A DNA stretch of 64,000 nt from a virus: the IMG/VR virus record IMGVR_UViG_3300044683_000172, positions 1-64,000 of that record; one strand, given 5' to 3'. The position numbers were made by a program, and so were the translations under genes. Below are positions 1-64,000 of this stretch, piece by piece. A model generated the notes under the pieces. That model was not told where the DNA came from and did no database searches. It was given only the letters and a program-made list of their open reading frames with translations. Numbering within the stretch: the first letter of the stretch is position 1; the number at the start of each line of letters is the position of its first letter.

Positions 1-215
1 TTTACCGTGATGCTGGCAGAGAAATCAAGGTTCACAATCCAGTAGAATTCAGAAAAGGGAAGATTAGGATTCGCCTTTGCTTCTTCTTTGGAGAAGTTCA
101 GCTTGATTGTGATGGGCTGAAGTTGCAGATAGATGGAAATTGGAACGCCGCGAAAAATTCGCGGCAGCACTTGTCCATCCTTGATTTCATAAAAACCGCC
201 GACTCGTGCTGTCAT
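1..215 (-). CDS. hypothetical protein, N-terminal part (ORF runs off the window edge)
   Basis: ATG at 215-213 on the minus strand, open to position 1 (MTARVGGFYEIKDGQVLPRIF...). Starts 10 nt downstream of the stop of the 225..2051 gene, same orientation. Confidence 0.4.
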   Translation of the reverse strand, partial: MTARVGGFYEIKDGQVLPRIFRGVPISIYLQLQPITIKLNFSKEEAKANPNLPFSEFYWIVNLDFSASITV

Positions 216-224
216 TTTCGCCTC

Positions 225-2051
225 TTAATTTGATGCATCGCCAATCTTTGACTGACGAGTCAGCCATTGTTTGTTCCCGCCATCCCAGTAGAAATTCACT
301 TCATTTCCGCCCATGATGTCCAACGTCTTGACGTTCTTGTATCCGCTGACAGAGTCATAAATGATCGTTGAGTCCGACAAATTGACGGTGATTTTCGATC
401 CCGATTTCATCAGGGCTTGGATTGTGAAGTTGTATCCGTTTTCCAACGTCTGAATCGTGGATGCAGCAGGAACCGTAAATACGACATTGGAAGACCCGGC
501 CGTGAAGAACATGGATCCACTTCTGGTGTTGGTGGCAAGCGACCGGCTGCTGCCGTCCGTCTTGCTTGCCGGCATCGCGTCAACCCAAGCGGTGCCGCTC
601 CACCAACGTGGCTTTCCGATTGCCGTGTCAAACCACATGTATCCGACTTGCGTCGTGCCCATATTCGCGGGCGCCGTTGCACTGGCGCTGAACATCTTTT
701 GCGCGATAAACGGATATGACCTGAATGAACTAGAATCAACCACAAACTCGGCGCCTTCACCAAATGCCAACGTAATCGGACAATTCATGTTGGGTCCGAT
801 TCCGCCGCAGCCAGCGGTCGCATTGACCGTTACAGGCGTCGGCAGGTAATTGATCACCTTGAGTCGATAGCCGTTCTTCACCCCTGCCGAAGACATTTGT
901 GCGGTAGTCGGCAAGTTGATTGTGTTTGTTCCGGACCACGCGATATAAATGTCACCGTCATTGAAAGACGTGATGTTCCAAGTGGCGCCATTTGTGACGG
1001 TAACTTTACCGTTCAGATTTCCGCTGACTCGCTGTCCATACCATGCGCCTTGCGTGAACTTGAACTCATACGTATCACCTTGGTTCATGACGAACGTTTT
1101 TCCGGTCGGTTGTTGATCGGCCGGGTTCGGATAAATCGGGTCCGAAAAATTCAGCGTCAACGTGGTGGCAGGAAACGTGCGTTGCCAATTCGTAATTCGA
1201 ATGCTCGAACCGACAGGAGTGCCAGCGGAGATGATGGACGCAATCGACGGAATGTTGACTGTTTGTGATTGATTTGCATTGTACGCAAACCAGTCGCCGT
1301 TGTTGAACGATCCAAGCGTTGAAGTGGCCGAACTGTTGACCAGGAAGGCTCCGCGCTTTCCATAGTCTGCCAATTTTCCATCCGAGTATGACTTTGCGCT
1401 GGCGAGCGTTGCGGCGTCTTGGTCATCAGAGTATTCCTTATTGACGACATCCGCAAGTTGTTGCGGTTTGCCGGTGACCATTCCGTGCGTCACGTCGAAA
1501 CTTATGACGCTGGGCTTTCCGTTTGAATCGACGGAAAGATCGCCAGAACTCAAGATGCCGCCGATTGCATTCGATTTTGCAACGGGAATTGGTTGTGTGA
1601 TCGTTGCCGAGTTGTAGCGTGTGAAATTGACGACTGCGTTGCCGCCCGAGTCGGAGAATTCCTGGGTCAGAAGTCCGGTTTCTCCGAACGCCAGCGTGAT
1701 TGACGTGGACGTTTGTCCAGTCGATGTATCACGAATCGGAACGGAGCCCTTTACGGTTGTGATGGTCACAATCGGCTTTTTGGTCTCATCGCCGCTGTTT
1801 GTCAACCAGTAATATTCGGGAATCGTGCCGGAAATCGGGTCGACGTTTCCGCCCAGCAGAAGCTTGACTTCCAGAGCTTCTTGGAACGAAGTCAAAACAA
1901 TTGGCGCATTGTGGTACATCCGCGCCAAAGTTCCGTTGTTCCCGATGATGTCCTGTCCCGTGACCTGTTGGACATTCGGGTGCAGCTGCGCCCACGCCGT
2001 TGATGCAGATGCGATAACGAGCATCGCAACTAGTCTGAAAAATCTTTTCAT
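225..2051 (-). CDS. secreted fibre/adhesin-like protein with Sec signal peptide
   Basis: 608-aa ORF, ATG preceded by AAGAGGA. N-terminus MKRFFRLVAMLVIASASTAWA-QL is a classic signal peptide. Ser/Thr/Asn/Gly-rich composition and an MWFDTAIGKPRWWSGTAWVD motif of the kind seen in phage fibre proteins. Confidence 0.7.
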   Translation of the reverse strand: MKRFFRLVAMLVIASASTAWAQLHPNVQQVTGQDIIGNNGTLARMYHNAPIVLTSFQEALEVKLLLGGNVDPISGTIPEYYWLTNSGDETKKPIVTITTVKGSVPIRDTSTGQTSTSITLAFGETGLLTQEFSDSGGNAVVNFTRYNSATITQPIPVAKSNAIGGILSSGDLSVDSNGKPSVISFDVTHGMVTGKPQQLADVVNKEYSDDQDAATLASAKSYSDGKLADYGKRGAFLVNSSATSTLGSFNNGDWFAYNANQSQTVNIPSIASIISAGTPVGSSIRITNWQRTFPATTLTLNFSDPIYPNPADQQPTGKTFVMNQGDTYEFKFTQGAWYGQRVSGNLNGKVTVTNGATWNITSFNDGDIYIAWSGTNTINLPTTAQMSSAGVKNGYRLKVINYLPTPVTVNATAGCGGIGPNMNCPITLAFGEGAEFVVDSSSFRSYPFIAQKMFSASATAPANMGTTQVGYMWFDTAIGKPRWWSGTAWVDAMPASKTDGSSRSLATNTRSGSMFFTAGSSNVVFTVPAASTIQTLENGYNFTIQALMKSGSKITVNLSDSTIIYDSVSGYKNVKTLDIMGGNEVNFYWDGGNKQWLTRQSKIGDASN

Positions 2052-2060
2052 GTCGTCCTC

Positions 2061-2915
2061 TTAAATGACTGGAATTTTCCTGCAGCGACAATTTATTGCC
2101 CATCCTGGCGGCCCCAAATCGCCTTTCTTCAGATCGAATTCACCCCCGATTTGCCAAAGACGAGGGTCATTCAATTTGAATATGTGCCCATCCATTTTCT
2201 GGTGAGAATGGCGCGGTTCTTTTCCCGCCGATGAATGGGCCCATTCGAATTCTTCGACGCCATTTTCGGCCATTCGTTCGTCGCTCAAAGACGAATAAAG
2301 CTTACTTGTTTGGTCGCGCGCAATCAGTTTTACTTTATTCTTAGAGAAAGAGCCGATTTCCTTCAGTGCATTTTCTATCCCTGATTGGCCTTGTTCTTCA
2401 GGATTGGGCGACGTAAGAGAAAGCATCACCGCATTGAATACTTTTTCGTGAGTTTCTTTTTGTATGTTTGTGATGAGCGTGTGGTTGAACTCTTGCGCGG
2501 CTTGCAGCGTATTTGCGACATTCGAAGTATAGGCTGCGCGCGGCTGGTCGATTCCAGCCGTCTTCAGGCTCATCAGCGTCGCTGTTGTTGCGCCTTCATC
2601 GACTTTCTTGATGAATTCTGCAGCAGTCTTTTCTGCGAATGCATTGAAGATTCTTGCCCATCGCTTTTCCAATTTGGAAAGCGATGACGTGAGCTTATTT
2701 GTGGCTGCGGCATCTGTCGCAAAGAACTTGGCCACCGGACCAGACTTCAACGCTTCCTTGATTTGCGCGCGGTACTCTTCGATCATCAACTTGCAGATCG
2801 AATTGATTTCGCCCGCATACCATTCACGAATGGCAGCACTGGGGTTGATGGGGCGGCCGCGACCAACTGGTCGTTGATCGCGTCGTTTCCGCGATTTGGA
2901 TGCTGAGAAGGCCAT
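2061..2915 (-). CDS. head morphogenesis protein (SPP1 gp7 / Mu gpF family)
   Basis: C-terminal motifs WAHSSAGKEPRHSH...GPPGWAINCRCR are typical of the family. ATG at 2915 overlaps the upstream stop (TGATG). The ORF track's longer version starts at a TTG at 2942. Confidence 0.85.
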   Translation of the reverse strand: MAFSASKSRKRRDQRPVGRGRPINPSAAIREWYAGEINSICKLMIEEYRAQIKEALKSGPVAKFFATDAAATNKLTSSLSKLEKRWARIFNAFAEKTAAEFIKKVDEGATTATLMSLKTAGIDQPRAAYTSNVANTLQAAQEFNHTLITNIQKETHEKVFNAVMLSLTSPNPEEQGQSGIENALKEIGSFSKNKVKLIARDQTSKLYSSLSDERMAENGVEEFEWAHSSAGKEPRHSHQKMDGHIFKLNDPRLWQIGGEFDLKKGDLGPPGWAINCRCRKIPVI

Positions 2916-3316
2916 CAAAGTTCTTTGCCAGTCAAGACCCAACGCTTATTCTTCGGACCTTGTCCGGCTTCTTGATAGTTGACGGCTTCATATCGCTTGC
3001 CGTTCTTGTGAAACTCGCCAGTACTTCCGTTGCTATTTTTGATCGACAGGCCGCTGATCTTTTTGGTGCCGGCGATCTTTTCTGTTGCGGCTTCCAACTC
3101 TTTCGTTTTCGCTGCGCCCGGGCGCTGTGGAGTTCCAGAGGCGCTGAATTTGCCGGCCTGGTTCGGCTTTCCGTTGCCTTTCCTGGCACCGCTGGTATTT
3201 GCACCGCCGGAACCGAATTGTCCATTCGGTGCGCGCTTATGCTCGGACTCATTCCATTCGTCCATGGCCGAGTTTGCGGCCTTGAGTTTTGCGAGAATTT
3301 GCTTTGTGGTTACCAT
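2915..3316 (-). CDS. hypothetical protein (Gly/Lys-rich)
   Basis: 133-aa ORF in the head module, coupled to the downstream gene. No recognisable motif. Confidence 0.6.
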   Translation of the reverse strand: MVTTKQILAKLKAANSAMDEWNESEHKRAPNGQFGSGGANTSGARKGNGKPNQAGKFSASGTPQRPGAAKTKELEAATEKIAGTKKISGLSIKNSNGSTGEFHKNGKRYEAVNYQEAGQGPKNKRWVLTGKEL

Positions 3317-3324
3317 GATTGAAA

Positions 3325-3762
3325 TTACGCCCCGATGATTGTGAAGTCACAAGTGTCGCCACTCGTCCCGCTGCTCATGCCGTAAAGATCATTCAGCGGA
3401 CCAAATGGAAGCGTTAGTGATTCCCCGGCAGAGATGCTGAAATCCACTGCCCCAACAGGCTTATTGAATGACAAATACAGCGTGTGATTTTGACTGTCAA
3501 CATTCTTGATCGTCAACGAGTTCTTGTAGGTTCCTCCTGCCGCAACAAGATCACGGCCACTCGTGCCGACCTTCATCGGCTCATTGATCACGATCCCGTT
3601 GTTGCTGATGCCGGTCTGAGGGTTTCCAGGAGCGGCGCCCGACTCGGGTGCACCAAGCGATACCGGCTTGCCCGTCTTCGGGTCGAGAACGAATGTTCCT
3701 ATGGCGGCATATTCGCCGCCACCGCCCTTGATAGGGGTTGGGTCGCCAGGCTTAAAGTACAT
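3325..3762 (-). CDS. hypothetical protein
   Basis: 145-aa ORF with ATG, 3 nt downstream of the portal stop. No recognisable motif. Confidence 0.6.
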   Translation of the reverse strand: MYFKPGDPTPIKGGGGEYAAIGTFVLDPKTGKPVSLGAPESGAAPGNPQTGISNNGIVINEPMKVGTSGRDLVAAGGTYKNSLTIKNVDSQNHTLYLSFNKPVGAVDFSISAGESLTLPFGPLNDLYGMSSGTSGDTCDFTIIGA

Positions 3763-3765
3763 GTC

Positions 3766-6300
3766 TTATCCTTGATTATTGGATTCACCGTCCGCCATGT
3801 GCGGATTAACATCAGATTCTCGCCAGAATTCGTTTGTGTATGGGCCGCAGTGAGCTTTCTTTGAGTTCAACCAAGCCTTGAAGTCGTCCATCGACAACTC
3901 ATGAATGGAATCAAATCCGTCCCAACCTTCCGAGTAGGATTGGTCATATGCTTCTTTTGCTTCTTCGCGGCTGTCGAACCCGAGCATGCACTTGTGCTCG
4001 TCAAACTCGCCGTCTTTGCTGTTTTGATTGACGATGAACGCCTTTTGGGACTTCATGTTGGGTCCGACAAAGCAATCCATCTCATCGCCATCGGCGCCTT
4101 CGAATCCCTTGATGAAGCCATAGTGGTGCGGCATATTCACGCTCCACTCATCACCGTCCAGGGTGACGCCGCGACGAGTTGTCCCGCGCGGATTTTCGAT
4201 TGCCAGCGTCATGCCGTGAAGCTTGATCTTTGGAAGCTTCCAAGGCGCTTGCTCGGTCGCCACGGACAACGGCCCATGCGTCGATGCTCGGACGGACGAT
4301 GCGACGCCCGGCTTAACCGCGCGGTCTCGGCCGGGGACTTCGCCCGCTCGAATGTCCACACCTTCCGGACGAATCTCATCACTCAGACGCTCAATAACGT
4401 CCGTCATCCGACCCAGGATGTCCATGATTGCAGGCGATACGCCAGCAGCGGCCGGATCAAGCATCGTAGTTTGTTCTTGTTGTGCGCGCTTTTGTGCGGG
4501 CTCTTGGACTTCCGGAACGGCCGCGACCTTTGGAGGGACCTCGGTGGCCTCTGCGCTTTCGTTTGCGCCCATTCCAATCTTGCTGCCCTTGTTGACTTCT
4601 TCCTGGCGCGCACCTGCCGTCACGAGGGATGCCTTCGACTTCTCCTGTTGCGCGCCGGCCTTCTCCAACTCTGCCAGAACATCCGGCGACATGCCCGGCT
4701 CCGAATTCCCATCGTCGTTGCCCAGTCGGTTGTATCCGCTGTACTTGTCGTCCCGAATTCGATTGCGCTCCTCGTCCGGAGACAGCGCGCCGGATTCGAC
4801 CAAGGCAACGCCGGTTTGAGCCTTCGTCAAGTTCAGCTCAGCGCGTTGCTTGGCCGTCATCGAGTCAACAGGCTCCCAAACGTGCTGGATTTTCACCGTC
4901 AGCCCAAGCGACTTCTCCAGCAGCATGTAGTGCCGATCAAGGAGCGGCGACATGTCGTGCTTTTGAATCGATTCAAGTTCTTCGTGATAGTTGATCGTCT
5001 CAAACTCACCAGTAGAATTGAATCCCTTCGGGGACGTTCCCAGAAGCTTCGTTGCAGGAACCTTGCCAATCGCGGATACCAGCTGATACTGGTTCATGAT
5101 GACGGCGTCGAAGTCGGCCAGAGACGTGTCGAATTGCTCCATCGTCTCTTCTTTTCCCAAGACCTTCACTGCGTGATTGTCTCGGTACTTGACCCAGAAC
5201 TTGAGCTTGGCAATGAACTTGTCTTCGTTCAGAATTGCCTTTTCGGTATCGACGTGGATTGCCGTCGTTCGTTTGTTCGTAGCAAGCAGCGGCGCCTCAT
5301 TTGCCGTACGTTCGGCGGCATAGACGCGCTCATAGATGCGCTGGGTCAGCGGGATGCCGCCGAAAATGTACGTCGGCTTCAGAATGTCTGCCGGTTCCGG
5401 ACCGCGAACGATGATGAGGTGGCTTCGGTGATATTTCTTCCCGCTGATGATCCAGTATTCCGGTTCATAGAAGTGGATGGAGGAAGGATCGGCCGTTGCT
5501 TCAGCCGTCAGCATCGGCATCATCCAATACGGATCAACCTGTGAAATGCCCTTGTAGGAGCCCTTAGTAACGCCATCGATGTTGAATGGCTTCTCGTAAT
5601 AACGTTCATCGTCACTTTCCACCTCAAAGATGGCGACGCGGATGCCGAAGATGTTCTTGAATCGAACCAACTGTTTCAGGTTTTCCACCAACCTGAACTT
5701 GAGATCATAGCGCTCCAGCTCATCACGGGTTGCATCGTCCAACTCTTCATCTTCGCTGACCGCCTTGAGTGTCCAGCCGTTCCTCACGGCATCTTCCCCG
5801 GGCATAGAGCACGCCTTGTCCACAAGCCAATGCTGTGCGATAAGAGCGCACGCCTGATATCCGATGAACGACTGGGAAAGATACCAGTTCATCAGCTGCT
5901 CAGGGACTGCATACGGAGTTTGCATTGTTCCGGCCATGCTGGGATCGCACGTGCCGCAGGAATCATCCATTGCGTAAGTCTTCGCAATGGGCACGGCAGA
6001 GTCCATGACCAGGGAAGTGCCTGAGATCGTCTCCACTTTTGAATGGCTCTCATCTTCCAACTCGGCCATGGGGAATGAATCGACCCCTCGCAGAGTGAGG
6101 ATTCGCTCGCCGTCGGTTACGGTCCAACCTTCTTGGCGCCTGACGCGCTCCATCGGGTCCAACGGATCGGTGATCGGGACAAATTCCTGTTTGGCCTCGG
6201 GCGCGCGAGCCTTTCTTTTGCGACCAAACAGTCCGGTGATCTTATTGAGCATGGTGGATTCCGATGGGTGTACGCGCTCAGCCCGTAAGTTCACAGGCAT
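3766..6300 (-). CDS. portal protein (DUF1073-type) with C-terminal inorganic-pyrophosphatase-like domain
   Basis: 844 aa. The central region contains VPATKLLGTSPKGFNSTGE, typical of DUF1073 portals. A low-complexity linker follows. The last 150 aa contain HHYGFIKG...DGDEMDC, matching the family I PPase signature. Confidence 0.85.
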   Translation of the reverse strand: MPVNLRAERVHPSESTMLNKITGLFGRKRKARAPEAKQEFVPITDPLDPMERVRRQEGWTVTDGERILTLRGVDSFPMAELEDESHSKVETISGTSLVMDSAVPIAKTYAMDDSCGTCDPSMAGTMQTPYAVPEQLMNWYLSQSFIGYQACALIAQHWLVDKACSMPGEDAVRNGWTLKAVSEDEELDDATRDELERYDLKFRLVENLKQLVRFKNIFGIRVAIFEVESDDERYYEKPFNIDGVTKGSYKGISQVDPYWMMPMLTAEATADPSSIHFYEPEYWIISGKKYHRSHLIIVRGPEPADILKPTYIFGGIPLTQRIYERVYAAERTANEAPLLATNKRTTAIHVDTEKAILNEDKFIAKLKFWVKYRDNHAVKVLGKEETMEQFDTSLADFDAVIMNQYQLVSAIGKVPATKLLGTSPKGFNSTGEFETINYHEELESIQKHDMSPLLDRHYMLLEKSLGLTVKIQHVWEPVDSMTAKQRAELNLTKAQTGVALVESGALSPDEERNRIRDDKYSGYNRLGNDDGNSEPGMSPDVLAELEKAGAQQEKSKASLVTAGARQEEVNKGSKIGMGANESAEATEVPPKVAAVPEVQEPAQKRAQQEQTTMLDPAAAGVSPAIMDILGRMTDVIERLSDEIRPEGVDIRAGEVPGRDRAVKPGVASSVRASTHGPLSVATEQAPWKLPKIKLHGMTLAIENPRGTTRRGVTLDGDEWSVNMPHHYGFIKGFEGADGDEMDCFVGPNMKSQKAFIVNQNSKDGEFDEHKCMLGFDSREEAKEAYDQSYSEGWDGFDSIHELSMDDFKAWLNSKKAHCGPYTNEFWRESDVNPHMADGESNNQG

Positions 6301-6364
6301 CGCCCGTGAATGGTAGCGATTAATGTCAGTCAGAGATAGTGTTGACTTGCCTGTGCATCAGAAA

Positions 6365-6373
6365 TGGTATAAT
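6365..6373 (+). promoter_or_regulatory. extended -10 promoter element TGGTATAAT
   Basis: TGnTATAAT lies 36 nt upstream of the 6409 ATG, in the divergent gap between the portal and the plus-strand block. Confidence 0.45.
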
Positions 6374-6408
6374 CTTGTATCACATCAATCAGCTGCCTGG
6401 AGCTAACC

Positions 6409-7242
6409 ATGGATTTCGATGACCTGGAAGACGATATCAACGCAGTGAGGACCAAACAAGTCGCACCCAAGGCGACTTATCGTGATGTGTGCCTGCGTTG
6501 TGGTGGAACCGGACGCTATAACGGCTCGTCATCGCTCGGATATCAATGCTTCCTATGCAAAGGGAAAGGATATCGAGAATACAAACAGTCGCCGGAACAG
6601 AGGGCGCGCGCAAAGACAAATGCCGCCAATCGCAAGGCTAAGAAGCAAGCGCAGAATCTTGAGTTGTTCGAAGCGGCCAACCCGGACTTCAAGGCTTGGT
6701 GGACCAATTCCACGTTCGATTTCGCGATCAGCCTTCGTGAATATGTCATCAAACACGGCGATTTGTCTGACGCACAACGAGCATCTGCACTTCGCTGCAT
6801 CGAGAAGAACAAGGCTTATCGCGCAGCGAAGATGGCAGCAGCAGAGCAAGCCCAGGAAGTGGATTTGAGCGGTGTTCAGGCTGTCTTCGAGCGCGCCCGC
6901 AAGAATGGCTATCACAGCCCAAGGATTTCGATCCTGGTGGGCGAGGATGGGCGATTGGTGCTTTCTCGCGCGCCTGATCACGGAGCCAACGCCGGATCGA
7001 TCTATTTGAAGGTCGGCGACTCATACATGGGCAAGGTTACAGGCGGCAAGTTCTATCGTTCGCGCGATTGCAGCAATGACGAAGAGTCCGACATTGTCGC
7101 GGCACTGCGCGATCCACTCGGCGCCGCCATAAAGTTCGGTCAACGCACCGGCATTTGCTCCTGCTGCAGCCGCAAGCTCACCAACGGTGAATCAATCGAA
7201 CTCGGGATTGGCCCGATCTGCCGAGAAAAGTTCTTTGGATAA
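6409..7242 (+). CDS. zinc-ribbon protein with DUF6011-like C-terminus
   Basis: CLRCGGTGRY...CFLCKGKGY (Cys4) at the N-terminus. The C-terminus GICSCCSRKLTNGESIELGIGPICREKF resembles the DUF6011 motif. Confidence 0.65.
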   Translation: MDFDDLEDDINAVRTKQVAPKATYRDVCLRCGGTGRYNGSSSLGYQCFLCKGKGYREYKQSPEQRARAKTNAANRKAKKQAQNLELFEAANPDFKAWWTNSTFDFAISLREYVIKHGDLSDAQRASALRCIEKNKAYRAAKMAAAEQAQEVDLSGVQAVFERARKNGYHSPRISILVGEDGRLVLSRAPDHGANAGSIYLKVGDSYMGKVTGGKFYRSRDCSNDEESDIVAALRDPLGAAIKFGQRTGICSCCSRKLTNGESIELGIGPICREKFFG

Positions 7243-7251
7243 GGAGATGAT

Positions 7252-7536
7252 ATGACTCGTTTGCATATGACTAGGTCGGATGCCGTTGAACTTCTGACGA
7301 ATGCCGCGCCAAACGACGCCTTCCAGATCGCGATCAAGAATTTGACGCAGGATGCGCTTGGATATGATTTGGATGGCCAAGGCCGTTCTTTCGTCCTTCT
7401 TCACGTCTCGCGGAATCAAGCGATCCGTGTCGCAAATAACTACATCACGGAAGGGCAGGAAGCGGCCGGTGCGCGCGTTCCGGTTTTCATGAAGCGCGGC
7501 CAGAACGGAAAGTGTACTTATTGCGTTGGATTCTGA
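7252..7536 (+). CDS. hypothetical protein
   Basis: 94-aa ORF, AAGGAG SD 6 nt upstream of the ATG. Confidence 0.6.
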   Translation: MTRLHMTRSDAVELLTNAAPNDAFQIAIKNLTQDALGYDLDGQGRSFVLLHVSRNQAIRVANNYITEGQEAAGARVPVFMKRGQNGKCTYCVGF

Positions 7537-7572
7537 CGTATAATTCTGGAACAATCAGAAAGGAATAGAAAG

Positions 7573-8337
7573 ATGGAAGACTTGGAAAAGATCAAGGATC
7601 GCATTTCAAAGCTTCTGGCGATGGCCGATGACGCATCCAGCCCGGAAGAAGCCGCGATTGCTGCAGAGCGCGCTCGCAAGTTGATGGACAAATATCAACT
7701 GGAGCGATTCGATGTGGAAGGGCGCGTCAGCGAAGAGTTTGCATCGATGGCAGCCAGCCGCGCATTCGCGGCGGTTCCTCAATACATGGCCTTCTTGGCA
7801 ACATCCGTCGCCCGATACAACGACTGCCAGGCATTCTTTTCGTTCGATGAAGTCACATTCAAGAAAAAGAATGCGGCCTTCAAAAAGTTCGGCAAAGTCA
7901 TCTCGTTTCGCGGCTACAAGTCCGATGTTGAACTGGCTCATCAAATGTTCACAAAATTGATGAGCGTCGTTGACGGACTTTGCAAGGTATATCTCAAGGA
8001 CAAGGGCTACACCAAATATCCGGTGCGTATCGGCGGCCAGTTCAAGCTTGGCGCAATCATGGTCATCGGAAACCGAATCAACGAGATGGTGAAGGAGCGA
8101 GATGCCATCACATCCTCGTCGGGCAATGCGCTTGTCGTGATCAAGAAAACGGCGGTGGATGAACACTTCGGAAAATGTGAACCGAAGTACGTTAGCGTCA
8201 AACGTGCCGACCGAGACGAAGCAGAGGCCGACGCCCGACGCGCTGGCTACGTGGAGGGCTCCAAGGTCGAAATCGTTGGCTCGTTGGAGTCGGAAGAAGA
8301 GGGCGAGAGTCCGTCTTCGCTTCGACTTTCGGCTTAA
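7573..8337 (+). CDS. DUF2786-like protein
   Basis: N-terminus IKDRISKLLAMADDASSPEEAAIAAERARKLMDKYQL matches the DUF2786 pattern. AGAAAGGA leader. Confidence 0.65.
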   Translation: MEDLEKIKDRISKLLAMADDASSPEEAAIAAERARKLMDKYQLERFDVEGRVSEEFASMAASRAFAAVPQYMAFLATSVARYNDCQAFFSFDEVTFKKKNAAFKKFGKVISFRGYKSDVELAHQMFTKLMSVVDGLCKVYLKDKGYTKYPVRIGGQFKLGAIMVIGNRINEMVKERDAITSSSGNALVVIKKTAVDEHFGKCEPKYVSVKRADRDEAEADARRAGYVEGSKVEIVGSLESEEEGESPSSLRLSA

Positions 8338-8514
8338 AACGTGTACGTTCGGGAGCCGAAATTGCTCGGAATTATCAGAAAGGACTGGAGGCGGATTAAT
8401 AGCCTACTTTACTTCCACGAAAAGGTCGCTTGTGCCGTCTTCTTGGCGTTGATCTTCGGAGCGCCATTTGCGGTGAACATGTTCACCCGATAGACTTTCT
8501 GACGGGAGTCTGTC

Positions 8515-8778
8515 ATGAGAACATTCAATTTGTCTGCCGCAAAGCGCGGTGCGAAATTGACGACTCGCAGCGGAAAATCTGCTCGTTTCGTCGGTCACAC
8601 AGCGTGCGCTCCGTCATTCGCCAGGGTTCGAGTCTATGTGGATGGTCGTCCAATCATGGTCAACGAACATGGTCGATTCAGCAATGAGCCGTCGCCGTTT
8701 GACGTCTTCCTTCAAGGCGATCCGGCGCCTTGTGTCACCGATGTGGTGATGGCCGGATGCATTGCCGCGCAGGAGTAG
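8515..8778 (+). CDS. hypothetical protein
   Basis: 87-aa ORF, GGGAG SD. The overlapping Cys/Arg-rich alternative frame (8430..8687) looks spurious. Confidence 0.55.
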   Translation: MRTFNLSAAKRGAKLTTRSGKSARFVGHTACAPSFARVRVYVDGRPIMVNEHGRFSNEPSPFDVFLQGDPAPCVTDVVMAGCIAAQE

Positions 8779-8780
8779 TG

Positions 8781-8969
8781 ATGTTGTACCAACGCTACAA
8801 CGCATATACGCGTGATGGCAAGTTCCTCGGAGACTGCTTCGGTTATTCCGATGAAGGCGCCATCAAAATCGCTTCTGTCTTCTACGGCCACAATGAAATG
8901 GAAGTCGGAGTGGTTCCGCAGCACCTGGATAAGAGCGATGCAAGTGTGCGTTTGACGCTATTGCAGTAA
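8781..8969 (+). CDS. hypothetical protein
   Basis: Internal ATG of ORF 8730..8969 with AGGAG SD at 8771-8775. Abuts the stop of the upstream gene. Confidence 0.5.
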   Translation: MLYQRYNAYTRDGKFLGDCFGYSDEGAIKIASVFYGHNEMEVGVVPQHLDKSDASVRLTLLQ

Positions 8970-9023
8970 AGAAGTTCCGCAGGGCGTCTTCGGATGCCCT
9001 GAACCACCAGAAAGGATAGAACT

Positions 9024-9263
9024 ATGACCCAGAAGCGATATGGCTGCCATAATCGGCCGCAATTGAAGACGTCCATGTTTGCGCAGGTCGGCTATCGCCA
9101 TGAGAAGCACATCTTGGATAACGGATGTGCGCGAACGGTCATGGTGCCGGTGTTCCGTCAGATCAGAACCAACTGGAAAGACGGCTGCAACTATGACCAA
9201 AAGGCAATCGATCCGCGTTGCCTTAACTGCCACCACCAGGAGAAAGACCATGCACATTCGTGA
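9024..9263 (+). CDS. hypothetical Cys/His-rich protein
   Basis: 79-aa ORF with AGAAAGGA leader. Several Cys/His residues (CHN...C...C...CLNCHH). Confidence 0.5.
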   Translation: MTQKRYGCHNRPQLKTSMFAQVGYRHEKHILDNGCARTVMVPVFRQIRTNWKDGCNYDQKAIDPRCLNCHHQEKDHAHS

Positions 9264-9909
9264 CTTCAGCGCAGCAAACAAAGCGCGCTCCGACAAGGAA
9301 TTCCCATCATGCGCCGATTGGCCGTTGGTCAATTGGATGAATGCCGCGCATGGCGAATTGGGCGAGGCGTCCAATGTTCTAAAGAAGATGCTGCGCGGCG
9401 ACTACGGCCCGAACGGCGAGCGCTCGCCCGAGTTTCTTGCGGCATTCGGCAAGGAGCTTCACGACGCTCTGGCGTACATCGATCTGGCTGCGACATGCGC
9501 CGGTCTGTCGCTGGAAACGGTGACCATCCAGAAGTGGAACGAAGTCAGCGAGCGCATCGGCTCGTCGATGCGCATCGACGCAGATGGGTTGTTCAACATC
9601 GAACAGAAGAAGCATTCCGCACCCGCTCTGGCCAGCGGATCGATCTGGCCTCGCCGTCTGAATCCGGATGAGGTGCGAATCGGTATGCTGGTGCGCTATG
9701 CCAACGGAGAAACGGCCCTGGCCAAGATCGCGTCGCCGCACGCCGGTGGATGGCACGCCCATCAATGCATGGGTGGAATGCTCTTCGTGAGCGCCAATGG
9801 GTATGGCGGCTATCTCTATGAGCCGACCCAACAGGACATCGATACGTGGAACGAGTGCAAGAAGTGGCGCACCGACTTCGGACGGCACGCCGACCCTTCT
9901 GGCGTTTAA
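9250..9909 (+). CDS. MazG-like all-alpha NTP pyrophosphohydrolase domain protein with extra C-terminal domain
   Basis: Internal ATG at 9250. WPLVNWMNAAHGELGEASNVLKKMLRGD...ELHDALAYIDLAA...KWNEVSERI fits the MazG-like pattern. Its stop overlaps the terL stop (TTAA, 9906-9909). Confidence 0.65.
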   Translation: MHIRDFSAANKARSDKEFPSCADWPLVNWMNAAHGELGEASNVLKKMLRGDYGPNGERSPEFLAAFGKELHDALAYIDLAATCAGLSLETVTIQKWNEVSERIGSSMRIDADGLFNIEQKKHSAPALASGSIWPRRLNPDEVRIGMLVRYANGETALAKIASPHAGGWHAHQCMGGMLFVSANGYGGYLYEPTQQDIDTWNECKKWRTDFGRHADPSGV

Positions 9910-11306
9910 AGATCGAAGAATCCTGCCGGGGCGCGCTTCGGCTTGATCAAGGACATGATTACGGCGTCGGCGATGTTTGGCGATTTGATTCCGCGCTTTT
10001 CTTTCATGTCCTTCTTCGATTCCACTTTGAACTTGCCCATCCCATCAATGTCCTTTCGGGGTGCGGCAAGTTCTTGGCACATCTTGTTGAGGGTCTTTTC
10101 GCCTACCATGGCGACAATCGCGTCTTTGTCGATTGAAACGAGTTCGTCAAATGGGTGATCGACACCCAAGACGACTGCTTCATAAGTCTTTCGGAACATC
10201 GATGCAACGCGATCCCACATCTGCGCCTTGATGTTCGAAAAGTGCTCTCTGTTGAGAATCTTGACGTGAGGCAATTCCATGTACACGCCGTCCGGCTCAA
10301 GAACGCTGCCGCCTGCGTTGAACGGGTTGTAGCTCAGAATGAATCCATCATTGTTCGAGTCATTCAACTCAGCAAACTTCGATCCAACGTGCGCTCCTAC
10401 GCCGATGGAGTCGAAGTTCACTTCTGCGCCATACACCTTTGCGGCATTGTAGACGCGCGTCGAAGATTTCAGAATTTCGTTCTCCAGCCCATCCCATTCT
10501 TCAACGTGATCGATGATGTTTCCGGTGCAACCGACCAAGGCATTCTTGTCGTCTCCGTCGTCTGCAACGTCGAAACCCATCACGCGCTTGCCTTCCTTTT
10601 TCCAGCCAAGCTTCTTGTGGGCGTCGATTGCGGCAAGTACATATTCAAGACTGATGACGCTCTTGTCGCCGCCAGTCTTTGGAATCCCTCCATAGACGTG
10701 TTCGGCGTTCTTCCGATCCTTGCGGTATGCGTCGGCAATGACCTTTAGCATCGTGTCGCTGAGGAATGGATTCAGTTGCCAATTGAACAGCCGCTGGATC
10801 GAGTCTTCCGGTGGATCAACAACGAAGTATTGATACACAAAGTCCATCATCTCATCTGGGTTCCAGATGATCCAAATCTGGGAGCCTTTCTTACGAATTG
10901 TCGGCTCGATGACGTTCCATTGGTCTTGTGTCAAGTAGTGAGCTTCTTCTAGCCAGAGGATATCGACGCCTTCAGTGGACTTGATTTCGCTCAGGTTACG
11001 AGCGATACCGTAGAACAGAAACGATGAGCCGGTGCGCTTGTTGACAATCGAGTTCTTCAGAATTTGGAAGTCATTGCGCCATGGGCTATCTTCGATCTTG
11101 TCTTTCAGAAGAGTGTACACCGATTCATCAATGCGGTTCTGGAACTGACGTGCGCAAAGAATCTTCAGTGTGAAGTTGGCCGCGAGATACACTGCAATGC
11201 CGGCAGCGTCGTGGGACTTGCCGGACGCACGTCCGCCATACAGGACTTTGTAGCGCTTGCGTGCGCGCCAGAAGTCCTTCAGATAAGGGTTGAGACGGTA
11301 AGCCAT
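9906..11306 (-). CDS. terL: terminase large subunit
   Basis: 466 aa. Walker A YGGRASGKSH near the N-terminus, WLEEAH Walker B-like motif and a C-terminal nuclease-type region. Resembles the PBSX-type terminase family. Confidence 0.92.
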   Translation of the reverse strand: MAYRLNPYLKDFWRARKRYKVLYGGRASGKSHDAAGIAVYLAANFTLKILCARQFQNRIDESVYTLLKDKIEDSPWRNDFQILKNSIVNKRTGSSFLFYGIARNLSEIKSTEGVDILWLEEAHYLTQDQWNVIEPTIRKKGSQIWIIWNPDEMMDFVYQYFVVDPPEDSIQRLFNWQLNPFLSDTMLKVIADAYRKDRKNAEHVYGGIPKTGGDKSVISLEYVLAAIDAHKKLGWKKEGKRVMGFDVADDGDDKNALVGCTGNIIDHVEEWDGLENEILKSSTRVYNAAKVYGAEVNFDSIGVGAHVGSKFAELNDSNNDGFILSYNPFNAGGSVLEPDGVYMELPHVKILNREHFSNIKAQMWDRVASMFRKTYEAVVLGVDHPFDELVSIDKDAIVAMVGEKTLNKMCQELAAPRKDIDGMGKFKVESKKDMKEKRGIKSPNIADAVIMSLIKPKRAPAGFFDL

Positions 11307-11511
11307 GCAGTGTCCTCAGATGTCATACGGCCACTATTGTATGGACTGAGGTTCACCAAAGATACGTCGCACGCAATCGAATATCAGAATTCCCGACCAA
11401 ATCATAGGGATATCACAAATATGTTGCCTGCTCGTCAGAAATGGAGCAATATTCACTCATGCGATGAACGTTGTCAATCAAACGGACTACGCAGAAGTTG
11501 AAGAAATTTCT

Positions 11512-11539
11512 TTGACTTGTTTGTTCGGTGCCCTATAAT
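11512..11539 (+). promoter_or_regulatory. sigma70-type promoter TTGACT-N16-TATAAT
   Basis: Near-consensus hexamers 50 nt upstream of the 11589 ATG. A CCGCTG-GGATG-CAGCGG hairpin follows immediately downstream. Confidence 0.6.
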
Positions 11540-11588
11540 CACTCTACCGCTGGGATGCAGCGGCAACCTAGAAAGACGAGAATTGATC

Positions 11589-12287
11589 ATGAAAACCATT
11601 GCTGATATCAAGGCTGCGACCACTTCGGAACTGGTTGCGTTCTGGAACGAGCACGCAGAATCTCAGATCAAGAAGTTTTCCGATCGAAAGACCGCCGAGG
11701 CCCGCTGCATCAAGCTTCTCGAAGGTCTGATTGCTACCGGCGACATCGACGCTGGCAGCGAAAAGAAGACGGAAGACGAAGACCTGAAGGCCGCTGCTGA
11801 ATCGGCGACGAAGGCCGCCAAGGCAGCTGAAGCAGCAGCCGAATCCGCCAAGGCAGCAGCGAAAACGGTCGAAACCGTGGTCAAGCACCACGAAGAAATC
11901 GAAAAGCGCGATGCGGTCGGCGCGTCCTGGCTCCGCGAAGCCGAGGCGGCCGCGAACGCCAAGAAAGCCCAAGGCGGAACGCCCAAGGAAGTGTCCGAAG
12001 CGGCGCAAAAGGCTTCCCTGGCCCATCGGTCGGCCTCGAACGCCGCTGGCGTAGCGGCCAGCTGGCACGATCCAGAAGTGCGGGCGGCCCGCCAAAAGCG
12101 CGACGGCGTTACGGTGGAGGTTGACGGAAAGAAGACTTCGCATAAGAGTACGCGAGACGCCTTCCGCCACTATCGCCTGCCGGACTCGAAGCACATTCGC
12201 TTCCGCATGCGCCTGAAGGAGTCGCGCTCGGAAGTCTTCGAGCACAACGGCAAGAAGTACAAATTCACGATGGGGTCGGACGAGTAA
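11589..12287 (+). CDS. hypothetical Ala/Lys/Glu-rich protein
   Basis: Internal ATG (MKTIADIKAAT...) of ORF 11517..12287, downstream of the strong promoter. Confidence 0.65.
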   Translation: MKTIADIKAATTSELVAFWNEHAESQIKKFSDRKTAEARCIKLLEGLIATGDIDAGSEKKTEDEDLKAAAESATKAAKAAEAAAESAKAAAKTVETVVKHHEEIEKRDAVGASWLREAEAAANAKKAQGGTPKEVSEAAQKASLAHRSASNAAGVAASWHDPEVRAARQKRDGVTVEVDGKKTSHKSTRDAFRHYRLPDSKHIRFRMRLKESRSEVFEHNGKKYKFTMGSDE

Positions 12288-12314
12288 GAACAAGAGCGGG
12301 GAGAAGTCGGCTTG

Positions 12315-12343
12315 TGGGCGGTCCGAGGGTCGCCCATCTTTTT
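12315..12343 (+). terminator. rho-independent terminator
   Basis: TGGGCG-N10-CGCCCA followed by TCTTTTT. Confidence 0.55.
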
Positions 12344-12364
12344 GAATTCAACCGGACACAAGAT

Positions 12365-12505
12365 ATGCCGAACAATCGAAAGTTTGACCGTCGCGCTGCC
12401 AATCGGGATCGCTTCGAAGATCGTGGCCGAAAGGCGAAGGCTTATTCGCGGACCGAACGCCGCGACTCGAAGCGTGCTGCTCGAAATTGGGCGCTGGAGG
12501 GTTGA
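12365..12505 (+). CDS. small basic hypothetical protein
   Basis: 46 aa (MPNNRKFDRRAANRDRFEDRGRKAK...). Its stop overlaps the next start. Confidence 0.4.
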   Translation: MPNNRKFDRRAANRDRFEDRGRKAKAYSRTERRDSKRAARNWALEG

Positions 12506-12507
12506 TC

Positions 12508-12807
12508 ATGAACTATATCAAGCGCCAGTTCTGGGAAGAAGTCCGTCAACTCGCCACATTCTTTGTTACGCAGTGGTTTGAGCCGACGGAACCGCCCGTG
12601 CACATCGGATGGTATGAGACGGTGGCCATTCTGGATGAGAGTCGCCCGGCTCCTGCCGATACAGACGATGGATATATGGCCTTCTGGGACGGCAACGAAT
12701 GGAAAATCTTCGACCGCCAGGAATGGTTTGACGGTGATCGTTGGCACAAGGCTCGAATCGTTACCGCAAGGCACCAAACGCGATACTGGCGAGGCCATCA
12801 CAAATGA
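12508..12807 (+). CDS. hypothetical protein
   Basis: ATG at 12508 with GGAGGG SD. Trp-rich (YMAFWDGNEWKIFDRQEWFDGDRWHK). Confidence 0.55.
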   Translation: MNYIKRQFWEEVRQLATFFVTQWFEPTEPPVHIGWYETVAILDESRPAPADTDDGYMAFWDGNEWKIFDRQEWFDGDRWHKARIVTARHQTRYWRGHHK

Positions 12808-13016
12808 TCGAAGACCTGCAATTCAGCATGTTTCTGAACGTCGTCGAAGACACGCTGAAGCGCAATCGTTGCAAGGCCGATTTGAACGCTCTTGAGATCG
12901 GCCTTGCTCGAAAGGCGTACGCCAATGGTGAACCCGCATATATTGCGGCTTCGGTTATCGTCTCATATCGCCTTCACGAATTCCGTAAGATGCCTACATC
13001 GCCAACCATTCACTAG
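12804..13016 (+). CDS. hypothetical protein
   Basis: ATGA overlap with the upstream stop. 70 aa. Confidence 0.5.
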   Translation: MIEDLQFSMFLNVVEDTLKRNRCKADLNALEIGLARKAYANGEPAYIAASVIVSYRLHEFRKMPTSPTIH

Positions 13017-13025
13017 GAGAACAAG

Positions 13026-13247
13026 ATGAATTTCATGCCAACCCAAATCACCATCGCCGTCCGCACGCTGTCTGGCCGGATGTACCCTCCCATCTTGGAC
13101 GGGATCGCGTGCGAGCCGATTCGCGTTGCTTGCCGTCACCTTCGTGATGAGCGCGCCATCGCCGACGGCGAATTCACCAGGCTGAAGAAGTCTTTGGTGC
13201 TGTTTGACGAAGCAGTCAAGCAAAAGAATAAGTCGAAGGTTCACTGA
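13026..13247 (+). CDS. hypothetical protein
   Basis: 73-aa ORF, GGAG SD. Confidence 0.5.
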   Translation: MNFMPTQITIAVRTLSGRMYPPILDGIACEPIRVACRHLRDERAIADGEFTRLKKSLVLFDEAVKQKNKSKVH

Positions 13248-13582
13248 TGTTCGACCATATCATCCACGAACATCCGGACGACCGCGCACGGAGAATCGCC
13301 GCGAGTCTGGCGAGCAATCCGATCTTCAACCGACTGAATGGAGCACAACGGCCCATGTCCGAACTTCTTCCTTTCCTGAAGGACGTCACGCGTGCAGAAA
13401 AGGCGAGCGCCCAGGCCGTCTCAGAGGCCGTCGAAAACCTGGACGCGGTCCTGTTCACCGGTGACCTGTTTTTCGATGCGGAGCGCGTGAGCCAGCTGGA
13501 GAATCTTCTGAACCGCTGGCGGAATCAGGCCGTCATCTGTCGCAGAATCGCCAGCGATATCGCGGCCGGAGACGGCCAATGA
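13247..13582 (+). CDS. hypothetical protein
   Basis: 111 aa. Start overlaps the upstream stop (TGATG). Confidence 0.55.
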   Translation: MFDHIIHEHPDDRARRIAASLASNPIFNRLNGAQRPMSELLPFLKDVTRAEKASAQAVSEAVENLDAVLFTGDLFFDAERVSQLENLLNRWRNQAVICRRIASDIAAGDGQ

Positions 13583-13914
13583 CCTTTTACTACACAGGAC
13601 GCGATCCTGTGGCAGACCTGCTCAAGATGTTCGAAGGGACGACGAAAGTTCAGGATGTCGTCGCCATCGGATGGCTGGATTTGACAGGTCGCCAGATCGG
13701 ATACGGCCGCGCTCAGCAGATTCTCAGTCTTCTGAACAAGAACATGGGCATCAACTCGTCCGGACCGATGGAAGCGACGGCAATCGACAGCCTACGGACC
13801 ATCGGGAACCAGATCGGCCACCAAAAGGCGCAGCGAATCCTGCAACTGCTGTGGGCGGACTATCTCAGAAAATGCGGCCATCCAATGGAAGGCGCGTTGA
13901 GTGGAGACCTTTGA
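13579..13914 (+). CDS. hypothetical protein with duplicated helix-hairpin-helix-like motif
   Basis: ATGA overlap. Internal duplication GRQIGYGRAQQILSLL / GNQIGHQKAQRILQLL. Confidence 0.55.
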   Translation: MTFYYTGRDPVADLLKMFEGTTKVQDVVAIGWLDLTGRQIGYGRAQQILSLLNKNMGINSSGPMEATAIDSLRTIGNQIGHQKAQRILQLLWADYLRKCGHPMEGALSGDL

Positions 13915-14016
13915 CACGTCCAACTCCTTCGCAAAATGATCATCCGCATCCTGGCAGCATCCGTTATCCTTGCTTTCTTCCTCTTTTGCTCGCCAATCTT
14001 GGCGTAAGGAGTCGTC

Positions 14017-14229
14017 TTGAAAATCTTTCTCAAGTTGGCGTTGATTCTCGCCATGGTGATGCTGATCTCCTTCATGTTGGGAGTCGTCTCGCCGATCCTT
14101 ATCAACTCCGATTCGTGGATCGGCATTGCCGTGCTGCCATTCGTGTGGTTGGCCGTAATCGGCGCCAACATCGTCGTGATCAAGCTTACTTTCTTCTCAA
14201 CCCTCCAACAACAAAAGGAGAACAAATGA
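14017..14229 (+). CDS. small integral membrane protein
   Basis: 70 aa, TTG start after a TAAGGAG SD. Two to three hydrophobic spans. Overlaps the SPFH gene start. Confidence 0.5.
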   Translation: MKIFLKLALILAMVMLISFMLGVVSPILINSDSWIGIAVLPFVWLAVIGANIVVIKLTFFSTLQQQKENK

Positions 14230-15050
14230 AACGATTCCGTTCGCTCATCCTCGCGGCCTTCATCGGCTGCATGTCGCTTCTCGCTGGCTGCGACAACGTT
14301 CCGGCAGGCCACGTCGGCATCCAGGTCTCGCGCTACGGCGGCGACCGAGGCGTCAACATCGACGTGAAACAGCCGGGCCGATATTTCAACGGCTGGAACG
14401 TGGACATGTTCCTGTTCCCCACGTTCACCCAATCGCATGTCTGGGACAAGGCCGGTTCCGATGAATCGTTCACGTTCCAAACGGTCGAAGGCCTGAGCGT
14501 CAACACCGATGTCGGGATCAGCTATACCATCGCGCCCGAGAATGCTGCGAAGGTCTTCCAGAAATATCGGCGAGGTGTCGATGAGATCACGGCCGTGTAC
14601 CTTCGTGCCATGGTCCGCGATACGCTCAACCTTGCCGGCGCCCGTATGGCAATCGAAGACGTGTACGGCAAGGGCAAAGCTGATCTTCAGAAGAGCGTGG
14701 AAGACGACGTGAAGAAGCAAGCCGCGAGCGTCGGCATCACGGTCGAATCCGTGTACTTCGTGAATGAGATGCGATTGCCGCCTTCCGTCGTGAACTCGAT
14801 CAACGCGAAGATCGCCGCGACGCAAGTTGCCCAGCAGAAGGAAAACGAGCTACGCGCAGCCGAGGCGGATGCGGCCAAGGCGATTGCCCAGGCCAAGGGC
14901 GAAGCCGAAGCGACACGAATCCGTGGCGAGGCGCTACGATCCAGCCCGCAGGCGCTCCAGCAGTTGGCAATCGAGCGCTGGGACGGCAAGTTGCCTCAGT
15001 ACATCGGCGCCGGTCAGCCGGTCCCGTTTGTCGGCGCGACGGTGAAGTGA
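14226..15050 (+). CDS. SPFH/band-7 (prohibitin-like) domain lipoprotein
   Basis: ATG at 14226 after AAAGGAG. Lipobox MKRFRSLILAAFIGCMSLLAGC. Body and coiled-coil tail fit the SPFH family. The upstream in-frame extension (13671-) is rejected. Confidence 0.8.
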   Translation: MKRFRSLILAAFIGCMSLLAGCDNVPAGHVGIQVSRYGGDRGVNIDVKQPGRYFNGWNVDMFLFPTFTQSHVWDKAGSDESFTFQTVEGLSVNTDVGISYTIAPENAAKVFQKYRRGVDEITAVYLRAMVRDTLNLAGARMAIEDVYGKGKADLQKSVEDDVKKQAASVGITVESVYFVNEMRLPPSVVNSINAKIAATQVAQQKENELRAAEADAAKAIAQAKGEAEATRIRGEALRSSPQALQQLAIERWDGKLPQYIGAGQPVPFVGATVK

Positions 15051-15277
15051 TGGCCAAGATGATGTTGGACGGCGAGCGCCGTGTGATCAAACGCATCGGA
15101 TGCGATATCGACCAGGGCGGCCTGTCCATGGATGTCGTGGCGATTCGGATTGACAGCGAAACTCCATATGTCGCTCTGAAGCACGGCAACCAGGAGTTCG
15201 TCTTCACCGACTCTGAGGCATCCGAACTCGCCGCGCGGATCAAGAAGGCTTTGGCGATCCTTCCATCCAGCAAATAG
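15050..15277 (+). CDS. hypothetical protein
   Basis: ATG at 15050 (GTG at 15047 also possible) overlapping the SPFH stop. 75 aa. Confidence 0.5.
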   Translation: MAKMMLDGERRVIKRIGCDIDQGGLSMDVVAIRIDSETPYVALKHGNQEFVFTDSEASELAARIKKALAILPSSK

Positions 15278-15310
15278 CCCTTCACTTCAGTCGGATTTCT
15301 GATAGTTGTT

Positions 15311-15343
15311 GCCCGCGCCTCAAAACGCGGGCATAATTCTTTC
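15311..15343 (+). terminator. hairpin terminator immediately followed by an ATAAT box
   Basis: GCCCGCG-N8-CGCGGGC then ATAATTCTTTC. Confidence 0.5.
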
Positions 15344-15376
15344 TACGGTGATTGACCGTGCTAACCGAGAACTGAA

Positions 15377-15706
15377 ATGAACGCCAACCAAATTCTGCGT
15401 GGATTCCAAGCCCTCAACCAATCGGTACTCGGAGATAAGGTTACGGGCGACATTTTTGCTGATTGGGCAGCGGCGAGCGACGAACTCAAACGCGCGGCAA
15501 CGGAAGAGAAGAAGCGCCAGGACGCTCACGATCAATCGGAATTCGCCAAGGATGTGGCCGATGCTCAATACTACAAATCCGAAGACTTCCGACGGGACGT
15601 CATCGAAGCCCTTGTTGAAGAAGGCTGCACGGAACTTCAGGCCAACGGACGTACGCGCGATCAGTTCCACCTCTTCAAAGAGGCCCAACGGCTCGGTTTG
15701 ATGTGA
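15377..15706 (+). CDS. hypothetical acidic protein
   Basis: 109-aa ORF with ATG. Confidence 0.55.
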   Translation: MNANQILRGFQALNQSVLGDKVTGDIFADWAAASDELKRAATEEKKRQDAHDQSEFAKDVADAQYYKSEDFRRDVIEALVEEGCTELQANGRTRDQFHLFKEAQRLGLM

Positions 15707-15724
15707 ATATTTTTGATATTCTGC

Positions 15725-15753
15725 TTGCCGACTCTCAAAAATACATGCATAAT
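15725..15753 (+). promoter_or_regulatory. sigma70-type promoter TTGCCG-N17-CATAAT
   Basis: Hexamers with 17-nt spacing, 34 nt upstream of the small ORF at 15787. Confidence 0.45.
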
Positions 15754-15786
15754 CTCTTTACTGACTAACGCAACTAAGCGAACGAA

Positions 15787-15936
15787 ATGGGCAAGAAAGC
15801 AACTATCGAATGGGCGAAGAAGAATGGCGTTTCGCGCGTCTATCGCCACCGCGACGGTATTGGTCGCGTGTCGTTCTTTGCTACCAACGACGTTCGCGAA
15901 GAGTCGGCCTTCATCACCCTTGTTTGGAGCGCTTAA
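15787..15936 (+). CDS. small hypothetical protein (49 aa)
   Basis: Below the ORF-track size cut-off. MGKKATIEWAKKNGVSRVYRHRDG... Stop lies 2 nt before the next ATG. Confidence 0.4.
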   Translation: MGKKATIEWAKKNGVSRVYRHRDGIGRVSFFATNDVREESAFITLVWSA

Positions 15937-15938
15937 TC

Positions 15939-16142
15939 ATGATCCACATCGAATTTCAAGACGAAGACGGCGGCCAAGTCATCGCGTTCGCCGAGACGGA
16001 AGAGGAAGCCGTACGGATCGCGTGCGGCGCTCTGAAGTGCAACTCCGGCCCGCTCAGTCGCGCGCCTTGCAAACTGTTCTCCGTTCTCGCTGCGCGAGTG
16101 GACGATGCGTATGGCGGAGAAGCCGGTGTGGTGATGTACTAA
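15939..16142 (+). CDS. hypothetical protein
   Basis: Internal ATG (MIHIEFQDEDGGQVIAFAETEEEAV...) of ORF 15810..16142. Confidence 0.45.
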   Translation: MIHIEFQDEDGGQVIAFAETEEEAVRIACGALKCNSGPLSRAPCKLFSVLAARVDDAYGGEAGVVMY

Positions 16143-16155
16143 GTCTGAGAATATC

Positions 16156-16296
16156 ATGCTCACGTTCAAACTCAACGGCTATACTTACCGGACGAATGCC
16201 GACGCATCGACAGTGGAATATCTTCACGATGGCGTTTGGATTCGCACGACCTCTTTCCGCGTTATCTCAGCCGCCAGAACGGCGCTGGGTCTTTAA
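16156..16296 (+). CDS. small hypothetical protein (46 aa)
   Basis: ATG at 16156, TAA at 16294. MLTFKLNGYTYRTNADASTVEYLHDGVWIRTT... Confidence 0.35.
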   Translation: MLTFKLNGYTYRTNADASTVEYLHDGVWIRTTSFRVISAARTALGL

Positions 16297-16311
16297 CTCA
16301 GGAGATTTAAC

Positions 16312-16560
16312 ATGACTATTTCTGTCCGTCCTTCCCGCGCGAAGCCGCGAAACATGCTGGAGCAGATGTCGCCTATCGCCGTGCAGGCTGTCGCCGCCCT
16401 TCTCGGCTTTCACCACAACCTTCCGCAGGACCACATGGTTGGTCTGCGGAATCGCCTCAGCAACCTTCCGCCGTTGCTGGAAAAGGAAGGCGGCCACACC
16501 ATCGGCGACTACATGAGCGCTTATATCAAGTGCCTTGTGGTTGAATTCGAAGTCTATTGA
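16312..16560 (+). CDS. hypothetical protein
   Basis: 82-aa ORF, GGAG SD. Confidence 0.5.
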   Translation: MTISVRPSRAKPRNMLEQMSPIAVQAVAALLGFHHNLPQDHMVGLRNRLSNLPPLLEKEGGHTIGDYMSAYIKCLVVEFEVY

Positions 16561-16572
16561 CTAGGTCGGCCA

Positions 16573-16842
16573 ATGAAAATCCTGGTCAAAATCCGAGCCA
16601 ACATCGGAGACGGCATCGAGCGCAACTGGATCGATTGTCCTTGGGCCGATTCTCTTCAGTCTGCGTGGCCGGTCCTGTCTGCACTTGCATCAGCGCACGG
16701 TTTCATTCTCGATGAGATCGTGGACGAGAGCGGCAGATTTTTCTACGGCCGCAATGATGAATACAAGGCGTCTGTCTTACAGATGCGGATGCTGACGAGA
16801 CTTTCACGAAGGTCGAGTTGCGCGCAATATTTGGATTTGTGA
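16573..16842 (+). CDS. hypothetical protein
   Basis: 89-aa ORF. Confidence 0.5.
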   Translation: MKILVKIRANIGDGIERNWIDCPWADSLQSAWPVLSALASAHGFILDEIVDESGRFFYGRNDEYKASVLQMRMLTRLSRRSSCAQYLDL

Positions 16843-16847
16843 CACAA

Positions 16848-16955
16848 ATGACCATGCACTACACACGAATTCGCGGCGACTACTTCTGCAAACGTTGCGG
16901 CTATCTCAATCCTGCGTTTCTGAACGCGTGCTGGGTTTGCGGAACGAAGTCCTGA
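16848..16955 (+). CDS. small zinc-ribbon protein (35 aa)
   Basis: MTMHYTRIRGDYFCKRCGYLNPAFLNACWVCGTKS with CxxC-N12-CxxC. Stop overlaps the next ATG (TGATG). Confidence 0.45.
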   Translation: MTMHYTRIRGDYFCKRCGYLNPAFLNACWVCGTKS

Positions 16956-17146
16956 TGCCGTACATCTTCATCACAAGCCGCGATCCGCGCAGCGGCCGTA
17001 CTAACATCAAGTTTGTCCATCGTCGTCGCGCAGGCGCTTTGGGCCGTGGACCAGACACTGTCCTTCGTGAAGCAATTGGATTGACTGAACCTCAGTTGAT
17101 TCAGTTTCGCGATAAGATCAAGCGGGACTTTTCTTTGAAGGAGTGA
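16955..17146 (+). CDS. hypothetical protein
   Basis: Internal ATG (MPYIFITSRDPRSG...) of ORF 16895..17146. Confidence 0.45.
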   Translation: MPYIFITSRDPRSGRTNIKFVHRRRAGALGRGPDTVLREAIGLTEPQLIQFRDKIKRDFSLKE

Positions 17147-17149
17147 TCC

Positions 17150-17425
17150 ATGAACAACTGGATGATCGTTCTGCCGAATCCCAATGGCAATCACTCGGCC
17201 GCATTTGGCTCGACGCGCGAAGAGGCAGCCGCGAATCTCGTCGATCTCTATAAACGGAACAGGCGCGTTCTGGCCTCTGAGATCGCAGTGAATGGGCAAT
17301 ATCTCGGCGTCGAAGTCTTTCGAATCTCGGATGATCCATGCATCGAGAGCGTCATCACCAGCGGCGTGCGCGAAAACCTGTTTGATATCATGAAGACGAT
17401 CAATGGAACATCAAGCCTCAAGTGA
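17150..17425 (+). CDS. hypothetical protein
   Basis: 91-aa ORF, GGAG SD. Confidence 0.5.
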   Translation: MNNWMIVLPNPNGNHSAAFGSTREEAAANLVDLYKRNRRVLASEIAVNGQYLGVEVFRISDDPCIESVITSGVRENLFDIMKTINGTSSLK

Positions 17426-17675
17426 CGCTCTTCGTGAGCGCATCGACGAGTTTAACAGGAATCTCGTCCCAAAGATGATGCAGTCATTCATCCGCGAAAC
17501 ACGTCTTATGAAGAAGCCGAGCATTCGTCGTGTTCAGCTCAAACAGGGTAAGGATGCAGGCAAGTGGATCTGGGGCGCAAAGATCAGTGTTATTCACACG
17601 CCTGTGGAATTGGAACGGGCGGCGCTGGCCTTTTGCGATGAACTCAACCGGAAGGAATCCCAACATGGAACCTGA
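17403..17675 (+). CDS. hypothetical protein
   Basis: 90-aa ORF overlapping the previous gene by 23 nt. Confidence 0.45.
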   Translation: MEHQASSDALRERIDEFNRNLVPKMMQSFIRETRLMKKPSIRRVQLKQGKDAGKWIWGAKISVIHTPVELERAALAFCDELNRKESQHGT

Positions 17676-18072
17676 AATGAAGTTCATGATTCTGGCACTT
17701 CTGGTGTCGCTCTTGGTATTCTGCATCGCGCTTGTGCGTTGGTGGATCGTGGTTGGAAGGAAGCCACCCAAGGCCGGCACTTACTGGCCAATGCCGCCTG
17801 TTCCTCCAGCGAATTTGCGGCGCCCTAACGCGAACTACAAGCGCGCCATAGCAGCGGCTGATGCCAGGAATAAGCCGGTCATTTCCAAGATTGAAACAAT
17901 AGGTATGTTTCCTGAAAGTCATATTTGGGCAGTAGTATATCCAATGTTGTACGATCACCTTCGAAATGCAGATGAGGCTAAAGCGTGCGAACATCATGCT
18001 CGAAGACTCAATCTAAAATCCCGAATCGAGAAAAGGAGCCAAAATGAAAGTCATCGCAAAATACAACAATGA
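17665..18072 (+). CDS. membrane-anchored hypothetical protein
   Basis: ATG at 17665 after AAGGAA. N-terminal hydrophobic span MKFMILALLVSLLVFCIALVRWWIVV. Confidence 0.5.
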   Translation: MEPEMKFMILALLVSLLVFCIALVRWWIVVGRKPPKAGTYWPMPPVPPANLRRPNANYKRAIAAADARNKPVISKIETIGMFPESHIWAVVYPMLYDHLRNADEAKACEHHARRLNLKSRIEKRSQNESHRKIQQ

Positions 18073-18406
18073 GTTCAGACCGTTCGAATTGATGATTCGA
18101 GTCGAGCACCAAACTGAACTGGAAGCGCTTTTCCAGCTGTCTCGATTGGTGACTTCTGTTCCGGAGACGGTCATTCGCCAGATGGAGCAGATGCACAGCA
18201 ATCCGCAGCTGAATGCAAGCTTGAGTTCCATCGAGAGCGATCTCCGCGCAGCGCTCAATGATGTTCTGGGCGCGCTTTCGCCGATTCGGAGTTCGCTCGT
18301 TGGTGCTACCGTCGCTGCTTACCAGAACGAGCCCAAGATCAGGTCCAGCAATGGCGACGACAAACTCACAACCGCCGAGGCAAAAGGGCTCAGCAGTCAC
18401 GGTTAA
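18044..18406 (+). CDS. hypothetical protein
   Basis: 120-aa ORF, AAAGGAG SD. Confidence 0.5.
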   Translation: MKVIAKYNNEFRPFELMIRVEHQTELEALFQLSRLVTSVPETVIRQMEQMHSNPQLNASLSSIESDLRAALNDVLGALSPIRSSLVGATVAAYQNEPKIRSSNGDDKLTTAEAKGLSSHG

Positions 18407-18419
18407 CAAGGAGAAGAAC

Positions 18420-18782
18420 ATGGAATACATGGCAAAACGCAAGCCGGAAGAGTTCCGGCCCATCGATGTGACGTTCCGCATCCAGTCGCAAGCGGAGTTG
18501 GACAACTTACAGCGATTCCTAGCGTTTGATGGTACGGTGCCGTCCGCTGTGCGCGAATACGATGTGACGACTGGGGATGATGCTGCTCTGCGCATCCACA
18601 ATAAACGGCACGGCGGACGGCATTCGTCTGACTACGCCGTCTTCGAATACGATGATGATCTGGCTGGGTTCGTTTTTCGATTCATGGGCGGTCTGCGCAA
18701 TGCAGTGGTGGGTGCATTGGTCGATGATTGCGAACAGAACGGAGCGAGTGCCCAAATCGACGGTGCCGGCTTGCTGAAGTGA
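18420..18782 (+). CDS. hypothetical protein
   Basis: Internal ATG (MEYMAKRKPEEF...) with AAGGAGAAG SD. Last gene before the 1.07-kb non-coding gap. Confidence 0.5.
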   Translation: MEYMAKRKPEEFRPIDVTFRIQSQAELDNLQRFLAFDGTVPSAVREYDVTTGDDAALRIHNKRHGGRHSSDYAVFEYDDDLAGFVFRFMGGLRNAVVGALVDDCEQNGASAQIDGAGLLK

Positions 18783-18785
18783 ACG

Positions 18786-18814
18786 TTGATTCGTTCATCT
18801 GCGCCAACTAAGAT
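18786..18814 (+). promoter_or_regulatory. candidate sigma70 promoter TTGATT-N17-TAAGAT for the non-coding unit
   Basis: Hexamers at 18786-18791 and 18809-18814, 4 nt after the upstream stop codon. Confidence 0.4.
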
Positions 18815-18820
18815 TCGTCC

Positions 18821-19605
18821 TGTGCTGCGTTGATACCGGAGTTTGCCGCGCGACGGCTTTGAAGGTGAACCAAACGGCACGGCGCTTGTAGACCGCTTAA
18901 AGTCTACAGCCATTTATGGGCGAGTCCTTTATTGGACATCACTTGGAGACATCTAAGTGCCCATAAATGGCGGTCCCGGAAAAACGTATAGTCTGCTGCG
19001 TAGGCGTGCGCTGGTGGACGGCAGTACGGCCGTACGGGATCGCCAACCAGTTCCCAGCGTGGAGCGAACGATAACAGACCGAAAGGCGTCTATGCGCTTC
19101 TGGCGCGGTCTCAAGTCTGGTGCGCTTCATAGGCGAGGGTAGCGATGGCAGGCCGCGAGATAGTCTCCCCGTTTGGCGTCTTACGCACTTTGTGAGTGGC
19201 GCCCTTCGGTGTTCGTCTTTGAGGCGCCTTGCAGTGGCGTAACCCATTCCTCAAGGATGAACACCGAAGTCCTGTACGTCTCAGTGGTAGAGCGCGGTGC
19301 GGTATCCAATCCGTGCTGTGTGTCGTCGGTTCGATTCCGATCATGGACTTCAGCAAGCATATTCCGCTCAATCCCAGAACATCGACGGCGTGCGAGCAGG
19401 TGGCCTAGTCAGCCGCCACAACTGTTTCTCGCGGAAGCGCGTCTAAGGGGTTTGAACTACCGGACGCGGCAGAGAATCGACATGGGAAACCGCCTGAACC
19501 TGTCGGACAAGCCGGTACGTCCCGAGTGGCCGCGGTGAACGGTCAAGCAGCCGGTGAACTCACCCGAAGCCCGCGACACGTTGTGAAACGCTCGCGGGCT
19601 TCGTC
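18821..19605 (+). ncRNA. candidate large (~0.8 kb) structured non-coding RNA, class unknown
   Basis: No credible ORF on either strand. 13-bp helix 18909-18921/18959-18971. 21-bp helix 19204-19224/19248-19268 with two G-U pairs valid only for plus-strand RNA. Further helices, an embedded tRNA-like module and a terminator at the 3' end. Confidence 0.45.
19266..19351 (+). ncRNA. tRNA-like element (non-canonical cloverleaf; possibly a degenerate tRNA)
   Basis: T arm GTCGG-TTCGATT-CCGAT, D loop AGTGGTA flanked by CTC/GAG. Acceptor-like stem GAAGTCCTG/CA(T)GGACTTC. 7-bp anticodon-like stem with 8-nt loop TATCCAAT. No encoded CCA. Confidence 0.5.
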
Positions 19606-19610
19606 ATTTC
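19566..19610 (+). terminator. rho-independent-like terminator closing the non-coding unit
   Basis: GAAGCCCGCGA (19566-19576) pairs with TCGCGGGCTTC (19592-19602), followed by GTCATTTC. Confidence 0.5.
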
Positions 19611-19854
19611 TACGCCAGAAACAATCCCATCGTGAGGCGAGCGTATCGACCAAGAAAATGGCGTTCAAATTCGCGTAATACCCATTACGTTAAATTGCCG
19701 TTCGCTTATCGCACGCCAGAATAGCCTCATTGTTTGAGGTTGCGAAACAATCTCTCATCTCACTTCGGCCCTCAACCATTTGGATGAGTTGCCAATGTGC
19801 ATCTCGTCAGGCATGATTGAGTCACCTAAACGAATCTCATACGGAGATACCGAA

Positions 19855-20370
19855 ATGCGCTACTTCAAGATCGACGGCCACTTCAACGTTGTTGCAATCG
19901 CCGAGTCGATGGACGAAGTCAAGGCCGATCTGGACAACGGCGGCCAATGGGCATTCAGCTGGCAAGGTCAGAAGATGGAGATTCGCAATCTGAAGCCGGA
20001 AGGTGGATGGATGTGCCGTAACGACATCGAATCTTGGGAAGAAGCCCAGGCCATCGCAAGTGCGGCAAACGCCTTCTGCGGATCGCCGGATGCCTGGATT
20101 GCCACCGACGCCGGTGAATGGGTCAGCCCGCGCTACGATGTGATCGAAGCGCCTAAAGTCGGTCAGTTCGTCTCGAAGGGCTTCAATGGCGATTACTACC
20201 CGCTGGGCACGATTACGAAGATCAGCCACGACTTCAAGCGCGTTACGGTCGAAAATGAGAACGGCACCAAATACGTCTTCTATCGCAAGAAGATGAGCGG
20301 TGTTTGGTTGCTGAATCGTATGTGGGGACTGGTATGCGGTAGCGTCAACGAGCGCAACCCGCATCTCTAA
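19855..20370 (+). CDS. hypothetical protein
   Basis: Internal ATG (MRYFKIDGHFNV...) with GGAGA SD, in ORF 19780..20370. Confidence 0.6.
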   Translation: MRYFKIDGHFNVVAIAESMDEVKADLDNGGQWAFSWQGQKMEIRNLKPEGGWMCRNDIESWEEAQAIASAANAFCGSPDAWIATDAGEWVSPRYDVIEAPKVGQFVSKGFNGDYYPLGTITKISHDFKRVTVENENGTKYVFYRKKMSGVWLLNRMWGLVCGSVNERNPHL

Positions 20371-20390
20371 TTTCTGACCGATTTAAACAA

Positions 20391-20430
20391 AACGCCCGGC
20401 TCCTGAGTGGAGTTCCGGGCGTTTTCAATT
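20391..20430 (+). terminator. rho-independent terminator (A-tract upstream, so possibly bidirectional)
   Basis: AACGCCCGG-N15-CCGGGCGTT followed by TTCAATTTC. Confidence 0.65.
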
Positions 20431-20448
20431 TCGGTGTTCTAGCCAATC

Positions 20449-20486
20449 AATAAGGCCGACCTAGGCAACGGGTCATCGGCCTTATT
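20449..20486. terminator. hairpin at the end of the convergent minus-strand gene
   Basis: AATAAGGCCGA-N16-TCGGCCTTATT. One arm overlaps the stop codon of 20482..21063. Confidence 0.4.
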
Positions 20487-21063
20487 TCTTTGTGTTCTTG
20501 GCACCATCGGACACATATTCGGGCGCGTCTTCGGTCGATTCCTCGTCGCCTTCCGCGATACCGGCAGCCTGCAACGCATCAGAACGGGCCGCTGCCGTCT
20601 CTTCGTCCATCTCAGGGATGGATTCATAGAATGCGTTGAGGTTCTTCACGGCACGTGTTTTTCCGTTCTCATCCACAAAAGTGATGTTAGCCAGAACATT
20701 CAACTCCTTGATAGCCGCGAGTTGAGTGGAGCACTTGACAAATGGATTGTGCACCATTTGCAGAAGCGAATTGATGGACTTCTTTTGGTTCCACAGCTTA
20801 TCCATCGGCATTTCTGCGAGTCGCTGTTGGAATGTGTTTTGGAACCACGGATTCTGCTCGATCTGCTCGGCGTACATCGAAACGTCTTCAGCACGGTAGC
20901 CAGGGCCAAATGCGCGTCGGAATGCGGTGTACGGCGTAAAGCCATCGATGCGATTCTTCACGTATGACTCATATTGAGGCAAGTTTGCGAGAGCCATACG
21001 CTCTTCAGCAAACATCCTCGGGTCATACGGATCGTGCTCGAATTCGCCTGTCGCTTTGCTCAT
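20482..21063 (-). CDS. possible terminase small subunit (otherwise hypothetical, acidic C-terminal tail)
   Basis: 193 aa. HTH-like FTPYTAFRRAFGPGYRAEDV, then a QLAAIKELNVLANI segment and an acidic tail, loosely like Terminase_2-type small subunits. Weak call. Confidence 0.35.
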   Translation of the reverse strand: MSKATGEFEHDPYDPRMFAEERMALANLPQYESYVKNRIDGFTPYTAFRRAFGPGYRAEDVSMYAEQIEQNPWFQNTFQQRLAEMPMDKLWNQKKSINSLLQMVHNPFVKCSTQLAAIKELNVLANITFVDENGKTRAVKNLNAFYESIPEMDEETAAARSDALQAAGIAEGDEESTEDAPEYVSDGAKNTKK

Positions 21064-21198
21064 GATTTTGGTGATGCCGCGTGTTCGGTTGATGCTCGCG
21101 ATTGTATGTGAACGTGTTCGTCAGAGATAGGAGGTGCTTTGGCTGTCTGTTTTGTGTTAGTTGGGATGCTGTGTACGTGCCGATTGTGGTAGTGCTTG

Positions 21199-21501
21199 GG
21201 TTTGCCGCCCGATAAATCAGAACCACTTGCCTTAATTGTCGGACGGTTTGCCGCGCCCAACTATTGGTCGTTCATTGCAACGCCGCGCGGGCATTGGGTT
21301 TGCCGCGAGTCTGTTTCTTCTTAGTTGTATTAATTGTAATAGTTGTATAAGAAAGAAATACGTATAGGCCCGTACATGTACGATCCCGTAAGAGTCTGAC
21401 GACCCACCCAATTATCCAACTTTCGCAACTATTGGACCTAAGTCCTTGATTCGAAAGAAGAAAGATAGTTGGGCGCGGCACAACTATTAGTTGCAACTAT
21501 C
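21199..21501. repeat. iteron cluster with AT-rich core (candidate origin of replication or pac/regulatory region)
   Basis: GGTTTGCCGC at 21199, 21245 and 21297. CAACTAT(T/C) in both orientations at 21258, 21338(-), 21426, 21464(-), 21481 and 21494. Palindromes CGTACATGTACG (21371) and TAGTTGCAACTA (21488). AT-rich 21313-21362. Confidence 0.6.
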
Positions 21502-21552
21502 TCGCGGCAAGTGTCCGCCACAACAATACATACCGCATCGCGAAACGCACAA

Positions 21553-21578
21553 CAACCAAGAAAAGCGCCCGAAGGCGC
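21553..21578 (-). terminator. rho-independent terminator after the helicase gene
   Basis: Minus strand reads GCGCC-TTCG-GGCGC followed by TTTTCTTGG, 10 nt after the stop at 21588. Confidence 0.7.
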
Positions 21579-21587
21579 ATTCTTCAC

Positions 21588-23348
21588 TCAAAACCCGCCA
21601 TTGGCAGACGATTTATCATCCTCAGCGGCTTCACCCTTGGCATCAGAATAATCACCTTCCTCATCAGCATCACCAATCTTGGACAAAATCCCCTTGTGCG
21701 GGTCTTCAAATTCCTCAACCGACGACCAATCATAAAAGCGATAAATCTTTCGAGCACCAGTGCCGATCACCGATTTCGCCCCCAAAGAAGCGAAGAAAGA
21801 ATCAACGTGGGACGGAATTGCATCTCGCTTTGATATGGCCAAAAGTCTTTGGTGGAACTCAACAGGCTTAATATCGACCGCAAACCGACCATGATTTTCC
21901 TTGCGGCCGCGCCACAAGTGCTTCTGGCACTTCAACAATGCCGTCACACCATAGGTCGCCAGCATCGAATCTTCCACCGCGCCAGACCCTCGATCCATCT
22001 CGTTCTGAGAGAATTTTTGCACCTCATTCGCCACCTGTCCGACCTCGTGATCGAACGCAGCAACGCCATTTTCCTCAATCCAACGAGCGGCCTCGGCCAA
22101 GCACAGCCACATGTACTCTTCGAAGCGACGATCTTGCGAAACAATCATCTCGCATTGATAAGGCGCTGGCTTCCAAGTTTTCTTGCCGTTCTTATCCGGC
22201 AACTGGCCGCAAAACACAGGATAAAAACGTCGGTTGCCCGTGTCATCTCGCTGAAGCCCCTCATACTTATTACCGTCCATCAAGATGATCCAACGCCGCA
22301 GCATCGTCTGCGATCCTTCGAACTTGAAATCAAAGGTATCTGACGAGTTGGTAACGAACGCCTTGACTCGATTCAAGTCGGCGCGCGTAAAGCCTGTCAT
22401 TTCTGGAATTGCCGCGACTACGCTATTGCCGGTGATCGTTCGAAGAAAGTCGATTCGCCCACCGCTCAGGTCCAGCGGCGTGGGAAACATCTTCTCGTCA
22501 CCCATAATCTCGCGCGTGATTCGAGTTCCGAAATGCGACTTCCCGCAGTTCTGGGCGCCAAATAACGACAAGACGATCCCAGCATTGTGGCCGCCATACA
22601 TCACACGCACGTAAAGCGATGTCCAAAAGTACCATCCCATTCGGCGATTCAGCGGCGTATCGAAGCACTCGAACAAATCCATCATGGACGTTTCGAGACG
22701 ATTCTTGCCGTCCCACTCCGGCAGCAACTTCGATAAACGCTCCTTCAATGGGTCGCGCCGAACGCTAAGCGCCCATTCAGCGAACGCATTTCGAACCGTC
22801 TCAGCGTTCTGTCCAAGCAAGTTCAATTCGCCCATCGCTTGGACTAAAGGCTCAATCGAATATTGCTTGTTGATTGTTTCGCCGTTCTCGTCGTTTCGAT
22901 AGCCGGTGAACTCATTATAGAAAGGTCGATGAGGCGAATCCTTATCCTCACCGAACAATAGCTCAAACGCTTTCCACCGATTGCGGTCGCTGGACATGTT
23001 TATCGTCGTCGGCTTTCCAGCGACGATCTTTTCGGTGTACTCTGGGAACTCGTTCAACCCGCTTTGTCGAATGGCTTTGGCGCGGGCAACCAAGTCCGGA
23101 ATCTCACGGATTTCAGCGAGACGACGTTTTGCTTCATCGCTGGAACGAGCCAACGTAATAACATTTAGCCGCGCTGCGTGTCGCGCTTTTTCTTCTCCGT
23201 CGGCGTCGGCGATTGAATCTGGCGCATCTGTCCAATCATCCGGCGAACTTCTTTCACCATCAGCCAGATCGCTTGGCTCCCAAGGCAGATCAGGAGTATC
23301 GTCACCAGGACTGTCAGGAATGTTGTCATTTTGCTTCTTCTTGGTCAT
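21588..23348 (-). CDS. VirE-family / SF3-type replicative helicase
   Basis: 586 aa. Walker A LFGAQNCGKSH, then DDTGNRRFYPV and PEWDGKNRLE motifs characteristic of virulence-associated protein E / D5-like helicases. Confidence 0.85.
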   Translation of the reverse strand: MTKKKQNDNIPDSPGDDTPDLPWEPSDLADGERSSPDDWTDAPDSIADADGEEKARHAARLNVITLARSSDEAKRRLAEIREIPDLVARAKAIRQSGLNEFPEYTEKIVAGKPTTINMSSDRNRWKAFELLFGEDKDSPHRPFYNEFTGYRNDENGETINKQYSIEPLVQAMGELNLLGQNAETVRNAFAEWALSVRRDPLKERLSKLLPEWDGKNRLETSMMDLFECFDTPLNRRMGWYFWTSLYVRVMYGGHNAGIVLSLFGAQNCGKSHFGTRITREIMGDEKMFPTPLDLSGGRIDFLRTITGNSVVAAIPEMTGFTRADLNRVKAFVTNSSDTFDFKFEGSQTMLRRWIILMDGNKYEGLQRDDTGNRRFYPVFCGQLPDKNGKKTWKPAPYQCEMIVSQDRRFEEYMWLCLAEAARWIEENGVAAFDHEVGQVANEVQKFSQNEMDRGSGAVEDSMLATYGVTALLKCQKHLWRGRKENHGRFAVDIKPVEFHQRLLAISKRDAIPSHVDSFFASLGAKSVIGTGARKIYRFYDWSSVEEFEDPHKGILSKIGDADEEGDYSDAKGEAAEDDKSSANGGF

Positions 23349-23375
23349 TGCGATACCTGCTAAGTGATTCGATTA

Positions 23376-23879
23376 TCAAACTTTCGACATGAAGGCGACG
23401 TATTCCACCACCTCATTGGTCAGTTGATCGAAATCACGGAGCAGATGCCCTTTACTGCCAGCGCCCGATTCCAAGACGCTCCGGCGTTGGGCTGCGGCTT
23501 CTCGGTAGAGTTCCGCTTCAATCTTCTCGCGGAAGTACTGAGGATGGGCGCGAAGGATTCCTACTGTGCAAAGATAAGTCAAGCAAGCGAGCGCGACCAT
23601 TGCCTTGAGTTCCTTCGGAAGCTTCACTTTGGGCATCGCGACGCCATTCAGGCCCGTTCCCATGTCGCCCGATCCGTCGAACAGGATGCACACCAGCAAC
23701 TTCGCTCGATATTCATCGGCGAATTCGATGGTGATGTGTGAGATGTTGACGCCGGAATTCCTGCCGACGTGCACGCGTATGGATCCTGCGATTTTGTCCG
23801 GATCGAATGAGAAATTCGGATCGAGATCAGCGCCTGTGGCGATGCGGAATAGTTGGCCATACAATACAGCTGCATTCAT
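23376..23879 (-). CDS. hypothetical protein
   Basis: 167-aa ORF between the primase and helicase genes. Confidence 0.6.
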   Translation of the reverse strand: MNAAVLYGQLFRIATGADLDPNFSFDPDKIAGSIRVHVGRNSGVNISHITIEFADEYRAKLLVCILFDGSGDMGTGLNGVAMPKVKLPKELKAMVALACLTYLCTVGILRAHPQYFREKIEAELYREAAAQRRSVLESGAGSKGHLLRDFDQLTNEVVEYVAFMSKV

Positions 23880-23903
23880 TGCTTATTCTCCTTGTGAGAA
23901 TGG

Positions 23904-25007
23904 TTATGGTTTGATGAATGGCGGAACGCCGCGTGATGCGTAAAACTCATTGATCTTTTTCAAGTCATCCTCCACGACTGGCAAGACAATCTCGTCCACG
24001 AAGTGGCCCCAAGTCTTCTTGTTGGTCTTCCGGTGGACATCGTGCGCGCAGCCGAAGACGAATTCGATTTCTGCGCCAGGGATGGGACCTCGGAAGTAAG
24101 CGCCGCTCGGATCGCCGTTTCCGTGCTCGTGACCCCAGGGACAAATGATGCGGACCTTCCCAGAACCGTTCTCGCGCACTTCGCCGCCGTTCTCGCCCAT
24201 AGATGCACCAGACAGAATCTTCACCGCCATGTTGTATTGAACTTTCTCGGCGATGTACGAATCCTCGTCGATTGCTCGTTGGACGATGGGCGGAACTGTG
24301 AACGAAAATCCGAACGCGCGGCAGATGCGGTCGATGCTGTAGCGTCGTTCGTAGTCGTGGTCCCGCAACGTAACGCTCCAGGGCTTTCCTGTGTGTTCGT
24401 CCGGGTACTTCAGCGCCGCGCCCGGCTCCGACGATACGCGCTTATTGTTGAAGCCGATGGGCATGCGGCCGAAGCGGCTCACGTCCTTAATCGTGTTGTC
24501 GCCGCCCGCTTTCAGGACGCTGTTGACGAAGGCTTGTAAGAAGTATTTGAACCGGCGCATATCGGGCTCGGGCGCATCGAGAAAGTACCAAGCCTGATAG
24601 TTGCGCGGCGAAGTCTCCACGACTGCGGTGGGAACCAATCTTTCATAGAGCCATCGAAGGCTGAGGCCGCCTTTGGAGCCTTTGCCGTCTCCGATGTCGT
24701 CCACCATGAGCGCCATGCCGTGGCCGAAGGACGATTCGCCGCGCCAGTAGCGCATGACGCCGGATTTGGGGTGAGGGGTTTTAATGCTGGATGAGATGCA
24801 AACGTATGCGTTCGCATTCACATTGATGTACTTGCCGGGCTTGTAGGGTACGGGCCACCATCCGGCGTGCTTAACTTGGCCATTTTCGTCGCGTTGCAGC
24901 GTTGCTTCTTCTGCGTAACCGACCATGACCCGTTCATCTTCTGGAATTCCTCTTTGCAATTGAGTCAGGAATTCCTCTGCGATGTTATATCGCTCTTTCG
25001 GTGTCAT
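23904..25007 (-). CDS. DNA primase, archaeo-eukaryotic primase superfamily (RepB'-like) with C-terminal zinc-binding region
   Basis: MALMVDDIGDG (acidic motif), VVETSPRNYQAWYFL (RepB'-type motif), then CPWGHEHGNGDPSGAYF...FGCAHDVH. Lies upstream of the VirE helicase. Confidence 0.6.
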   Translation of the reverse strand: MTPKERYNIAEEFLTQLQRGIPEDERVMVGYAEEATLQRDENGQVKHAGWWPVPYKPGKYINVNANAYVCISSSIKTPHPKSGVMRYWRGESSFGHGMALMVDDIGDGKGSKGGLSLRWLYERLVPTAVVETSPRNYQAWYFLDAPEPDMRRFKYFLQAFVNSVLKAGGDNTIKDVSRFGRMPIGFNNKRVSSEPGAALKYPDEHTGKPWSVTLRDHDYERRYSIDRICRAFGFSFTVPPIVQRAIDEDSYIAEKVQYNMAVKILSGASMGENGGEVRENGSGKVRIICPWGHEHGNGDPSGAYFRGPIPGAEIEFVFGCAHDVHRKTNKKTWGHFVDEIVLPVVEDDLKKINEFYASRGVPPFIKP

Positions 25008-25106
25008 CGCTGTGATGCTCCTGGTGCTGATTGTGGTTGAAACGGGCCGCTAGTATAAGTGGCGCCAGGTGTATCGGGCAATTGGACTAGTCCATGCACG
25101 AGATGT

Positions 25107-25135
25107 TTGATGTGCGTTTGATAGACGCTTATACT
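25107..25135 (+). promoter_or_regulatory. sigma70-type promoter TTGATG-N17-TATACT
   Basis: In the divergent gap between the primase (-) and the 25166 (+) gene. Confidence 0.5.
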
Positions 25136-25165
25136 ACGCAGACCGATTGACCCAGAAAGGACAGA

Positions 25166-26305
25166 ATGATGAGCGAAGAATATTGCAGCAAGTGTGGCGG
25201 TGAAGGCGTGCCGCCGCCAAAGTACGTCTATAGCGCTGACGGAAAGATTGTCGCTCTGACGAATCCTCTAGACCGCCTGAAATATGAGGCCGATCAGAAA
25301 CAGAACGAGCAAACTGAATCTTCTGGTCTGTCATTCAACGACGCGATTAAGTGGATTGAGAAGCGCGCTGGCGAATATCTCGTTCAGCACTCCTATATTG
25401 ACCCAGACACAGGAGCCGTCGAGTTCGGGACAGGGCGTCATGCCCAAGCCAAACGTGAATACGTTAGCGAGCTGGAAGAGATCATCGAAGGTTTGCGCGC
25501 GCTTGCTCGCACCCATGCTGCGGATGGCAAGAAGATGGGCAATCGGAGTTGCCAAGGTACCGCAGACACGTGCCCGAACGAATGCTCGTCACCGTGCCAA
25601 CCGCAAGCCGCCCAACAGCAAGCCGAGCCGACCACGGGCGAAGAAATCCAAGTCAACGTGTCTGGTGGCGACGTTTACACACTACCGCTTCAGGCGAGTG
25701 GCATGGACAAGCCTCGATTTGTGGTGCATGTGCCGCGCCAACAGCAGGACGAGCCGAAGTGCAAATCCTGCGGCGGTAACAATGCCGACATGCCATGCGC
25801 GTATCCGGAAGGCGGCCAGCCGCATTGCTTGAAGCAGGCCGAGCCGGTTGCGGAAATTCGCCACAGAAACGGCCATCCCTATGCGGCCATGCGCAAAGCC
25901 TATGATGCCAACGGCAACACTCTGGCAGAAGGAACATTGCTTTATCCGGGTGCCCAGCAGGACGAGCCGGGGGCGGATGAGCGCGCGGCGTTTGAGCACG
26001 CAGCGCAGCGCTGGGGCTTCGACTTGTCAGTCTGTAATGGCGTCTACACGGAAAGCAAAACGCACCATGCTTGGTGCATGTGGCAAGTTGCCGCCCAGTC
26101 CGATCACAAAAACGCCCAGAACAACGCCGTCCTTGATCGAATCGCCGGAGCCATCCAAGACGCATTCAAGCGTACCGTCGCCGGCCAGAAGCCTCGTCTT
26201 GCGGACATTTGCTTCAACGACGGCCTCAAATTGGCGCTCAATATCGTTCGCGCCGAATTCAAATCGCAGGAAATCAACGACGCCATGTGCAAGGAGAAGA
26301 AATGA
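25166..26305 (+). CDS. hypothetical protein with Cys clusters
   Basis: 379 aa. CSKCGGEG and KCKSCGG motifs, repeated QQDEP segments. Confidence 0.65.
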   Translation: MMSEEYCSKCGGEGVPPPKYVYSADGKIVALTNPLDRLKYEADQKQNEQTESSGLSFNDAIKWIEKRAGEYLVQHSYIDPDTGAVEFGTGRHAQAKREYVSELEEIIEGLRALARTHAADGKKMGNRSCQGTADTCPNECSSPCQPQAAQQQAEPTTGEEIQVNVSGGDVYTLPLQASGMDKPRFVVHVPRQQQDEPKCKSCGGNNADMPCAYPEGGQPHCLKQAEPVAEIRHRNGHPYAAMRKAYDANGNTLAEGTLLYPGAQQDEPGADERAAFEHAAQRWGFDLSVCNGVYTESKTHHAWCMWQVAAQSDHKNAQNNAVLDRIAGAIQDAFKRTVAGQKPRLADICFNDGLKLALNIVRAEFKSQEINDAMCKEKK

Positions 26306-26607
26306 TCAGCCACAAGCAGCCTCGGACGAAGGAAGTCGGTCCGTTTCCTCCAGAGATCAAGCCCGTTCACGTCGGCGTCTATCGAATCTCCAAAGTTGTG
26401 ACATCATCGTCCACGGTGATCCATAAGAAGAATAAACCGGCATTCCGTTGGTGGGACGGCAAAAACTGGGGATGGTCGGCAGCCACTCCGTATGACGCGA
26501 TGCAAAGGTCCGGAAGCGCATCCCATTACCAAGCCGTCGAATGGTACGGTCTCGCGCAAGCACGCGGCGAAGTCAAGAAAATTGCAAAAGGAGCAACAAC
26601 GCTGTGA
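26302..26607 (+). CDS. hypothetical protein
   Basis: ATGA overlap with the upstream stop. MISHKQPRTKEVGPFPPEIKPVHVGVYR... Confidence 0.55.
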   Translation: MISHKQPRTKEVGPFPPEIKPVHVGVYRISKVVTSSSTVIHKKNKPAFRWWDGKNWGWSAATPYDAMQRSGSASHYQAVEWYGLAQARGEVKKIAKGATTL

Positions 26608-26870
26608 CCTATTCTCTCGCTTACACCATCGCCATCTTCCTGATTCTCTTCGTGGCCTTCGCGGTCTATTCATTCGAAGACGAGTGGACGGACGCAAAAT
26701 TCTGGCGACAAGTCGATCCTGATCTCAGTTACTTCAGAGCGCTCATCAACGCTGCCTGCAAGTCGTCTGCCAGCGCGGCAATTGTGTCGACATGCATTTG
26801 CGCGGTAGGGTGGATTGCTATCGGGGCTTTCTTTCTGGTTTTGGCAGCAATTCGAACAATTTGGAGTTGA
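26604..26870 (+). CDS. small membrane protein
   Basis: GTG at 26604 overlapping the upstream stop. Two hydrophobic spans (VTYSLAYTIAIFLILFVAFAVY...; WIAIGAFFLVLAAI). The alternative ATG at 26541 would overlap by 66 nt. Confidence 0.45.
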   Translation: MTYSLAYTIAIFLILFVAFAVYSFEDEWTDAKFWRQVDPDLSYFRALINAACKSSASAAIVSTCICAVGWIAIGAFFLVLAAIRTIWS

Positions 26871-26872
26871 TT

Positions 26873-27010
26873 ATGATCAAAAGAAATGGCACATCGATCA
26901 TCTTTGCTTTCTTCGCGCTGATGTCGATCTTTGGTGGTGAAAAGGGCGCTGCGCTCGCATTCTTCTTCTTTTGCGGATTGACTTTGGATTTGAAGAGAGG
27001 GTGTGAGTGA
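26873..27010 (+). CDS. small membrane protein (45 aa)
   Basis: ATG at 26873 after GGAG. MIKRNGTSIIFAFFALMSIFGGEKGAALAFFFFCGL. Confidence 0.4.
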   Translation: MIKRNGTSIIFAFFALMSIFGGEKGAALAFFFFCGLTLDLKRGCE

Positions 27011-27852
27011 AACGAGAAGAGAATGAAATGTTGGACCAAATCAAATTCACTTCCGAGCACGAATTGCCTGTGCAATCCCTAAAGAGATCAGGGATTTACC
27101 GCATCGTATCGCCAAGCGGAAATTTCTATGTAGGAAGTGCTGTTGAAATTCGAAAACGATGGCGCAATCACAAGCGTCAACTTATCTCTGGCGTTCACCA
27201 CAACAAACCGCTGCAAGCTGCTGCCAAAAAGTACGGTTTGGAAAGCCTGCGATTCGAGATCATCGAGCACTGCGATTCTGATGTGCTCATTAACAGGGAA
27301 CAGTTTTACATCGACGCGCTGCGCCCTAAGTACAACACGTGTTTGGTGGCCGGAAGCCCACGCGGCGTGAAGCGTTCCGAAGAGACGAAGGCGAAGGTGC
27401 GCGCCGCGAATGTCGGCAGGAAGCACTCCGAAGAGACGAAGGCAAAACTGAGTGCCGCGAAGATCGGTAAGAGGCTTTCTGAGGACCACAAAGCGAAGTT
27501 GAGCGCGGCACGAATCGGCAAGATCGGCAAGAAGCATTCCGAAGAGACAAAGGCGAAGATGAGTGCGGCACACACCGGTAAGAAGTTTTCTGAGGAGCAC
27601 AAGGCGAAGATGAGCGCCGCGAATATCGGCAAGAAGCATTCCGAAGAGGCAAAGGCAAAAATGAGCGCGACACGAACCGGTAAGAGGCTTTCTGAGGAGC
27701 ACAAGGCAAATATGAGCGCCGCGCTTACCGGCAGGAAGCTTTCTGAGGAGCACAAGGCGAAGCTGCGCGCAGCGCGTCTGGCCTATTTGTCAAGGCGCAA
27801 CGGCGAGATTGGCACTTCGCTCGGATTTTCTTTCCCTGCTGATTCACTTTGA
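27007..27852 (+). CDS. free-standing GIY-YIG homing endonuclease with eight NUMOD3 repeats
   Basis: GIYRIVSPSGNFYVGSAVEIRKRWRNH (GIY-YIG), then 8 tandem SEE(T/H)KAK(L/M)SAAxxGKK units. GTG at 27007 or ATG at 27028. Confidence 0.9.
   Translation: MKREENEMLDQIKFTSEHELPVQSLKRSGIYRIVSPSGNFYVGSAVEIRKRWRNHKRQLISGVHHNKPLQAAAKKYGLESLRFEIIEHCDSDVLINREQFYIDALRPKYNTCLVAGSPRGVKRSEETKAKVRAANVGRKHSEETKAKLSAAKIGKRLSEDHKAKLSAARIGKIGKKHSEETKAKMSAAHTGKKFSEEHKAKMSAANIGKKHSEEAKAKMSATRTGKRLSEEHKANMSAALTGRKLSEEHKAKLRAARLAYLSRRNGEIGTSLGFSFPADSL
27376..27792 (+). repeat. 51-nt tandem coding repeats (NUMOD3 units)
   Basis: Eight 17-aa units (one of 20 aa) inside the endonuclease gene. These generate the spurious antisense ORFs 27088..27755. 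Confidence 0.85.
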
Positions 27853-27891
27853 AGCGCTAATATCAACTCTTTCTAACCTGGAGCCGTCTAC

Positions 27892-29040
27892 ATGACCGAC
27901 ATCCATTTCGAGCAATTCAACCCCCAACAAAAACGTGCCGTGGAATTGGCCGTCAGTTGGTACAAAGGCTGGGCTGACCGCAGCCATCGCAAGCAAATCT
28001 TTCGCCTCGGCGGTTATGCGGGCACTGGCAAAACGACCGTCGCACGAGTGATCGCTGAGTTGTGCGGCGGACAGCGCAAGGTCGTGTTCATTGCGCCGAC
28101 CGGAAAGGCCGCGAGTCGCCTGCGCCAAAAGGGTTGTGCCTACGCAAAGACCATGCACAGTTTCATCTACAACGTGCGCGGCGAAGACGAAGAAGGCGAA
28201 CCCATATTCAGCGCAAAAGGCGCGTTGGATGAGCGCCCGGTGCTTGTGATCATGGACGAGGCATCGATGGTCGGCGAGTATGACCGAAAGAACTTGCTGA
28301 TGCACGGCATCCCAATCCTGGAAATCGGCGACCCTGGCCAAATTCCACCGGTGAAAGACAAGCAAGTATTCACGCTCGATTCGCTGGACTTCGTTCTGGA
28401 AGACATCGAGCGCAACGCCGGCAATATCGTCAAGGCATCCATGTTTATTCGCCAAGGCAAGCGCCTTCCTGTCCGCGAGTATGACGATGCGCGCGTTCGC
28501 GAAGGGAAGCCGGACGATGCGACGATGCGCGAACATCTGGGCGAGGATGCCGTAATTCTGTGCGCATTCAACTCCAGCCGCGAGTGGATGAACGAACGGG
28601 CGCGACGACTGCTTGGCTTCTCCGGAGACATCCCGCAAGTTGGCGAGAAGGTTGTATGCACCTTCAACCAGCACGGCTATGGCTGGATGAACGGAGAACA
28701 GGGAATCATCATCAATTACTATGACATTCCTGACGAAGAGAAGGACGACGAAAACGAAGACTGCATGTTTGCAACGATCAAGTCCCTGACGGACGGAAAA
28801 GAGCGTCGCATCATGTTTAATCCGCTTTCGTTCTCGCCGGACGGCGAACAGAAGAAAGCCGCACAGCGCTCGATTGGCGGCGTGGACTACGGCTACTGCC
28901 TCACTGTCCACAAGTCGCAGGGGAGTGAGTGGCCGCGCGTGATGATTATCGAAGAAACATTGCGCGGTGTCCCATACGAGCAAATGATGTATACTGCTGT
29001 GACGCGCGCCATCGACCAATTCACGCTGTACCGACAATAG
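27892..29040 (+). CDS. RecD/Dda-like SF1 DNA helicase
   Basis: GGYAGTGKTT Walker A, VIMDEASMV, IGDPGQIPPV, and YGYCLTVHKSQGSEW at the C-terminus. Confidence 0.9.
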   Translation: MTDIHFEQFNPQQKRAVELAVSWYKGWADRSHRKQIFRLGGYAGTGKTTVARVIAELCGGQRKVVFIAPTGKAASRLRQKGCAYAKTMHSFIYNVRGEDEEGEPIFSAKGALDERPVLVIMDEASMVGEYDRKNLLMHGIPILEIGDPGQIPPVKDKQVFTLDSLDFVLEDIERNAGNIVKASMFIRQGKRLPVREYDDARVREGKPDDATMREHLGEDAVILCAFNSSREWMNERARRLLGFSGDIPQVGEKVVCTFNQHGYGWMNGEQGIIINYYDIPDEEKDDENEDCMFATIKSLTDGKERRIMFNPLSFSPDGEQKKAAQRSIGGVDYGYCLTVHKSQGSEWPRVMIIEETLRGVPYEQMMYTAVTRAIDQFTLYRQ

Positions 29041-29088
29041 TGAATGTTTTAAAGTTCCGATAGGACACTGATTTAAAGTGTACTTTAA

Positions 29089-29142
29089 AGGAAGCGGAGC
29101 CCATATGAAATTTATTTGGGAGTCGCTTCCTTTTTCGTTTTT
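29089..29142 (+). terminator. rho-independent terminator
   Basis: AGGAAGCG...CGCTTCCT stem followed by TTTTTCGTTTTT. Confidence 0.6.
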
Positions 29143-29210
29143 CTGGAGGCATAATAACTACACCTCAGCGGAAACGCTTAATTCGATCTAACCAAATTTC
29201 GGAGAACATT

Positions 29211-29975
29211 ATGTCGCAAAACGAAGAACAAGCCAAGGCAGCACGGGACGAAGCAAAGGCCGCCAAGAAGGCCCAGCGCGAAGCCGAGAAGCAGCGCAAG
29301 GCCGAGGAAAAGGCCGCGAAGGACGCCGAGAAGCAAGCGCAGCGCGAAGCCGAACTGAAGAAGAAGGAAGAAGAGCGCGCCGCCAAGGCTGCCGAAAAGC
29401 AGGCCGAACGCGAAGCGAAGAACCGCGAAATGGCCGAGAAGCGCGAACAGGAAAAGGCCGCCAAGGCTGCTGAACGCGAAGCCGCGAAGGCCGAGGCCGC
29501 TGCGAAGAAGGAAGCCGACAAGGCCGCGAAGAAGGAAGCGCGCGAAGCCGAGAAGGCTGCTGCGAAGGCCCAGAAGGAAGCCGACAAGGAAGCGAAGAAG
29601 GCTGCCCGTCTGGCCGAAATCGAAGAGCGCAAGCAGGCTCGCAAGGCGGAAGCCAAGGCGCGTGCCGAGGCTGTGGCGGCCCGCAAGGCCGAAACCAAGG
29701 GCGACGGTCGGCGCGCGAAGGCAACGCACATCGTGTACAACGGCCATGGCCTGAGCAACCCGCAAGCAATGTCGGTGCGCGGCAATGTGCTGGCGAAGAT
29801 CAAGGAAAACTGCCCGGTCGGCGAACAAGTCAGCATCGAGCAAGTGGCCGCGTTCTGCAAGCCCGTTCTGTACGGCGCGAACGTTCGAAGCTTCCTGGCC
29901 AAACTCGAAGAGATGGGCCATCTGGATTTCGTGACCGTGTCCAGCGAGCCGGCTGCGGAACCTGAAGCCGCGTGA
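29211..29975 (+). CDS. Lys/Ala/Glu-rich coiled-coil protein with globular C-terminal domain
   Basis: About 160 aa of AKKAQREAEKQRKAEEKAAK-type low complexity, then about 90 aa of ordinary sequence (HIVYNGHGLSNPQAMSVRGNVLAKIKENCP...). Confidence 0.7.
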   Translation: MSQNEEQAKAARDEAKAAKKAQREAEKQRKAEEKAAKDAEKQAQREAELKKKEEERAAKAAEKQAEREAKNREMAEKREQEKAAKAAEREAAKAEAAAKKEADKAAKKEAREAEKAAAKAQKEADKEAKKAARLAEIEERKQARKAEAKARAEAVAARKAETKGDGRRAKATHIVYNGHGLSNPQAMSVRGNVLAKIKENCPVGEQVSIEQVAAFCKPVLYGANVRSFLAKLEEMGHLDFVTVSSEPAAEPEAA

Positions 29976-30034
29976 CGCTCTCTAAGTAACTCCCCCACTC
30001 ACTGGTTACACCCACGGCCAGTGATTTTGTGCAG

Positions 30035-30095
30035 ACCCGCTTAGATGTCAGAGACTCCCCGGAATCTGACGTATAATCTAAGCGGGTTCTTTTTC
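30035..30095 (+). terminator. 12-bp hairpin plus T-run that encloses a promoter -10 box
   Basis: ACCCGCTTAGAT (30035-30046) pairs with ATCTAAGCGGGT (30076-30087), then TCTTTTTCG. The loop carries GGAATCTGACGTATAAT. Confidence 0.55.
30065..30077 (+). promoter_or_regulatory. conserved promoter-like box TCTGACGTATAAT (second copy at 7532-7544)
   Basis: Identical 13-mer (17-mer GGAWTCTGACGTATAAT) at two sites, each 30-45 nt upstream of an AGAAAGGA-led gene. No good -35. Confidence 0.4.
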
Positions 30096-30123
30096 GTCTA
30101 AAGAATGAACAGAAAGGATAATC

Positions 30124-31107
30124 ATGGCTAAATACAATCGCATTATCGGCGCAGGCTTGGCTGGTCTGATCGCGGCGTGTCACTTCAAGGATGCCGAGAT
30201 TTACGAGGCCGGTCCACGGCAAGACAACCACAAGGCTCTTTTGCGATTTCGCGACGAGTCGGTGTCCAATCTGACTGGCATCCCGTTCAAACCGGTCACC
30301 GTCGATAAGGCGATCTACTTGGATGGCTGTTCGCCGGGATCGCGTGAGCGCGGCCTGTATGGCGCCTGTACCATCCAGATGGCCAATTGGTATGCCACGA
30401 AGACGACCGGACACGTTGCCGGCCGCAGCATCTGGAACCTGGAGCGGGCGACTCGCTATATCGCGCCGGAAGATTTCCATCAACGTCTCGTGGACAAGGC
30501 TGGATTCCTGGTCAACTACGAAAAGCCGATTGATACGATCCACTCGTGGGACAAACATCATTACAACACCATCAGCACCGCACCTTTGCCGGTCATGTTG
30601 AAGGCAGCTGGAATCGAGTTGCCGCATCTTCAAACGGAAAAGGCGCCGATCAAGGTTCAGCGTTTCCGCATTCCGAAGTGCGATGTTTACCAAACGATTT
30701 ATTTCCCTGAGATGGAATTGCGAGTGTTCCGAGCTTCCATAACCGGAGATATGTTGATCATCGAATCGGTGATGGAAAAGCACAATTCGGTGTTCGATTG
30801 GTGGTACATGCCAGATGCCGAATTGGATGTGGTTCTCACCGCGTTTGGTCTGAACCATCTACTGATGGACATCGAGCACCTGGAAGATGTTGAGCAGAAG
30901 TATGGCAAGATCGTGCCGATATCTTCCGAGCAGCGTCACGCGGTTCTCTATGAGCTCACCGAGCGATTCGGCGTCTATTCGCTGGGGCGATTCGCGACGT
31001 GGCGGAACATCCTTCTGGACGATGTGGTGAAGGACATCGCCGTGATCGACCGACTCATCAAGGCGTCCGACTATGGGCGCCTCCACATGACTTCGGAGAT
31101 GGTATGA
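30124..31107 (+). CDS. FAD/NAD(P)-binding Rossmann protein, UDP-galactopyranose mutase / amine-oxidase-like
   Basis: N-terminal IIGAGLAGLIAACHF dinucleotide-binding motif, ISTAPLPVM, and C-terminal SLGRFATWRNILLDDVV resembling the GRxxxYxYxxMD end of Glf-type flavoenzymes. Confidence 0.65.
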   Translation: MAKYNRIIGAGLAGLIAACHFKDAEIYEAGPRQDNHKALLRFRDESVSNLTGIPFKPVTVDKAIYLDGCSPGSRERGLYGACTIQMANWYATKTTGHVAGRSIWNLERATRYIAPEDFHQRLVDKAGFLVNYEKPIDTIHSWDKHHYNTISTAPLPVMLKAAGIELPHLQTEKAPIKVQRFRIPKCDVYQTIYFPEMELRVFRASITGDMLIIESVMEKHNSVFDWWYMPDAELDVVLTAFGLNHLLMDIEHLEDVEQKYGKIVPISSEQRHAVLYELTERFGVYSLGRFATWRNILLDDVVKDIAVIDRLIKASDYGRLHMTSEMV

Positions 31108-31463
31108 TCAGCAAGCTTGATAAGGCTCAAATGGCTGAATACGGCAACGCCAGCGTCGTGTGCACCGCTCCTGGTCCGTTGAACGGAAAGATGGCGTTGG
31201 CGCGGCCGCATCCGACTCAGCCGGACATGTTCTTGGTCCAGTTCAACGATCTGAATTCGCGTTGGCCTAACACTACGTTTGATGATTTCAACTACGAGTG
31301 GCAGCCGCGCAACTGCCTTGGCTTCGGGTGGACGGTCTTCCAATCCAAATTCTTCAAGTCGATGACGAAAGAGGATTTGGACAAGCGCGTGAAATTCCGA
31401 TGCTTGCCGTCTGGGTTGCCCGTTGGGCGACTCATATCTGTGACCACCAAATTCCCAGATTGA
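31104..31463 (+). CDS. hypothetical protein
   Basis: ATGA overlap with the upstream stop. 119 aa. Confidence 0.55.
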   Translation: MISKLDKAQMAEYGNASVVCTAPGPLNGKMALARPHPTQPDMFLVQFNDLNSRWPNTTFDDFNYEWQPRNCLGFGWTVFQSKFFKSMTKEDLDKRVKFRCLPSGLPVGRLISVTTKFPD

Positions 31464-31510
31464 CGTGAACATCAGCGATGAGGCATAATAACCTCATCGC
31501 TTTTGCGTTT
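31460..31510 (+). promoter_or_regulatory. promoter TTGACG-N18-CATAAT nested in a terminator hairpin
   Basis: AGCGATGAGG (31474-31483) pairs with CCTCATCGCT (31492-31501), then TTTTGCGTTTC. The 8-nt loop is CATAATAA, i.e. the -10 box. Confidence 0.5.
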
Positions 31511-31529
31511 CTCAGAAAGGAATAGAACT

Positions 31530-31715
31530 ATGAAGGCCGTACTTGCTTCCATCCGACAGTTGGCTTCCATCGCCGTTCAAGAGGCCGTCGCTCGCATCAA
31601 GGATCGTTCTGTCAGCGAGCCGCCGACGTTCTACTGCCAGGAGTTGGATTCGTTTACCGGAGATGACGGCCTTCAGTATGTTGTTGAAATCACTGTACGT
31701 CTGAAGGAGGATTGA
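31530..31715 (+). CDS. hypothetical protein (61 aa)
   Basis: ATG after a TCAGAAAGGAATAGAACT leader. Confidence 0.45.
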   Translation: MKAVLASIRQLASIAVQEAVARIKDRSVSEPPTFYCQELDSFTGDDGLQYVVEITVRLKED

Positions 31716-31889
31716 ATGTACAAGGTTCTGGTCACGACGATTTATATCGGTTGCGGCTCGGGAGCAGCCGTCCATACGTCTACTATCGAATTCGATAGCC
31801 ACGCGCTCGCTACCGCTGCCGTTCGTATCATCAACGAAAACCACTGCGACAATAACTACAGCCAGAAAGCCCTGGCCCTCTTCCAATGA
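31716..31889 (+). CDS. hypothetical protein (57 aa)
   Basis: GAAGGAGG SD. MYKVLVTTIYIGCGSGAAVHTS... Stop overlaps the thyX start (ATGA). Confidence 0.4.
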   Translation: MYKVLVTTIYIGCGSGAAVHTSTIEFDSHALATAAVRIINENHCDNNYSQKALALFQ

Positions 31890-32716
31890 AAGTCACCCTC
31901 ATATCCCACACCCAAAACGCTCTGGAGCTTCTGGTTGATACGAAGCACACGCGTATGCGCGGCAAGACGGCCGATCAGATGACTGAAGCCGAACGATATG
32001 AGCACTTCCAGTACATGCTTGATACGATCCGCTCGCCGTTCGAGTTCGTTGATTACATCTTCCAGATCGAAGGCGTGTCCAAGAACTTCACGCATCAACT
32101 GGTTCGCACACGTACGGGCGCGTATCAGCAGGAAACCAGTCGCGCGCTGGAAATATCGGCCTTCGATACGATCAAGCCGAAGGCATTCGATGGAAACGGA
32201 CAGATAGATACGCCCTTGAATGAAGTTTGGGCGGACGCAATCGCCGATGCAGACGCCAACTACAAACAGTTGATTGCAATGGGCGCCGACCTTCAAGACG
32301 CCCGCGCCATCCTTCCGTCCAACATGGCCACCAAGATCATGGCCAAGTTTAATCTCCGGACGCTTTCTGATATGGCCAAGAACCGCCTGTGCGCACGTAC
32401 ACAAGGTGAGTATCAGGAAGTCTTTCGGGCAATGCGCGCGGCGGTGTTGGAAGTTCATCCCTGGTCCGACCCGCTCTTGCAGGTGGCGTGCGTTGCGACA
32501 GGGCAATGCGCCTTTCCGCGTTGGGGATCGAAGGTTATCGAGACGACGGCAAACGTACTGGGCCGCGATACCGTCATCGGTCAGAAGTATCAGTGTCCGC
32601 ACTATCGGCCTTGGATGGACCTGTCCGCTCAGAAGGAAGCATTGCGCGTATCCTTCTGGTCCAAGGAAGAAATCGCGCAAGCCAACCCCGTCGCCAAGAA
32701 TGGCGTTTCCATGTAA
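31886..32716 (+). CDS. thyX: ThyX-family (flavin-dependent thymidylate synthase-like) protein with variant signature motif
   Basis: FQIEGVSKNFTHQLVRTRTGAYQQETSRAL aligns with the ThyX RHRxxxxxxxS motif but reads RTR. Downstream ARAILPSNMATKIMAKFNLRTL...RLCARTQGEYQ fits the family. Confidence 0.8.
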   Translation: MKVTLISHTQNALELLVDTKHTRMRGKTADQMTEAERYEHFQYMLDTIRSPFEFVDYIFQIEGVSKNFTHQLVRTRTGAYQQETSRALEISAFDTIKPKAFDGNGQIDTPLNEVWADAIADADANYKQLIAMGADLQDARAILPSNMATKIMAKFNLRTLSDMAKNRLCARTQGEYQEVFRAMRAAVLEVHPWSDPLLQVACVATGQCAFPRWGSKVIETTANVLGRDTVIGQKYQCPHYRPWMDLSAQKEALRVSFWSKEEIAQANPVAKNGVSM

Positions 32717-32724
32717 GGAACTTC

Positions 32725-33858
32725 ATGAACATCATCAACGAAACTCCCAAGCGACCGCTCTACATCTTCGACCTGGATGGCACCGTTTCATCGGACGGCT
32801 GGCGCAAGCATCTTCTGCCGAAACACCCGGACGGCCAGCCGCGTGCGGAGAATGATGGAACGATTCCCCACGATGCGTACGACAAGTACCATTCCCTGCT
32901 GGGCGGCGATATGCCCATGTACGCTGGATTCAAGTGCCTGAAGCGTGCCATTGCTTTGGGCGCCTTCATCGTTTTCTTCACGGCACGGCCGACGTCTTAT
33001 CACGAAAAGACTGTTGAATGGCTGGAAAAGTTTCTCGGCAACTTCGATTACTGGCTTTACATGCGTGACGATGATGATCTTCGCGGCTCCGTTGAGCTCA
33101 AGTTGGATATGTTGAGCCGTCTCAAAGAAACGCTGAAGTTGAGCGCCCATTGGCACTTGGAAACCATCGCCATCTACGATGACCGAGCCGATGTTCTTGG
33201 AGCAATCGGCAGCACCGGCATCAACGCCTTCCGTATCACCGAGAACAATGAAGTTGTGATGGTCTCGTATCACAACGGACATAAATTCCCGAAGGAGATG
33301 TCTGCTCTTCACGAACAGATCAACGCCGGAGCCGCCGGGAATTGCGACCCCAACAAAAAACAAGACGCGAACGTCAAGGCCATCGAAGAAACGAAAACCA
33401 TTGGCGATATCTCGATCAAGACGCGAACCGAATTCGTCGCGCCTGCCAATCACGTCAGCGGATTCGTTGATAAACCCGAATCCCTGGCCAAAGCCATTGG
33501 AAATGCATGGGAGGCTGTGATGGGCCTTACCGGGAAGCCCGTTCGAGAAACGAGCGCGGCCGACCTGCTGGACGAAATGGCCGCGACGTTCCGAGAGCGC
33601 AACAAGGTGTACGGCAACAACGAGAAGCTGGTTGGCGACGTGATGTCCGCGATGTTTCCGAATGGCGTGACGCTCCGGACGGCAGCAGACTTTCGCATGT
33701 GGCACCTGTTTGAATTGAAGGTGGTGAAGTTGACACGTTTCGCTGTCTCCGGCCTGCAGCACCAAGACTCCATCCACGACGACGGCGTTTATAGCGCCAT
33801 GTGTGAACGTCTGGTTGGTACCCACAACATTCAAATCAACCAGGACGAATCGGAGTGA
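32725..33858 (+). CDS. fusion of a HAD-superfamily phosphatase (T4 Pnk-phosphatase-like) and a C-terminal all-alpha NTP-pyrophosphohydrolase-like domain
   Basis: LYIFDLDGTV (motif I), FFTARP (II), IYDDRADV (IV). The C-terminal FRERNKVYGNNE...WHLFELKVVKLTRF...HQDSIHDDGVYSAM resembles DUF1599/DUF6378-type domains. Confidence 0.7.
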   Translation: MNIINETPKRPLYIFDLDGTVSSDGWRKHLLPKHPDGQPRAENDGTIPHDAYDKYHSLLGGDMPMYAGFKCLKRAIALGAFIVFFTARPTSYHEKTVEWLEKFLGNFDYWLYMRDDDDLRGSVELKLDMLSRLKETLKLSAHWHLETIAIYDDRADVLGAIGSTGINAFRITENNEVVMVSYHNGHKFPKEMSALHEQINAGAAGNCDPNKKQDANVKAIEETKTIGDISIKTRTEFVAPANHVSGFVDKPESLAKAIGNAWEAVMGLTGKPVRETSAADLLDEMAATFRERNKVYGNNEKLVGDVMSAMFPNGVTLRTAADFRMWHLFELKVVKLTRFAVSGLQHQDSIHDDGVYSAMCERLVGTHNIQINQDESE

Positions 33859-33860
33859 CC

Positions 33861-34268
33861 ATGGAAGACAAATTCTCTGAAGACAATCCGAAATACGGAA
33901 TGCCACCGTTGAATGATTATGACCGCCGAAAGGAGTTGCAGGAAGCCGATTTGTTGCCTGCTTACAGTCACTTCTCCCAGCTGAATCCGGCCGAGCAAGA
34001 GCGGCTGACGCTTTTGTACGAAGAGGCCAGCGAAGTCATCAAGGAAGTGGCCAAGATTCAGCGACACGGCTTTGAGTCGCGCAATCCGGATAATCCGATG
34101 GCGAACACCAACCGGCAGAATTTGGCCATCGAAATCGGTCAACTTCAGTTTATCATCAACGTTCTGAAAGAGCGCGGCGATGTGGACGGAAAATTGGTTG
34201 ATCACGTCGCCAAGGAGCGCCATCTTTCCATCAACCGTTACCTCCACCACAACAAATTTCGAGCATGA
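33861..34268 (+). CDS. MazG-like NTP pyrophosphohydrolase
   Basis: LTLLYEEASEVIKEVAKIQRHG...NLAIEIGQLQFIINVL fits the EExxE/ExxD all-alpha NTP-PPase pattern. GTG at 33855 is an alternative start. Confidence 0.7.
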   Translation: MEDKFSEDNPKYGMPPLNDYDRRKELQEADLLPAYSHFSQLNPAEQERLTLLYEEASEVIKEVAKIQRHGFESRNPDNPMANTNRQNLAIEIGQLQFIINVLKERGDVDGKLVDHVAKERHLSINRYLHHNKFRA

Positions 34269-34984
34269 ACTCCTTTGTGAACAAAACGTCTGACAACCGA
34301 CTCGCCGGCAAATCCTTCATCGTCACCGGCGCTGGCGCTGGTCTGGGCGCGGCGATCTGCCGACGCCTGAATGAATCCGGAGCGCGTACGTACGGCATCG
34401 ACATCAAGTGGGGAAGCGATGTGCGTGACCCGGCCATCTGGGATGCTTACAAGGGATGGGATATCGACGGCCTGATCAACTGCGCTGGCATCAACGCCAA
34501 CGACTGGTTTGAGGATGTTAGCCCTTTCCAGTTGCAGAACGTTATGGAAGTGAACGCATTCTCGATGGTGTACGCCGTGCAAGGTTTGCTGCCGCAGCTG
34601 CACAAATCGTCGGGCGTCGTCGTCAACATCGTATCCAACGCCGCTAGTATGCCGATGACCTCGTCTCTGGCCTACAACATGTCCAAGGCGGCAGCGCTGA
34701 TGGCCACGAAGCAGATGGCGCACGAGCTTACGAAGAAATACGGGATCACCGTCTTCAGCGTCTCGCCGAACAAGCTGAAAGGCACCGAGATGTCCAAGCA
34801 GATCGAGGCCGACGTGCAACGCGTTCGCGGCTGGACGCCCGAATTCGCCGCCGACTATCAGGCCAAGTCGCTTATGCACGGGCTGGAGACGCCGCCGGAA
34901 ATGGTCGCTGAGGTCATCGTCAATGCTCTAGAAACCGGCGCGTGGAAGTATATGAGCGGGACTGACATTCCGGTCGGCAAGTAA
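34265..34984 (+). CDS. short-chain dehydrogenase/reductase (SDR)
   Basis: TGAGAGLGAAI cofactor motif, NCAG, and catalytic YNMSKAA. Confidence 0.9.
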   Translation: MNSFVNKTSDNRLAGKSFIVTGAGAGLGAAICRRLNESGARTYGIDIKWGSDVRDPAIWDAYKGWDIDGLINCAGINANDWFEDVSPFQLQNVMEVNAFSMVYAVQGLLPQLHKSSGVVVNIVSNAASMPMTSSLAYNMSKAAALMATKQMAHELTKKYGITVFSVSPNKLKGTEMSKQIEADVQRVRGWTPEFAADYQAKSLMHGLETPPEMVAEVIVNALETGAWKYMSGTDIPVGK

Positions 34985-35022
34985 GCGCGTATCATCAACT
35001 TTCTCAACTTCAAGGATTCACC

Positions 35023-35691
35023 ATGACCCAACTGAAATTCCGCATCGAACAAATCGCCCTGGCTCCTGCCAACACCGGCCGCGCCATCAAGCTTCTTTCC
35101 GACCTCGGCCTCACCGACTGGTTCAAGGACAACGTGGTGGCCAGCGGGCATGTGTACGGCGTTCCTGGCCAGAACAGCGCCCTTTTGCAGTTCAACTACC
35201 AAGCCGGCAACGGCAACGATCCGGCCGGCAAGCCGTTGGAGTTGGAAGTGCTGAAGTACGTGGACGGCAACAACTGGCTGAACTATCGCCCGGACAACAC
35301 CACGTCGCATCTGGGCATGCACGTCACGAGCGAAGAACTGTACGCCTTCCAGAAGTATTTCGAGCGCGAAGGCATCCCCGTTGCCCAGGCCGTTTGGACG
35401 GATGCGCACACAAATCCCGCCATCGCCGGCAAGCGTTTCTACAACTACGTCATCTTCGATACACACCAGATCATCGGCGTCGATCTGAAGTTCATCGTGC
35501 GCCATGACGTCACGCAAGTGGAGCAGAAAGAATCGCGCTTGCATCGCAATGGCGAAATCACGAGCAATGTCAAGGTCGAAATCGATACGAAGGACATCGA
35601 CCGTGCCGTCAAGCGCGCTCTGTCCGCCAAGAAGACTGTCGCCAAGCCTGCCAAGCCGGTCGGGCGCAAAACCGCTGTGCGCTCGAAATAA
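35023..35691 (+). CDS. VOC (glyoxalase/dioxygenase-fold)-like protein with basic tail
   Basis: IEQIALAPANTGRAIKLLSDLG..., LELEVLKY, SHLGMHVTSEEL are typical paired beta-alpha-beta-beta-beta module strings. Lys-rich C-terminus. Confidence 0.5.
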   Translation: MTQLKFRIEQIALAPANTGRAIKLLSDLGLTDWFKDNVVASGHVYGVPGQNSALLQFNYQAGNGNDPAGKPLELEVLKYVDGNNWLNYRPDNTTSHLGMHVTSEELYAFQKYFEREGIPVAQAVWTDAHTNPAIAGKRFYNYVIFDTHQIIGVDLKFIVRHDVTQVEQKESRLHRNGEITSNVKVEIDTKDIDRAVKRALSAKKTVAKPAKPVGRKTAVRSK

Positions 35692-35718
35692 GACGCCGAC
35701 CTTATAATCGGCCCGCAA

Positions 35719-35754
35719 GGCCGGGAAGCTGCAAGGCTTTCCGGCCTTTTACTT
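35719..35754 (+). terminator. rho-independent terminator
   Basis: GGCCGGGAAGC-TGCAAG-GCTTTCCGGCC (one G-U pair) followed by TTTTACTT. Confidence 0.7.
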
Positions 35755-35778
35755 AGAGCCAATAGAAAGGAGAATTTC

Positions 35779-36342
35779 ATGATATTCGCAGTAGCGGATA
35801 CGGAAACTACTGGCCTGCCATTCCATCGCGCGGCGCGACTCGATCAGCAGCCGCGCATCATCGAAATCGCAGGCGTCATAACGGACGGTGTTGATGTTCT
35901 GGACAAGTTCGAGTGCATCGTCAACCCCGGCGTGGCAATCGAACAGATCATCACCGACATCACCGGGTTGACGAATGCCGATTTGGCCGATAAGCCGGCA
36001 TTCAAGGACGTCATTCCGCAGGTTGCCGAGTTCTTCGGTAAAGCAGACGCCTGCATCTTCCACAACGCATCATTCGACCGATCCATGTTTGCCTATGATC
36101 TCCAACGCATCGGCTTGGAGTTGGACGCGATCAACTGGCCTGAGCTCACCATCTGTACCGTTGAAGAGACGATGCCGCGATATGGGCGCCGCATGAAGCT
36201 GGAAGAGCTTTACAACCTTCACTGCGGCGAATATGTCCAGAAGCACAGAGCATTGGACGACGTTTTGCTGCTTCATCAGGTCTGCATCAGGACAGGCGTT
36301 TACAGCGCATACAAGCAAACAGAAGAGATGAGGGCGCTATGA
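35779..36342 (+). CDS. dnaQ: DnaQ-like (DEDDh) 3'-5' exonuclease
   Basis: ExoI FAVADTETTGL, ExoII HNASFDRSMF, ExoIII HRALDDVLLL. Confidence 0.9.
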   Translation: MIFAVADTETTGLPFHRAARLDQQPRIIEIAGVITDGVDVLDKFECIVNPGVAIEQIITDITGLTNADLADKPAFKDVIPQVAEFFGKADACIFHNASFDRSMFAYDLQRIGLELDAINWPELTICTVEETMPRYGRRMKLEELYNLHCGEYVQKHRALDDVLLLHQVCIRTGVYSAYKQTEEMRAL

Positions 36343-36500
36343 ATTGTGACATCTGCAAAAAGCCGTTGAGCGAAGACCCGAAGAAGGACAATTACAACTG
36401 CGGCGGTACATGCATGCGCTGCATGGCGTCGTTTGATGATCCTGAGTGCAAGAAGGCCATCGCTGAAATCGACGGTATTGAGTTGGAGGATGAGCAATGA
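36339..36500 (+). CDS. small zinc-ribbon protein (53 aa) coupled between dnaQ and dnaE
   Basis: MNCDICKKPL...CGGTCMRCMASFDDPEC. ATGA overlaps at both ends. Confidence 0.45.
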   Translation: MNCDICKKPLSEDPKKDNYNCGGTCMRCMASFDDPECKKAIAEIDGIELEDEQ

Positions 36501-39349
36501 ATCTACCACAACTGCGAGTCCGCACCGGCTATTCTTTCCGCAATGCCTATGGGAGAATGGAAGAAGTCTTCGCGCGACTGAAAGAAATCGAATCTCCGTC
36601 AGCCGCTATCGTTGACTGGGGCACATGGGGGCATGTACGTTTCGAGAAGGAAGCGAAAAAGACCGGCATTAAGCCTATGTTTGGGATGGAAGTTCCGATC
36701 ATCCAAACCATGGAAGACGGCGAGAAATCTAAGTTCAAACCTGTCGCATGGATGCTGGCTGCCGATACGCGCGCCTTCTATCGCGGAACGACGAAGGCCT
36801 GGGCCGAACGAGGGTTGTCGCCGGCCGAGTTCGCAGCGCTGCCCGGTGTCGTACGCTTCGCGGGCGCAGCATCCCGGGTCTTGACCCCAGACCAGTACGA
36901 TTTCATCGACGTCAACCCGGCATCGATTTCCGAAGCGGCACGAGGCGTGTGGATCGCGCGCGAAACTGGCAAGCCTCTGGTCATCACCTGTTACAACGAC
37001 ATGCCGAAGCCGGATCACATGGACTTCGCGTATGCGTGGGAAGTTCGGGATTCGGTCGGCCATCGCTTCTTGGACGGCATCGATGAGCTTTGGAAGCGAC
37101 TTCAGCGCGTGATGTCGTGGAGCGAATTCCAAGCCGCAATCGACAACACCGTGGAAATTGCCGACAAGCTTGCTGGCAAGGAACTGCCCAAGGCACCTCT
37201 GATTCACCTGGAAGGCGATCTGGTTGCCCTGATCCGAGAAGGGCAGCAATCGCGCTTGCAGCGAGGTCACATCGCGGAATGGACCCAGGAATATGAGGAT
37301 CGTGTTCAAGAAGAGATCAAGCAAATTCAGCTGAAGAACTTCGACAGCTACTTTCTTGTTGTTGCTGATCTCGTCCGATTTGCAAAACAGCACATGCTGG
37401 TCGGACCCGCTCGCGGCTCGGCGGCAGGTTCATTGGTCTGCTATCTTCTCGGCATCACAGAAGTCGATCCTATTCCCCACGACCTTCTGTTCCAGCGGTT
37501 CATCGACATCAGCCGCGCTGACCTTCCGGATATCGACATCGACTTTGCCGACAACAAGCGTCATATGGTGTTCACGTACTTGCAAGAAAAGTACGGAACG
37601 CAGAACGTCGCCAAGCTTGGGAATATCAACACGCTGAAGGCCAACTCTGTGATGGCGCAAGTCGGCAAGCGTTTCGGCATTTCTTTCGGCGAAACTTCCC
37701 AAGTCAAAAATGCGCTCATTGAATACTCTTCTGGCGATGCTCGATACGGAAAAGGTTTGGAAGATACCTTCTCCACCACCGGACCCGGACAGGAATTCAC
37801 CCAGAAGCATCCGGACGCCGCGCGATGCATGGGCGACCTCGAAATCCATCCAAGTCATACAGGCGTACACGCTGCGGGCATCCTCGTCTGTAATGATCCA
37901 ATCAGCGATTACTGCACGGTCACCGAAGAAGGCGTGGCACAAATCGATAAGCCGGATTCTGAGTATCTGAACCTGCTGAAGATCGACGCGCTTGGCTTGC
38001 GTACTCTGGGCATCATCGATGATACGGGCGTCGTCACGGCCGAAGAACTCTACAGTCTGCGACTTGACGATCCCGCCGTGTTCGAAATCCTCAATGAGGA
38101 CAAGGTGAGTGGCATCTTCCAGTTTGAAGGGGATGCCGTTCGATCTGTGACGCGCTCTGTTAACGTGGATCGGTTCTCGAAAATCGACAACTTGACAGCT
38201 CTGGCGCGGCCCGGCCCGCTCGCGTCCGGTATGGCCCAAAAGTACATCGCCCGCGCCAACGGATCGGAGCCTGTTACGTACGATGTTCCGCAGCTGGAGA
38301 AGTACCTAAAGGACACGTACGGCGTTTTCCTTTACCAAGAGCAGATCATGTCCGTGGTGAAGGAAATTGGCTTGTTCGACTGGGTGAAGACTTCTGCTGT
38401 CCGAAAGGCCATGTCTGGTCGAAAGGGCGAAGAATACTTCAACCAGATGGGTGCCGACTTTGTTGCAGGCGCGACTTCGCAAGGAGTGCCGGAAGATCAG
38501 GCCAAGAAGATTTGGAACGAGATGGTGACGTTCGGCTCTTGGGGCTTCAATAAATCGCACTCGGTCTCATATGCCGTCGTGACGTATTGGACTTGCTGGC
38601 TCAAGCGTTATCATCCACTGGAGTTTGCCGCAGCCTGTCTGCGCGCGGCGAAAGACGATGATCAAGTAATCGCAATTCTTCGAGAATTGGCCAAGGAAGG
38701 AATCCATTACACGCCAATCGATCCGTCGTTCAGCGATATGAATTGGAAGGTGGCCGATGGCCGACTGATCGGCGGCATCATGAATGCCAAGGGTTTTGGA
38801 CCGGCCAAGGCGATGAAGTACATCCAGGATCGCGAGAAATGGAAGAGGCTTCGCGACTTGGGGCCGCTGACGAAGAAGGATACGGCGCTGTACCTGAAGC
38901 ACGTCGAATCGCTCGCCAAGGCTGAGGTCCAATACTCCGACTTGAATGAAGCGCACACCAAGTGGGGCCACTTCTATCGGAACCCGGAACTGGCCGGCGT
39001 TACGTCCGGCAACCCTATCGTCAACATGAAGTCGGTGAAGGACAAAGACGATGGTCTGATCATCGCCAAGCTGACCAAGAAGGTTTTGGCCGACGAGAAC
39101 GAAGCCATTCGGATCAAAAAGCGCGGCGGGAAAGTCATGACCGGCCAGACGCAGTTCATCGACTTGATGATGGTGGACGATTCCGCCGACTCGCCGATGC
39201 GTTTCCGTATCCGCCCTAACAAGTTCCTTGACCTAGGCAAGCCCATCGCGGAAACCGCTCCGATCAATTCTTGGTTTCTGATCAAAGCATGGAAGATCGA
39301 AGGAATTGATATGTTCATCGTTAAGAACATAAAGAGGATCGACCAATGA
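36497..39349 (+). CDS. dnaE: DNA polymerase III alpha subunit (DnaE-type replicative polymerase)
   Basis: 950 aa. GPARGSAAGSLVCYLLGITEVDP, PDIDIDF, and fingers/beta-binding region FNKSHSVSYA. The N-terminal PHP motif is degenerate (LRVRTGYS). Confidence 0.95.
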   Translation: MNLPQLRVRTGYSFRNAYGRMEEVFARLKEIESPSAAIVDWGTWGHVRFEKEAKKTGIKPMFGMEVPIIQTMEDGEKSKFKPVAWMLAADTRAFYRGTTKAWAERGLSPAEFAALPGVVRFAGAASRVLTPDQYDFIDVNPASISEAARGVWIARETGKPLVITCYNDMPKPDHMDFAYAWEVRDSVGHRFLDGIDELWKRLQRVMSWSEFQAAIDNTVEIADKLAGKELPKAPLIHLEGDLVALIREGQQSRLQRGHIAEWTQEYEDRVQEEIKQIQLKNFDSYFLVVADLVRFAKQHMLVGPARGSAAGSLVCYLLGITEVDPIPHDLLFQRFIDISRADLPDIDIDFADNKRHMVFTYLQEKYGTQNVAKLGNINTLKANSVMAQVGKRFGISFGETSQVKNALIEYSSGDARYGKGLEDTFSTTGPGQEFTQKHPDAARCMGDLEIHPSHTGVHAAGILVCNDPISDYCTVTEEGVAQIDKPDSEYLNLLKIDALGLRTLGIIDDTGVVTAEELYSLRLDDPAVFEILNEDKVSGIFQFEGDAVRSVTRSVNVDRFSKIDNLTALARPGPLASGMAQKYIARANGSEPVTYDVPQLEKYLKDTYGVFLYQEQIMSVVKEIGLFDWVKTSAVRKAMSGRKGEEYFNQMGADFVAGATSQGVPEDQAKKIWNEMVTFGSWGFNKSHSVSYAVVTYWTCWLKRYHPLEFAAACLRAAKDDDQVIAILRELAKEGIHYTPIDPSFSDMNWKVADGRLIGGIMNAKGFGPAKAMKYIQDREKWKRLRDLGPLTKKDTALYLKHVESLAKAEVQYSDLNEAHTKWGHFYRNPELAGVTSGNPIVNMKSVKDKDDGLIIAKLTKKVLADENEAIRIKKRGGKVMTGQTQFIDLMMVDDSADSPMRFRIRPNKFLDLGKPIAETAPINSWFLIKAWKIEGIDMFIVKNIKRIDQ

Positions 39350-39438
39350 AGTTCATTGATTTCATCATGTTGTGCGTGGCTCTTCTGTTGGCCGCGCACG
39401 TCGCCATTCAACAAAGCCTAGGAGTTATGTGGGCATGA
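39346..39438 (+). CDS. possible 30-aa hydrophobic peptide
   Basis: MKFIDFIMLCVALLLAAHVAIQQSLGVMWA. ATGA overlaps with the dnaE stop and the next start. Confidence 0.3.
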   Translation: MKFIDFIMLCVALLLAAHVAIQQSLGVMWA

Positions 39439-39878
39439 GCCGACTGAAAGAGCAACGCGAATGGGATGTCTTCAGCAAGCATGCTGCAGGCCGTCTTCTT
39501 TTGCATCGGGTGGAAAACTCGGTGCGCGAATCGATGCCGGATGTGATCGGCGAAAACCGCGATGGGAAGGCATTCTGGCTGGAACTCAAGGCACTATATG
39601 AATGGCCGAAGCGCGCGACTACGAAGCCATTGCGCGGCGCATTCGAAAAGGGCCAGATTCCATTCGGCAAAGAGTGGATCATGTGGGGCGGCAATGCGTA
39701 CGTGCTGTTGCGAGTCGGACAAGATGAATGGTTTTTGCTCTCTTGCAAGCCGCGAATCATCGGAATGACTTGGCCGGAGAACAGCATCGATCTGGCAGAT
39801 ATGACGCGAGATCAAATCAACTCATCGGCCGTTGCAATCGGACTTGAACCAATCATCGAATTCTTGGAGCAACTATGA
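39435..39878 (+). CDS. VRR-NUC / PD-(D/E)xK nuclease
   Basis: Internal ATG. MPDVIGENRDGKAFWLELK gives the D...ExK motif. Confidence 0.65.
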   Translation: MSRLKEQREWDVFSKHAAGRLLLHRVENSVRESMPDVIGENRDGKAFWLELKALYEWPKRATTKPLRGAFEKGQIPFGKEWIMWGGNAYVLLRVGQDEWFLLSCKPRIIGMTWPENSIDLADMTRDQINSSAVAIGLEPIIEFLEQL

Positions 39879-41341
39879 AGACAAAAGGAATGATCCACCA
39901 GTTGATCGGCCTCAATCGAATGGAAGGAAAGCGCAACTTCGCGCTTCTGATGGAGCAGGGGACAGGCAAGACGTGGGTCAGCATGGCTGATGCCGAGCGC
40001 TGCTTCATCGCCGACAAGATCGATGCGCTGCTGGTCTTCGCTCCGAATGGCGTGCACATCAACTGGACGCGCCGCGAGATTCCGACGCACATGGAAGTCC
40101 CGACGGTCACGTATGCATGGAAAGGCAAACCGACCAGCAAGCGTGCGATTGCCGCTCACGAAAAGCTGTATGCCACTCATTTCGCGCAGCCGACTCTTCG
40201 CGTGTTCACAATCAACTTCGAAGCCGTCAACACCGCTGCTGGCTATGAAGCCGTGGAGCGGTTCCTTGGCACGTTCCGAGTCATGTGCGTGGTCGATGAA
40301 TCGACGCGCATCAAGAATCCGTCGGCGAAGCGGACAAAGAAGATCGTGAAGCTGGGGCGAATGGCGACTGCTCGACGAATCCTCAGCGGCACGCCTCTGA
40401 CCAAAGCACCAACGGACCTTTACAGTCAATTCGACTTCCTGAAGTCAGGGTTGCTCGGGACCACATCTTATCGCGCTTTCGTTGCGGAGCACGCAGTGCT
40501 GCTCACTGAAGACGATCCGAAGATGAAGGCCATCATGCGCAAGCTTGCTGGAAAGACTTTCGGCATGCCTCAAGTTGTCGCAGAGGACGAGAACGGAAAC
40601 AAGCAGTGGCGAAATCTTGAACGTCTTCGCGACATGATTGCGCCCCATTCGTATCGTGTCAGAAAAGAGGATTGCTTGGACCTTCCGCCGAAGGTCTACA
40701 AGCGCGTTTACTTTGAGTTGGACGCAAAGCAGCGCCGAGTCTATGATTTGCTGAAGGAAGACTACCACTACGTCCACTTGGATTCGGAAGATATGTCATT
40801 CCAGGCAATCGCCGCGCGGACAAAGTTGAAGCAAGTGGTGTCTGGATTCATCAACATCCACGGCGAGCCGTTCCTGATCGACCCGAAGGAAAACCCGCGA
40901 ATGTCGGTGTTCAAGGAGTTGATCGAAGGGATCGAAGGACAGTTCATCGTCTGGGCGATGTTTGAAGAAGAAATCAAACAGATCATGGACGCCCTTTCAG
41001 ATGCCGGGATCAGCGCGGCTGCATACTATGGAGCCACGCCGAAAGAAGAGCGCGAACAGATCATCGACGACTTCCAGAGCGGTCGGTTGACCGTATTTGT
41101 CGGCCACGCTGCAGCGGCAGGGATCGGCATTACGCTGACGGCCGCGCAGACTGCCATTTATTATTCGTGCTCATTCGACAATGAGCTTCGGCTCCAGTCG
41201 GAAGATCGATGCCACCGGATCGGGACGAAGGGCACCGTGGTCTATTACGACATCATCGCAGAAGACACGATTGATGAAGATGTCGTGCGGTCTTTGGCCA
41301 TCAAATCGCATCTGGCCGATGTGGTGATCGACGGTAAGTGA
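39875..41341 (+). CDS. SNF2-family helicase/ATPase
   Basis: MEQGTGKT (motif I), VVDESTRIKN (II), LSGTPLTKAP (III), and C-terminal QSEDRCHRIG. Confidence 0.9.
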   Translation: MKTKGMIHQLIGLNRMEGKRNFALLMEQGTGKTWVSMADAERCFIADKIDALLVFAPNGVHINWTRREIPTHMEVPTVTYAWKGKPTSKRAIAAHEKLYATHFAQPTLRVFTINFEAVNTAAGYEAVERFLGTFRVMCVVDESTRIKNPSAKRTKKIVKLGRMATARRILSGTPLTKAPTDLYSQFDFLKSGLLGTTSYRAFVAEHAVLLTEDDPKMKAIMRKLAGKTFGMPQVVAEDENGNKQWRNLERLRDMIAPHSYRVRKEDCLDLPPKVYKRVYFELDAKQRRVYDLLKEDYHYVHLDSEDMSFQAIAARTKLKQVVSGFINIHGEPFLIDPKENPRMSVFKELIEGIEGQFIVWAMFEEEIKQIMDALSDAGISAAAYYGATPKEEREQIIDDFQSGRLTVFVGHAAAAGIGITLTAAQTAIYYSCSFDNELRLQSEDRCHRIGTKGTVVYYDIIAEDTIDEDVVRSLAIKSHLADVVIDGK

Positions 41342-41405
41342 TGGTTGCCGGGGCCATGCGACTCCGGCAAAATAGCGCCAACTAGAACCACGAGAAAGGA
41401 ACCAA

Positions 41406-41738
41406 ATGGCACGAGTATTCATCCCACAGGTAGTCACGCGATTCAATCCCGTCTCGAAGACAAAAGAGCCGGTTTTTGACTTCAGCGCCGCCGCGCAGCA
41501 TGGGACTCTGATCAACGTGCTGAGTGAAGAGGACAATCCCCTGTTTCTGGCCCATCTTGCTCCAAAGATTCGAAAGGCTTTGGATGATTTCAAGGAAGAG
41601 GATCGGTTGCTGGCCGTTGGCGACCCCTCTGTGATCGCCATTTGCAGCGGCATCATCCTGCGGCGACAACGAGTCCTCAACATGCTTAAGTGGGATCGCA
41701 AGCTGCAAGTTTACATCAATGTGGAGGTAAGACCATGA
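41406..41738 (+). CDS. hypothetical protein
   Basis: 110-aa ORF, GAAAGGAA SD. Confidence 0.55.
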   Translation: MARVFIPQVVTRFNPVSKTKEPVFDFSAAAQHGTLINVLSEEDNPLFLAHLAPKIRKALDDFKEEDRLLAVGDPSVIAICSGIILRRQRVLNMLKWDRKLQVYINVEVRP

Positions 41739-42376
41739 GTGACGAACCGATTCAACAGAATCTTGTTACAGACGGATTTGACGATCCGGAAAGCAACGGC
41801 AGCATTCCGACATCCGCCTACTTCGAAGACACAGGTCCGGTCAGCAATGAAGAGCCTGCGACTTTGGAGGCTCTGAGCTTGATGGCCCGGAAGAGTGGCG
41901 AGTTGGAGGCCGAAATCATGGCGCTGGAAGTTCAACTGGCCGAGAAGACGGACCAACTGAACATCATCAAGCGCAAGAGCATGCCCGACATCATGGAGCG
42001 TCTGGGCTTTGAATCGTTCAAGATGGAAGATGGCCGAACCATTGAGATCGAGAAGAAGATCAATGCATCCATCAGCGCCGAGAACAAGCCGCTGGCATTC
42101 GCTTGGCTCCGCGAGCACAACTGTGACGGCATCATCAAGATGAAGGTCGGCACCGACTTCGGCAAGGGCGAAAGCGACTTGGCTGAAAAGGCAATCAAAG
42201 CGCTGCGCGAAGCCGGTTTCGATCCGAACGTTGACGAGAACGTTCACCCGGCCACGCTCAAGGCATTCGTCCGCGAGCAACTGGAAGAAGGCACCGATAT
42301 TCCAATCGATGTCTTCGGCATCTTCGAATTCAAAGAGGCAAAAATCAAATTGCCTCGGACATCGAAGCGCAAGTAA
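41735..42376 (+). CDS. hypothetical protein (coiled-coil; possibly Gp157-like)
   Basis: ATGA overlap. Acidic N-terminus, coiled coil, AFAWLREHNCDGIIKMKV segment. Weak family resemblance only. Confidence 0.55.
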   Translation: MSDEPIQQNLVTDGFDDPESNGSIPTSAYFEDTGPVSNEEPATLEALSLMARKSGELEAEIMALEVQLAEKTDQLNIIKRKSMPDIMERLGFESFKMEDGRTIEIEKKINASISAENKPLAFAWLREHNCDGIIKMKVGTDFGKGESDLAEKAIKALREAGFDPNVDENVHPATLKAFVREQLEEGTDIPIDVFGIFEFKEAKIKLPRTSKRK

Positions 42377-42432
42377 TCTAGCGCTTCCTCAACCGAGTAG
42401 TTTCAATTCAGTTTCAACAAGGAGCATCAAAT

Positions 42433-43287
42433 ATGGCAAAGAAAGAAGAGAATGCAGTGGTGGAAGTGAAGGCTGGCGCGCTGGCCACGGTTCCGGAATT
42501 CATGGACGTCGCCGACTTCGGCGCGGGCTTCGAAGGCACCGACAAGGACTCCTATGCGATCCCGTTCCTTCAAGTCCTGCAGAAGATGTCGCCGCTGGTC
42601 GATGAAGACAGTCCCAAGTACATCGAAGGCGCCAAGGCCGGCATGTTCTTCAATACCGTCACTGGTCGCCTGTACGATGGCAAAAACGGCCTGACCGTCA
42701 TCCCGTGCGCCTACAAGCGTTCCTTCATCCAGTGGGGTGCACGCGAGGCTGGCGGCGGCTTCAAGGGCGAGTTCACGCCTGAGCACGCCGAGCAGATGGT
42801 GGCTGAAGGCAAGTGGCTGCAGATCGAGAACCGCATCTACGTTCCGGACGAAAACGGCAAGGTCGATCCGAAGAAGCAGGACTACGTTGCCGACACGCGA
42901 TCCCACTTCATCGTCGGCATCGATCCCGAAACCAACGAAACGTTCCGCGCGATCCTCTCGCTGGCTTCCTCGCAGATCAAGGCCAGCCGCAACCTGATGA
43001 CGTCGCTGAGCCAGAAGAAAGTCACGCTGCCGGACGGCTCGAAGCGCACGCCGCCGACGTTTGCCAACCTGGTCCAACTGACGACCGTCGGCCAGACGAA
43101 CGATCAGGGCTCCTGGTCCGGCGTCGTCTTCAAACTGGACGGCACGATCACTGACAAGGCGCTGTTCGAAGAGGCCAAGGACTTCCACAAGTCCATCGCG
43201 GCCGGCGAAGTGAAGGTGGACTACAGCAAGGCGGCAGACGATGGCACCAGCGCCAGCGACAAGCCGCAAGAAGCCGAAGGGTTCTAA
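42433..43287 (+). CDS. hypothetical protein; possible ssDNA-binding/recombination protein
   Basis: 284 aa. Acidic C-terminal tail ending EAEGF, like SSB-type interaction tails. Lies in the replication/recombination neighbourhood. Function not established. Confidence 0.5.
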   Translation: MAKKEENAVVEVKAGALATVPEFMDVADFGAGFEGTDKDSYAIPFLQVLQKMSPLVDEDSPKYIEGAKAGMFFNTVTGRLYDGKNGLTVIPCAYKRSFIQWGAREAGGGFKGEFTPEHAEQMVAEGKWLQIENRIYVPDENGKVDPKKQDYVADTRSHFIVGIDPETNETFRAILSLASSQIKASRNLMTSLSQKKVTLPDGSKRTPPTFANLVQLTTVGQTNDQGSWSGVVFKLDGTITDKALFEEAKDFHKSIAAGEVKVDYSKAADDGTSASDKPQEAEGF

Positions 43288-43311
43288 GCAGAGCCAGCAC
43301 AAAAGGGTAAG

Positions 43312-43345
43312 ATAAGGGCCGGGCGATCCGGCCCTTATTCTACTC
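43312..43345 (+). terminator. hairpin terminator (weak T-run)
   Basis: ATAAGGGCCGG-GCGAT-CCGGCCCTTAT. Confidence 0.45.
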
Positions 43346-43356
43346 AGGAGCAAATC

Positions 43357-43680
43357 ATGTTTAACAAAGGCATCTTGGCGGCAATTGGCGCTGCACTTCT
43401 GGCTGTTTTGTACGCAATCAAGCGGCTGTTCGATTCGAAGCAGGAAAAGGATCAACGCGCGGAAGTTGCGAATGCCGCCAATTCGGTTGCAGAAAAGGCA
43501 AATGGCAATGCAAAAACGGCATCCGAAATCGCCAATATGACGGCCGAAGATATGGCCAAGGAGTTGTCCAATGTACAAGTCCAAACTGATGCTGATCGTG
43601 GCGCCGTTGCTTCTGGCGGCCTGCGCGACGGTTCCGACGCCCTCAACGCCGCAATTGATCGCGCCAACGGTCGCGTGTAA
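43357..43680 (+). CDS. i-spanin (Rz-like)
   Basis: N-terminal TM MFNKGILAAIGAALLAVLYAI plus a charged helical periplasmic part. Its 3' end contains the start of an out-of-frame lipoprotein gene. Confidence 0.55.
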   Translation: MFNKGILAAIGAALLAVLYAIKRLFDSKQEKDQRAEVANAANSVAEKANGNAKTASEIANMTAEDMAKELSNVQVQTDADRGAVASGGLRDGSDALNAAIDRANGRV

Positions 43681-43879
43681 CGAGAACGCGGCGCCCGCTC
43701 TGCTCCCCAAGTATCCGACCGCCCCCGAGGTCGAAGACGCCATTTCGCTGAAGGCTTACAGCAAGCAACAGCAGGCGTGGGCAGTGGAAGCAATCGGCGC
43801 CTATTCGCAGGAGCGTGCAAAGCGTCGCGCAACTGCGGAATGCCTCAACAAACTCCGCCAACGAGGAATTATCAACTAA
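43571..43879 (+). CDS. o-spanin (Rz1-like outer-membrane lipoprotein)
   Basis: Lipobox LLLAAC, Pro-rich mature N-terminus. Starts inside the i-spanin gene in another frame (overlapped architecture). AGGAG SD. Confidence 0.6.
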   Translation: MYKSKLMLIVAPLLLAACATVPTPSTPQLIAPTVACNENAAPALLPKYPTAPEVEDAISLKAYSKQQQAWAVEAIGAYSQERAKRRATAECLNKLRQRGIIN

Positions 43880-43889
43880 GGAGAAGTGA

Positions 43890-44453
43890 ATGACTGAATA
43901 CAACATTTCCATCCAAGACCTTTTCGCTGCCGTCGTTGCCTGGGCGAAAGCGCGCAATCTCATCGCAGGCAGCGATCCGAAGACGCAAACGCTCAAGACC
44001 GTCAGCGAATTCGCCGAGATCGGCGCTGGCATCTTCAAAGAAGACATCGACGAAATCAAGGACGGATTGGGCGACACCCTTGTCACCGTGATCATCGTCG
44101 CGGCGCAGCTTGGCAAGGACGCATATGATGCATTCGAAACGAAAATCAGCCTGGAAAGCGAGCTTGGCGAAGATTTCGAAATGTACAACTACGAACTGGC
44201 AAGCGCAACGCTGGGGCTGATGGCCGACAACGTCATCAAGGGGCAAGTCAACGACTACATGATCAATCTCGCCGTGTTCATCCAGCTGCTTGCCGATATC
44301 GCCGAATCCCGCAGTTGCAGCCTTCACGACTGTCTGGCCGCTGCCTACGATGAGATCAAGGACCGCAAGGGCGTGATGTACCACGGCGCCTTCATCAAGG
44401 ATTCGGACCCGCGCTATGCAGGCGCCTGCGCCGAACTTGGCCTGGAGGCTTAA
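43890..44453 (+). CDS. MazG-like NTP pyrophosphohydrolase
   Basis: TQTLKTVSEFAEIGAGIFKEDIDEIKDGLGDTLVTVIIVAAQLG and C-terminal AYDEIKDRKG fit the MazG/dimeric dUTPase-like pattern. Confidence 0.7.
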   Translation: MTEYNISIQDLFAAVVAWAKARNLIAGSDPKTQTLKTVSEFAEIGAGIFKEDIDEIKDGLGDTLVTVIIVAAQLGKDAYDAFETKISLESELGEDFEMYNYELASATLGLMADNVIKGQVNDYMINLAVFIQLLADIAESRSCSLHDCLAAAYDEIKDRKGVMYHGAFIKDSDPRYAGACAELGLEA

Positions 44454-44454
44454 C

Positions 44455-44664
44455 ATGCCGCGACGCCCTGGCCAATCCATCTGGTACATCGACGCCCACG
44501 GCAACGTCCAAGTCGGGTCATTCATCAACGAGCGCGACGGCAACGTGACGCTCGGTGTGGCCGGCGCTGGAACGATTACGGTGCGAGACATCAACACGTT
44601 CAACACCGAAGTCGCGGCGAACCGCGCCCAGGTCAATCGATGGTCGGCCAAATCTGGCCATTGA
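44455..44664 (+). CDS. hypothetical protein
   Basis: ATG 1 nt after the upstream stop. 69 aa. Confidence 0.5.
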   Translation: MPRRPGQSIWYIDAHGNVQVGSFINERDGNVTLGVAGAGTITVRDINTFNTEVAANRAQVNRWSAKSGH

Positions 44665-44744
44665 TGGACTGCTGATCTAGACCTATCATAAAGGCTCTGA
44701 CGATTCAGGGCCTTTATCACATTCAACAAGAAAGGAAAGAACTC

Positions 44745-45668
44745 ATGACCGACATCAAGAAGCCGATGCTTGCCCCGAATGATGAATTCGATGCTGACAC
44801 CTGCAAATTCCCCAAGCAGTGCTCGCCCAAGATCGATGGATTCCGCGCCTTCAACCAAGACGGCGTGATGTACACCCGCAGCGGCAAGCCGATTGCCAAT
44901 GAATTCACGCAGTCGCTGTTTTCACGAATCGAGTTCAGCGGCCTGGATGGTGAACTGGTTGTTGGCGAGCCGAACCATCCTGATGTCTTCAATAACAGCC
45001 AAGGTCCGCTGCGTCGGAAAGAAGGTGATCCTGGCGCTCGATGGTTTATCTTCGATGATCGAACTGATCCGACGCTGCCGTTTGAAGAGCGCATCCAGAT
45101 CGCCCATGCGCGCGTCTTTCAAATGCAACGGGAAGGAGTTCCGGGCTGCGATCGACTTGTGGCGCTGCCGCACATCATGATCCACGACAAGGATCATCTT
45201 GATCAATGCAAGTCCGACAACCTCAAAGACGGCTACGAAGGGACCATGCTGCGCGACCCGCAGGGCGTCTACAAGTTCGGCCGAGCCACGTACAAAGAGC
45301 AATTGCTGCTGAAGGTTAAGGACTTGGTTCACGAAGAAGGAACTATTCTCTATCTGGAAGAACAGATGATCAATGAGAATGAAGCTTTCAAGGACGAACT
45401 CGGTCGCACGAAGCGCTCTCAGCACTCCGAAAACATGGTTCCATCCGGCATGGCTGGCGCAGTGTGGATGAAGAACGATAAGTGGCCCGAACCTTTCAAG
45501 ATTTCCCTGGGCTCTGTGACGCACGAAGAGAAGAAGCGGATGTGGGCCTGCCGCGACCACTTCGTCGGGTGCATCGGAGCCTACAAGTACTTCGGCTACG
45601 GCTCAATCAACGCGCCGCGCCAAGGCGTTTGGAAGGGGTTGCGCTCGCCGGACGATATGGGCGAATAA
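44745..45668 (+). CDS. ATP-dependent DNA ligase
   Basis: Adenylation motif SPKIDGFRAF (KxDG), EGTMLRD, FGRATYKEQLLLKVK. Confidence 0.9.
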   Translation: MTDIKKPMLAPNDEFDADTCKFPKQCSPKIDGFRAFNQDGVMYTRSGKPIANEFTQSLFSRIEFSGLDGELVVGEPNHPDVFNNSQGPLRRKEGDPGARWFIFDDRTDPTLPFEERIQIAHARVFQMQREGVPGCDRLVALPHIMIHDKDHLDQCKSDNLKDGYEGTMLRDPQGVYKFGRATYKEQLLLKVKDLVHEEGTILYLEEQMINENEAFKDELGRTKRSQHSENMVPSGMAGAVWMKNDKWPEPFKISLGSVTHEEKKRMWACRDHFVGCIGAYKYFGYGSINAPRQGVWKGLRSPDDMGE

Positions 45669-45836
45669 TCGCCGTTTTCGTGGGCCGAAAGTCGCGGCCA
45701 GACGGTCGCGACGACCTAAACTTTCGCCTTATTTTGTGTACGTTCGGGAGCCAATTTTAAGTCAGAATCGAGTAGTAACGTTCATTTGTATCATATATGC
45801 TTTAATCATCACAGAAAGATTAGAAAGGATCAAAAC

Positions 45837-46220
45837 ATGGACCATACTATCACGCTCAACCGAAACGGCGCAACAAGGACGATTCCGGTTGGCTTCAGCT
45901 GGACAACGCTTTTCTTTGCCATCGCGCCTTCGATCATCCGCAATCACTGGTCGTTCGTTTGGTATTGGTGCTTTGCGAACTTTCTGTCCATTCTTGCGGT
46001 CTTAGCCTGTGTCAATCTCGCTGAGGCGTATCCGGAAGCCGCGAGCAACTTCAGCATTCTCAGCGTCTTCGCCCTGTTCTTCGGGCACGTTTGGTGCGCC
46101 GTCTACCGAAACGAAATGCTGCTGAAGCACCTGATCAAGGATGGCTGGCAACTCGGATTCATTCAGCCGGTTAAAGTGAAGGCGGCTGTAGAGCTAAACG
46201 GCGAATCGGCCAATCAATAA
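45837..46220 (+). CDS. multi-pass membrane protein (DUF2628-like; holin candidate)
   Basis: ATG after an AGAAAGGATCAAAAC leader. Hydrophobic spans FSWTTLFFAIAP..., FVWYWCFANFLSILAVLACV, ILSVFALFFGHVWCAV. Confidence 0.55.
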   Translation: MDHTITLNRNGATRTIPVGFSWTTLFFAIAPSIIRNHWSFVWYWCFANFLSILAVLACVNLAEAYPEAASNFSILSVFALFFGHVWCAVYRNEMLLKHLIKDGWQLGFIQPVKVKAAVELNGESANQ

Positions 46221-46230
46221 GGAGGGCATC

Positions 46231-46926
46231 ATGCTCAAGCGTATTTCCAAGTTCAAACTCAATGGATGGTTCGTTCTCGGCCTGTTCATCGCGGCCATCC
46301 TCTTGGCCAACGTCGCAGCCCAGCGCGGCAAAGACGCCCAAAAATCGGCCGGCAATATCATTGCTTCTCTGCCCGTTTCGGATGCAAAGATTGTTGACGG
46401 AACGATCCAAAAGAAGCTCAAGGTGACCGTCGATCCCAAGAATGGCCAGCAGATGTATGGATCGACAAACTATCTGGCTTGGCGTGACGAAATCACAGGC
46501 GGCAAATATTGGAATTTGATGACGTTCAGTTCCGATCAAACGCAGGCCATTTCCATCGTCCAGAACCCCAGCGGGCGCGGCGCGGTTTTCGTGTTTCCGA
46601 GGTGGCTCGCCGCCGACATGGATGGCAACGTCATCGTTCAAGCGCGCTTCACAATGCGCGATGGAACGGCCGTCGTTCGGGAGTACCGGGCGCGCCTGTC
46701 TGTCGTCCGCGAGACGATGAATCAGGCCGTGTTGCTGACGAAAGAAGCGTCCAATGACCTGGCAGCCCTCATGACGACATCCGTCCACGTCGCGGCCCGA
46801 GCGCCAGCCGCCAATGGCGAAGACACATTCATCCGGCTGCAGATCGACCCGGTTGATTGGATGGCGTCGATTCGAAATGAGCGGATTGTGCCGCTGGATG
46901 AAACGATAAACGGGAAGCAATCATGA
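46231..46926 (+). CDS. membrane-anchored hypothetical protein
   Basis: 231 aa with N-terminal anchor WFVLGLFIAAILLANVAA. Confidence 0.6.
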   Translation: MLKRISKFKLNGWFVLGLFIAAILLANVAAQRGKDAQKSAGNIIASLPVSDAKIVDGTIQKKLKVTVDPKNGQQMYGSTNYLAWRDEITGGKYWNLMTFSSDQTQAISIVQNPSGRGAVFVFPRWLAADMDGNVIVQARFTMRDGTAVVREYRARLSVVRETMNQAVLLTKEASNDLAALMTTSVHVAARAPAANGEDTFIRLQIDPVDWMASIRNERIVPLDETINGKQS

Positions 46927-47090
46927 GGATTGCCCTGGTTTTTGTTCTTCTAGTGTTAACGGGATGTAGTACAATTCAGGAGCGCTATTCTCGCGCCTAT
47001 GAACGCCATCCCTGCGGCAACATCTGGGACTACTGCCCAGGAGATAACGAGTTCATTGACCAACTCAATAAGATTCTCCAGGGGAAATAG
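46923..47090 (+). CDS. small lipoprotein (55 aa)
   Basis: MRIALVFVLLVLTGCS lipobox. ATGA overlap with the upstream stop. Confidence 0.5.
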   Translation: MRIALVFVLLVLTGCSTIQERYSRAYERHPCGNIWDYCPGDNEFIDQLNKILQGK

Positions 47091-47092
47091 TG

Positions 47093-47329
47093 ATGTTCCG
47101 TCGATTCAGAAAGCCGCGCGCAGTTGAAGGGTCGGTATTCTCGCCAGCCAGCAAGGAAACTACCGACCAATTGACCATCGTCTTGATCAAGTTGATCGGC
47201 GAGACGGTCCACGGGAAGCTTCTGAGGGCGGCCCTGGTCGGCGCGGTTTCGGCGGGAACGTACTATGCCACGGACACAGGGCAAACGCCCAATCCAACGC
47301 ATCAAGTCGCCGTCAAACCGGCGCAATAA
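47093..47329 (+). CDS. hypothetical protein
   Basis: ATG at 47093 (GTG at 47090). 78 aa. Confidence 0.45.
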   Translation: MFRRFRKPRAVEGSVFSPASKETTDQLTIVLIKLIGETVHGKLLRAALVGAVSAGTYYATDTGQTPNPTHQVAVKPAQ

Positions 47330-47356
47330 AAAGGGCTCCAATCGGAGCCCTTTTCT
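47329..47356. terminator. bidirectional rho-independent terminator between convergent genes
   Basis: AAAAGGGCTCC-AATC-GGAGCCCTTTT lies exactly between stop codons at 47327 and 47357. Confidence 0.75.
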
Positions 47357-47809
47357 TTACTTGATCCATCCCGGCATATAACCCGTGCCGGTCTTGATGG
47401 TCAGAAGTTGCCGTCGTGGCTTCTGGCCTGCAGGAGCAAGACCGATGTGGACCCAACGACCGAATTCATGGATGAGTTGATCAAACTCGATTCCGGCGCG
47501 TTGGATTGCGAGTCCGAATTCATACGGCGTCATGCCCGGCTGGTTGATGTCCGCAGCGAGACCTAGAACATGGGCGCTGTTCGCGGCGCCGCCAACGGCC
47601 TTGTTGAGCTCAGGGCAACGGTAGCCGCTGGTGACGATGATCGGCTTGTTGCCGGCTGCCTTGGAGCGTACTTCTTCCAGCGTCTGCGCCGTCCGAAGAA
47701 GATTGGCCAGGGCGAAGTCCGACGGCGTGTTGTCGATTCCGCGACGCGCGGCTGTATCGCTGGCCGTGAGCTCTGCCAGGGTGAAGTGCGTAGTCAGTTG
47801 ATTGTTCAT
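47357..47809 (-). CDS. endolysin, peptidase M15 family
   Basis: HFTLAELTASDTAARRGIDNTP and VTSGYRCPELNKAVGGAANSAHVLGLAADI. ATG at 47809 has a GGAG SD and an ATGA overlap with the upstream gene. The ORF track start is 47827. Confidence 0.9.
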   Translation of the reverse strand: MNNQLTTHFTLAELTASDTAARRGIDNTPSDFALANLLRTAQTLEEVRSKAAGNKPIIVTSGYRCPELNKAVGGAANSAHVLGLAADINQPGMTPYEFGLAIQRAGIEFDQLIHEFGRWVHIGLAPAGQKPRRQLLTIKTGTGYMPGWIK

Positions 47810-48216
47810 TTCGGCATCTCCGGCCATTGGATGTTTTGCGGGAAACCTTCTTGCAACGGAAGATCGCGAAGGGCCTGTCTCACGGCGCCAATTTCCTTCA
47901 TGGCTTCCTGGTCGCCAGATTCCAGGGCCTTCATGAATGGGCCGTCCGTCTTGGCCAATAGAGTGTCGCGCTGGGCGCGCGCGATATAGGACGCCACCGC
48001 GCTTTTCGCCTCGTCACCGTATTTTTGGACAAGTTCCTTCAACTCGTCTTCGCTCGGTTGAGGAATGTCTTCCCGGAACCAGAAATAGATCGCGGCTTCC
48101 TTCCCCTGCTGGTTCGTTTCTGGGTCGATCTCAGCGCCAACAAGGAAGTCAACGCCCTGCTTCAGATTCGGATACTTCTTCTGAATACAATAAGTCAATT
48201 CGTCATGAGTTACCAT
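47806..48216 (-). CDS. tail fibre assembly protein / chaperone
   Basis: 136 aa directly downstream of the fibre gene. C-terminal RQALRDLPLQEGFPQNIQWPEMP is typical of tail fibre assembly proteins. Confidence 0.7.
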   Translation of the reverse strand: MVTHDELTYCIQKKYPNLKQGVDFLVGAEIDPETNQQGKEAAIYFWFREDIPQPSEDELKELVQKYGDEAKSAVASYIARAQRDTLLAKTDGPFMKALESGDQEAMKEIGAVRQALRDLPLQEGFPQNIQWPEMPK

Positions 48217-48225
48217 TTGAACCTC

Positions 48226-49944
48226 TTATGATTGAATCACCACTGCGCCGCGAAGCCAAACGATGGTGGTGTTTCCCTGGTTGCGCATGCCGCACATGAA
48301 GTACGGAGTCGGGATATCATACGTTTGGTCGCCGCCTGCCGAGATGTTGATTGCGCCGAATTCCACGACGCCGCCTCGTGCTGCGGTCGCGCCATTGATT
48401 GCAACGGCGCCAACTCCGCTGACTTGCGGCCTCTGCTCGAAAGTGGCGATCCCTGTAGCGCGAGAAATCAGGAGCGCGTTATTCAGATAGGTGCCATTGT
48501 CCGAGTATCTTGCCAGAACAAAGCTGCTGCCTGCATTGCCACCGGTTTCACCATCACCAGCACCGCCCATGAACCAACGTTGGATATTGTTGGTCAATGC
48601 GAACATTCCTCTGAGCGTGCCTGCTCCGGAGCTGACGTTCACTTGGCTGTTGTTTCCAAGCGCTCCGTTTGTGACGCTCAAGATGCCGTCAAAAGATATC
48701 GTCCCGAGTCGTCTGTTTATGATCATCGGAACATTGATGATCGATCCATCGTCTGCGTATCGCTCAATTCTGAAGTTGCTTCCGTTGTTGCTGCCGCTCT
48801 CGCCGTCCGCAGAGGATGCAATAACCCACCTAGCATTGTTGTTCGTTGAGAACAGAACGTACTTAGGTTGATTCAAAATCCCGTTGACGACCAAAGTCGC
48901 AGCCCCATTCAGCGGTGAAATCCCCAGATTGCCAGTCAGCGTTCCGCCAGTAAGAGGGAGATATTTACTGGGATCAAAATTGCCGCTATCCCACGGAGTC
49001 TTACCGGCCCACTTTGGCTGATATTTGAAATTGAATACACCATCAGCCCGACCGACAACGACAACATCATCAATATAACTTCCATTGTCTGCGTACCGGC
49101 TGATGGCATAGCTGGACCCTGCATTGGCCCCAGTCTCTGCATCCGATCCACGGCCGACTTGCCAACGCATCGACCCGTTCGTCAGGTATTTGTTGAATGC
49201 GCCGTTGGCTGCTGCAGTGCTGATGCTGATGTTGCCGCTGAACGTATCGCCTGCCAAATTCGCCGCGACAATCCAGTTGGACCATGCACCATTGGTCGCG
49301 CCGCGAACCATGATTCGACCGGTTCTCGCCGAGTATCGCTGGATGACGTTCGTGTTGGAGCCATCCTTCCAGGTCTTGACTTCGAGCATGCCGCTGACGA
49401 CAGTGCCCAAGTTGGCGCAGCCTGCGGCGACGGCGTCATTCTGGATTTCGTAAGTCGCATTCGCCGTGAGCGTGTTGAGATCGACAGGAGCGCCGATGAC
49501 TTCCGCTGACGGCGTGCCGGCGCCAGAAGGCATCGGGACATACGGAATGATGTCACTGACCTGCTGCACATAGGACCACTTGTCAGGGTTGCCAGTCGGG
49601 TCCGAAACGTTGTTTTGGACCAAGGACCGGTAGGGGCGCCACACGCCGTCTGCGCCTTGACGCATCACGAATGCGTTTTGGGCGTAGCCGTTAGGCATGT
49701 TGGAGAACCATGGCGAAAAACCGAACTGCTGCCAAACTTGGACGTTCGAAGTCAGCAAGTTGAACAGATAGTTCTGAACGCCGCGCTCCACCGCCTTGGC
49801 CTGCGGGTCGCCACTCGAAAGGCTGATTTCATAATACTTCGTATAGCCTTCGGTATTGTTGACGAATCCGTTCGGATCGGTATCCGGAGTGGCAGTTTTG
49901 TCGCCTTGGTCGGCAAACGGAATTTTGATCAGATCAGCGGACAT
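48226..49944 (-). CDS. tail fibre protein
   Basis: 572 aa. N-terminus KIPFADQGDKTATPDTDPNGFVNNTEGYTKYYE is typical of the baseplate-attachment region. Repetitive Gly/Asn/Ser-rich shaft. Confidence 0.8.
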   Translation of the reverse strand: MSADLIKIPFADQGDKTATPDTDPNGFVNNTEGYTKYYEISLSSGDPQAKAVERGVQNYLFNLLTSNVQVWQQFGFSPWFSNMPNGYAQNAFVMRQGADGVWRPYRSLVQNNVSDPTGNPDKWSYVQQVSDIIPYVPMPSGAGTPSAEVIGAPVDLNTLTANATYEIQNDAVAAGCANLGTVVSGMLEVKTWKDGSNTNVIQRYSARTGRIMVRGATNGAWSNWIVAANLAGDTFSGNISISTAAANGAFNKYLTNGSMRWQVGRGSDAETGANAGSSYAISRYADNGSYIDDVVVVGRADGVFNFKYQPKWAGKTPWDSGNFDPSKYLPLTGGTLTGNLGISPLNGAATLVVNGILNQPKYVLFSTNNNARWVIASSADGESGSNNGSNFRIERYADDGSIINVPMIINRRLGTISFDGILSVTNGALGNNSQVNVSSGAGTLRGMFALTNNIQRWFMGGAGDGETGGNAGSSFVLARYSDNGTYLNNALLISRATGIATFEQRPQVSGVGAVAINGATAARGGVVEFGAINISAGGDQTYDIPTPYFMCGMRNQGNTTIVWLRGAVVIQS

Positions 49945-50624
49945 TATGGCACCAAAGTGACTGTGATTTTACTTCCTGCAAATTGCGGCAGGATTCCGTA
50001 TTCAGTTTCTTGCAGAAGGTTCGTGAATTGCGCCGAAAGATTCAAGCCCGAGCCGAAGAGATATTCAATTTGGAACGGCCCTTGAGCGCCAGACACGTGA
50101 GTTACATCACGAACCACGGCAAACTTTTTCGCCGTGTAGTCATATGCAGCGTCTGGAGAAAAAATGTTCTTCAACATCCGGTTGACGAATTCGATTCGAC
50201 CATTGCTCACCAGCGCGGCATATCGCAGAAGTAGGGCATATCTGACTTCCGTAAGACTCGTCAAGGTCGTTCGGCCACCACCATAGAAGTTACCGCCAAT
50301 GGTATTTGGATTCTGCAACCCAGGGCTCAGGCTCGGGTCCCATTTGAAGTTTTGACGGTTCTTTCCGTATGCCCATGCATTGGAAGTTCCTTGAAGGCCG
50401 AACAGCTGAGAAGGAACCCCAAGAATCACACACCACACCATCAGGCCGAAAGTGTTGGCCGTCTTCAAGTTGAAGACGTTCGTTTGCCATGCATCCCAGA
50501 ATGCTTTGTTATTCAGATCGTACCATTTGGCCTTTGCCTGAATGATAGATTGAATTCTGGGAGCGTTCGACTGGAGCCACTTCAGCGCTTGCTGAATGTC
50601 TCCATTCCAAATGGGCATGCTCAT
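49944..50624 (-). CDS. baseplate wedge protein (DUF2612-like)
   Basis: MPIWNGDIQQALKWLQSNAPRIQSII...FGLMVWCVILGVP fits the DUF2612 pattern. Lies between the baseplate J and fibre genes. Confidence 0.65.
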   Translation of the reverse strand: MSMPIWNGDIQQALKWLQSNAPRIQSIIQAKAKWYDLNNKAFWDAWQTNVFNLKTANTFGLMVWCVILGVPSQLFGLQGTSNAWAYGKNRQNFKWDPSLSPGLQNPNTIGGNFYGGGRTTLTSLTEVRYALLLRYAALVSNGRIEFVNRMLKNIFSPDAAYDYTAKKFAVVRDVTHVSGAQGPFQIEYLFGSGLNLSAQFTNLLQETEYGILPQFAGSKITVTLVP

Positions 50625-51877
50625 TGGACCACCACGATGATTCGGCCGCGATCTGCGATGCCTTGTTCGAAGGGCTTCAGCGGATACTCATACACATAGT
50701 CGGCCGGATAGCTCGGCGGCGACGCGCCGTGGGGAACGACCGCCACGCGGCACTCCTTCACGTACATCCCAGGAAGCTCTCGGCTTACAGCGCCTGCAAT
50801 CTCCCAAGACGACACCGAGGTGCCAACGGTCAGACCGTCTTCGCCAGCCAGCTGGCCGGTTGCATAATCCATGACGGCGTTGCGAATGGCCGGCTCGGGA
50901 TCGGCCACCGATTGGGTCTGCGACACAATGAAGTGCACATATACGTCATACAGAACCGGGGTTGTGAACTGGACGTAATATTGCTGCTGCGTGCTTTGGT
51001 CCACAACGGTGATGCCATTGGGAGGGCTGACTGCCACGCCAGAATTCGATCCGTAGTCCCATGGGCATCCGCCTTGGTGCGCGGCATACAGCGCATTGGC
51101 CACATCCTGAAGGTTGGGAGTTCCGGCGACGCAAACCCACATGGCATTCGGCTTTGTGAAGGTCACGCCATTCACGACGCCGGCCGTGCCTGTGTTGTTT
51201 TCGACGACTTGGCACGACGTAACGTTGGCTACGTCCAAGACCGCCGCGCGGATTGCAGCGGACGAGCCGAGTCCTTGAGCAGCCAATCTCTGGTTCCGAA
51301 GGTTCTTCAACTTCGGATCGTTTACTGCGGTTGTTCCGGGCGTGACAGTCGTCGTCGGCAGCACTTGAATGGAGCCCCATCCGATAATACCATCAAGGAT
51401 CGTCATCGATCCAACAGGAAGATCAACGCTGCCATACTGTTGAGAAGCGACGACTGCCGTATCGATGGTTCCGGCCGCAGGAATGGTGATGTCTCCGACC
51501 GTCACAAATACATCGCCAGCGCCCGTTTGGACGCGCGATCCGTCAGGAACAACCGTGTTGAGGTTGCCTGTGACACGAAGGTTCCGGCCGACGGTGGATT
51601 GGTTCTTGCCGCGATCAACACCGAGAAGCGCGGCCAGCGCGTCCAGGAAAACGCCATAGGCTTCGTTCGGATTGATCTGATTTGCCAGCTCTGCGTTGTT
51701 CCGCATCACAGCGGAACGGGCGATGACTTCCGCCGCGATGATCGTGCCTTGGGGCGTTGAAGCATCCAGATCGAGATTGTTTCCGAATGCATCTTTCCAT
51801 TCGTTTTGGACCTCGGTCAGGATGTCTTGCGTATCGGCGACGATTACGCCGGTATCCATCAAATATTGATATGGCAT
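50621..51877 (-). CDS. baseplate J-like protein
   Basis: 418 aa. N-terminus DTQDILTEVQNEWKDAFGNNLDLDASTPQGTIIAAE is typical of the Baseplate_J family. Confidence 0.8.
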   Translation of the reverse strand: MPYQYLMDTGVIVADTQDILTEVQNEWKDAFGNNLDLDASTPQGTIIAAEVIARSAVMRNNAELANQINPNEAYGVFLDALAALLGVDRGKNQSTVGRNLRVTGNLNTVVPDGSRVQTGAGDVFVTVGDITIPAAGTIDTAVVASQQYGSVDLPVGSMTILDGIIGWGSIQVLPTTTVTPGTTAVNDPKLKNLRNQRLAAQGLGSSAAIRAAVLDVANVTSCQVVENNTGTAGVVNGVTFTKPNAMWVCVAGTPNLQDVANALYAAHQGGCPWDYGSNSGVAVSPPNGITVVDQSTQQQYYVQFTTPVLYDVYVHFIVSQTQSVADPEPAIRNAVMDYATGQLAGEDGLTVGTSVSSWEIAGAVSRELPGMYVKECRVAVVPHGASPPSYPADYVYEYPLKPFEQGIADRGRIIVVVQ

Positions 51878-51879
51878 GA

Positions 51880-52641
51880 TCAGAATTGATTCGTGTTGGC
51901 GTTGCCGGGCTGAACGCCGCCGTGGACGTGGTGGTCAACTCGTTTGCCGGCCACCGTCGTTTCCGTCGGAAGATCGCAAGGCTTCCCAGAGGCCGCGCCA
52001 AATCCGCCGTTCGCAGCCGTAGGCCCTTGCAGAGTCGTCGATTGCTCAACAGTAAGGTTGCCGTCGATTTTCACATCCTTTGAGAACTCTGCCAAAGGAA
52101 CGTCCACAAGCACTTTCGAAGGTGCTGTGATTTTTATGTTGTCTGACCGAATGGAAATTCGAGTCGCGCCGTCTGTCGATTGAATGACCATGGCGTCCGA
52201 ATCTTCGGCGTTCATCACGTACTTACTAAACACATCTGGAACAAACAGGCCGTCCGCGAATTTGTGGAATCGATCAGTCGGCGGGTATTGCTCAGTTAGA
52301 GTTTGCTTCCACAGAGAAATATCTCTGTCGGATGCATAAATCCAACCATTAGACCCTGGCTTGAGCGGAAAGGAGATGTGGTAGCCGCCGCCGCCCAACG
52401 ACAATACGCAGATGTCAATCAGTTCATTTCTTGGAATTAGCTGATCGCGCTGACCAACAAACATGATCTGCGGCTTGACCCTGGCGACATTTCTCGTTCG
52501 GTCGAAGGAGACGACCACGGCCGGGATCATGACTTCAAAATCGATTGCGAATCGCTCAAGGATGTACCTGAACGCCGCAGTATCACTCGTGGTGTCTGAC
52601 GGCTTTTGCGCTAAAATCGGATTTTGCTGACTTTCGGCCAT
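51880..52641 (-). CDS. baseplate central spike / gpV-Gp138-like protein
   Basis: PAVVVSFDRTRNVARVKPQI OB-fold N-terminal pattern. Position upstream of baseplate J. Confidence 0.6.
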   Translation of the reverse strand: MAESQQNPILAQKPSDTTSDTAAFRYILERFAIDFEVMIPAVVVSFDRTRNVARVKPQIMFVGQRDQLIPRNELIDICVLSLGGGGYHISFPLKPGSNGWIYASDRDISLWKQTLTEQYPPTDRFHKFADGLFVPDVFSKYVMNAEDSDAMVIQSTDGATRISIRSDNIKITAPSKVLVDVPLAEFSKDVKIDGNLTVEQSTTLQGPTAANGGFGAASGKPCDLPTETTVAGKRVDHHVHGGVQPGNANTNQF

Positions 52642-52694
52642 TGAGCATCCTTTTTGTCGCCATATTATAGGATGTACTCATGGCCATGTAAATC

Positions 52695-53261
52695 TCATCG
52701 CTTCTTGGTTTTGGCTTCCTTTTCGGCTGCTTCATAAGCGAGTGCTTTATTGATGCCTTGAACGACAAGAACATCGAACATCTTGAAGGCATCCTCAAGC
52801 GAGTAATACTCTTCCAATTCTTTAAGGGTCGCCGCGCCCTCTTGAATGAGATGGGAAAGCATCGGGTCCAAAGCTTCGCTGCGAACAGCGTCAACTCCGC
52901 TGACAAATCGAGCAGGAACTTTGGCGCTTTTCCAATTCTTCAGGAATCCGAATGAGTGATCCGAAACCAATGCGCAGACGCCATTCAAAGCAAGCTTGGG
53001 CATCATCATTCCGGTGATATCGCCAACTTTCTTGTTTATGACGTCTCGATCATTGAGCTTCAGCCAATTGTCTCCGTCCAGGAGTTCAGTGTCGCAAAGA
53101 ATTTCCAAGGGACTCATATCTGTGGCTCTGTTCAGATATTCCATCGCCTTGGTTGCGGAGAACTGTTTCGTTCGATACTTCTTTCCGAATGCATCGAACA
53201 CAAGAATCTGTCTCATTGAATCTCTCTGCTGATGGTTCCTGCGGGCGGCGATCCAAGGCAC
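52695..53261 (-). CDS. hypothetical tail-module protein
   Basis: 188-aa ORF overlapping the upstream gene by 49 nt. Confidence 0.55.
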   Translation of the reverse strand: MPWIAARRNHQQRDSMRQILVFDAFGKKYRTKQFSATKAMEYLNRATDMSPLEILCDTELLDGDNWLKLNDRDVINKKVGDITGMMMPKLALNGVCALVSDHSFGFLKNWKSAKVPARFVSGVDAVRSEALDPMLSHLIQEGAATLKELEEYYSLEDAFKMFDVLVVQGINKALAYEAAEKEAKTKKR

Positions 53262-54133
53262 TGCATGTAGAACGCGGTATCCCGGCTGCTGAGATCGTAT
53301 TGTATCGCGTAGATCAAATAATCGATGTTGTTGACCAGCGGATTCATCTTGGACTGCAAACGCGCGGCATTGGTCAGACGCATGTTCGGATCAAACATTG
53401 TCTTGAAAGTGACGCCCCAATCTTGCCAAACCGGAGTTCCGATGAATTCCGACAGCGTCATTTTTGCATCGGGATTCACCAGTTTATCTCGGTCTTTCAC
53501 GTATAGGAAATCATCATCAATGAATGCTGAGACATCCGCAGAGTAATAACCCTGGATTTCGATCAAAAGCGCGGATACAACCGCAACGCCGCGCATGGCG
53601 TTCGGTATGATCTCATCATTGTGGCTTGTGTCACAAACGAATCTATCGTCAAACTGCATTTGTTTCGCGGCCCACGCGACCAATTCTTTGAATGTGGCAT
53701 TCTCAGGCGGCGCTCCTGAGATGTTCTTGGTCTTGTCAGACTGCCGCGTGAAGCATTGAATCGTCATCACCAAGTTTGGTGGCGGAGAAGATATATCCAC
53801 CGTCACGATCTGGCCTTGGTACACCACAGATTTGGTCTCAACGCCATTGGACGAATATCCGGCTTCAATTTGAATATTCGCCCAATATTGAACATCGCCG
53901 CCGCGATCAATCTTTCTCTTGTCCCACGCCGTGAAGTTGGACAGCAGAAGTTCTCGCAGAGAAGTAGACATCCCGCCGATATCGATGGTGGCCATGTTCT
54001 GGATGGCCAAAGCCGCCTTGTTTATTCGGGCTCTGAGCATCAATGATTCATCCAGGACGACACGAGTCATCGTGCCGTCCGTTCCCACAGGGATGTCAAT
54101 TGTGAATCGAAGGATTCTCTTTTTCAGAGGCAT
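53213..54133 (-). CDS. probable baseplate hub / tail protein
   Basis: 306 aa, start overlapping the tape-measure stop. Call is by position only. Confidence 0.45.
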   Translation of the reverse strand: MPLKKRILRFTIDIPVGTDGTMTRVVLDESLMLRARINKAALAIQNMATIDIGGMSTSLRELLLSNFTAWDKRKIDRGGDVQYWANIQIEAGYSSNGVETKSVVYQGQIVTVDISSPPPNLVMTIQCFTRQSDKTKNISGAPPENATFKELVAWAAKQMQFDDRFVCDTSHNDEIIPNAMRGVAVVSALLIEIQGYYSADVSAFIDDDFLYVKDRDKLVNPDAKMTLSEFIGTPVWQDWGVTFKTMFDPNMRLTNAARLQSKMNPLVNNIDYLIYAIQYDLSSRDTAFYMQCLGSPPAGTISREIQ

Positions 54134-56385
54134 TATCGTTTGATCGAATTCGATTGTTGGTTGACCAATGCGGTGTTTTCGGTCTTCTTGTAGAATTCTT
54201 CTTTGACCGCGCGAGCCGTGGCGAATGGGTTATCGGAGCCGTTGACGCTGATGATCACGGAATTCGCGCCAAACGTGATGTTTCTGCCTCCTTCAGCGCC
54301 CAGGCCGACGACTTCGCCGCCAACCTTCTTCATCGTCTCCAAGTTCTTCTGGGCGTCTTGCAATTCCCGTTTCAACTTGGCCACTTCCGTCGCAGGAAGG
54401 CCAATGCCTTCCAACCGCGTCTTAATGGAGTTGATGTGGTTGATTTGACCGTTGTACATCTCGCCCATGACCTTGGACATATCGCCCTTGGACAGGCCGC
54501 CCTGCTTGATCTGAGCGAAAGGCACTCCAGTGGCGGCTTCGATGTTCCTGATCACGTCGTCGCGCGCCATCGTTGACGGGGAAGGCGCCTCGAATCGTGC
54601 GCCCTTGTAGAACGGTCGAGCAGGAGCGACTTCAGCGCTTGCGGCTTGTCCGATGTTCTGCCCAAGAATGTACGAAGGGTAAGCATTCGTGTATCGTCCC
54701 CATTTCGCCTGATTCGGGCCGCCATGGTACATCTTGAGAGCCATCTCAACATTACCGCCAGTCGCCTTGAGGTTTTCGGCGAGAAGGCGCGTACCGCCCA
54801 TGATGTTGGATGCAGGATCATAAGCGTTCGCAATCCCGTACGCCTTTTGAATTTCCGGCATCAACTGCATCAACCCCATCGCGCCCTTTGGACTGGTGAT
54901 ATTAGGATCGAATTTGCTTTCGCCAGAAATGACCTTTTTGATGAGATCGAACGGGACGCCGTATTTTTTTGATGCCTCTGCAATCAAAGAGTCATAATTG
55001 TTGTTGATGCCGTTCGGAGCAAGCTTGATGCCCGCAACGATATCGCCAGGAGATGCGGCCGCGCCACGAGACAGGCCAGCGCCGGCCACCGGCGTTTCTC
55101 CGAAGCGAGGATGGGGTGGAGCGATGTTCCCCGATGGGCCTTGGTCGTTCCGAAGGCCCGAGGCTGCCCCGGCCAGTCCGGCCCAAGCGGCCCACGCCTC
55201 GCGCTCGTCGATGGCGTTGGCGAAGGACATCACGGCATTCGAGAACAAATTGGCGGCGCGCTCATATTGAATGATGTTCTGTCGCTCCAACTCTGCGCCC
55301 TTATTCGCCTCTTTGACCACTTTCTCTGTGGCCTTTTGCTGCCTTTCATCCGATTGGCCAATTGTGTCCTCGAAGGTCTTCGAGACTGCAGAACCCAGCG
55401 CGCCTGCGATCCCTTCTTCACCCGGATTCAAAAGCGCATTCTTCAAATTCTTCCAAAGATTAACGTGGAAGTCCTTGAATATATTCCATCCCTCAACGGC
55501 GCCCTTGGCACCTTCTTTCAGGCCCTTTGTAACAGTTTCTGCAACTTGTCCGAACGCCTCCAAAGCCGGAGTCAAGGAATCGGCCAGGGTCTGACGCGCT
55601 TCTCGAAGTTGCTCATCCGCCGCGCCCATAGAACGGCGGAAGGCTTCCATTGATGCGTTTGCTTTTTGACGCGCTTGGAATTCACCATTCGTGAGAGTTG
55701 ACGAGCGGCCTTGTTCGATGGCATATTCGCGAAGCGCCTTAGCTTGATCGATGGTAAGCCCGTTGACGGTGCCCATTGCAACTGCAACTTGCTCGGACGA
55801 AACCGCCATCTTGTCCATCATCTGCTTGATGGCTTCGGTTGTGCTTGTCAACTCGCCTTGCGGACCACGAACCGAAACACCGGCCATGCGCAAGGCGATG
55901 GACGCACGATTGTTCATGTTCGGATCGGTCTGAGCGGCCCGCAATTTGTCCGCGATTGTCTCGATGGCGTTTCGCGCGGCTTCGGGACCCACTCGGCCGC
56001 CAGAGCCTCTTGCGAATTGCCGTTGGAAATCTTCGACTTGAATCGGACTCATCCCAGCGCGCTGCGCCGTCGCTCTCTGTGCATCGTACTCGCGCATGTT
56101 GTAGGTGATGAGTTTAATGGCGCCCGCCACGGCCAGAAGCGCCGCGACTGCGCCATAGGCGGCTGGAGGAATCTTGGACAAGAGAACGCCCATGCGCTCA
56201 ATGCCGCCCAGCTTCGCGCCAATTTCGGGCATGACTCTGTTGGTCAACTCCTTGAACTTGTCGATGACCTTATCCTGCTCTGACGCGGTCTTTCGGACTT
56301 TGTCTTGCAGCTGCTCCAGACGCTTGATTGAGTCCTTTAGCTCAACCGTGTACTGGAGAACGAATTTGTCCAAAGAGTCGGCCAT
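54133..56385 (-). CDS. tape measure protein with lytic transglycosylase (SLT) domain
   Basis: 750 aa, helical N-terminal half. SLT motif ESKFDPNITSPKGAMGLMQLMP with catalytic Glu. Confidence 0.85.
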   Translation of the reverse strand: MADSLDKFVLQYTVELKDSIKRLEQLQDKVRKTASEQDKVIDKFKELTNRVMPEIGAKLGGIERMGVLLSKIPPAAYGAVAALLAVAGAIKLITYNMREYDAQRATAQRAGMSPIQVEDFQRQFARGSGGRVGPEAARNAIETIADKLRAAQTDPNMNNRASIALRMAGVSVRGPQGELTSTTEAIKQMMDKMAVSSEQVAVAMGTVNGLTIDQAKALREYAIEQGRSSTLTNGEFQARQKANASMEAFRRSMGAADEQLREARQTLADSLTPALEAFGQVAETVTKGLKEGAKGAVEGWNIFKDFHVNLWKNLKNALLNPGEEGIAGALGSAVSKTFEDTIGQSDERQQKATEKVVKEANKGAELERQNIIQYERAANLFSNAVMSFANAIDEREAWAAWAGLAGAASGLRNDQGPSGNIAPPHPRFGETPVAGAGLSRGAAASPGDIVAGIKLAPNGINNNYDSLIAEASKKYGVPFDLIKKVISGESKFDPNITSPKGAMGLMQLMPEIQKAYGIANAYDPASNIMGGTRLLAENLKATGGNVEMALKMYHGGPNQAKWGRYTNAYPSYILGQNIGQAASAEVAPARPFYKGARFEAPSPSTMARDDVIRNIEAATGVPFAQIKQGGLSKGDMSKVMGEMYNGQINHINSIKTRLEGIGLPATEVAKLKRELQDAQKNLETMKKVGGEVVGLGAEGGRNITFGANSVIISVNGSDNPFATARAVKEEFYKKTENTALVNQQSNSIKR

Positions 56386-56391
56386 GGATTA

Positions 56392-56832
56392 TTACCCTTG
56401 AGATTCTTGATCTTTGATCGTTTGCTCCATCGCCGGCCCCATCAACTTGACCACATTGGTGATGAATGCGACGGCCATGTCGCCGCCAACTTGCTCCCAG
56501 TAGCCAGGGCGATCAGCGTGCGTGTCCGGGTTGATGCCGTTGCGCTCCAGGATAGTCCGGAACACGATGTTGATCGCTTCCCACGAGCGAAGATGGTTCT
56601 CGACCACGGCGACGGTGTTGATTGGAATGCGGGTATCGTTGACGATGATTGCCGCATGGCTGAGAACTTCCAGCGTGTAAGCGCGTCGCAGGTCTTTGTC
56701 CGAGGTCGATACAAATTCGAGATAGCGGTGCTGGATGTCCCAGCCGTCCATGGCAGGGAATTTCCCGATGGCGATTGCTCGCGATTCACCATTCTCCAAT
56801 TCGATTGTCAGGATGTGATCGATTTCATTCAT
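56392..56832 (-). CDS. probable tail assembly chaperone
   Basis: 146-aa acidic protein immediately upstream of the tape measure gene. Confidence 0.5.
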   Translation of the reverse strand: MNEIDHILTIELENGESRAIAIGKFPAMDGWDIQHRYLEFVSTSDKDLRRAYTLEVLSHAAIIVNDTRIPINTVAVVENHLRSWEAINIVFRTILERNGINPDTHADRPGYWEQVGGDMAVAFITNVVKLMGPAMEQTIKDQESQG

Positions 56833-57404
56833 GGTAAGATTCCGATGGTTTTGGCCACCTTATTATACAGGTCACCGACTTGTTTTGTGATGCTCACCGG
56901 AGATTGGAGACGAACGCCGCGAGTCGGTTGGTCAGCAGGTTGCGCGGCGACGAAGTTGTCCGGCTTCGCAGAGCCAATTGCTTGCTCCAATTCCATGGTG
57001 AGCAATGATGCCGTGATATTCTCGGGCGTCTGCTCAATCTCAAGGGAAATGATCACCATCGAATCGGATATCATCGATTTGGAAGTGACTTGCAACGTCG
57101 CTTCCTGATCAAGAAAGGACTGAATCACAGAATTCGTTGTCGATATATCGGGCGACCAAAATGCGACTTTAATTCGATGAGGCCGAATTATCTTGCCTGT
57201 TTGCAGGTCTGCTTCAAGAAGCTTTTTATATTCGCCTTGCGCGTTGATCTGAATCGCGGACAAGGGCATGTAAGTGTTCTCTGATTCCGCTGCAATTTCA
57301 ACCGAGCGCACCTTTATGTTTTGCCAACGAATGGTATTGGTCCGTTCATCGATAATTTTGATGGACGGCTTGCTTAGAAGAGATGTGACCAAAGAGGCGG
57401 GCAT
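56829..57404 (-). CDS. tail-module protein, paralogue of 57407..57946
   Basis: MPASLVTSLLSKPSIKII...EQTPENITASL parallels MPVSFVSSLLSPTPLKVM...SQTPENLSSI. Confidence 0.6.
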   Translation of the reverse strand: MPASLVTSLLSKPSIKIIDERTNTIRWQNIKVRSVEIAAESENTYMPLSAIQINAQGEYKKLLEADLQTGKIIRPHRIKVAFWSPDISTTNSVIQSFLDQEATLQVTSKSMISDSMVIISLEIEQTPENITASLLTMELEQAIGSAKPDNFVAAQPADQPTRGVRLQSPVSITKQVGDLYNKVAKTIGILP

Positions 57405-57406
57405 GC

Positions 57407-57946
57407 TTATACCCCCAAGACCTTTCCGACCTGTTCTCTGGCGCGGCTGAACAAATCCTGTGCGGTCTGCGCGGCATTATTCAGCGCCGCGATGCCGCGA
57501 TCTACAATCGATGCATCCCCTGGTTGTGCCGTGATCTTTTGCTGCGTTCCTTCCAGGAGGATTTGTTGGAACATGATCCTTGTTGGAATAGACGAAAGAT
57601 TCTCAGGCGTCTGACTGATGCCATCGTGCATGAGCATCATGTTATCGAAAATCAGCCCTTTGCTAGTGATCTGATATAGCGAAGAGCGATCTTCAAAGAC
57701 GCCCATGACTTGCCCTGCGACATTTAAATCCGGGCAGATGAATTCAATCTCAAGACTGCAGGGAAGTATGATTCTGGTGTCTATGATCGAATTGCCGTCT
57801 TCCAGCATATGTCGCATGGCAGCGGCCGACAGATACGCCTTGGTGCGCAGCACCTTTACTTGGCGCATCACCTGAAAGCCGCGCGTGACATTCATCACCT
57901 TCAGAGGCGTCGGGCTCAGAAGGCTGGATACAAAGGAAACGGGCAT
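57407..57946 (-). CDS. tail-module protein, paralogue of 56829..57404
   Basis: See paralogue. 179 aa. Confidence 0.6.
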   Translation of the reverse strand: MPVSFVSSLLSPTPLKVMNVTRGFQVMRQVKVLRTKAYLSAAAMRHMLEDGNSIIDTRIILPCSLEIEFICPDLNVAGQVMGVFEDRSSLYQITSKGLIFDNMMLMHDGISQTPENLSSIPTRIMFQQILLEGTQQKITAQPGDASIVDRGIAALNNAAQTAQDLFSRAREQVGKVLGV

Positions 57947-58443
57947 TACAATAGCCCCAGGAGATTCTGACCAATCGTCGCCGCGACTTGAAGACCGCTT
58001 TGGAGGCCGGCGAACGATCCGAAGGCAAATGTGTACGTGTTGGCCTTCTTTCGGCCCGTTTGGATGATGCTGTCTGCGAGTGGCCCTTTGACAATCGTTC
58101 CATTCGTCAACATCACCATCCCATTGTTTGGATACTGAATGGACATCGATGTCACATCTTCAATCGGCAAAATCGATGGACCGCTCTTTTTATTGGAAAG
58201 CAGAATGCGAAGATTCATGTCATCTTCGCTTCCTGGAATCACGGATACGTGCGCCAATACAGGAGCCGCACTTTCGAAGGAGTACAATCCGCCATCGTAC
58301 ATCATTTCATACCCGACGGGTTGGACTTCTTCGAAAATGATAGGGTCAACATCATCAGCGAATTCGGACAAGGTGAATCCCATAGGGAAGGTCTGGAGGG
58401 CCAGAACCGTAACCTTGGCTCCAAATCCGCTGATGTTTTGCAT
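57946..58443 (-). CDS. tail tube-like protein (second paralogue)
   Basis: MQNISGFGAKVTVLALQTFPMGFTLSEFADDVDP parallels the tube protein at 59359..59823. Confidence 0.6.
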   Translation of the reverse strand: MQNISGFGAKVTVLALQTFPMGFTLSEFADDVDPIIFEEVQPVGYEMMYDGGLYSFESAAPVLAHVSVIPGSEDDMNLRILLSNKKSGPSILPIEDVTSMSIQYPNNGMVMLTNGTIVKGPLADSIIQTGRKKANTYTFAFGSFAGLQSGLQVAATIGQNLLGLL

Positions 58444-58466
58444 GTCCTATTTCCTGGTAAGTCGCC

Positions 58467-58676
58467 TTACTTGGCCGTCGTCGTCTTGGCGTCGGACGGC
58501 TTGGCTTGCTCGGCCTTCTTGGTGGCAGGCGCTTGCTCCGACTCGCCGTTGGCCGAGCTTGCGTCTTCGGAGGCTTGCTTTGCCGAGTCGGCCTTGACGT
58601 CTTGGTTGGGCGTGAAGGTGTTGTCGCCGGTCGCGTGATCGATGCGGAGAACGCCGTTGCTGAATTGGATGGTCAT
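58467..58676 (-). CDS. hypothetical protein
   Basis: 69 aa with a Lys/Ala/Ser-rich tail. Confidence 0.5.
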   Translation of the reverse strand: MTIQFSNGVLRIDHATGDNTFTPNQDVKADSAKQASEDASSANGESEQAPATKKAEQAKPSDAKTTTAK

Positions 58677-59029
58677 GATTGGTTGCTCACAGTCAATTGG
58701 CCGTAGATCGTTAGGATTTGGGCCGTGAAAAAGAAACCATCGCCACGGATATCAATGCTGAGTGACTCAACGCTCAAAACGTCAGGCACGCTCAGTATCG
58801 CATCCGTCAGCGACTTCCGCGCGGCGTCCACATCTCTATGTGCCGTGAAGATGGTTCCGAGGTAATCGACACCATTTAGCACGTTGTAGATGTCTTCAGT
58901 TGTGCGCATCAAAGTCTTATGCAGCACGTTCTGGGCGCACGCCGCAGCGCCGGTGATGATTGCCAGGTTCCGTCCGTCGGGCAAGAACAGATCATTGTTG
59001 GAGTCAGTCTGGATGGTCGCTGTGGCCAT
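58673..59029 (-). CDS. hypothetical tail-module protein
   Basis: 118-aa ORF with overlapping start/stop couplings. Confidence 0.6.
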   Translation of the reverse strand: MATATIQTDSNNDLFLPDGRNLAIITGAAACAQNVLHKTLMRTTEDIYNVLNGVDYLGTIFTAHRDVDAARKSLTDAILSVPDVLSVESLSIDIRGDGFFFTAQILTIYGQLTVSNQS

Positions 59030-59358
59030 TACACACTTCCTCGCTTCAACATCGCTGAATATGCCGCGAATTCGGTCTTGTTCAAATACATCAGCGAAAC
59101 TGCTTGGTCAAAGTTGGTCCAGTCAGGTTCGCCATCAAAAACGAAGTTCCCGAAATCCGGAGCGTACATATAACTGTACGGCATCAGAGGTTCGCCGCTT
59201 ACGCAGCGAATGCCCCGGATTATGTCCTGGCCATTTCGTCGGATATCAGCGCACATATGCGTGATCGCCTGGAAGATTCGAACTTGCCAGAAGGCGCCGT
59301 CAACGTTGAAGGAGACGGCTTGGTTCGGGATCGCGGCCAGCGGAACCTGATACATCAC
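59029..59358 (-). CDS. hypothetical tail-module protein
   Basis: 109-aa ORF adjacent to the tube gene. Confidence 0.6.
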   Translation of the reverse strand: MMYQVPLAAIPNQAVSFNVDGAFWQVRIFQAITHMCADIRRNGQDIIRGIRCVSGEPLMPYSYMYAPDFGNFVFDGEPDWTNFDQAVSLMYLNKTEFAAYSAMLKRGSV

Positions 59359-59823
59359 TTACGCCTGTTGCGCGTTCGGGTTGGTGCGCGAGATGTTTTC
59401 AAAACGGAAGCGGTATGCATTCGTTTTGAACCGACCCGAGCTTGCAACTCGATTGATGAACGGACCGGTGACGACGGCGCCGGAGTTCAGGTTTGCGATT
59501 TCACCCGTCGGATAGTTGATCGTCATGTCAACCACGTCACGAGCGCCGCGCTTCTTGAAACCGACGCGGTTCGCTTCCACAAGCGCTTTCAGGTTCACGT
59601 CCGCGTCGCTGTTCGGAATCACCGCGATGGTGATTTCCAGACCTTGCGGCCGCGACCAGATGACCATGTTGCCGTTGAGACCAAAGGCGGTGTCTGCCAG
59701 GTCCAGGTCCGGGCTGTCCAGCGGGTCGGCGTCGTCAGCGAATTCGGTGATGGAGAAGCCGGTCGGGAAGCTGTTGGAGGCCACCAGGCTCGCGCTCAAG
59801 CCGTAGCCGGAAATGTTTTGCAT
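59359..59823 (-). CDS. tail tube protein
   Basis: 154 aa directly downstream of the sheath gene. MQNISGYGLSASLVASNSFPTGFSITEFADDADP (DUF3277-like pattern). Confidence 0.7.
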   Translation of the reverse strand: MQNISGYGLSASLVASNSFPTGFSITEFADDADPLDSPDLDLADTAFGLNGNMVIWSRPQGLEITIAVIPNSDADVNLKALVEANRVGFKKRGARDVVDMTINYPTGEIANLNSGAVVTGPFINRVASSGRFKTNAYRFRFENISRTNPNAQQA

Positions 59824-59895
59824 GTCTAACTCCTGTTGCTCGGGATTATACGAGGCAGCGCCCTATCAGAACTACTGAAAGGGCGCTGGTCACGT

Positions 59896-61413
59896 TTAGA
59901 TCAGAACGTCGCTGCCTTCCACGTAACGGATAACGTCATCCTTGGAGTAGATCAGCTGGTAGACCGCTTTGTACTCCTTCAACTTGGTGTTGTTGTTCAC
60001 ATAATCGGTGAACGTGAGGTCGATCCAGTAGCCGATGTTTTGGACTTGCCGCCAAGCCATCGCATCGCCGCTGACGCGCGTGATGTACTGCTTCTGGAGT
60101 TCGGTCAGCGTCTTCCCGGCGCTGATGACGCCGTTGTTGCGGGCCTTGGTGATGATCGATTGGATGATTGCCAGGAGCATGGCTTGGCCGATTTCGTTGG
60201 CCGGCACTTCAGGCGAATTCAAGAACAGCGCCAGAACTTGTGCCGAGATTGCCGACTTCAGCCACATCTCGTTGGCGTACGTGTTCATGTCCAGCGCAGC
60301 CTGAGAGCCGCCCATCAGCAAGCCGCGCTGATAGAAGGAGAACAGTTGGCCGGCCGATTGCGTCACGCCGATATAGTTCGCGCGCAGGGCGTCCATCTGG
60401 TCGGCCATCGCATCGGTGGAGACCGTTGCAGGACGCGCCGGGAACTGGTAGAACATGTAGTTCTGGGTTGCATTCACCGTGTTGTAGTTGGTCGCCGCGA
60501 GAATTTCGCAGGGCGATTGCTCAATGAACTCGTTCGCGGTGCCGGCCATGATGTTGAGTGCGCAACCGCTGTACGGCAGAAGCAACGGCGACAGCGTAGT
60601 GGCATCCGCAGGCAGCGCGGCCAGGGAGTACATGTACATGTTGTTCTGCGCGTCGTTCCATGCGGCAATGGCGACGATTTCATCGTTCGTCAGAGCGACG
60701 GACGGCGTGCAGAAGATGAACGAGCCGAAGTTGTTGCTGATGTCCGACGACTTTGCAACGGCCTGATCCGGGGTATCAGCGGCTTGGCCGGAGACGGCGA
60801 CCGCGTTGCCGGTGGACCAACCCAGCGCCACGGACATGTCCTGGGGATCGTTCGTTGCAATGCACTTGATGGAGCCGCTGCCCGTGACGCTGCCGGTGAG
60901 CACAAATTGATTCGTGTTGCTGTTGTACGTCACCGTCGCGTTGGTAAGCTGAGCTTCGGTGCTGGTGCGAATCTTCGCTTGCACTGCCGCAGCAACCTGC
61001 GTGAGATCGGTCGATCCGCTGGTGTTGATGGCGTCGATGGAGACCGGCGAATTGCCGACCATCAAGCTGAGCTTGCCAGCGTTGAATTGGGCGAAAGTCG
61101 AAATGTCCTTCGGCAAGGAATCGCCGACGATCATCGGAGCAATGGCGGCATTGACCCAGCGCGCGAAACTGATCAGCGTCGGCGATTGGATCGACTTGCT
61201 GACAAAGGTGAAGTATGCGAGAGCGCGCCGGTACTCTTCCGAGTTCGTGCCAAAGTATGCACCGACTGCATCGGAAGTGCCGAATTCAGCGACGATGCCA
61301 GGCGGCAGAACGCTGTTTTGAGTCATCGCCCGCATGATGAGTTGGCGTTCGGCAACCGCCACGCCAGCTCCCACACCGGAAACGATACGGATATAACGCC
61401 GTTGATTGATCAT
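59896..61413 (-). CDS. tail sheath protein (DUF3383-type)
   Basis: 505 aa. N-terminus MINQRRYIRIVSGVGAGVAVAERQLIMR is typical of DUF3383. Followed by the tube gene. Confidence 0.8.
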   Translation of the reverse strand: MINQRRYIRIVSGVGAGVAVAERQLIMRAMTQNSVLPPGIVAEFGTSDAVGAYFGTNSEEYRRALAYFTFVSKSIQSPTLISFARWVNAAIAPMIVGDSLPKDISTFAQFNAGKLSLMVGNSPVSIDAINTSGSTDLTQVAAAVQAKIRTSTEAQLTNATVTYNSNTNQFVLTGSVTGSGSIKCIATNDPQDMSVALGWSTGNAVAVSGQAADTPDQAVAKSSDISNNFGSFIFCTPSVALTNDEIVAIAAWNDAQNNMYMYSLAALPADATTLSPLLLPYSGCALNIMAGTANEFIEQSPCEILAATNYNTVNATQNYMFYQFPARPATVSTDAMADQMDALRANYIGVTQSAGQLFSFYQRGLLMGGSQAALDMNTYANEMWLKSAISAQVLALFLNSPEVPANEIGQAMLLAIIQSIITKARNNGVISAGKTLTELQKQYITRVSGDAMAWRQVQNIGYWIDLTFTDYVNNNTKLKEYKAVYQLIYSKDDVIRYVEGSDVLI

Positions 61414-61421
61414 TGCTTACC

Positions 61422-61898
61422 TCAAACGATTTTGCTGTTGACGGTTTTCCACATGTGGGCCGAATCAATCAGCGGTTTATCAAAGCCCTTCTTTTTCACC
61501 GTGGATGGTGCATTCTTCTCCCATCCGCCATTTCTGATGCTACGTACAATAGTAGCCACCAAAAAATCTCCAATTTGCGCCAAAGCTTGTTCTTGTGTTA
61601 TTTCGCCTGCAACAACCTTCTTCGCCAATTTAACTTGCACTTCAACCCGACGTTGGTTAAAGTCGCTCCAAGCCTTTCGCATAAACGGACGAGCCGGGAT
61701 AACTATCTTGTGTCCGTCTCGCTCGATAGTCGCTCCAAACTCTTGGATTCGCGCGACCGCCGCGACTGGTATGCCGACACTCTTGCCTTTCGCTGCTGGA
61801 TACCGGTCTGATTCGAACCATCCCGCTTCAACGGTCTTGTGTTCGATTCCTTTGAGAGCCTTCAAATGCCTCTCGATAAGTTCAGACTTGGCTTTCAC
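61422..61898 (-). CDS. HK97 gp10-like neck/tail completion protein
   Basis: VAAVARIQEFGATIERDGHKIVIPARPFMRKAW matches the gp10-family core. Confidence 0.6.
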   Translation of the reverse strand: MKAKSELIERHLKALKGIEHKTVEAGWFESDRYPAAKGKSVGIPVAAVARIQEFGATIERDGHKIVIPARPFMRKAWSDFNQRRVEVQVKLAKKVVAGEITQEQALAQIGDFLVATIVRSIRNGGWEKNAPSTVKKKGFDKPLIDSAHMWKTVNSKIV

Positions 61899-62488
61899 GG
61901 AACAGGATAAACTTCAATTTCAGCACTTCGAACAACTCCGATGTCATTTTCAATCGATCTGATGTGAGTCAGAACAATATCAAAACTCGGATAAGCCTCA
62001 AATCGAAGCTTATCATCTTCAAAGTACGGGTTTCGAACTTCCGTGACCCGATACATGCCAACATTCGCGATCTTCAATTTCCGAACGGTTGCGCGACTGC
62101 CAATCAGCATTCGAAGTCTCTCGGTGATGTCTGCGGCAGTCGGAAGCGTTATGTCTTTTGGATCTTCCTGAATGAAAGAACTGATTTGGAAAGTCGTTTG
62201 AAACCATTGACTTTCCTTTTCTTTGAAAACATCTTCGGCAGGAACGTACGAATAATCTGATTTTGCAAATCCGTACTGAGTGCTGAAAAGTTTTTCAAAA
62301 AAGACTGATGGACCTTCCGGCATGCCTTCTTGATGCGGCTGGTTTTTCTGGATGACCGGATATGTCCACCCTGATGCCGCGACTGCTTCTTCAAGCAGAC
62401 CGGCCACCAGGATTTTCAGTTCATTGTCAGTCACTTGGATCGCCTTTGAATACGCCAACATCAACGGCCAAGCAACTTGCCCAGCCAT
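61895..62488 (-). CDS. hypothetical head-tail joining protein
   Basis: 197-aa ORF. The start may lie downstream of 62488, because it overlaps the upstream gene by 62 nt. Confidence 0.55.
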   Translation of the reverse strand: MAGQVAWPLMLAYSKAIQVTDNELKILVAGLLEEAVAASGWTYPVIQKNQPHQEGMPEGPSVFFEKLFSTQYGFAKSDYSYVPAEDVFKEKESQWFQTTFQISSFIQEDPKDITLPTAADITERLRMLIGSRATVRKLKIANVGMYRVTEVRNPYFEDDKLRFEAYPSFDIVLTHIRSIENDIGVVRSAEIEVYPVP

Positions 62489-62816
62489 CTTGAATAAACC
62501 AATCAGTTTGGCTATTCAGTTGATACAAATGTCCATTCCAAACAAATTTGTCTCCTGACGTATCCCTTGAAAGATCGAAGAAATCGACAGGAGCAAAGAT
62601 TTTGATATACTGCTTTTGAAGGTCCAGACCAAGTTGTTGGTAGACGTTTCGAGAAACTGCCTGGACGGAAGCTTTAATCACAATCGGATCGGCATATGCC
62701 GAAATCCATTGCTTAACTGGATTAAGCGTTCGTCCAAGCCACTTGTAATAAGTGATATTCGTTGGCTTGATTAGTCGGATTGCCTGTTTAAACAGGTTGG
62801 AGCCGGGAGTACTCAC
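62427..62816 (-). CDS. probable head-tail adaptor / head closure protein
   Basis: 129 aa. Call is by position within the connector block only. Confidence 0.45.
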   Translation of the reverse strand: MSTPGSNLFKQAIRLIKPTNITYYKWLGRTLNPVKQWISAYADPIVIKASVQAVSRNVYQQLGLDLQKQYIKIFAPVDFFDLSRDTSGDKFVWNGHLYQLNSQTDWFIQDGWASCLAVDVGVFKGDPSD

Positions 62817-63280
62817 AGGAATACGCCCCCAATTTTACGGAAGCCTGTACGCTCGGGCAAGCCGCCGATGGCCAATCCGCCAACGGCCAGCAACGATACA
62901 AGCGCCCAAATTTGTTGGCCATATGGCGTTTGAGCGAGCCAGAATTGCCATCCATCAGCGGCTGGCGGCGTCATACGCGCGACGCTGATTTCACCAATGT
63001 GCGACGATGTTTCATATCCGCCTGCGGCCGGGATCGAAGCGCCACCGGCTTGGCCGGACGTGTCACCGTCGGCCTGAGAAGACAGCGCCAAAAGATGCGC
63101 CGTCATGAGGTTCAGAATTGCGGTCCTCTGTTTGCCGCTGATCGATCCGCAAGGACATCCTTGCGTACCAATGAAGGCCGTCGCCAAATCCCAGTACATC
63201 TCCAGCATTGCATCTGGATATTTCTGGGTGTCTTTGAATTCCGGGAACATCTCCCGGAATTTTGCCGGATCGAATTCCAT
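62813..63280 (-). CDS. DUF4054-like head-tail connector protein
   Basis: MEFDPAKFREMFPEFKDTQKYPDAMLEMYWDLATAFI matches the DUF4054 N-terminal pattern. Confidence 0.65.
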   Translation of the reverse strand: MEFDPAKFREMFPEFKDTQKYPDAMLEMYWDLATAFIGTQGCPCGSISGKQRTAILNLMTAHLLALSSQADGDTSGQAGGASIPAAGGYETSSHIGEISVARMTPPAADGWQFWLAQTPYGQQIWALVSLLAVGGLAIGGLPERTGFRKIGGVFL

Positions 63281-63296
63281 GGCGACGGCCTTTTGG

Positions 63297-63734
63297 TTAA
63301 ATGCGGAACTGGGTTTCTTGTTCGAGTTCCAGAGGCGTCTTGACCTTCACTTTGGTCTTGAACGTCTCAGGCGTCAGCTGCGCAAAGTCGTCGCGCTGAT
63401 TCATGTCTCGGACGATTTCTTTCACAGCCTTGTGATTGCCGGAGATGTCGCTGTTGAGGACTTTGACCCAGCCGCCTTCGAGATGTTGCTTGAAAAGCCA
63501 GTGGTCTTTGAGCCTGTCATATTGCTCTTCGGTGATGCTTGTGACGATGCCCTTGGCCGTCCAAATCGGCATTCCTTCTTTGTCCTGTGTCTGGTCCCCG
63601 AAGCCAGATCGAATCGACGGAAGGCCCGCGCCGCCGTGGATCAGAACGCCGTGCTTCTTGCGCGGAAGGTCGCCAATCGTCTCATACCAGTTGTATGAAA
63701 TCGAATTGGTCATGGTGCTGAGGATATATTTCAT
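63297..63734 (-). CDS. hypothetical head-module protein
   Basis: 145-aa ORF just downstream of the capsid-gene terminator. Confidence 0.6.
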   Translation of the reverse strand: MKYILSTMTNSISYNWYETIGDLPRKKHGVLIHGGAGLPSIRSGFGDQTQDKEGMPIWTAKGIVTSITEEQYDRLKDHWLFKQHLEGGWVKVLNSDISGNHKAVKEIVRDMNQRDDFAQLTPETFKTKVKVKTPLELEQETQFRI

Positions 63735-63793
63735 GATGCGTAGTCCTTGTAGTTACGCCGATTTCAGCCCCTACAGCCTCATCGGTCGGGTGA

Positions 63794-63823
63794 AAGTAAG
63801 GCCGCGCGATGGCGGCCTTACTT
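63794..63823 (-). terminator. 12-bp hairpin after the capsid gene
   Basis: AAGTAAGGCCGC-N6-GCGGCCTTACTT, 20 nt beyond the stop at 63844. Weak T-run on the minus strand. Confidence 0.45.
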
Positions 63824-63843
63824 GTGTTCAGGCCGAAGCCCGA

Positions 63844-64000
63844 TTAGATGCCGGCCATACGGACGACTGCCCACGGACGCTTGCAGAGGACACCGGCCGT
63901 TGCGTTGGCGTAGTCTTCCACGTAGGACTTGGCGCGCTTCTCCACGCCCAGCGTCATGAACTTGGTCTGCACCAGCTGTGCGAACGTTTCGCCGCCATCG
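63844..64000 (-). CDS. probable major capsid protein, C-terminal fragment (runs off the window)
   Basis: Open frame ...[51 protein letters not shown]. Lies upstream of the connector genes and is followed by a hairpin. Confidence 0.45.

Follow-up and report, generated by a model that had tools for sequence, protein, structure and literature searches.

A conserved gene block beside the DnaQ/DnaE replicase as candidate source of a sugar-derived thymidine modification in a PB1-like phage

LC-MS of the Pbunaviruses F8 and 14-1 has shown that approximately one quarter of their thymidines, at TG sites, are replaced (PMC12191111). In their place stand nucleosides derived from sugars, with masses of 362 and 390 Da (PMC12191111; Yee et al., bioRxiv 2025.03.31.646159); the same work reports restriction digests of DNA from both phages (PMC12191111). 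According to this 2025 preprint, Pbunaviruses lack known modification genes, and the biosynthetic genes were not named (PMC12191111); we found none named for this modification in the later literature available to us. Partial, post-replicative, context-dependent and restriction-protective replacement of T is likewise seen in the 5-hmdU-derived pathways of phages phiW-14, SP10, ViI, M6 and PaMx11 (gkab781, gkae784). These pathways include a GR2-family flavoprotein, PaMx11 gp47, which acts on flipped-out modified T in dsDNA (PMC11472151). In contrast to the products of these pathways, the side chain in the Pbunaviruses is a sugar or polyol and not an amine or amino acid. In base J (glucosyl-hmU) and in the 5-glyceryl-methylcytosine (5gmC) of Chlamydomonas, C5 of a DNA pyrimidine carries a group derived from a carbohydrate; in 5gmC this group is linked to the methyl carbon by a C-C bond. 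Both systems use Fe(II) dioxygenases of the TET/JBP type, to which base J adds a glycosyltransferase; neither domain was detected in the gene block described below.

The window analysed here is a 64,000-nucleotide stretch (positions 1 to 64,000 of IMG/VR record IMGVR_UViG_3300044683_000172) from an uncultivated, metagenome-derived phage with kinship to PB1-like phages (Pbunavirus, Carpasina, Pluto, Kyle). Unlike F8 and 14-1, which have been analysed by LC-MS, this phage is known here from sequence alone. It belongs to the same supergroup and shares their gene order (Dda, TolA-like, flavoprotein, ThyX, HAD, DnaQ, DnaE) with protein identities of 41-61%, or only 25% for the HAD protein. It differs in adding a short-chain dehydrogenase/reductase (SDR), a VOC-fold protein and an extra MazG-like gene, in carrying unrelated small ORFs and in its very divergent HAD protein. 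The order flavoprotein–ThyX–HAD–[SDR–VOC]–DnaQ–DnaE was found in about 90 related loci. It is kept in isolates, in all 80 IMG/VR loci that were long enough (except the short, rearranged locus L023) and in six MAG contigs, one of which has a flavoprotein of only 30% identity. Chance does not explain this arrangement, since L023 is the only related locus of sufficient length that departs from it; as the synteny is clade-wide, it does not distinguish functional coupling from shared ancestry. In the window, this ancient and fixed module (flavoprotein, ThyX-like protein, HAD protein with its C-terminal domain and, optionally, SDR plus VOC) is represented by the block at 30124-35691; it accompanies the DnaQ/DnaE replicase across PB1-like phages and their many uncultivated relatives.

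This block consists of nine co-oriented plus-strand ORFs, mostly overlapping, directly upstream of the DnaQ and DnaE genes. A sequence-only reading of the window had placed eight to nine plus-strand genes before the exonuclease and polymerase and had described many of them as coupled by ATGA overlaps; all nine ORFs are present where it put them, and four-base start/stop overlaps are seen at 31104, 31886 and 34265 (ATGA) and at 33855 (GTGA). Its gene calls (flavoprotein, ThyX, HAD, MazG-like, SDR, VOC) were essentially correct, but the start of the HAD gene had to be moved to the ATG at 32725, which follows an AGGA ribosome-binding site and leaves no overlap with the ThyX gene. Further four-base overlaps at 36339 and 36497 join a DnaQ-type 3'-5' exonuclease (35779..36342, plus strand; RNase_T, E-value: 2.4e-21; phrog_192, E-value: 2e-40) to a 53-aa Cys-rich ORF (36339..36500, plus strand) and this, again via ATGA, to a DnaE-type replicative polymerase (36497..39349, plus strand). 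The polymerase is 61% identical to gp55 of F8 and 14-1, and its relatives are annotated as DNA polymerase III alpha.

The first gene of the block (30124..31107, plus strand) encodes an FAD-type flavoprotein of 327 aa with a GR2 fold. It is closest to UDP-galactopyranose mutase (Glf), but compared with this enzyme and other GR2 flavoenzymes (protoporphyrinogen and amine oxidases) it is short and has only 15% identity. It had no GLF or Amino_oxidase match in Pfam, matched PDB sequences only at the N-terminal motif and showed no sequence similarity to PaMx11 gp47. It belongs to the phage-restricted family phrog_4828, which was found in phage-like contigs only, and is 41% identical to its F8/14-1 counterpart. 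Terminator-like hairpins lie on both sides of this gene: a 9-bp stem followed by a T run at 29999..30024 (plus strand), exactly in the intergenic gap before it, and a 10-bp stem with six GC pairs and a T-rich tail at 31474..31501 (plus strand), which overlaps a sigma-70-like promoter match (31460-31489, score 10/12). These suggest that the flavoprotein gene is transcribed separately from the ThyX gene; over the whole scan, such hairpins were not enriched relative to shuffled sequences. Three small plus-strand ORFs separate the two genes. The first (31104..31463, 119 aa) has an ATGA overlap with the flavoprotein gene and no match in Pfam, PHROG or NCBIfam, while the others (31503..31715, 70 aa from a TTG or 61 aa from the ATG at 31530; and 31716..31889, 57 aa, with an ATGA overlap onto the ThyX gene) had no family match in Pfam or PHROG searches. 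Homologues of all three were absent even among 85 related loci.

The following gene (31886..32716, plus strand) encodes a divergent ThyX-family flavoprotein (Pfam Thy1, E-value: 3.5e-31) that is 61% identical to the ThyX of F8 and 14-1. It shares with ThyX the Thy1 fold, the phage nucleotide-metabolism context and the arginines of the dUMP site, which are invariant, and differs from it by a C-terminal extension of approximately 80 aa, a feature that includes three Cys in one subclade. In place of the RHRxxSxxxxSxR signature it has RTRTGAYQQETSR; aligned with Thermotoga maritima ThyX, this reads R-T-R..A....T.R, and both His53 and Tyr91 are replaced. The altered signature residues are known to lie near the flavin. 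All 81 clade sequences have R[T/S/N]R at this position and none has RHR, and the window protein scores 82.7 bits on the NCBIfam equivalog TIGR02170, under the cutoff of 87.9.

Downstream lies a HAD phosphatase of the PNKP-phosphatase type (32725..33858, plus strand; DLDGT motif) with a weak match to HAD_PNKP (E-value: 5e-5) and a strong one to phrog_4889 (E-value: 5e-55). It has no kinase domain; a variable linker leads to a conserved four-helix C-terminal domain of approximately 100 aa, predicted by AF2 with a pLDDT of 89. Foldseek matched the predicted domain to DUF6378 and Nmad1-like proteins, and it resembles "nucleotide modification associated" phage proteins. The next gene (33855..34268, plus strand) encodes a MazG-like NTP pyrophosphohydrolase (137 aa, all-alpha, EEASE motif; phrog_4856, E-value: 1.3e-14) that was without match in Pfam and PDB sequence searches and gave a weak hhalign match to the NTP-PPase of Kyle. 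A MazG-like gene in this position is rare, being found in the clade only in the window and in locus L041. A second MazG-like pyrophosphatase lies outside the block (43890..44453, plus strand; phrog_1992, E-value: 1e-52; Pfam MazG, E-value: 4e-4). It is the orthologue of Pbunavirus gp049, with 39-42% identity to the F8 and 14-1 proteins, and belongs to the same nucleotide-enzyme set as the block.

The block ends with a classical SDR (34265..34984, plus strand; adh_short, E-value: 1.5e-30; TGAGAGLG, NCAG and YNMSK motifs), which scores best in NCBIfam against models for glucose 1-dehydrogenase and for polyol/diol dehydrogenases, in each case under the cutoff, and with a VOC (glyoxalase/dioxygenase-fold) protein (35023..35691, plus strand). 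Eleven of 31 homologues of the latter match PF13669 (Glyoxalase_4), and the protein has a basic Lys/Ala/Pro-rich tail (pI 9.4). Its metal-dependent fold is different from that of TET/JBP enzymes, and it is absent from Pbunaviruses. The SDR and VOC genes are gained or lost together: both are present in 41 loci and both absent in 23, with only one locus carrying a single member. The Pbunaviruses form a "sugar alcohol" derivative yet carry no SDR, which counts against the proposal made below.

The modified fraction reported for F8 and 14-1 ("about one quarter") matches the fraction of T that lies in TG, which is 26.7-27.1% in these genomes and 29.3% in the window. This agreement points to sequence-specific modification on DNA rather than replacement in the nucleotide pool. 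A corresponding footprint was sought by comparing observed/expected ratios (O/E) of 6-bp palindromes with and without TG in 69 clade loci and 77 control phage loci. TG palindromes escape avoidance in the clade (O/E 0.90 with TG versus 0.66 without; 65 of 69 loci positive), unlike in the controls (0.65 versus 0.69; clade versus controls, p = 6.5e-12). Among dinucleotide classes TG has the largest positive effect, which persists after stratification by CG content, and in a multivariable regression the TG coefficient is +0.41 for the clade (t = 3.0) and 0.00 for the controls. The window itself suggestively shows this TG-specific release, in common with F8 and 14-1: its ratios are 1.005 with TG and 0.725 without (Mann-Whitney p = 0.007), or 1.04 and 0.72 outside 27-46 kb. 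Its signal is modest, since about 10% of short control loci attain the same value, and the TG effect is not significant in a multivariable fit to the window alone (t = 0.6). As the signal is equal in loci with and without the SDR-VOC pair, it tracks the core genes.

The block of flavin, phosphatase and redox genes beside the polymerase is the best candidate for the maker of the relatives' sugar-decorated thymine. We propose, tentatively and at slightly less than an even chance, that the core of the module produces the hypermodified, sugar-derived thymidine of TG sites, whose side chain the SDR-VOC pair would then tailor in lineages such as that of the window. The DNA of the window phage would then be modified as in its Pbunavirus relatives, the group being added either to DNA or to a precursor pyrimidine, with no purging of dTTP. 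Flavin chemistry could form the C-C bond to the sugar. In both UDP-galactopyranose mutase and ThyX, catalysis is known to pass through an iminium adduct at flavin N5, formed with sugar C1 in the former and with methylene in the latter, and PaMx11 gp47 is a precedent for a GR2-family flavoprotein that works on modified T in dsDNA. On our calculation, dU + pentose - H2O + 2H and dU + hexose - H2O account for the two masses; dT + tetrose and dT + C5H8O5 fit equally well, so that several structures are compatible. The first mass might result from ThyX-like reductive alkylation in which a sugar carbon replaces the methylene, and the second from the same intermediate trapped through an internal hydroxyl. 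The HAD phosphatase would strip the phosphate brought by a sugar-phosphate donor or activated intermediate, and the MazG-like enzymes would merely police the nucleotide pool. The ThyX-like protein, with all of its dUMP-site arginines kept, may simply make dTMP. We identified no sequence-specific DNA-binding or base-flipping domain. The relatives in question are therapeutic Pseudomonas phages, in which no genes for the modified thymine were known.

The sequence-only reading had also proposed non-canonical DNA, made by a ThyX variant that produces a modified pyrimidine, HAD and MazG enzymes that purge the canonical nucleotide, a DnaE that incorporates the new one genome-wide and redox enzymes that add further chemistry. 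LC-MS in the relatives and the clade's TG footprint, together with the shared gene order, lend the idea of modified DNA strong indirect support, but not the logic of base replacement, purging and a dedicated polymerase. The gene content does resemble that of known systems (a thymidylate-synthase homologue, (d)NTPases, a phosphatase and an own polymerase), with the second MazG-like gene nearby. In the relatives, however, some three quarters of T remains canonical and the replacement is confined to TG, a pattern that would not arise if the polymerase drew on a purged pool. Palindrome avoidance, too, is relaxed for the TG class in particular and not for T-containing classes in general. The absence of kinase, glycosyltransferase and aminotransferase genes that the same reading had pointed out holds for the ORFs scanned by family searches and agrees with the preprint, according to which known modification genes are missing from Pbunaviruses. 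The scans revealed no nucleotide kinase that would act on a new dNMP; nor were a ThyA-type dUMP hydroxymethylase, 5-HMUDK kinase, amino-acid:DNA transferase, PLP or radical-SAM enzyme detected in the scanned window ORFs. We regard genome-wide replacement as the least probable of the explanations considered here. Hardly more probable is a flavoprotein that serves only as a redox helper of the divergent ThyX (for example by re-reducing or protecting its flavin once the signature His is lost), with an SDR-VOC pair that detoxifies or reshapes host metabolites and no role in DNA modification. The constant adjacency of flavoprotein and ThyX genes (L023 excepted), the signature changes near the flavin and the dispensability of SDR-VOC in a third of loci would fit such a role; the fold, however, is that of substrate-oxidising or mutase enzymes and has no separate NAD(P)H domain, the hairpins suggest separate transcription, and the TG footprint and the relatives' chemistry would be left unexplained.

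A more serious competitor, which we consider somewhat improbable, is an ordinary nucleotide-supply and repair module in which ThyX makes dTMP for a rapidly replicating lytic phage, the HAD protein acts as a nucleotidase or polynucleotide 3'-phosphatase, MazG cleans the dNTP pool or degrades alarmones, and the flavoprotein, SDR and VOC protein are unrelated auxiliary metabolic genes; any DNA modification in the clade would be made by other, anonymous genes. The retained ThyX fold and substrate arginines and the similarity to HAD_PNKP are consistent with this, as is the annotation of ThyX, MazG and PNKP-like phosphatases in many other phages (Klebsiella, Escherichia, marine). Many conserved genes of unknown function also remain elsewhere in the genome, and the gene most divergent between F8 and 14-1, ORF70 (57% identity), lies outside the block. 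On the other hand, for a generic metabolic gene it would be unusual that the flavoprotein family is confined to one phage group and, L023 apart, adjoins ThyX wherever the downstream sequence is long enough. The loss of the RHR histidine from every clade ThyX, the sub-cutoff equivalog score of the window copy and the HAD protein's lack of a kinase domain and possession of a conserved extra domain also argue against ordinary supply, and the Pbunaviruses are chemically modified yet have few other enzyme-like genes in their genomes.

F8 and 14-1 carry different modifications. Of 31 proteins compared between them, most are 92-99% identical. Within the module, lower values are found for the HAD protein (81%) and for three of the small ORFs (o58, o60 and o61; 78-82%), which favours our proposal; the near constancy of the flavoprotein (97%) and of ThyX (94%) speaks against it. 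The HAD gene is also the most divergent conserved gene between the window and F8, and its product is hypervariable among about 290 Pbunavirus records.

Nine consecutive ORFs are located on the plus strand between 30124 and 35691 of the window, confirming the co-oriented gene cluster described in the sequence-only reading. The first encodes a 327 aa GxGxxG flavoprotein (30124-31107; phrog_4828, function unknown, E-value: 9e-107; no Pfam family) and is followed by three small ORFs (31104-31463, 31503-31715 and 31716-31889), a ThyX-family protein (31886-32716; Thy1, E-value: 3.5e-31), a HAD phosphatase with a C-terminal domain (32725-33858; HAD_PNKP, E-value: 5e-5; phrog_4889, E-value: 5e-55), a MazG-like protein (33855-34268), a classical SDR (34265-34984; adh_short, E-value: 1.5e-30) and a putative VOC-fold protein (35023-35691). 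A DnaQ exonuclease (35779-36342; RNase_T, E-value: 2.4e-21) and a DnaE polymerase (36497-39349; 61% identity to Pbunavirus gp55) follow on the same strand. The three small ORFs have no match in Pfam, PHROGs or NCBIfam and no homologue among 85 related loci. The suggested coupling of these genes by start/stop overlaps holds at four junctions, where four bases are shared (flavoprotein/119 aa ORF, 57 aa ORF/ThyX, HAD/MazG-like and MazG-like/SDR), but not at the ThyX/HAD junction: the HAD start codon is ATG 32725, preceded by an AGGA ribosome-binding site, and lies clear of the ThyX stop codon. Downstream of the block, four-base overlaps join DnaQ to a 53 aa ORF and this ORF to DnaE.

A scan for promoters and terminators gave no enrichment over shuffled sequences, and two intergenic hairpins alone were retained. 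Each of these terminator-like structures (29999-30024 and 31474-31501, plus strand) sits precisely in a gap between genes, and together they flank the flavoprotein and the 119 aa ORF; a sigma-70-like match (10/12) at 31460-31489 overlaps the second. From these elements, the flavoprotein may be transcribed apart from ThyX. The gene immediately upstream of the block (29211-29975, plus strand) encodes a TolA-like protein whose long charged repeat is rich in Lys, Glu and Ala; its conserved counterpart is Pbunavirus ORF66.

The window phage is represented by a metagenome contig only; a 68.9 kb JGI metagenome contig encodes an identical flavoprotein. A megablast search against phage records gave no match. 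Using blastn in distant mode, the sole DNA-level relatives (68-71% identity) were Luteibacter phage Pluto, Xanthomonas phages Carpasina, FoX6 and XcP1, Xylella phage MATE2, Burkholderia phage WTB, Pantoea phage Kyle and approximately 290 Pseudomonas Pbunavirus (PB1-like) records. The annotated relatives have a common gene order: Dda helicase, TolA-like protein, flavoprotein, small ORFs, ThyX, HAD, in some cases SDR and VOC, DnaQ, DnaE and helicases. Pbunavirus genomes have long been known, and their block genes are annotated as thymidylate synthase, polynucleotide kinase and hypothetical proteins. Among 80 IMG/VR loci collected through the flavoprotein, the order flavoprotein-ThyX-HAD-DnaQ-DnaE was found in every sufficiently long locus, the exception being L023, a short rearranged locus. 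When 185,579 species genomes were scanned, the flavoprotein family was present on six MAG contigs only, in the same phage module: all six carry the start of this gene order, which continues to DnaE on the three that are long enough and on a fourth that adds SDR-VOC, including a case in which the flavoprotein is only 30% identical. DnaQ and DnaE are no more than the replicase of the phage, with which the module has an ancient association.

The Pbunavirus isolates F8 and 14-1 share both relatedness and gene order with the window, with identities to its proteins of 41% (flavoprotein), 61% (ThyX), 25% (HAD), 60% (exonuclease) and 61% (polymerase). Yee et al. (2025 preprint, PMC12191111) reported that Pbunavirus DNA is cut by EcoRI, HindIII, XbaI, DraI and BsaI. 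By LC-MS, they found that F8 and 14-1 contain new nucleosides, of 362 and 390 Da, respectively, in place of approximately a quarter of thymidines, and they stressed that known modification genes have no homologues in Pbunaviruses. The modification occurs at TG. As G follows 26.7% of all T in F8 and 27.1% in 14-1 (29.3% in the window), "about a quarter" is what near-complete TG modification would give.

If TG sites are protected, then selection against TG-containing restriction sites should relax. On this premise, observed/expected (O/E) ratios were calculated for the 64 six-base palindromes, 16 of which contain TG/CA, using a fourth-order Markov expectation. In the window, the ratio was 1.005 for TG palindromes (304/302.5) versus 0.725 for the others (655/903; Mann-Whitney p = 0.007), and outside 27-46 kb it was 1.04 versus 0.72. 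In 69 clade loci, the corresponding values were 0.90 and 0.66, with a positive difference in 65 of the 69. An initial control set of seven near-identical phiKMV relatives was dropped in favour of random IMG/VR loci, from which 15 loci sharing proteins with the window were excluded; for the resulting 77 loci plus phiKMV, the values were 0.65 and 0.69 (clade versus controls, p = 6.5e-12; versus GC-matched controls, p = 5.6e-7). Of the ten dinucleotide classes, TG/CA had the largest positive effect in both window and clade, and none in the controls. This effect persists under stratification by CG content, is equal with and without SDR-VOC, and has a multivariable regression coefficient of +0.41 in the clade (t = 3.0) and 0.00 in the controls. 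At clade level the TG footprint is thus strong. For the window alone it is suggestive: its value is reached by approximately 10% of short control loci, and TG is not significant in a multivariable fit on the window, which is without power. Four-base palindromes, another test without power, give no signal. The most depleted palindromes of the window all lack TG, such as CGATCG (PvuI; 2 versus 42.8 expected) and CCGCGG (SacII; 1 versus 29.3), and AGATCT (BglII) is absent (0 versus 11.3). These hint at restriction systems of the host.

The flavoprotein had been labelled Glf/amine-oxidase-like, which proved correct at the level of fold: its AlphaFold model (33 homologues as input, pLDDT 87) resembles solved structures of UDP-galactopyranose mutase (UGM). 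By sequence, it has no Pfam GLF match, its sole Pfam match being NAD_binding_8 (E-value: 0.096), and PDB sequence and profile searches gave a match confined to the GxGxxG dinucleotide-binding segment. Identification as a TrmFO/MnmG-type enzyme or as a homologue of PaMx11 gp47 was rejected because neither sequence nor top structural match backs these assignments. A profile search of a representative library returned a large self-contained family (1146 clusters at 50% identity), in which no link to cellular enzymes could be seen.

The ThyX-family protein matches PF02511 (Thy1) over residues 4-193 with 108.9 bits (cutoff 24.8), and scores 82.7 bits with the NCBIfam equivalog TIGR02170, below the cutoff of 87.9. 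Its signature is RTRTGAYQQETSR, compared to the expected RHRxxSxxxxSxR: all 81 clade ThyX proteins have R[T/S/N]R and none has RHR. In the alignment, residues corresponding to T. maritima ThyX His53 and Tyr91 are replaced in the window protein, while the dUMP-binding R78, R80, R90, R147 and R174 are all aligned to arginines. ThyX R74, R76, R86, R140 and R167 are 100% conserved across the clade. Residues ~195-276 form a C-terminal extension beyond the Thy1 domain, in which cysteines C202, C208 and C237 are conserved in just 34 of 81 clade members.

The HAD protein has the nucleophile motif DLDGT, with D20 and D22 invariant in the alignment of its homologues. The window protein scores 23.9 bits with PF25109 (HAD_PNKP), slightly below the cutoff of 27.6; the F8 orthologue scores 44.4 bits, and the family is listed in precomputed tables for most homologues. 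A 5'-kinase (P-loop) domain as in T4 Pnkp is absent from the protein, and its C-terminal part is instead a conserved domain of ~100 residues modelled by AF2 as a four-helix bundle (pLDDT 89). A fusion to an NTP-PPase-like domain had been proposed here. The conserved domain is present, but Foldseek comparison with viral models gave weak matches to DUF6378 (E-value: 4e-3) and "Nucleotide modification associated domain 1" (E-value: 0.07), so its likeness to NTP-PPases is weakly supported. The adjacent MazG-like protein matches phrog_4856 (E-value: 1.3e-14) and has an EExxE motif, with no Pfam or PDB match; this 137 aa gene is rare at the HAD-SDR position among related loci. A second MazG-like gene (43890-44453) is orthologous to Pbunavirus gp049. 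PDB sequence searches with the HAD and MazG-like proteins gave nothing useful. Within the otherwise very uniform genus Pbunavirus, the HAD protein with its C-terminal domain is hypervariable: alleles of the F8 HAD (gp057, 9772-10836 of the F8 locus L004) at ≥95% identity occur in six records, and 277 records have 60-90% identity. The slot between flavoprotein and ThyX is also variable, holding three orphan ORFs in the window and an extra HAD-like ORF in seven related loci (L007, L008, L011, L012, L016, L017 and L020).

The SDR has a TGAGAGLG cofactor motif together with NCAG and YNMSK, as in classical SDRs, and the NCBIfam models that match it best describe sugar and polyol dehydrogenases, each scoring under its own cutoff. 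The window VOC protein has no Pfam match itself; PF13669 (Glyoxalase_4) is matched by 11 of 31 close homologues (best E-value: 6.7e-6), and PDB sequence searches with the protein and its profile gave nothing. In 65 loci with both HAD and DnaQ, SDR and VOC occur together in 41 and are both missing from 23, and one of the two occurs alone in a single locus, such that they behave as one accessory unit. The VOC protein has a pI of 9.4. Its residues ~165-222 form a Lys/Ala/Pro-rich basic tail that is missing in most homologues and could be a nucleic-acid-binding appendage.

F8 and 14-1 are differently modified, and most of the 31 proteins compared between them share 92-99% identity. In the block, HAD (81%, with a 16-residue length difference) and the small ORFs o58, o60 and o61 (78-82%) are the most divergent, while the flavoprotein (97%) and ThyX (94%) are near-invariant. 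No block gene was found to separate the two phages cleanly; the divergence of these four is exceeded by that of ORF70 (57%), which lies outside the block. ORF70 (17894-19090 of L004 and 19997-21301 of L005, the 14-1 locus) belongs to phrog_5310, function unknown; its neighbours are conserved (o71 above 91%, o69 and primase above 99%), and the window ORFs compared with it yielded no homologue. As a pointer to block genes, the comparison of the two phages is suggestive, and HAD, the most variable candidate, may together with o58, o60 and o61 determine the attached sugar.

By elimination and association, the block is the favoured candidate for making the modification, at somewhat less than an even chance. 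Enzyme-like Pbunavirus genes beyond it are few (MazG, ligase, primases and helicases), and the flavoprotein is seen in this clade only, with ThyX beside it in every locus with enough sequence except L023. The main alternative is that the block serves ordinary dNTP supply or repair with unrelated auxiliary genes, and that the modification is made elsewhere. The near-invariance of flavoprotein and ThyX between two differently modified phages, and the position of ORF70 outside the block, both count against the block, and we consider this alternative a serious contender, somewhat less likely than the block itself. The sequence-only reading had instead proposed base replacement, with a new pyrimidine in the nucleotide pool, enzymes purging the canonical nucleotide and a dedicated polymerase. 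Partial, TG-specific modification in F8 and 14-1 argues against each of these elements, and such a model is now very improbable. A role for the flavoprotein as a redox helper for ThyX is similarly improbable. The same reading had held that no described 5-hmdU-derived route is present, and this was borne out for the ORFs scanned. That pathway uses a ThyA-family hydroxymethylase, a kinase and a transferase, whereas the window has a ThyX-family protein and, among the ORFs scanned, no ThyA-family dUMP hydroxymethylase; 5-hmdU DNA kinases and amino-acid/polyamine:DNA transferases (aGPT-Pplase type) had no family match in Pfam, PHROGs or NCBIfam among these ORFs, a search that small or very divergent proteins could escape.

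By mass arithmetic, 362.33 Da corresponds to dU + pentose - H2O + 2H (equal to dT + tetrose) and 390.34 Da to dU + hexose - H2O (equal to dT + C5H8O5). A flavin N5 iminium adduct is used both by ThyX (methylene) and by UGM (sugar C1), and the two core flavoenzymes are therefore plausible makers of a C-C bond by analogy. The 362 Da product would arise if C5 were reductively alkylated as by ThyX, with a sugar carbon replacing methylene, and the 390 Da product if an internal hydroxyl captured this intermediate in place of hydride. HAD_PNKP-type phosphatases act on polynucleotide ends; here, the HAD protein could strip the phosphate delivered by a sugar-phosphate donor. In window-like lineages, the SDR and its obligate, basic-tailed VOC partner may tailor the side chain, and the role of the MazG-like enzymes would be to keep the nucleotide pool in check. 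There is precedent for a GR2 flavoprotein working on modified T in dsDNA in PaMx11 gp47, which acts on the flipped-out base (PMC11472151). We tentatively propose that flavoprotein, ThyX and HAD may constitute a previously undescribed, kinase-independent route to a C-linked sugar or polyol on C5 of thymine/uracil at TG, formed by flavin N5-iminium C-C bonding and phosphatase finishing, with SDR-VOC giving a further derivative; in this full form the proposal is possible, if rather unlikely.

Hypermodification of Pbunavirus DNA has become known only recently, and in the literature searched, including after the 2025 preprint, no report was found that names the responsible genes, ties the block to hypermodification or describes the UGM-like fold, the clade-wide ThyX His loss, the SDR-VOC accessory pair or the TG footprint. 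The candidate list is short and testable, comprising three core genes and one accessory pair. If confirmed, the proposed route would represent a new class of enzyme chemistry, in which glycosyl or polyol groups are transferred to DNA through a C-C bond, would account for END-type nuclease sensitivity and wide restriction enzyme resistance over a large phage clade, and would provide new DNA-labelling enzymes; the more than 1100 flavoprotein clusters would then correspond to a very large uncultivated clade with such DNA. Selective non-avoidance of TG palindromes could serve as a sequence-only screen for flagging this type of modification in uncultivated phages. Pbunaviruses are among the phages most used in Pseudomonas aeruginosa therapy.

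Several other genes of the window were noted. A gene for a GIY-YIG homing endonuclease (27007-27852, plus strand), which carries five NUMOD3 repeats, separates the Dda helicase gene from the primase-side operon. The stretch from the helicases to the second MazG gene includes conserved Pam3 gp33-like (DUF7307; 41690-42376, plus strand) and Pam3 gp34-like (42433-43287, plus strand) genes of unknown function, orthologues of Pbunavirus ORF52 and ORF51, respectively. Finally, a 459 aa protein (13671-15050, plus strand) has an SPFH/Band 7 domain and is labelled as a lipoprotein in PHROGs.

Follow-up and report, generated by a model that had tools for sequence, protein, structure and literature searches.

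A viral ThyX-like protein with an RTR signature and a putative four-cysteine site, encoded beside a flavoprotein gene in a PB1-like phage

Flavin-dependent thymidylate synthases of the ThyX family are defined by the motif RHRxxxxxxxS. In the 64,000-nucleotide stretch of viral DNA analysed here (the window), one gene encodes a homologue that reads RTR at this place, which raises the question of whether such a protein still makes dTMP or has a different substrate or product.

31886..32716, + strand: ThyX-like gene, ATG ORF of 276 aa; Thy1 core at residues 1-194, C-terminal extension at residues 195-276

In the ORF listing of the window, ORF 31886-32716 encodes a protein that contains FTHQLVRTRTGAYQQETSRALE, with the signature string LVRTRTGAYQQETSRA within it. 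The protein matches Pfam Thy1 (PF02511) over profile positions 1-191 of 191 (E=3.5e-31; 108.9 bits, with the cut-off at 24.8) and phrog_85, 'thymidylate synthase' (E=4e-44). Its score for the NCBIfam equivalog TIGR02170 ('thyX'), 82.7 bits, is below the curated cut-off of 87.9. The AF2 monomer model (pLDDT 93.5) has as its best Foldseek match the reference enzyme, T. maritima ThyX (TM0449; PDB 1O26), with a target TM of 0.77 and the fold in common over ~200 residues (~200 columns); every one of the 50 best matches is a ThyX or PolB chain. Characterised ThyX works as a homotetramer in which three subunits build each active site. By phmmer the best PDB sequence match has E ~1e-7 at ~21% identity. 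The full-length Thy1 match, with RTR at the RHR position, confirms the prediction that this is a ThyX homologue whose signature is non-canonical.

Megablast of the 29-35 kb part of the window against 50,697 phage records gave no nucleotide match. At the protein level, orthologues with 57-70% identity, all with RTR and the four cysteines described below, occur in PB1 (ORF59), F8 (gp059), 14-1 (ORF59), Burkholderia phage vB_BglM_WTB, Wifcevirus and Myosmarvirus, and the PB1-like phages share with this phage the order flavoprotein, small ORFs, ThyX, HAD protein, exonuclease and Pol III-alpha-like polymerase. The protein is a full-length Thy1/ThyX-fold member in a PB1-like (Pbunavirus-related) myovirus and, as judged by sequence, its gene falls in a large, almost exclusively viral Thy1-fold subfamily apart from characterised ThyX. 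A profile search for a cellular organism with an RTR-type ThyX as its only thymidylate synthase found none, the 7 loci returned all being MAG contigs or a 595-bp contig. Ten distant subfamily representatives all proved to be metagenome proteins, and an exact-sequence look-up of the window protein among contigs gave no match.

We examined the signature using T. maritima numbering, with a chain-to-native offset of 12 that was verified with the H53A (4gtf) and Y91F (8req) sequences and PDB titles.

32099..32146, + strand: signature stretch LVRTRTGAYQQETSRA, residues L72-A87, placed by phmmer alignment to T. maritima ThyX

The alignment is ungapped here and equates R78 with R74, H79 with T75, R80 with R76, S88 with T84, G89 with S85, R90 with R86 and Y91 with A87; R74-T75-R76 is encoded at nt 32105-32113. 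The changes of His to Thr (T75) and Tyr to Ala (A87) that had been read from the sequence are confirmed, while the motif Ser, described then as retained, is strictly not: the equivalent of S88 is Thr84, and Ser85 lies one position later. The canonical RHRxxxxxxxS is accordingly not satisfied by RTRTGAYQQET(S). The original prediction had also taken the His-to-Thr change as a possible sign of new chemistry, and this is not supported, since RTR is found in 118 of the 120 closest homologues; one of the other two has RTH and the last is also RTR, outside the counting pattern. Among the best 150 of 2353 cluster representatives the middle RxR residue is T in 57, Q in 19, H in 18, S in 8, N in 5 and A in 1, and the Cys-bearing representatives, which make up half of the subfamily, have T (19) and H (17) at similar frequency. 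The Tyr91 position varies freely (V, T, A, I, F) among ~100 subfamily representatives.

Through the RHR motif, ThyX touches FAD at its AMP phosphate, ribityl and FMN phosphate (PMC6514825). A Thr, Ser, Asn or Gln could take over the FAD-contact role of the His. RTR is the normal state of a large viral Thy1 branch and no private change, and it says little by itself on chemistry, because the middle residue is T, H, S, N or Q across the subfamily. Within this family RTR is thus a common variant, an outcome that the original prediction had named as telling against it, but none of the carriers is a characterised ThyX. A different substrate or product is still tenable on other features of the subfamily, though not on H79T. 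Two representatives carry inteins inserted at the RxR site; essential catalytic motifs are the usual homing targets of inteins.

The remainder of the active site is a mixture of strict conservation and replacement. Retained here, and nearly invariant in ~100 representatives, are E58, Q75, R78, R80, R90, R147, N163, R165, R174, Q180 and E182 (T. maritima numbering). The dUMP-site residues R78, R90, R147, R174 and Q75 correspond to R74, R86, R140, R167 and Q71, which are invariant or more than 94% conserved in 101 representatives, and the arginines that bind the dUMP phosphate in ThyX are kept as well. Of the residues that contact FAD in ThyX, R78/R80, E58, T/S55, N163 and R165 are present and only His79 is changed, to Thr. 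The protein is under strong purifying selection (120 homologues).

32027..32029, + strand: Ile48 at the His53 position of T. maritima ThyX, by phmmer alignment

The positions of His53, His59, His79 and His178 are replaced subfamily-wide, and 96 of 101 representatives have an aliphatic residue (I, L or V) at that of His53. The differences from the T. maritima enzyme comprise H53 to I, H59 to F, H79 to T, E86 to Q, S88 to T, Y91 to A, E144 to Q, N169 to D and H178 to R. We take His53 of T. maritima ThyX to stack on folate (pterin), and R90 and R174 (here R86 and R167) to bind and polarise the uracil ring. His53 has been mutated and crystallised with folate by others (PDB titles 4gtf, 4kas), who also chose R90 and R174 for mutant structures (5ios, 5iot, 4kat) and mutated E144, the position that is Gln in the ThyX-like protein.

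A ~80-residue C-terminal region has no counterpart in T. maritima ThyX. Thermus thermophilus Thy1 (PDB 6J61), among the best sequence and structure matches, also has an extra C-terminal domain and aligns over the core alone (~197 columns). The ThyX-like protein has four conserved cysteines, the first of them in place of D176 of T. maritima ThyX.

32390..32392, + strand: Cys169, 2 residues past Arg167 (= catalytic Arg174), first ligand of a putative Cys4 metal site
32489..32509, + strand: C202-x5-C208 (CVATGQC), second and third cysteines, by conservation in the clade
32594..32596, + strand: Cys237 (in QCPHY), fourth cysteine, aligned with the 'xCP' cysteine of other members

All 120 clade members retain C169, C202, C208 and C237 (100% conservation). 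All four are present in 45 of 101 representatives and none in 53, the 3 partial cases being fragments. Their spacing is C-x32-C-x5-C-x(6-28)-C, with C-x5-C fixed in 44 of the 45 Cys-type representatives, and a Pro directly follows the fourth Cys in 73 of the 120 clade members and 28 of the 45 representatives. A clade-specific beta-hairpin insert (E217-224 and E227-235 in the AF2 model) lies between C208 and C237, and the cysteine region is modelled with a pLDDT of 93-96. The four cysteines behave as a putative all-or-none metal-site motif beside catalytic Arg167, from which we infer that the protein binds a metal. Such a Cys4 site, with zinc or iron-sulfur, would tether the C-terminal extension to the Arg167-bearing helix. 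A Cys4 state also occurs, together with canonical histidines, in the ThyX of rudivirus SRV. Targeted literature searches returned nothing relevant on a role of His79 or on Fe-S or zinc in ThyX.

The gene stands in a conserved setting.

30124..31107, + strand: flavoprotein of 327 aa, FAD-type Rossmann with N-terminal GxGxxG (phrog_4828, E=9e-107)
31104-31463, + strand: first of three small ORFs that separate the flavoprotein and ThyX-like genes (ORF listing)
31503-31715, + strand: second small ORF
31716-31889, + strand: third small ORF
32725..33858, + strand: HAD phosphatase domain (DLDGT, PNKP-phosphatase-like) and conserved ~95-aa C-terminal domain (phrog_4889, E=5.6e-55)
33855-34268, + strand: accessory gene, MazG-like NTP pyrophosphohydrolase
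34265-34984, + strand: accessory gene, short-chain dehydrogenase (SDR)
35023-35691, + strand: accessory gene, 222-aa protein

The flavoprotein (2910 homologues; AF2 pLDDT 88) matched no Pfam family, and its Foldseek matches are of the GR2 type, including geranylgeranyl-reductase-like proteins, UDP-galactopyranose mutase, amine oxidases and group-A monooxygenases. The third small ORF overlaps the ThyX start codon (ATGA), and PB1, F8 and WTB have a comparable series of small ORFs at the same place. The HAD gene has a start codon with an RBS. Its Pfam HAD_PNKP match is weak (23.9 bits, under the cut-off), as is that of its C-terminal domain to DUF6378 (E 0.14); visual inspection showed no P-loop kinase motif, and comparison with PDB sequences gave no informative match. 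Both halves of this protein recur beside the ThyX-like gene in other loci. In PB1, F8 and 14-1 the flavoprotein is ORF65 and the HAD protein ORF57.

In loci L001-L004, L006, L010-L015, L018-L020 and L023 a homologue of the flavoprotein is encoded a short way upstream of the ThyX-like gene; the two genes are inherited together, their stop and start codons often overlapping. The full trio, with the flavoprotein upstream and the HAD phosphatase downstream, is found in more than 12 divergent phage loci and is retained where the proteins are at 28-47% identity. A Rosetta-stone fusion of flavoprotein and ThyX was sought among 28 long representatives and none was seen, the extra length being unassigned N-terminal domains or inteins. 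The accessory genes (33855..35691) follow the HAD gene in this phage; PB1, F8 and WTB lack them there. In L020 the cassette is accompanied by both the SDR and the 222-aa protein (49-51% identity), in L006 by the SDR without the other.

On this evidence we suggest, with a little more confidence than doubt, that the ThyX-like protein methylates dUMP at C5 and so is a functional dTMP synthase, though one whose redox arrangement is unusual. This is favoured by the full-length Thy1 match and the confident model that superposes on T. maritima ThyX, by the retained binding arginines, the purifying selection and the inteins at the RxR site, and by relatives whose genes lie near those for dUTPase, RNR and dCMP deaminase. 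Rhizobium phage RHph_TM39 has its subfamily gene in the vicinity of genes for dUTPase, both RNR subunits (alpha and beta) and NUDIX proteins, and L019 has a dCMP deaminase gene close to it; these are classical neighbours of a dTMP pathway. We infer that the protein binds FAD and dUMP through its conserved arginines. A one-carbon unit would be loaded on the reduced flavin, passed to C5 of dUMP and reduced to a methyl group, and the dTMP so formed would serve phage DNA synthesis. The Thr of RTR would stand in for a His that only hydrogen-bonds the FAD phosphate and ribityl in characterised enzymes, and the difference from textbook ThyX would lie on the redox and one-carbon side, where the four histidines are replaced. 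The GR2-fold FAD flavoprotein may be a dedicated redox partner or substrate supplier of the enzyme.

The DNA of related phages speaks for the same reading. In F8 and 14-1 about three quarters of the thymidines are plain dT; the remaining, hypermodified quarter stands in TG context, which implies a post-replicative step (PMC12191111). The ThyX proteins of the two phages are 93.8% identical, with the conserved core unchanged, despite their different hypermodifications, which counts for dTMP synthesis. The flavoproteins are 97.3% identical. ThyX or flavoprotein as the cause of the difference between the F8 and 14-1 adducts was considered and rejected, the sequences having no meaningful difference.

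Several observations run against a dTMP synthase. The equivalog score is below its cut-off, His53 and E144 have become Ile and Gln, and identity to the best PDB match is low. It is also not evident why a dTMP synthase should require a GR2 flavoprotein or a HAD phosphatase of its own, although the three genes are kept together. The hypermodified thymidines of Pbunaviruses and the sugar-nucleotide neighbours in L014, where the subfamily gene is amid genes for GT2, UDP-galactopyranose mutase (GLF), PIG-L and a YfbR-like 5'-nucleotidase, weigh in the same direction, as does the resistance of Wifceviruses to RM systems, for which there is no known protection mechanism.

These observations lead to the alternative that survives best, which we consider unlikely yet credible: ThyX chemistry on dUMP with a different C5 product, either 5-hydroxymethyl-dUMP by hydration of the exocyclic methylene or another C5-substituted dUMP. 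The product may feed a PB1-like thymidine hypermodification, with the flavoprotein and HAD phosphatase as the next steps. Reportedly, 5-hmdU-based pathways use a ThyA-type dUMP hydroxymethylase, a P-loop 5-hmdU DNA kinase and an aGPT-Pplase transferase (work of Lee et al., 2018 and 2021). Pfam scans of ~40 window ORFs, which cover most of those with at least 100 aa, gave no sign of a ThyA homologue, a P-loop 5-hmdU kinase, an aGPT-Pplase, a glycosyltransferase or a dioxygenase. The ThyX-like protein is therefore the sole recognisable pyrimidine-C5 enzyme among the scanned ORFs. The F8 and 14-1 genomes bear hypermodified thymidines (nucleoside masses 362 and 390) without known hypermodification genes (PMC12191111), in agreement with the result that neither Pfam nor PHROG identified known 5-hmdU pathway genes in the ~40 window ORFs. 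A different product would also fit the flavin- and folate-site histidines replaced across the subfamily, the conserved trio, the sugar-nucleotide and 5'-deoxynucleotidase genes of L014, and the MazG-like and SDR genes downstream of the cassette. Phage TS homologues do provide the first intermediate of DNA hypermodification (PMC8989533; PMC13326640), and a ThyA-type 5-hydroxy-dCMP synthase is a precedent for a phage TS homologue with a new product (PMC13326640). Those enzymes, namely the phage dUMP/dCMP hydroxymethylases and the 5-hydroxy-dCMP synthase of RB69/DLP3, have the ThyA fold, unlike the protein here; targeted literature searches found no ThyX-fold enzyme in DNA hypermodification. Against a new product, a route through the nucleotide pool should give random or complete substitution, but the modification is found only at TG, on ~25% of T. 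Moreover, the ThyX proteins of F8 and 14-1 are near-identical though their modifications differ, a subfamily member adjoins the dUTPase and RNR genes in RHph_TM39, and the synteny may be plain inheritance in one large Pol III-alpha/Pam3-like phage lineage.

A more specific proposal, which we regard as distinctly improbable, is that the cassette of GR2-fold flavoprotein, Cys4 ThyX-like enzyme and HAD phosphatase is itself the origin of PB1-like thymidine hypermodifications, putting a carbon other than the folate methylene on uracil C5 via a flavin-N5 iminium. A hydrated methylene may then give 5-hmdUMP, or an aldose-derived carbon a polyhydroxyalkyl side chain, and the Cys4 site may be an iron-sulfur centre that passes electrons to the flavin. 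By mass arithmetic the 362-Da nucleoside of F8 fits 5-(tetrahydroxypentyl)-dU or a 5-hmdU O-tetritol.

We doubt more strongly that the acceptor is other than dUMP, be it dCMP, UMP (as for PolB) or uracil or thymine in DNA. The signature loop does depart at the S88 and Y91 positions, with Gln at that of E86, and the TG-specific modification of relatives needs some DNA-level enzyme. However, R86 and R167, which a cytosine-specific enzyme would be expected to alter, are invariant or nearly so, and the arginines that bind the dUMP phosphate in ThyX are retained; ThyX-fold enzymes are not known to use a polynucleotide substrate. PolB (PDB 4P5B), the polyoxin UMP/dUMP C5-methylase, is a ThyX-fold paralogue of altered specificity and is among the structural matches, but only at Foldseek rank 26, and it is no nearer than T. 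maritima ThyX (19% against 21% identity, TM 0.70 against 0.77). PolB sits in a Streptomyces antibiotic cluster and the ThyX-like gene in a phage replication module; we therefore rejected a PolB-type identity, the protein being no closer to PolB than to ThyX and having no nucleoside-antibiotic cluster around it. A catalytically dead relic kept as a structural or regulatory protein would explain the departure from the signature and the equivalog score under threshold, but is scarcely credible given substrate and cofactor arginines conserved over hundreds of diverged homologues, inteins that target the motif and a high-confidence model of an intact active-site scaffold.

The outcome matters since ThyX enzymology and inhibitor work have been built on a few canonical enzymes with RHR and His53. 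The viral subfamily does without those histidines, and about half of its members add the four-cysteine site by the catalytic arginine; it occurs in therapeutic Pbunavirus phages and travels with its own flavoprotein. If the protein turns out to be an ordinary dTMP synthase, the family can do without its "defining" motif, and another route of flavin reduction or loading is indicated. If it is not, it becomes the best candidate for the first step of the thymidine hypermodification recently found in Pbunaviruses, a modification on which their response to END nucleases and restriction systems depends, and with it their use in therapy. Were the cassette the origin of the modification, the ThyX-like protein would be without precedent, both as a ThyX-fold enzyme of DNA hypermodification and as a metallo-ThyX.

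The subfamily is common in metagenomes, where the best 150 of 2353 ThyX clusters (a total that includes canonical ThyX) all belong to it. Its alignment also brings out a conserved motif at the extreme C-terminus, with the pattern A-x-P-[VI]-A-x-x-G-x-[ST]-M.

32681..32713, + strand: extreme C-terminal tail ANPVAKNGVSM, from the subfamily alignment

The ThyX-like gene and its signature stretch are placed as follows.

31886-32716, + strand: ThyX-like ORF, ATG start, 276 aa (ORF listing)
32099-32146, + strand: signature stretch of the ThyX-like protein, LVRTRTGAYQQETSRA

The start codon overlaps the stop of an upstream 57-aa ORF (ATGA). The protein covers the whole Pfam Thy1 profile (E=3.5e-31; 108.9 bits, cut-off 24.8), matches PHROG 85 ("thymidylate synthase", E=4e-44) and scores 82.7 bits with the NCBIfam thyX equivalog model, slightly below the cut-off of 87.9. 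Its nearest solved relatives are the Thermotoga maritima ThyX chains (E ~1e-7). In an ungapped alignment with these chains through the motif, R78, H79 and R80 correspond to R74, T75 and R76, and S88, G89, R90 and Y91 to T84, S85, R86 and A87. The 12-residue tag offset of the PDB chains was verified with the mutants H53A (4gtf) and Y91F (8req), where the altered residues sit where the PDB titles place them. The original prediction that Thr replaces the His of RHR and Ala the usual Tyr is confirmed by this alignment; the motif Ser is altered too, with Thr84 at the S88 position and a Ser one residue further on.

The further suggestion, that the altered motif could go with a different substrate or product, is not supported by RTR itself. 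RTR occurs in 118 of the 120 closest homologues (the clade); one has RTH, and the last reads RTR and was missed by the counting pattern. When 1.84 billion cluster representatives were scanned in full with HMMER, 2353 matched, and the best 150 of them (E < 1e-18) form a distinct subfamily. Among these 150 the middle residue of RxR is T in 57, Q in 19, H in 18, S in 8, N in 5 and A in 1, and among the members with cysteines, half of the subfamily, T (19) is about as frequent as H (17). Residues at the Tyr91 position are V, T, A, I or F, and those at the Ser88 position S, T or A. The RHR motif of characterised enzymes forms hydrogen bonds with the AMP phosphate, the ribityl and the FMN phosphate of FAD (PMC6514825); Thr, Ser, Asn or Gln could plausibly take over this role. 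RTR by itself is therefore a common variant. The window protein belongs to a divergent viral subfamily with RTR as the norm. This subfamily is essentially viral; a search of 185,579 species (one genome each) returned only seven of its loci, all on MAG contigs or a tiny contig. The PDB comparison found no member among solved structures (best identity ~21%), nor did we come across an assayed one. Hundreds of phages already have this gene annotated as ThyX; the novelty lies in the subfamily signature, the cysteine site and the cassette described below.

Across the subfamily representatives, the position of His53, which in T. maritima ThyX stacks on folate, is I, L or V in nearly all cases, and those of His59, Glu86 and His178 are almost uniformly Phe, Gln and Arg. 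E58, Q75, R78, R80, R90, R147, N163, R165, R174, Q180 and E182 are retained. This pattern of kept arginines and other residues beside replaced His53, His59, Glu86 and His178 suggests an intact machinery for nucleotide binding and uracil activation, with the flavin, folate and NADPH side remodelled. His53 has been mutated and crystallised with folate by others (titles of PDB 4gtf and 4kas). In two representatives, P0164 (637 aa) and P0166 (428 aa), an intein (Intein_splicing, Hint) lies directly before RxR, at Thy1 profile position ~70.

Two residues beyond Arg167, the equivalent of catalytic Arg174, lies C169, which together with C202, C208 and C237 is invariant in 120 of 120 clade members. 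The first three cysteines are present in 45 of 101 representatives, all 45 with a fourth 7-29 residues on; 53 lack all of them and have S, G or N at position 169 and another, helical tail, and the three partial cases are fragments. The spacing is C-x32-C-x5-C-x(6-9)-C, with a last gap of x28 in the clade, and Pro follows the fourth cysteine in 28 of the 45 representatives and 73 of the 120 clade members. The AF2 model is confident here (pLDDT 93-96); in it, a beta-hairpin peculiar to the clade separates the third cysteine from the fourth. The last ~80 residues, without counterpart in solved ThyX structures, close with the conserved tail A-x-P-[VI]-A-x-x-G-x-[ST]-M. Because the cysteines occur all-or-none, we take them as the signature of a putative metal site, zinc or iron-sulfur; targeted literature searches returned nothing on Fe-S or zinc in ThyX. 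ORF257 of the archaeal rudivirus Stygiolobus rod-shaped virus (L016 1902-2675) is a ThyX with canonical histidines (HGYWSVLEH, RHR), 'RLC' past the catalytic Arg and three further C-terminal cysteines at different spacing, and so the cysteine feature may be older or wider than the non-His subfamily.

The 29-35 kb part of the window has no nucleotide match among deposited phages. The ThyX-like protein is 70% identical to ThyX of Burkholderia phage vB_BglM_WTB; identity is ~61% with the ThyX proteins of about 290 Pseudomonas PB1-like phages, and 57-60% with those of Wifcevirus and Myosmarvirus phages. PB1, F8 and WTB share the window's gene order: Dda-like helicase, phrog_4765, phrog_4828, small ORFs, ThyX, HAD/"PNK" protein, exonuclease and Pol III-alpha-like polymerase. 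Directly upstream of the helicase the window carries a GIY-YIG/NUMOD3 homing endonuclease (27007-27852, +), with no equivalent annotated at that place in PB1, F8 or WTB. Two accessory genes are unusual in a phage of this kind: one for an SPFH/Band-7 domain protein (459 aa; 13671-15050, +) and one for a second MazG-like protein with a weak match (187 aa; 43890-44453, +). The coding statistics of the 379-aa ORF at 25166-26305 (+) are good, but it has no Pfam, PHROG or NCBIfam match.

Neighbours of the ThyX-like gene were surveyed by tblastn with the window's proteins.

30124-31107, + strand: predicted flavoprotein partner, phrog_4828, 327 aa, homologues of which lie directly 5' of ThyX-like genes
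33855-35691, + strand: MazG-like NTP pyrophosphohydrolase, short-chain dehydrogenase (SDR) and 222-aa protein, between the HAD gene and the exonuclease

A phrog_4828 homologue lies directly upstream in WTB, PB1, F8, Cronobacter phage Ss1, three MAG-derived contigs and several metagenomic contigs with ThyX 34-44% identical to the window's, of Cys or non-Cys type. Stop and start codons overlap in several loci, and a HAD phosphatase follows in most, with or without the conserved C-terminal domain of the window's HAD protein (32725-33858, +; residues ~280-377). This domain is conserved alone in many loci, occurs within a 'dehalogenase-like' protein of Rhizobium phage RHph_TM39 and weakly matches DUF6378 (E 0.14); by eye the HAD protein has no kinase P-loop, despite 'polynucleotide kinase' annotations in relatives. 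RHph_TM39 has no flavoprotein within 6 kb of its ThyX-like gene, which is near dUTPase, RNR and NUDIX genes, and the 573-aa "RQR" type lacks one too. A Pol III-alpha/Pam3-like replication module is common to all surveyed loci, so part of the synteny may reflect inheritance and not independent selection. The upstream partner belongs to no Pfam family but has 2910 homologues, and it carries GxGxxG at its N-terminal end. Its model (pLDDT 88) resembles GR2-type FAD enzymes with TM 0.5-0.6 (geranylgeranyl-reductase-like proteins, UDP-galactopyranose mutases, amine oxidases, group-A monooxygenases, renalase), from which we predict a FAD flavoprotein of GR2 fold; it always goes together with the ThyX-like gene. 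Many of its Arg and Lys residues are invariant, which might fit a substrate that is a nucleotide or a nucleic acid.

The ThyX-like protein is most likely, on a modest balance of probability, a functional flavin-dependent dUMP methylase supplying dTMP, and the Cys4 site and dedicated flavoprotein suggest that its flavin would be reduced or loaded in an unusual way. The main rival, which we consider rather doubtful, is that the same chemistry yields a different C5 product feeding thymidine hypermodification. According to a 2025 preprint (PMC12191111), nucleosides of 362 and 390 Da take the place of about a quarter of the thymidines, in TG context, in the DNA of Pbunaviruses F8 and 14-1, which had long been regarded as unmodified; recognisable hypermodification genes are absent from these phages. 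Among ~40 scanned window ORFs there was no ThyA homologue, 5-hmdU kinase, aGPT-Pplase, glycosyltransferase or dioxygenase. In one relative (locus L014) the ThyX-like gene sits among GT2, UDP-galactopyranose mutase, PIG-L and YfbR-like 5'-nucleotidase genes, and SDR genes adjoin the cassette in the window and two other loci. On these grounds the cassette is a candidate for the pathway behind the Pbunavirus modification, and the flavoprotein is by itself a candidate enzyme for it. Against this, the TG specificity and the 75% of dT that stays ordinary point to a step after replication, not to a nucleotide-pool enzyme, and the F8 and 14-1 ThyX genes are 93.8% identical with an unchanged core, although the adducts differ. 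A different acceptor is unlikely and a dead enzyme extremely so, because the arginines are conserved, purifying selection is strong and inteins target the RxR site.

The SDR and 222-aa pair recurs beside the cassette in the unrelated metagenomic contig L020 (7741-8905; 49-51% identity); its relevance to the relatives' sugar or sugar-alcohol adducts is a guess. On another metagenomic contig (L019 3811-4233) the cassette adjoins genes for a dCMP deaminase, an HD-domain protein and a PF04447 dATP/dGTP pyrophosphohydrolase; PF04447 is the MazZ type found in aminoadenine (Z-base) phages. F8 and 14-1 (L024/L025), for which different thymidine adducts are reported, show 78-99% identity for each gene of their 18.6-kb replication region with the exception of ORF70 (398 and 434 aa, 57% identity), the region's most divergent gene.
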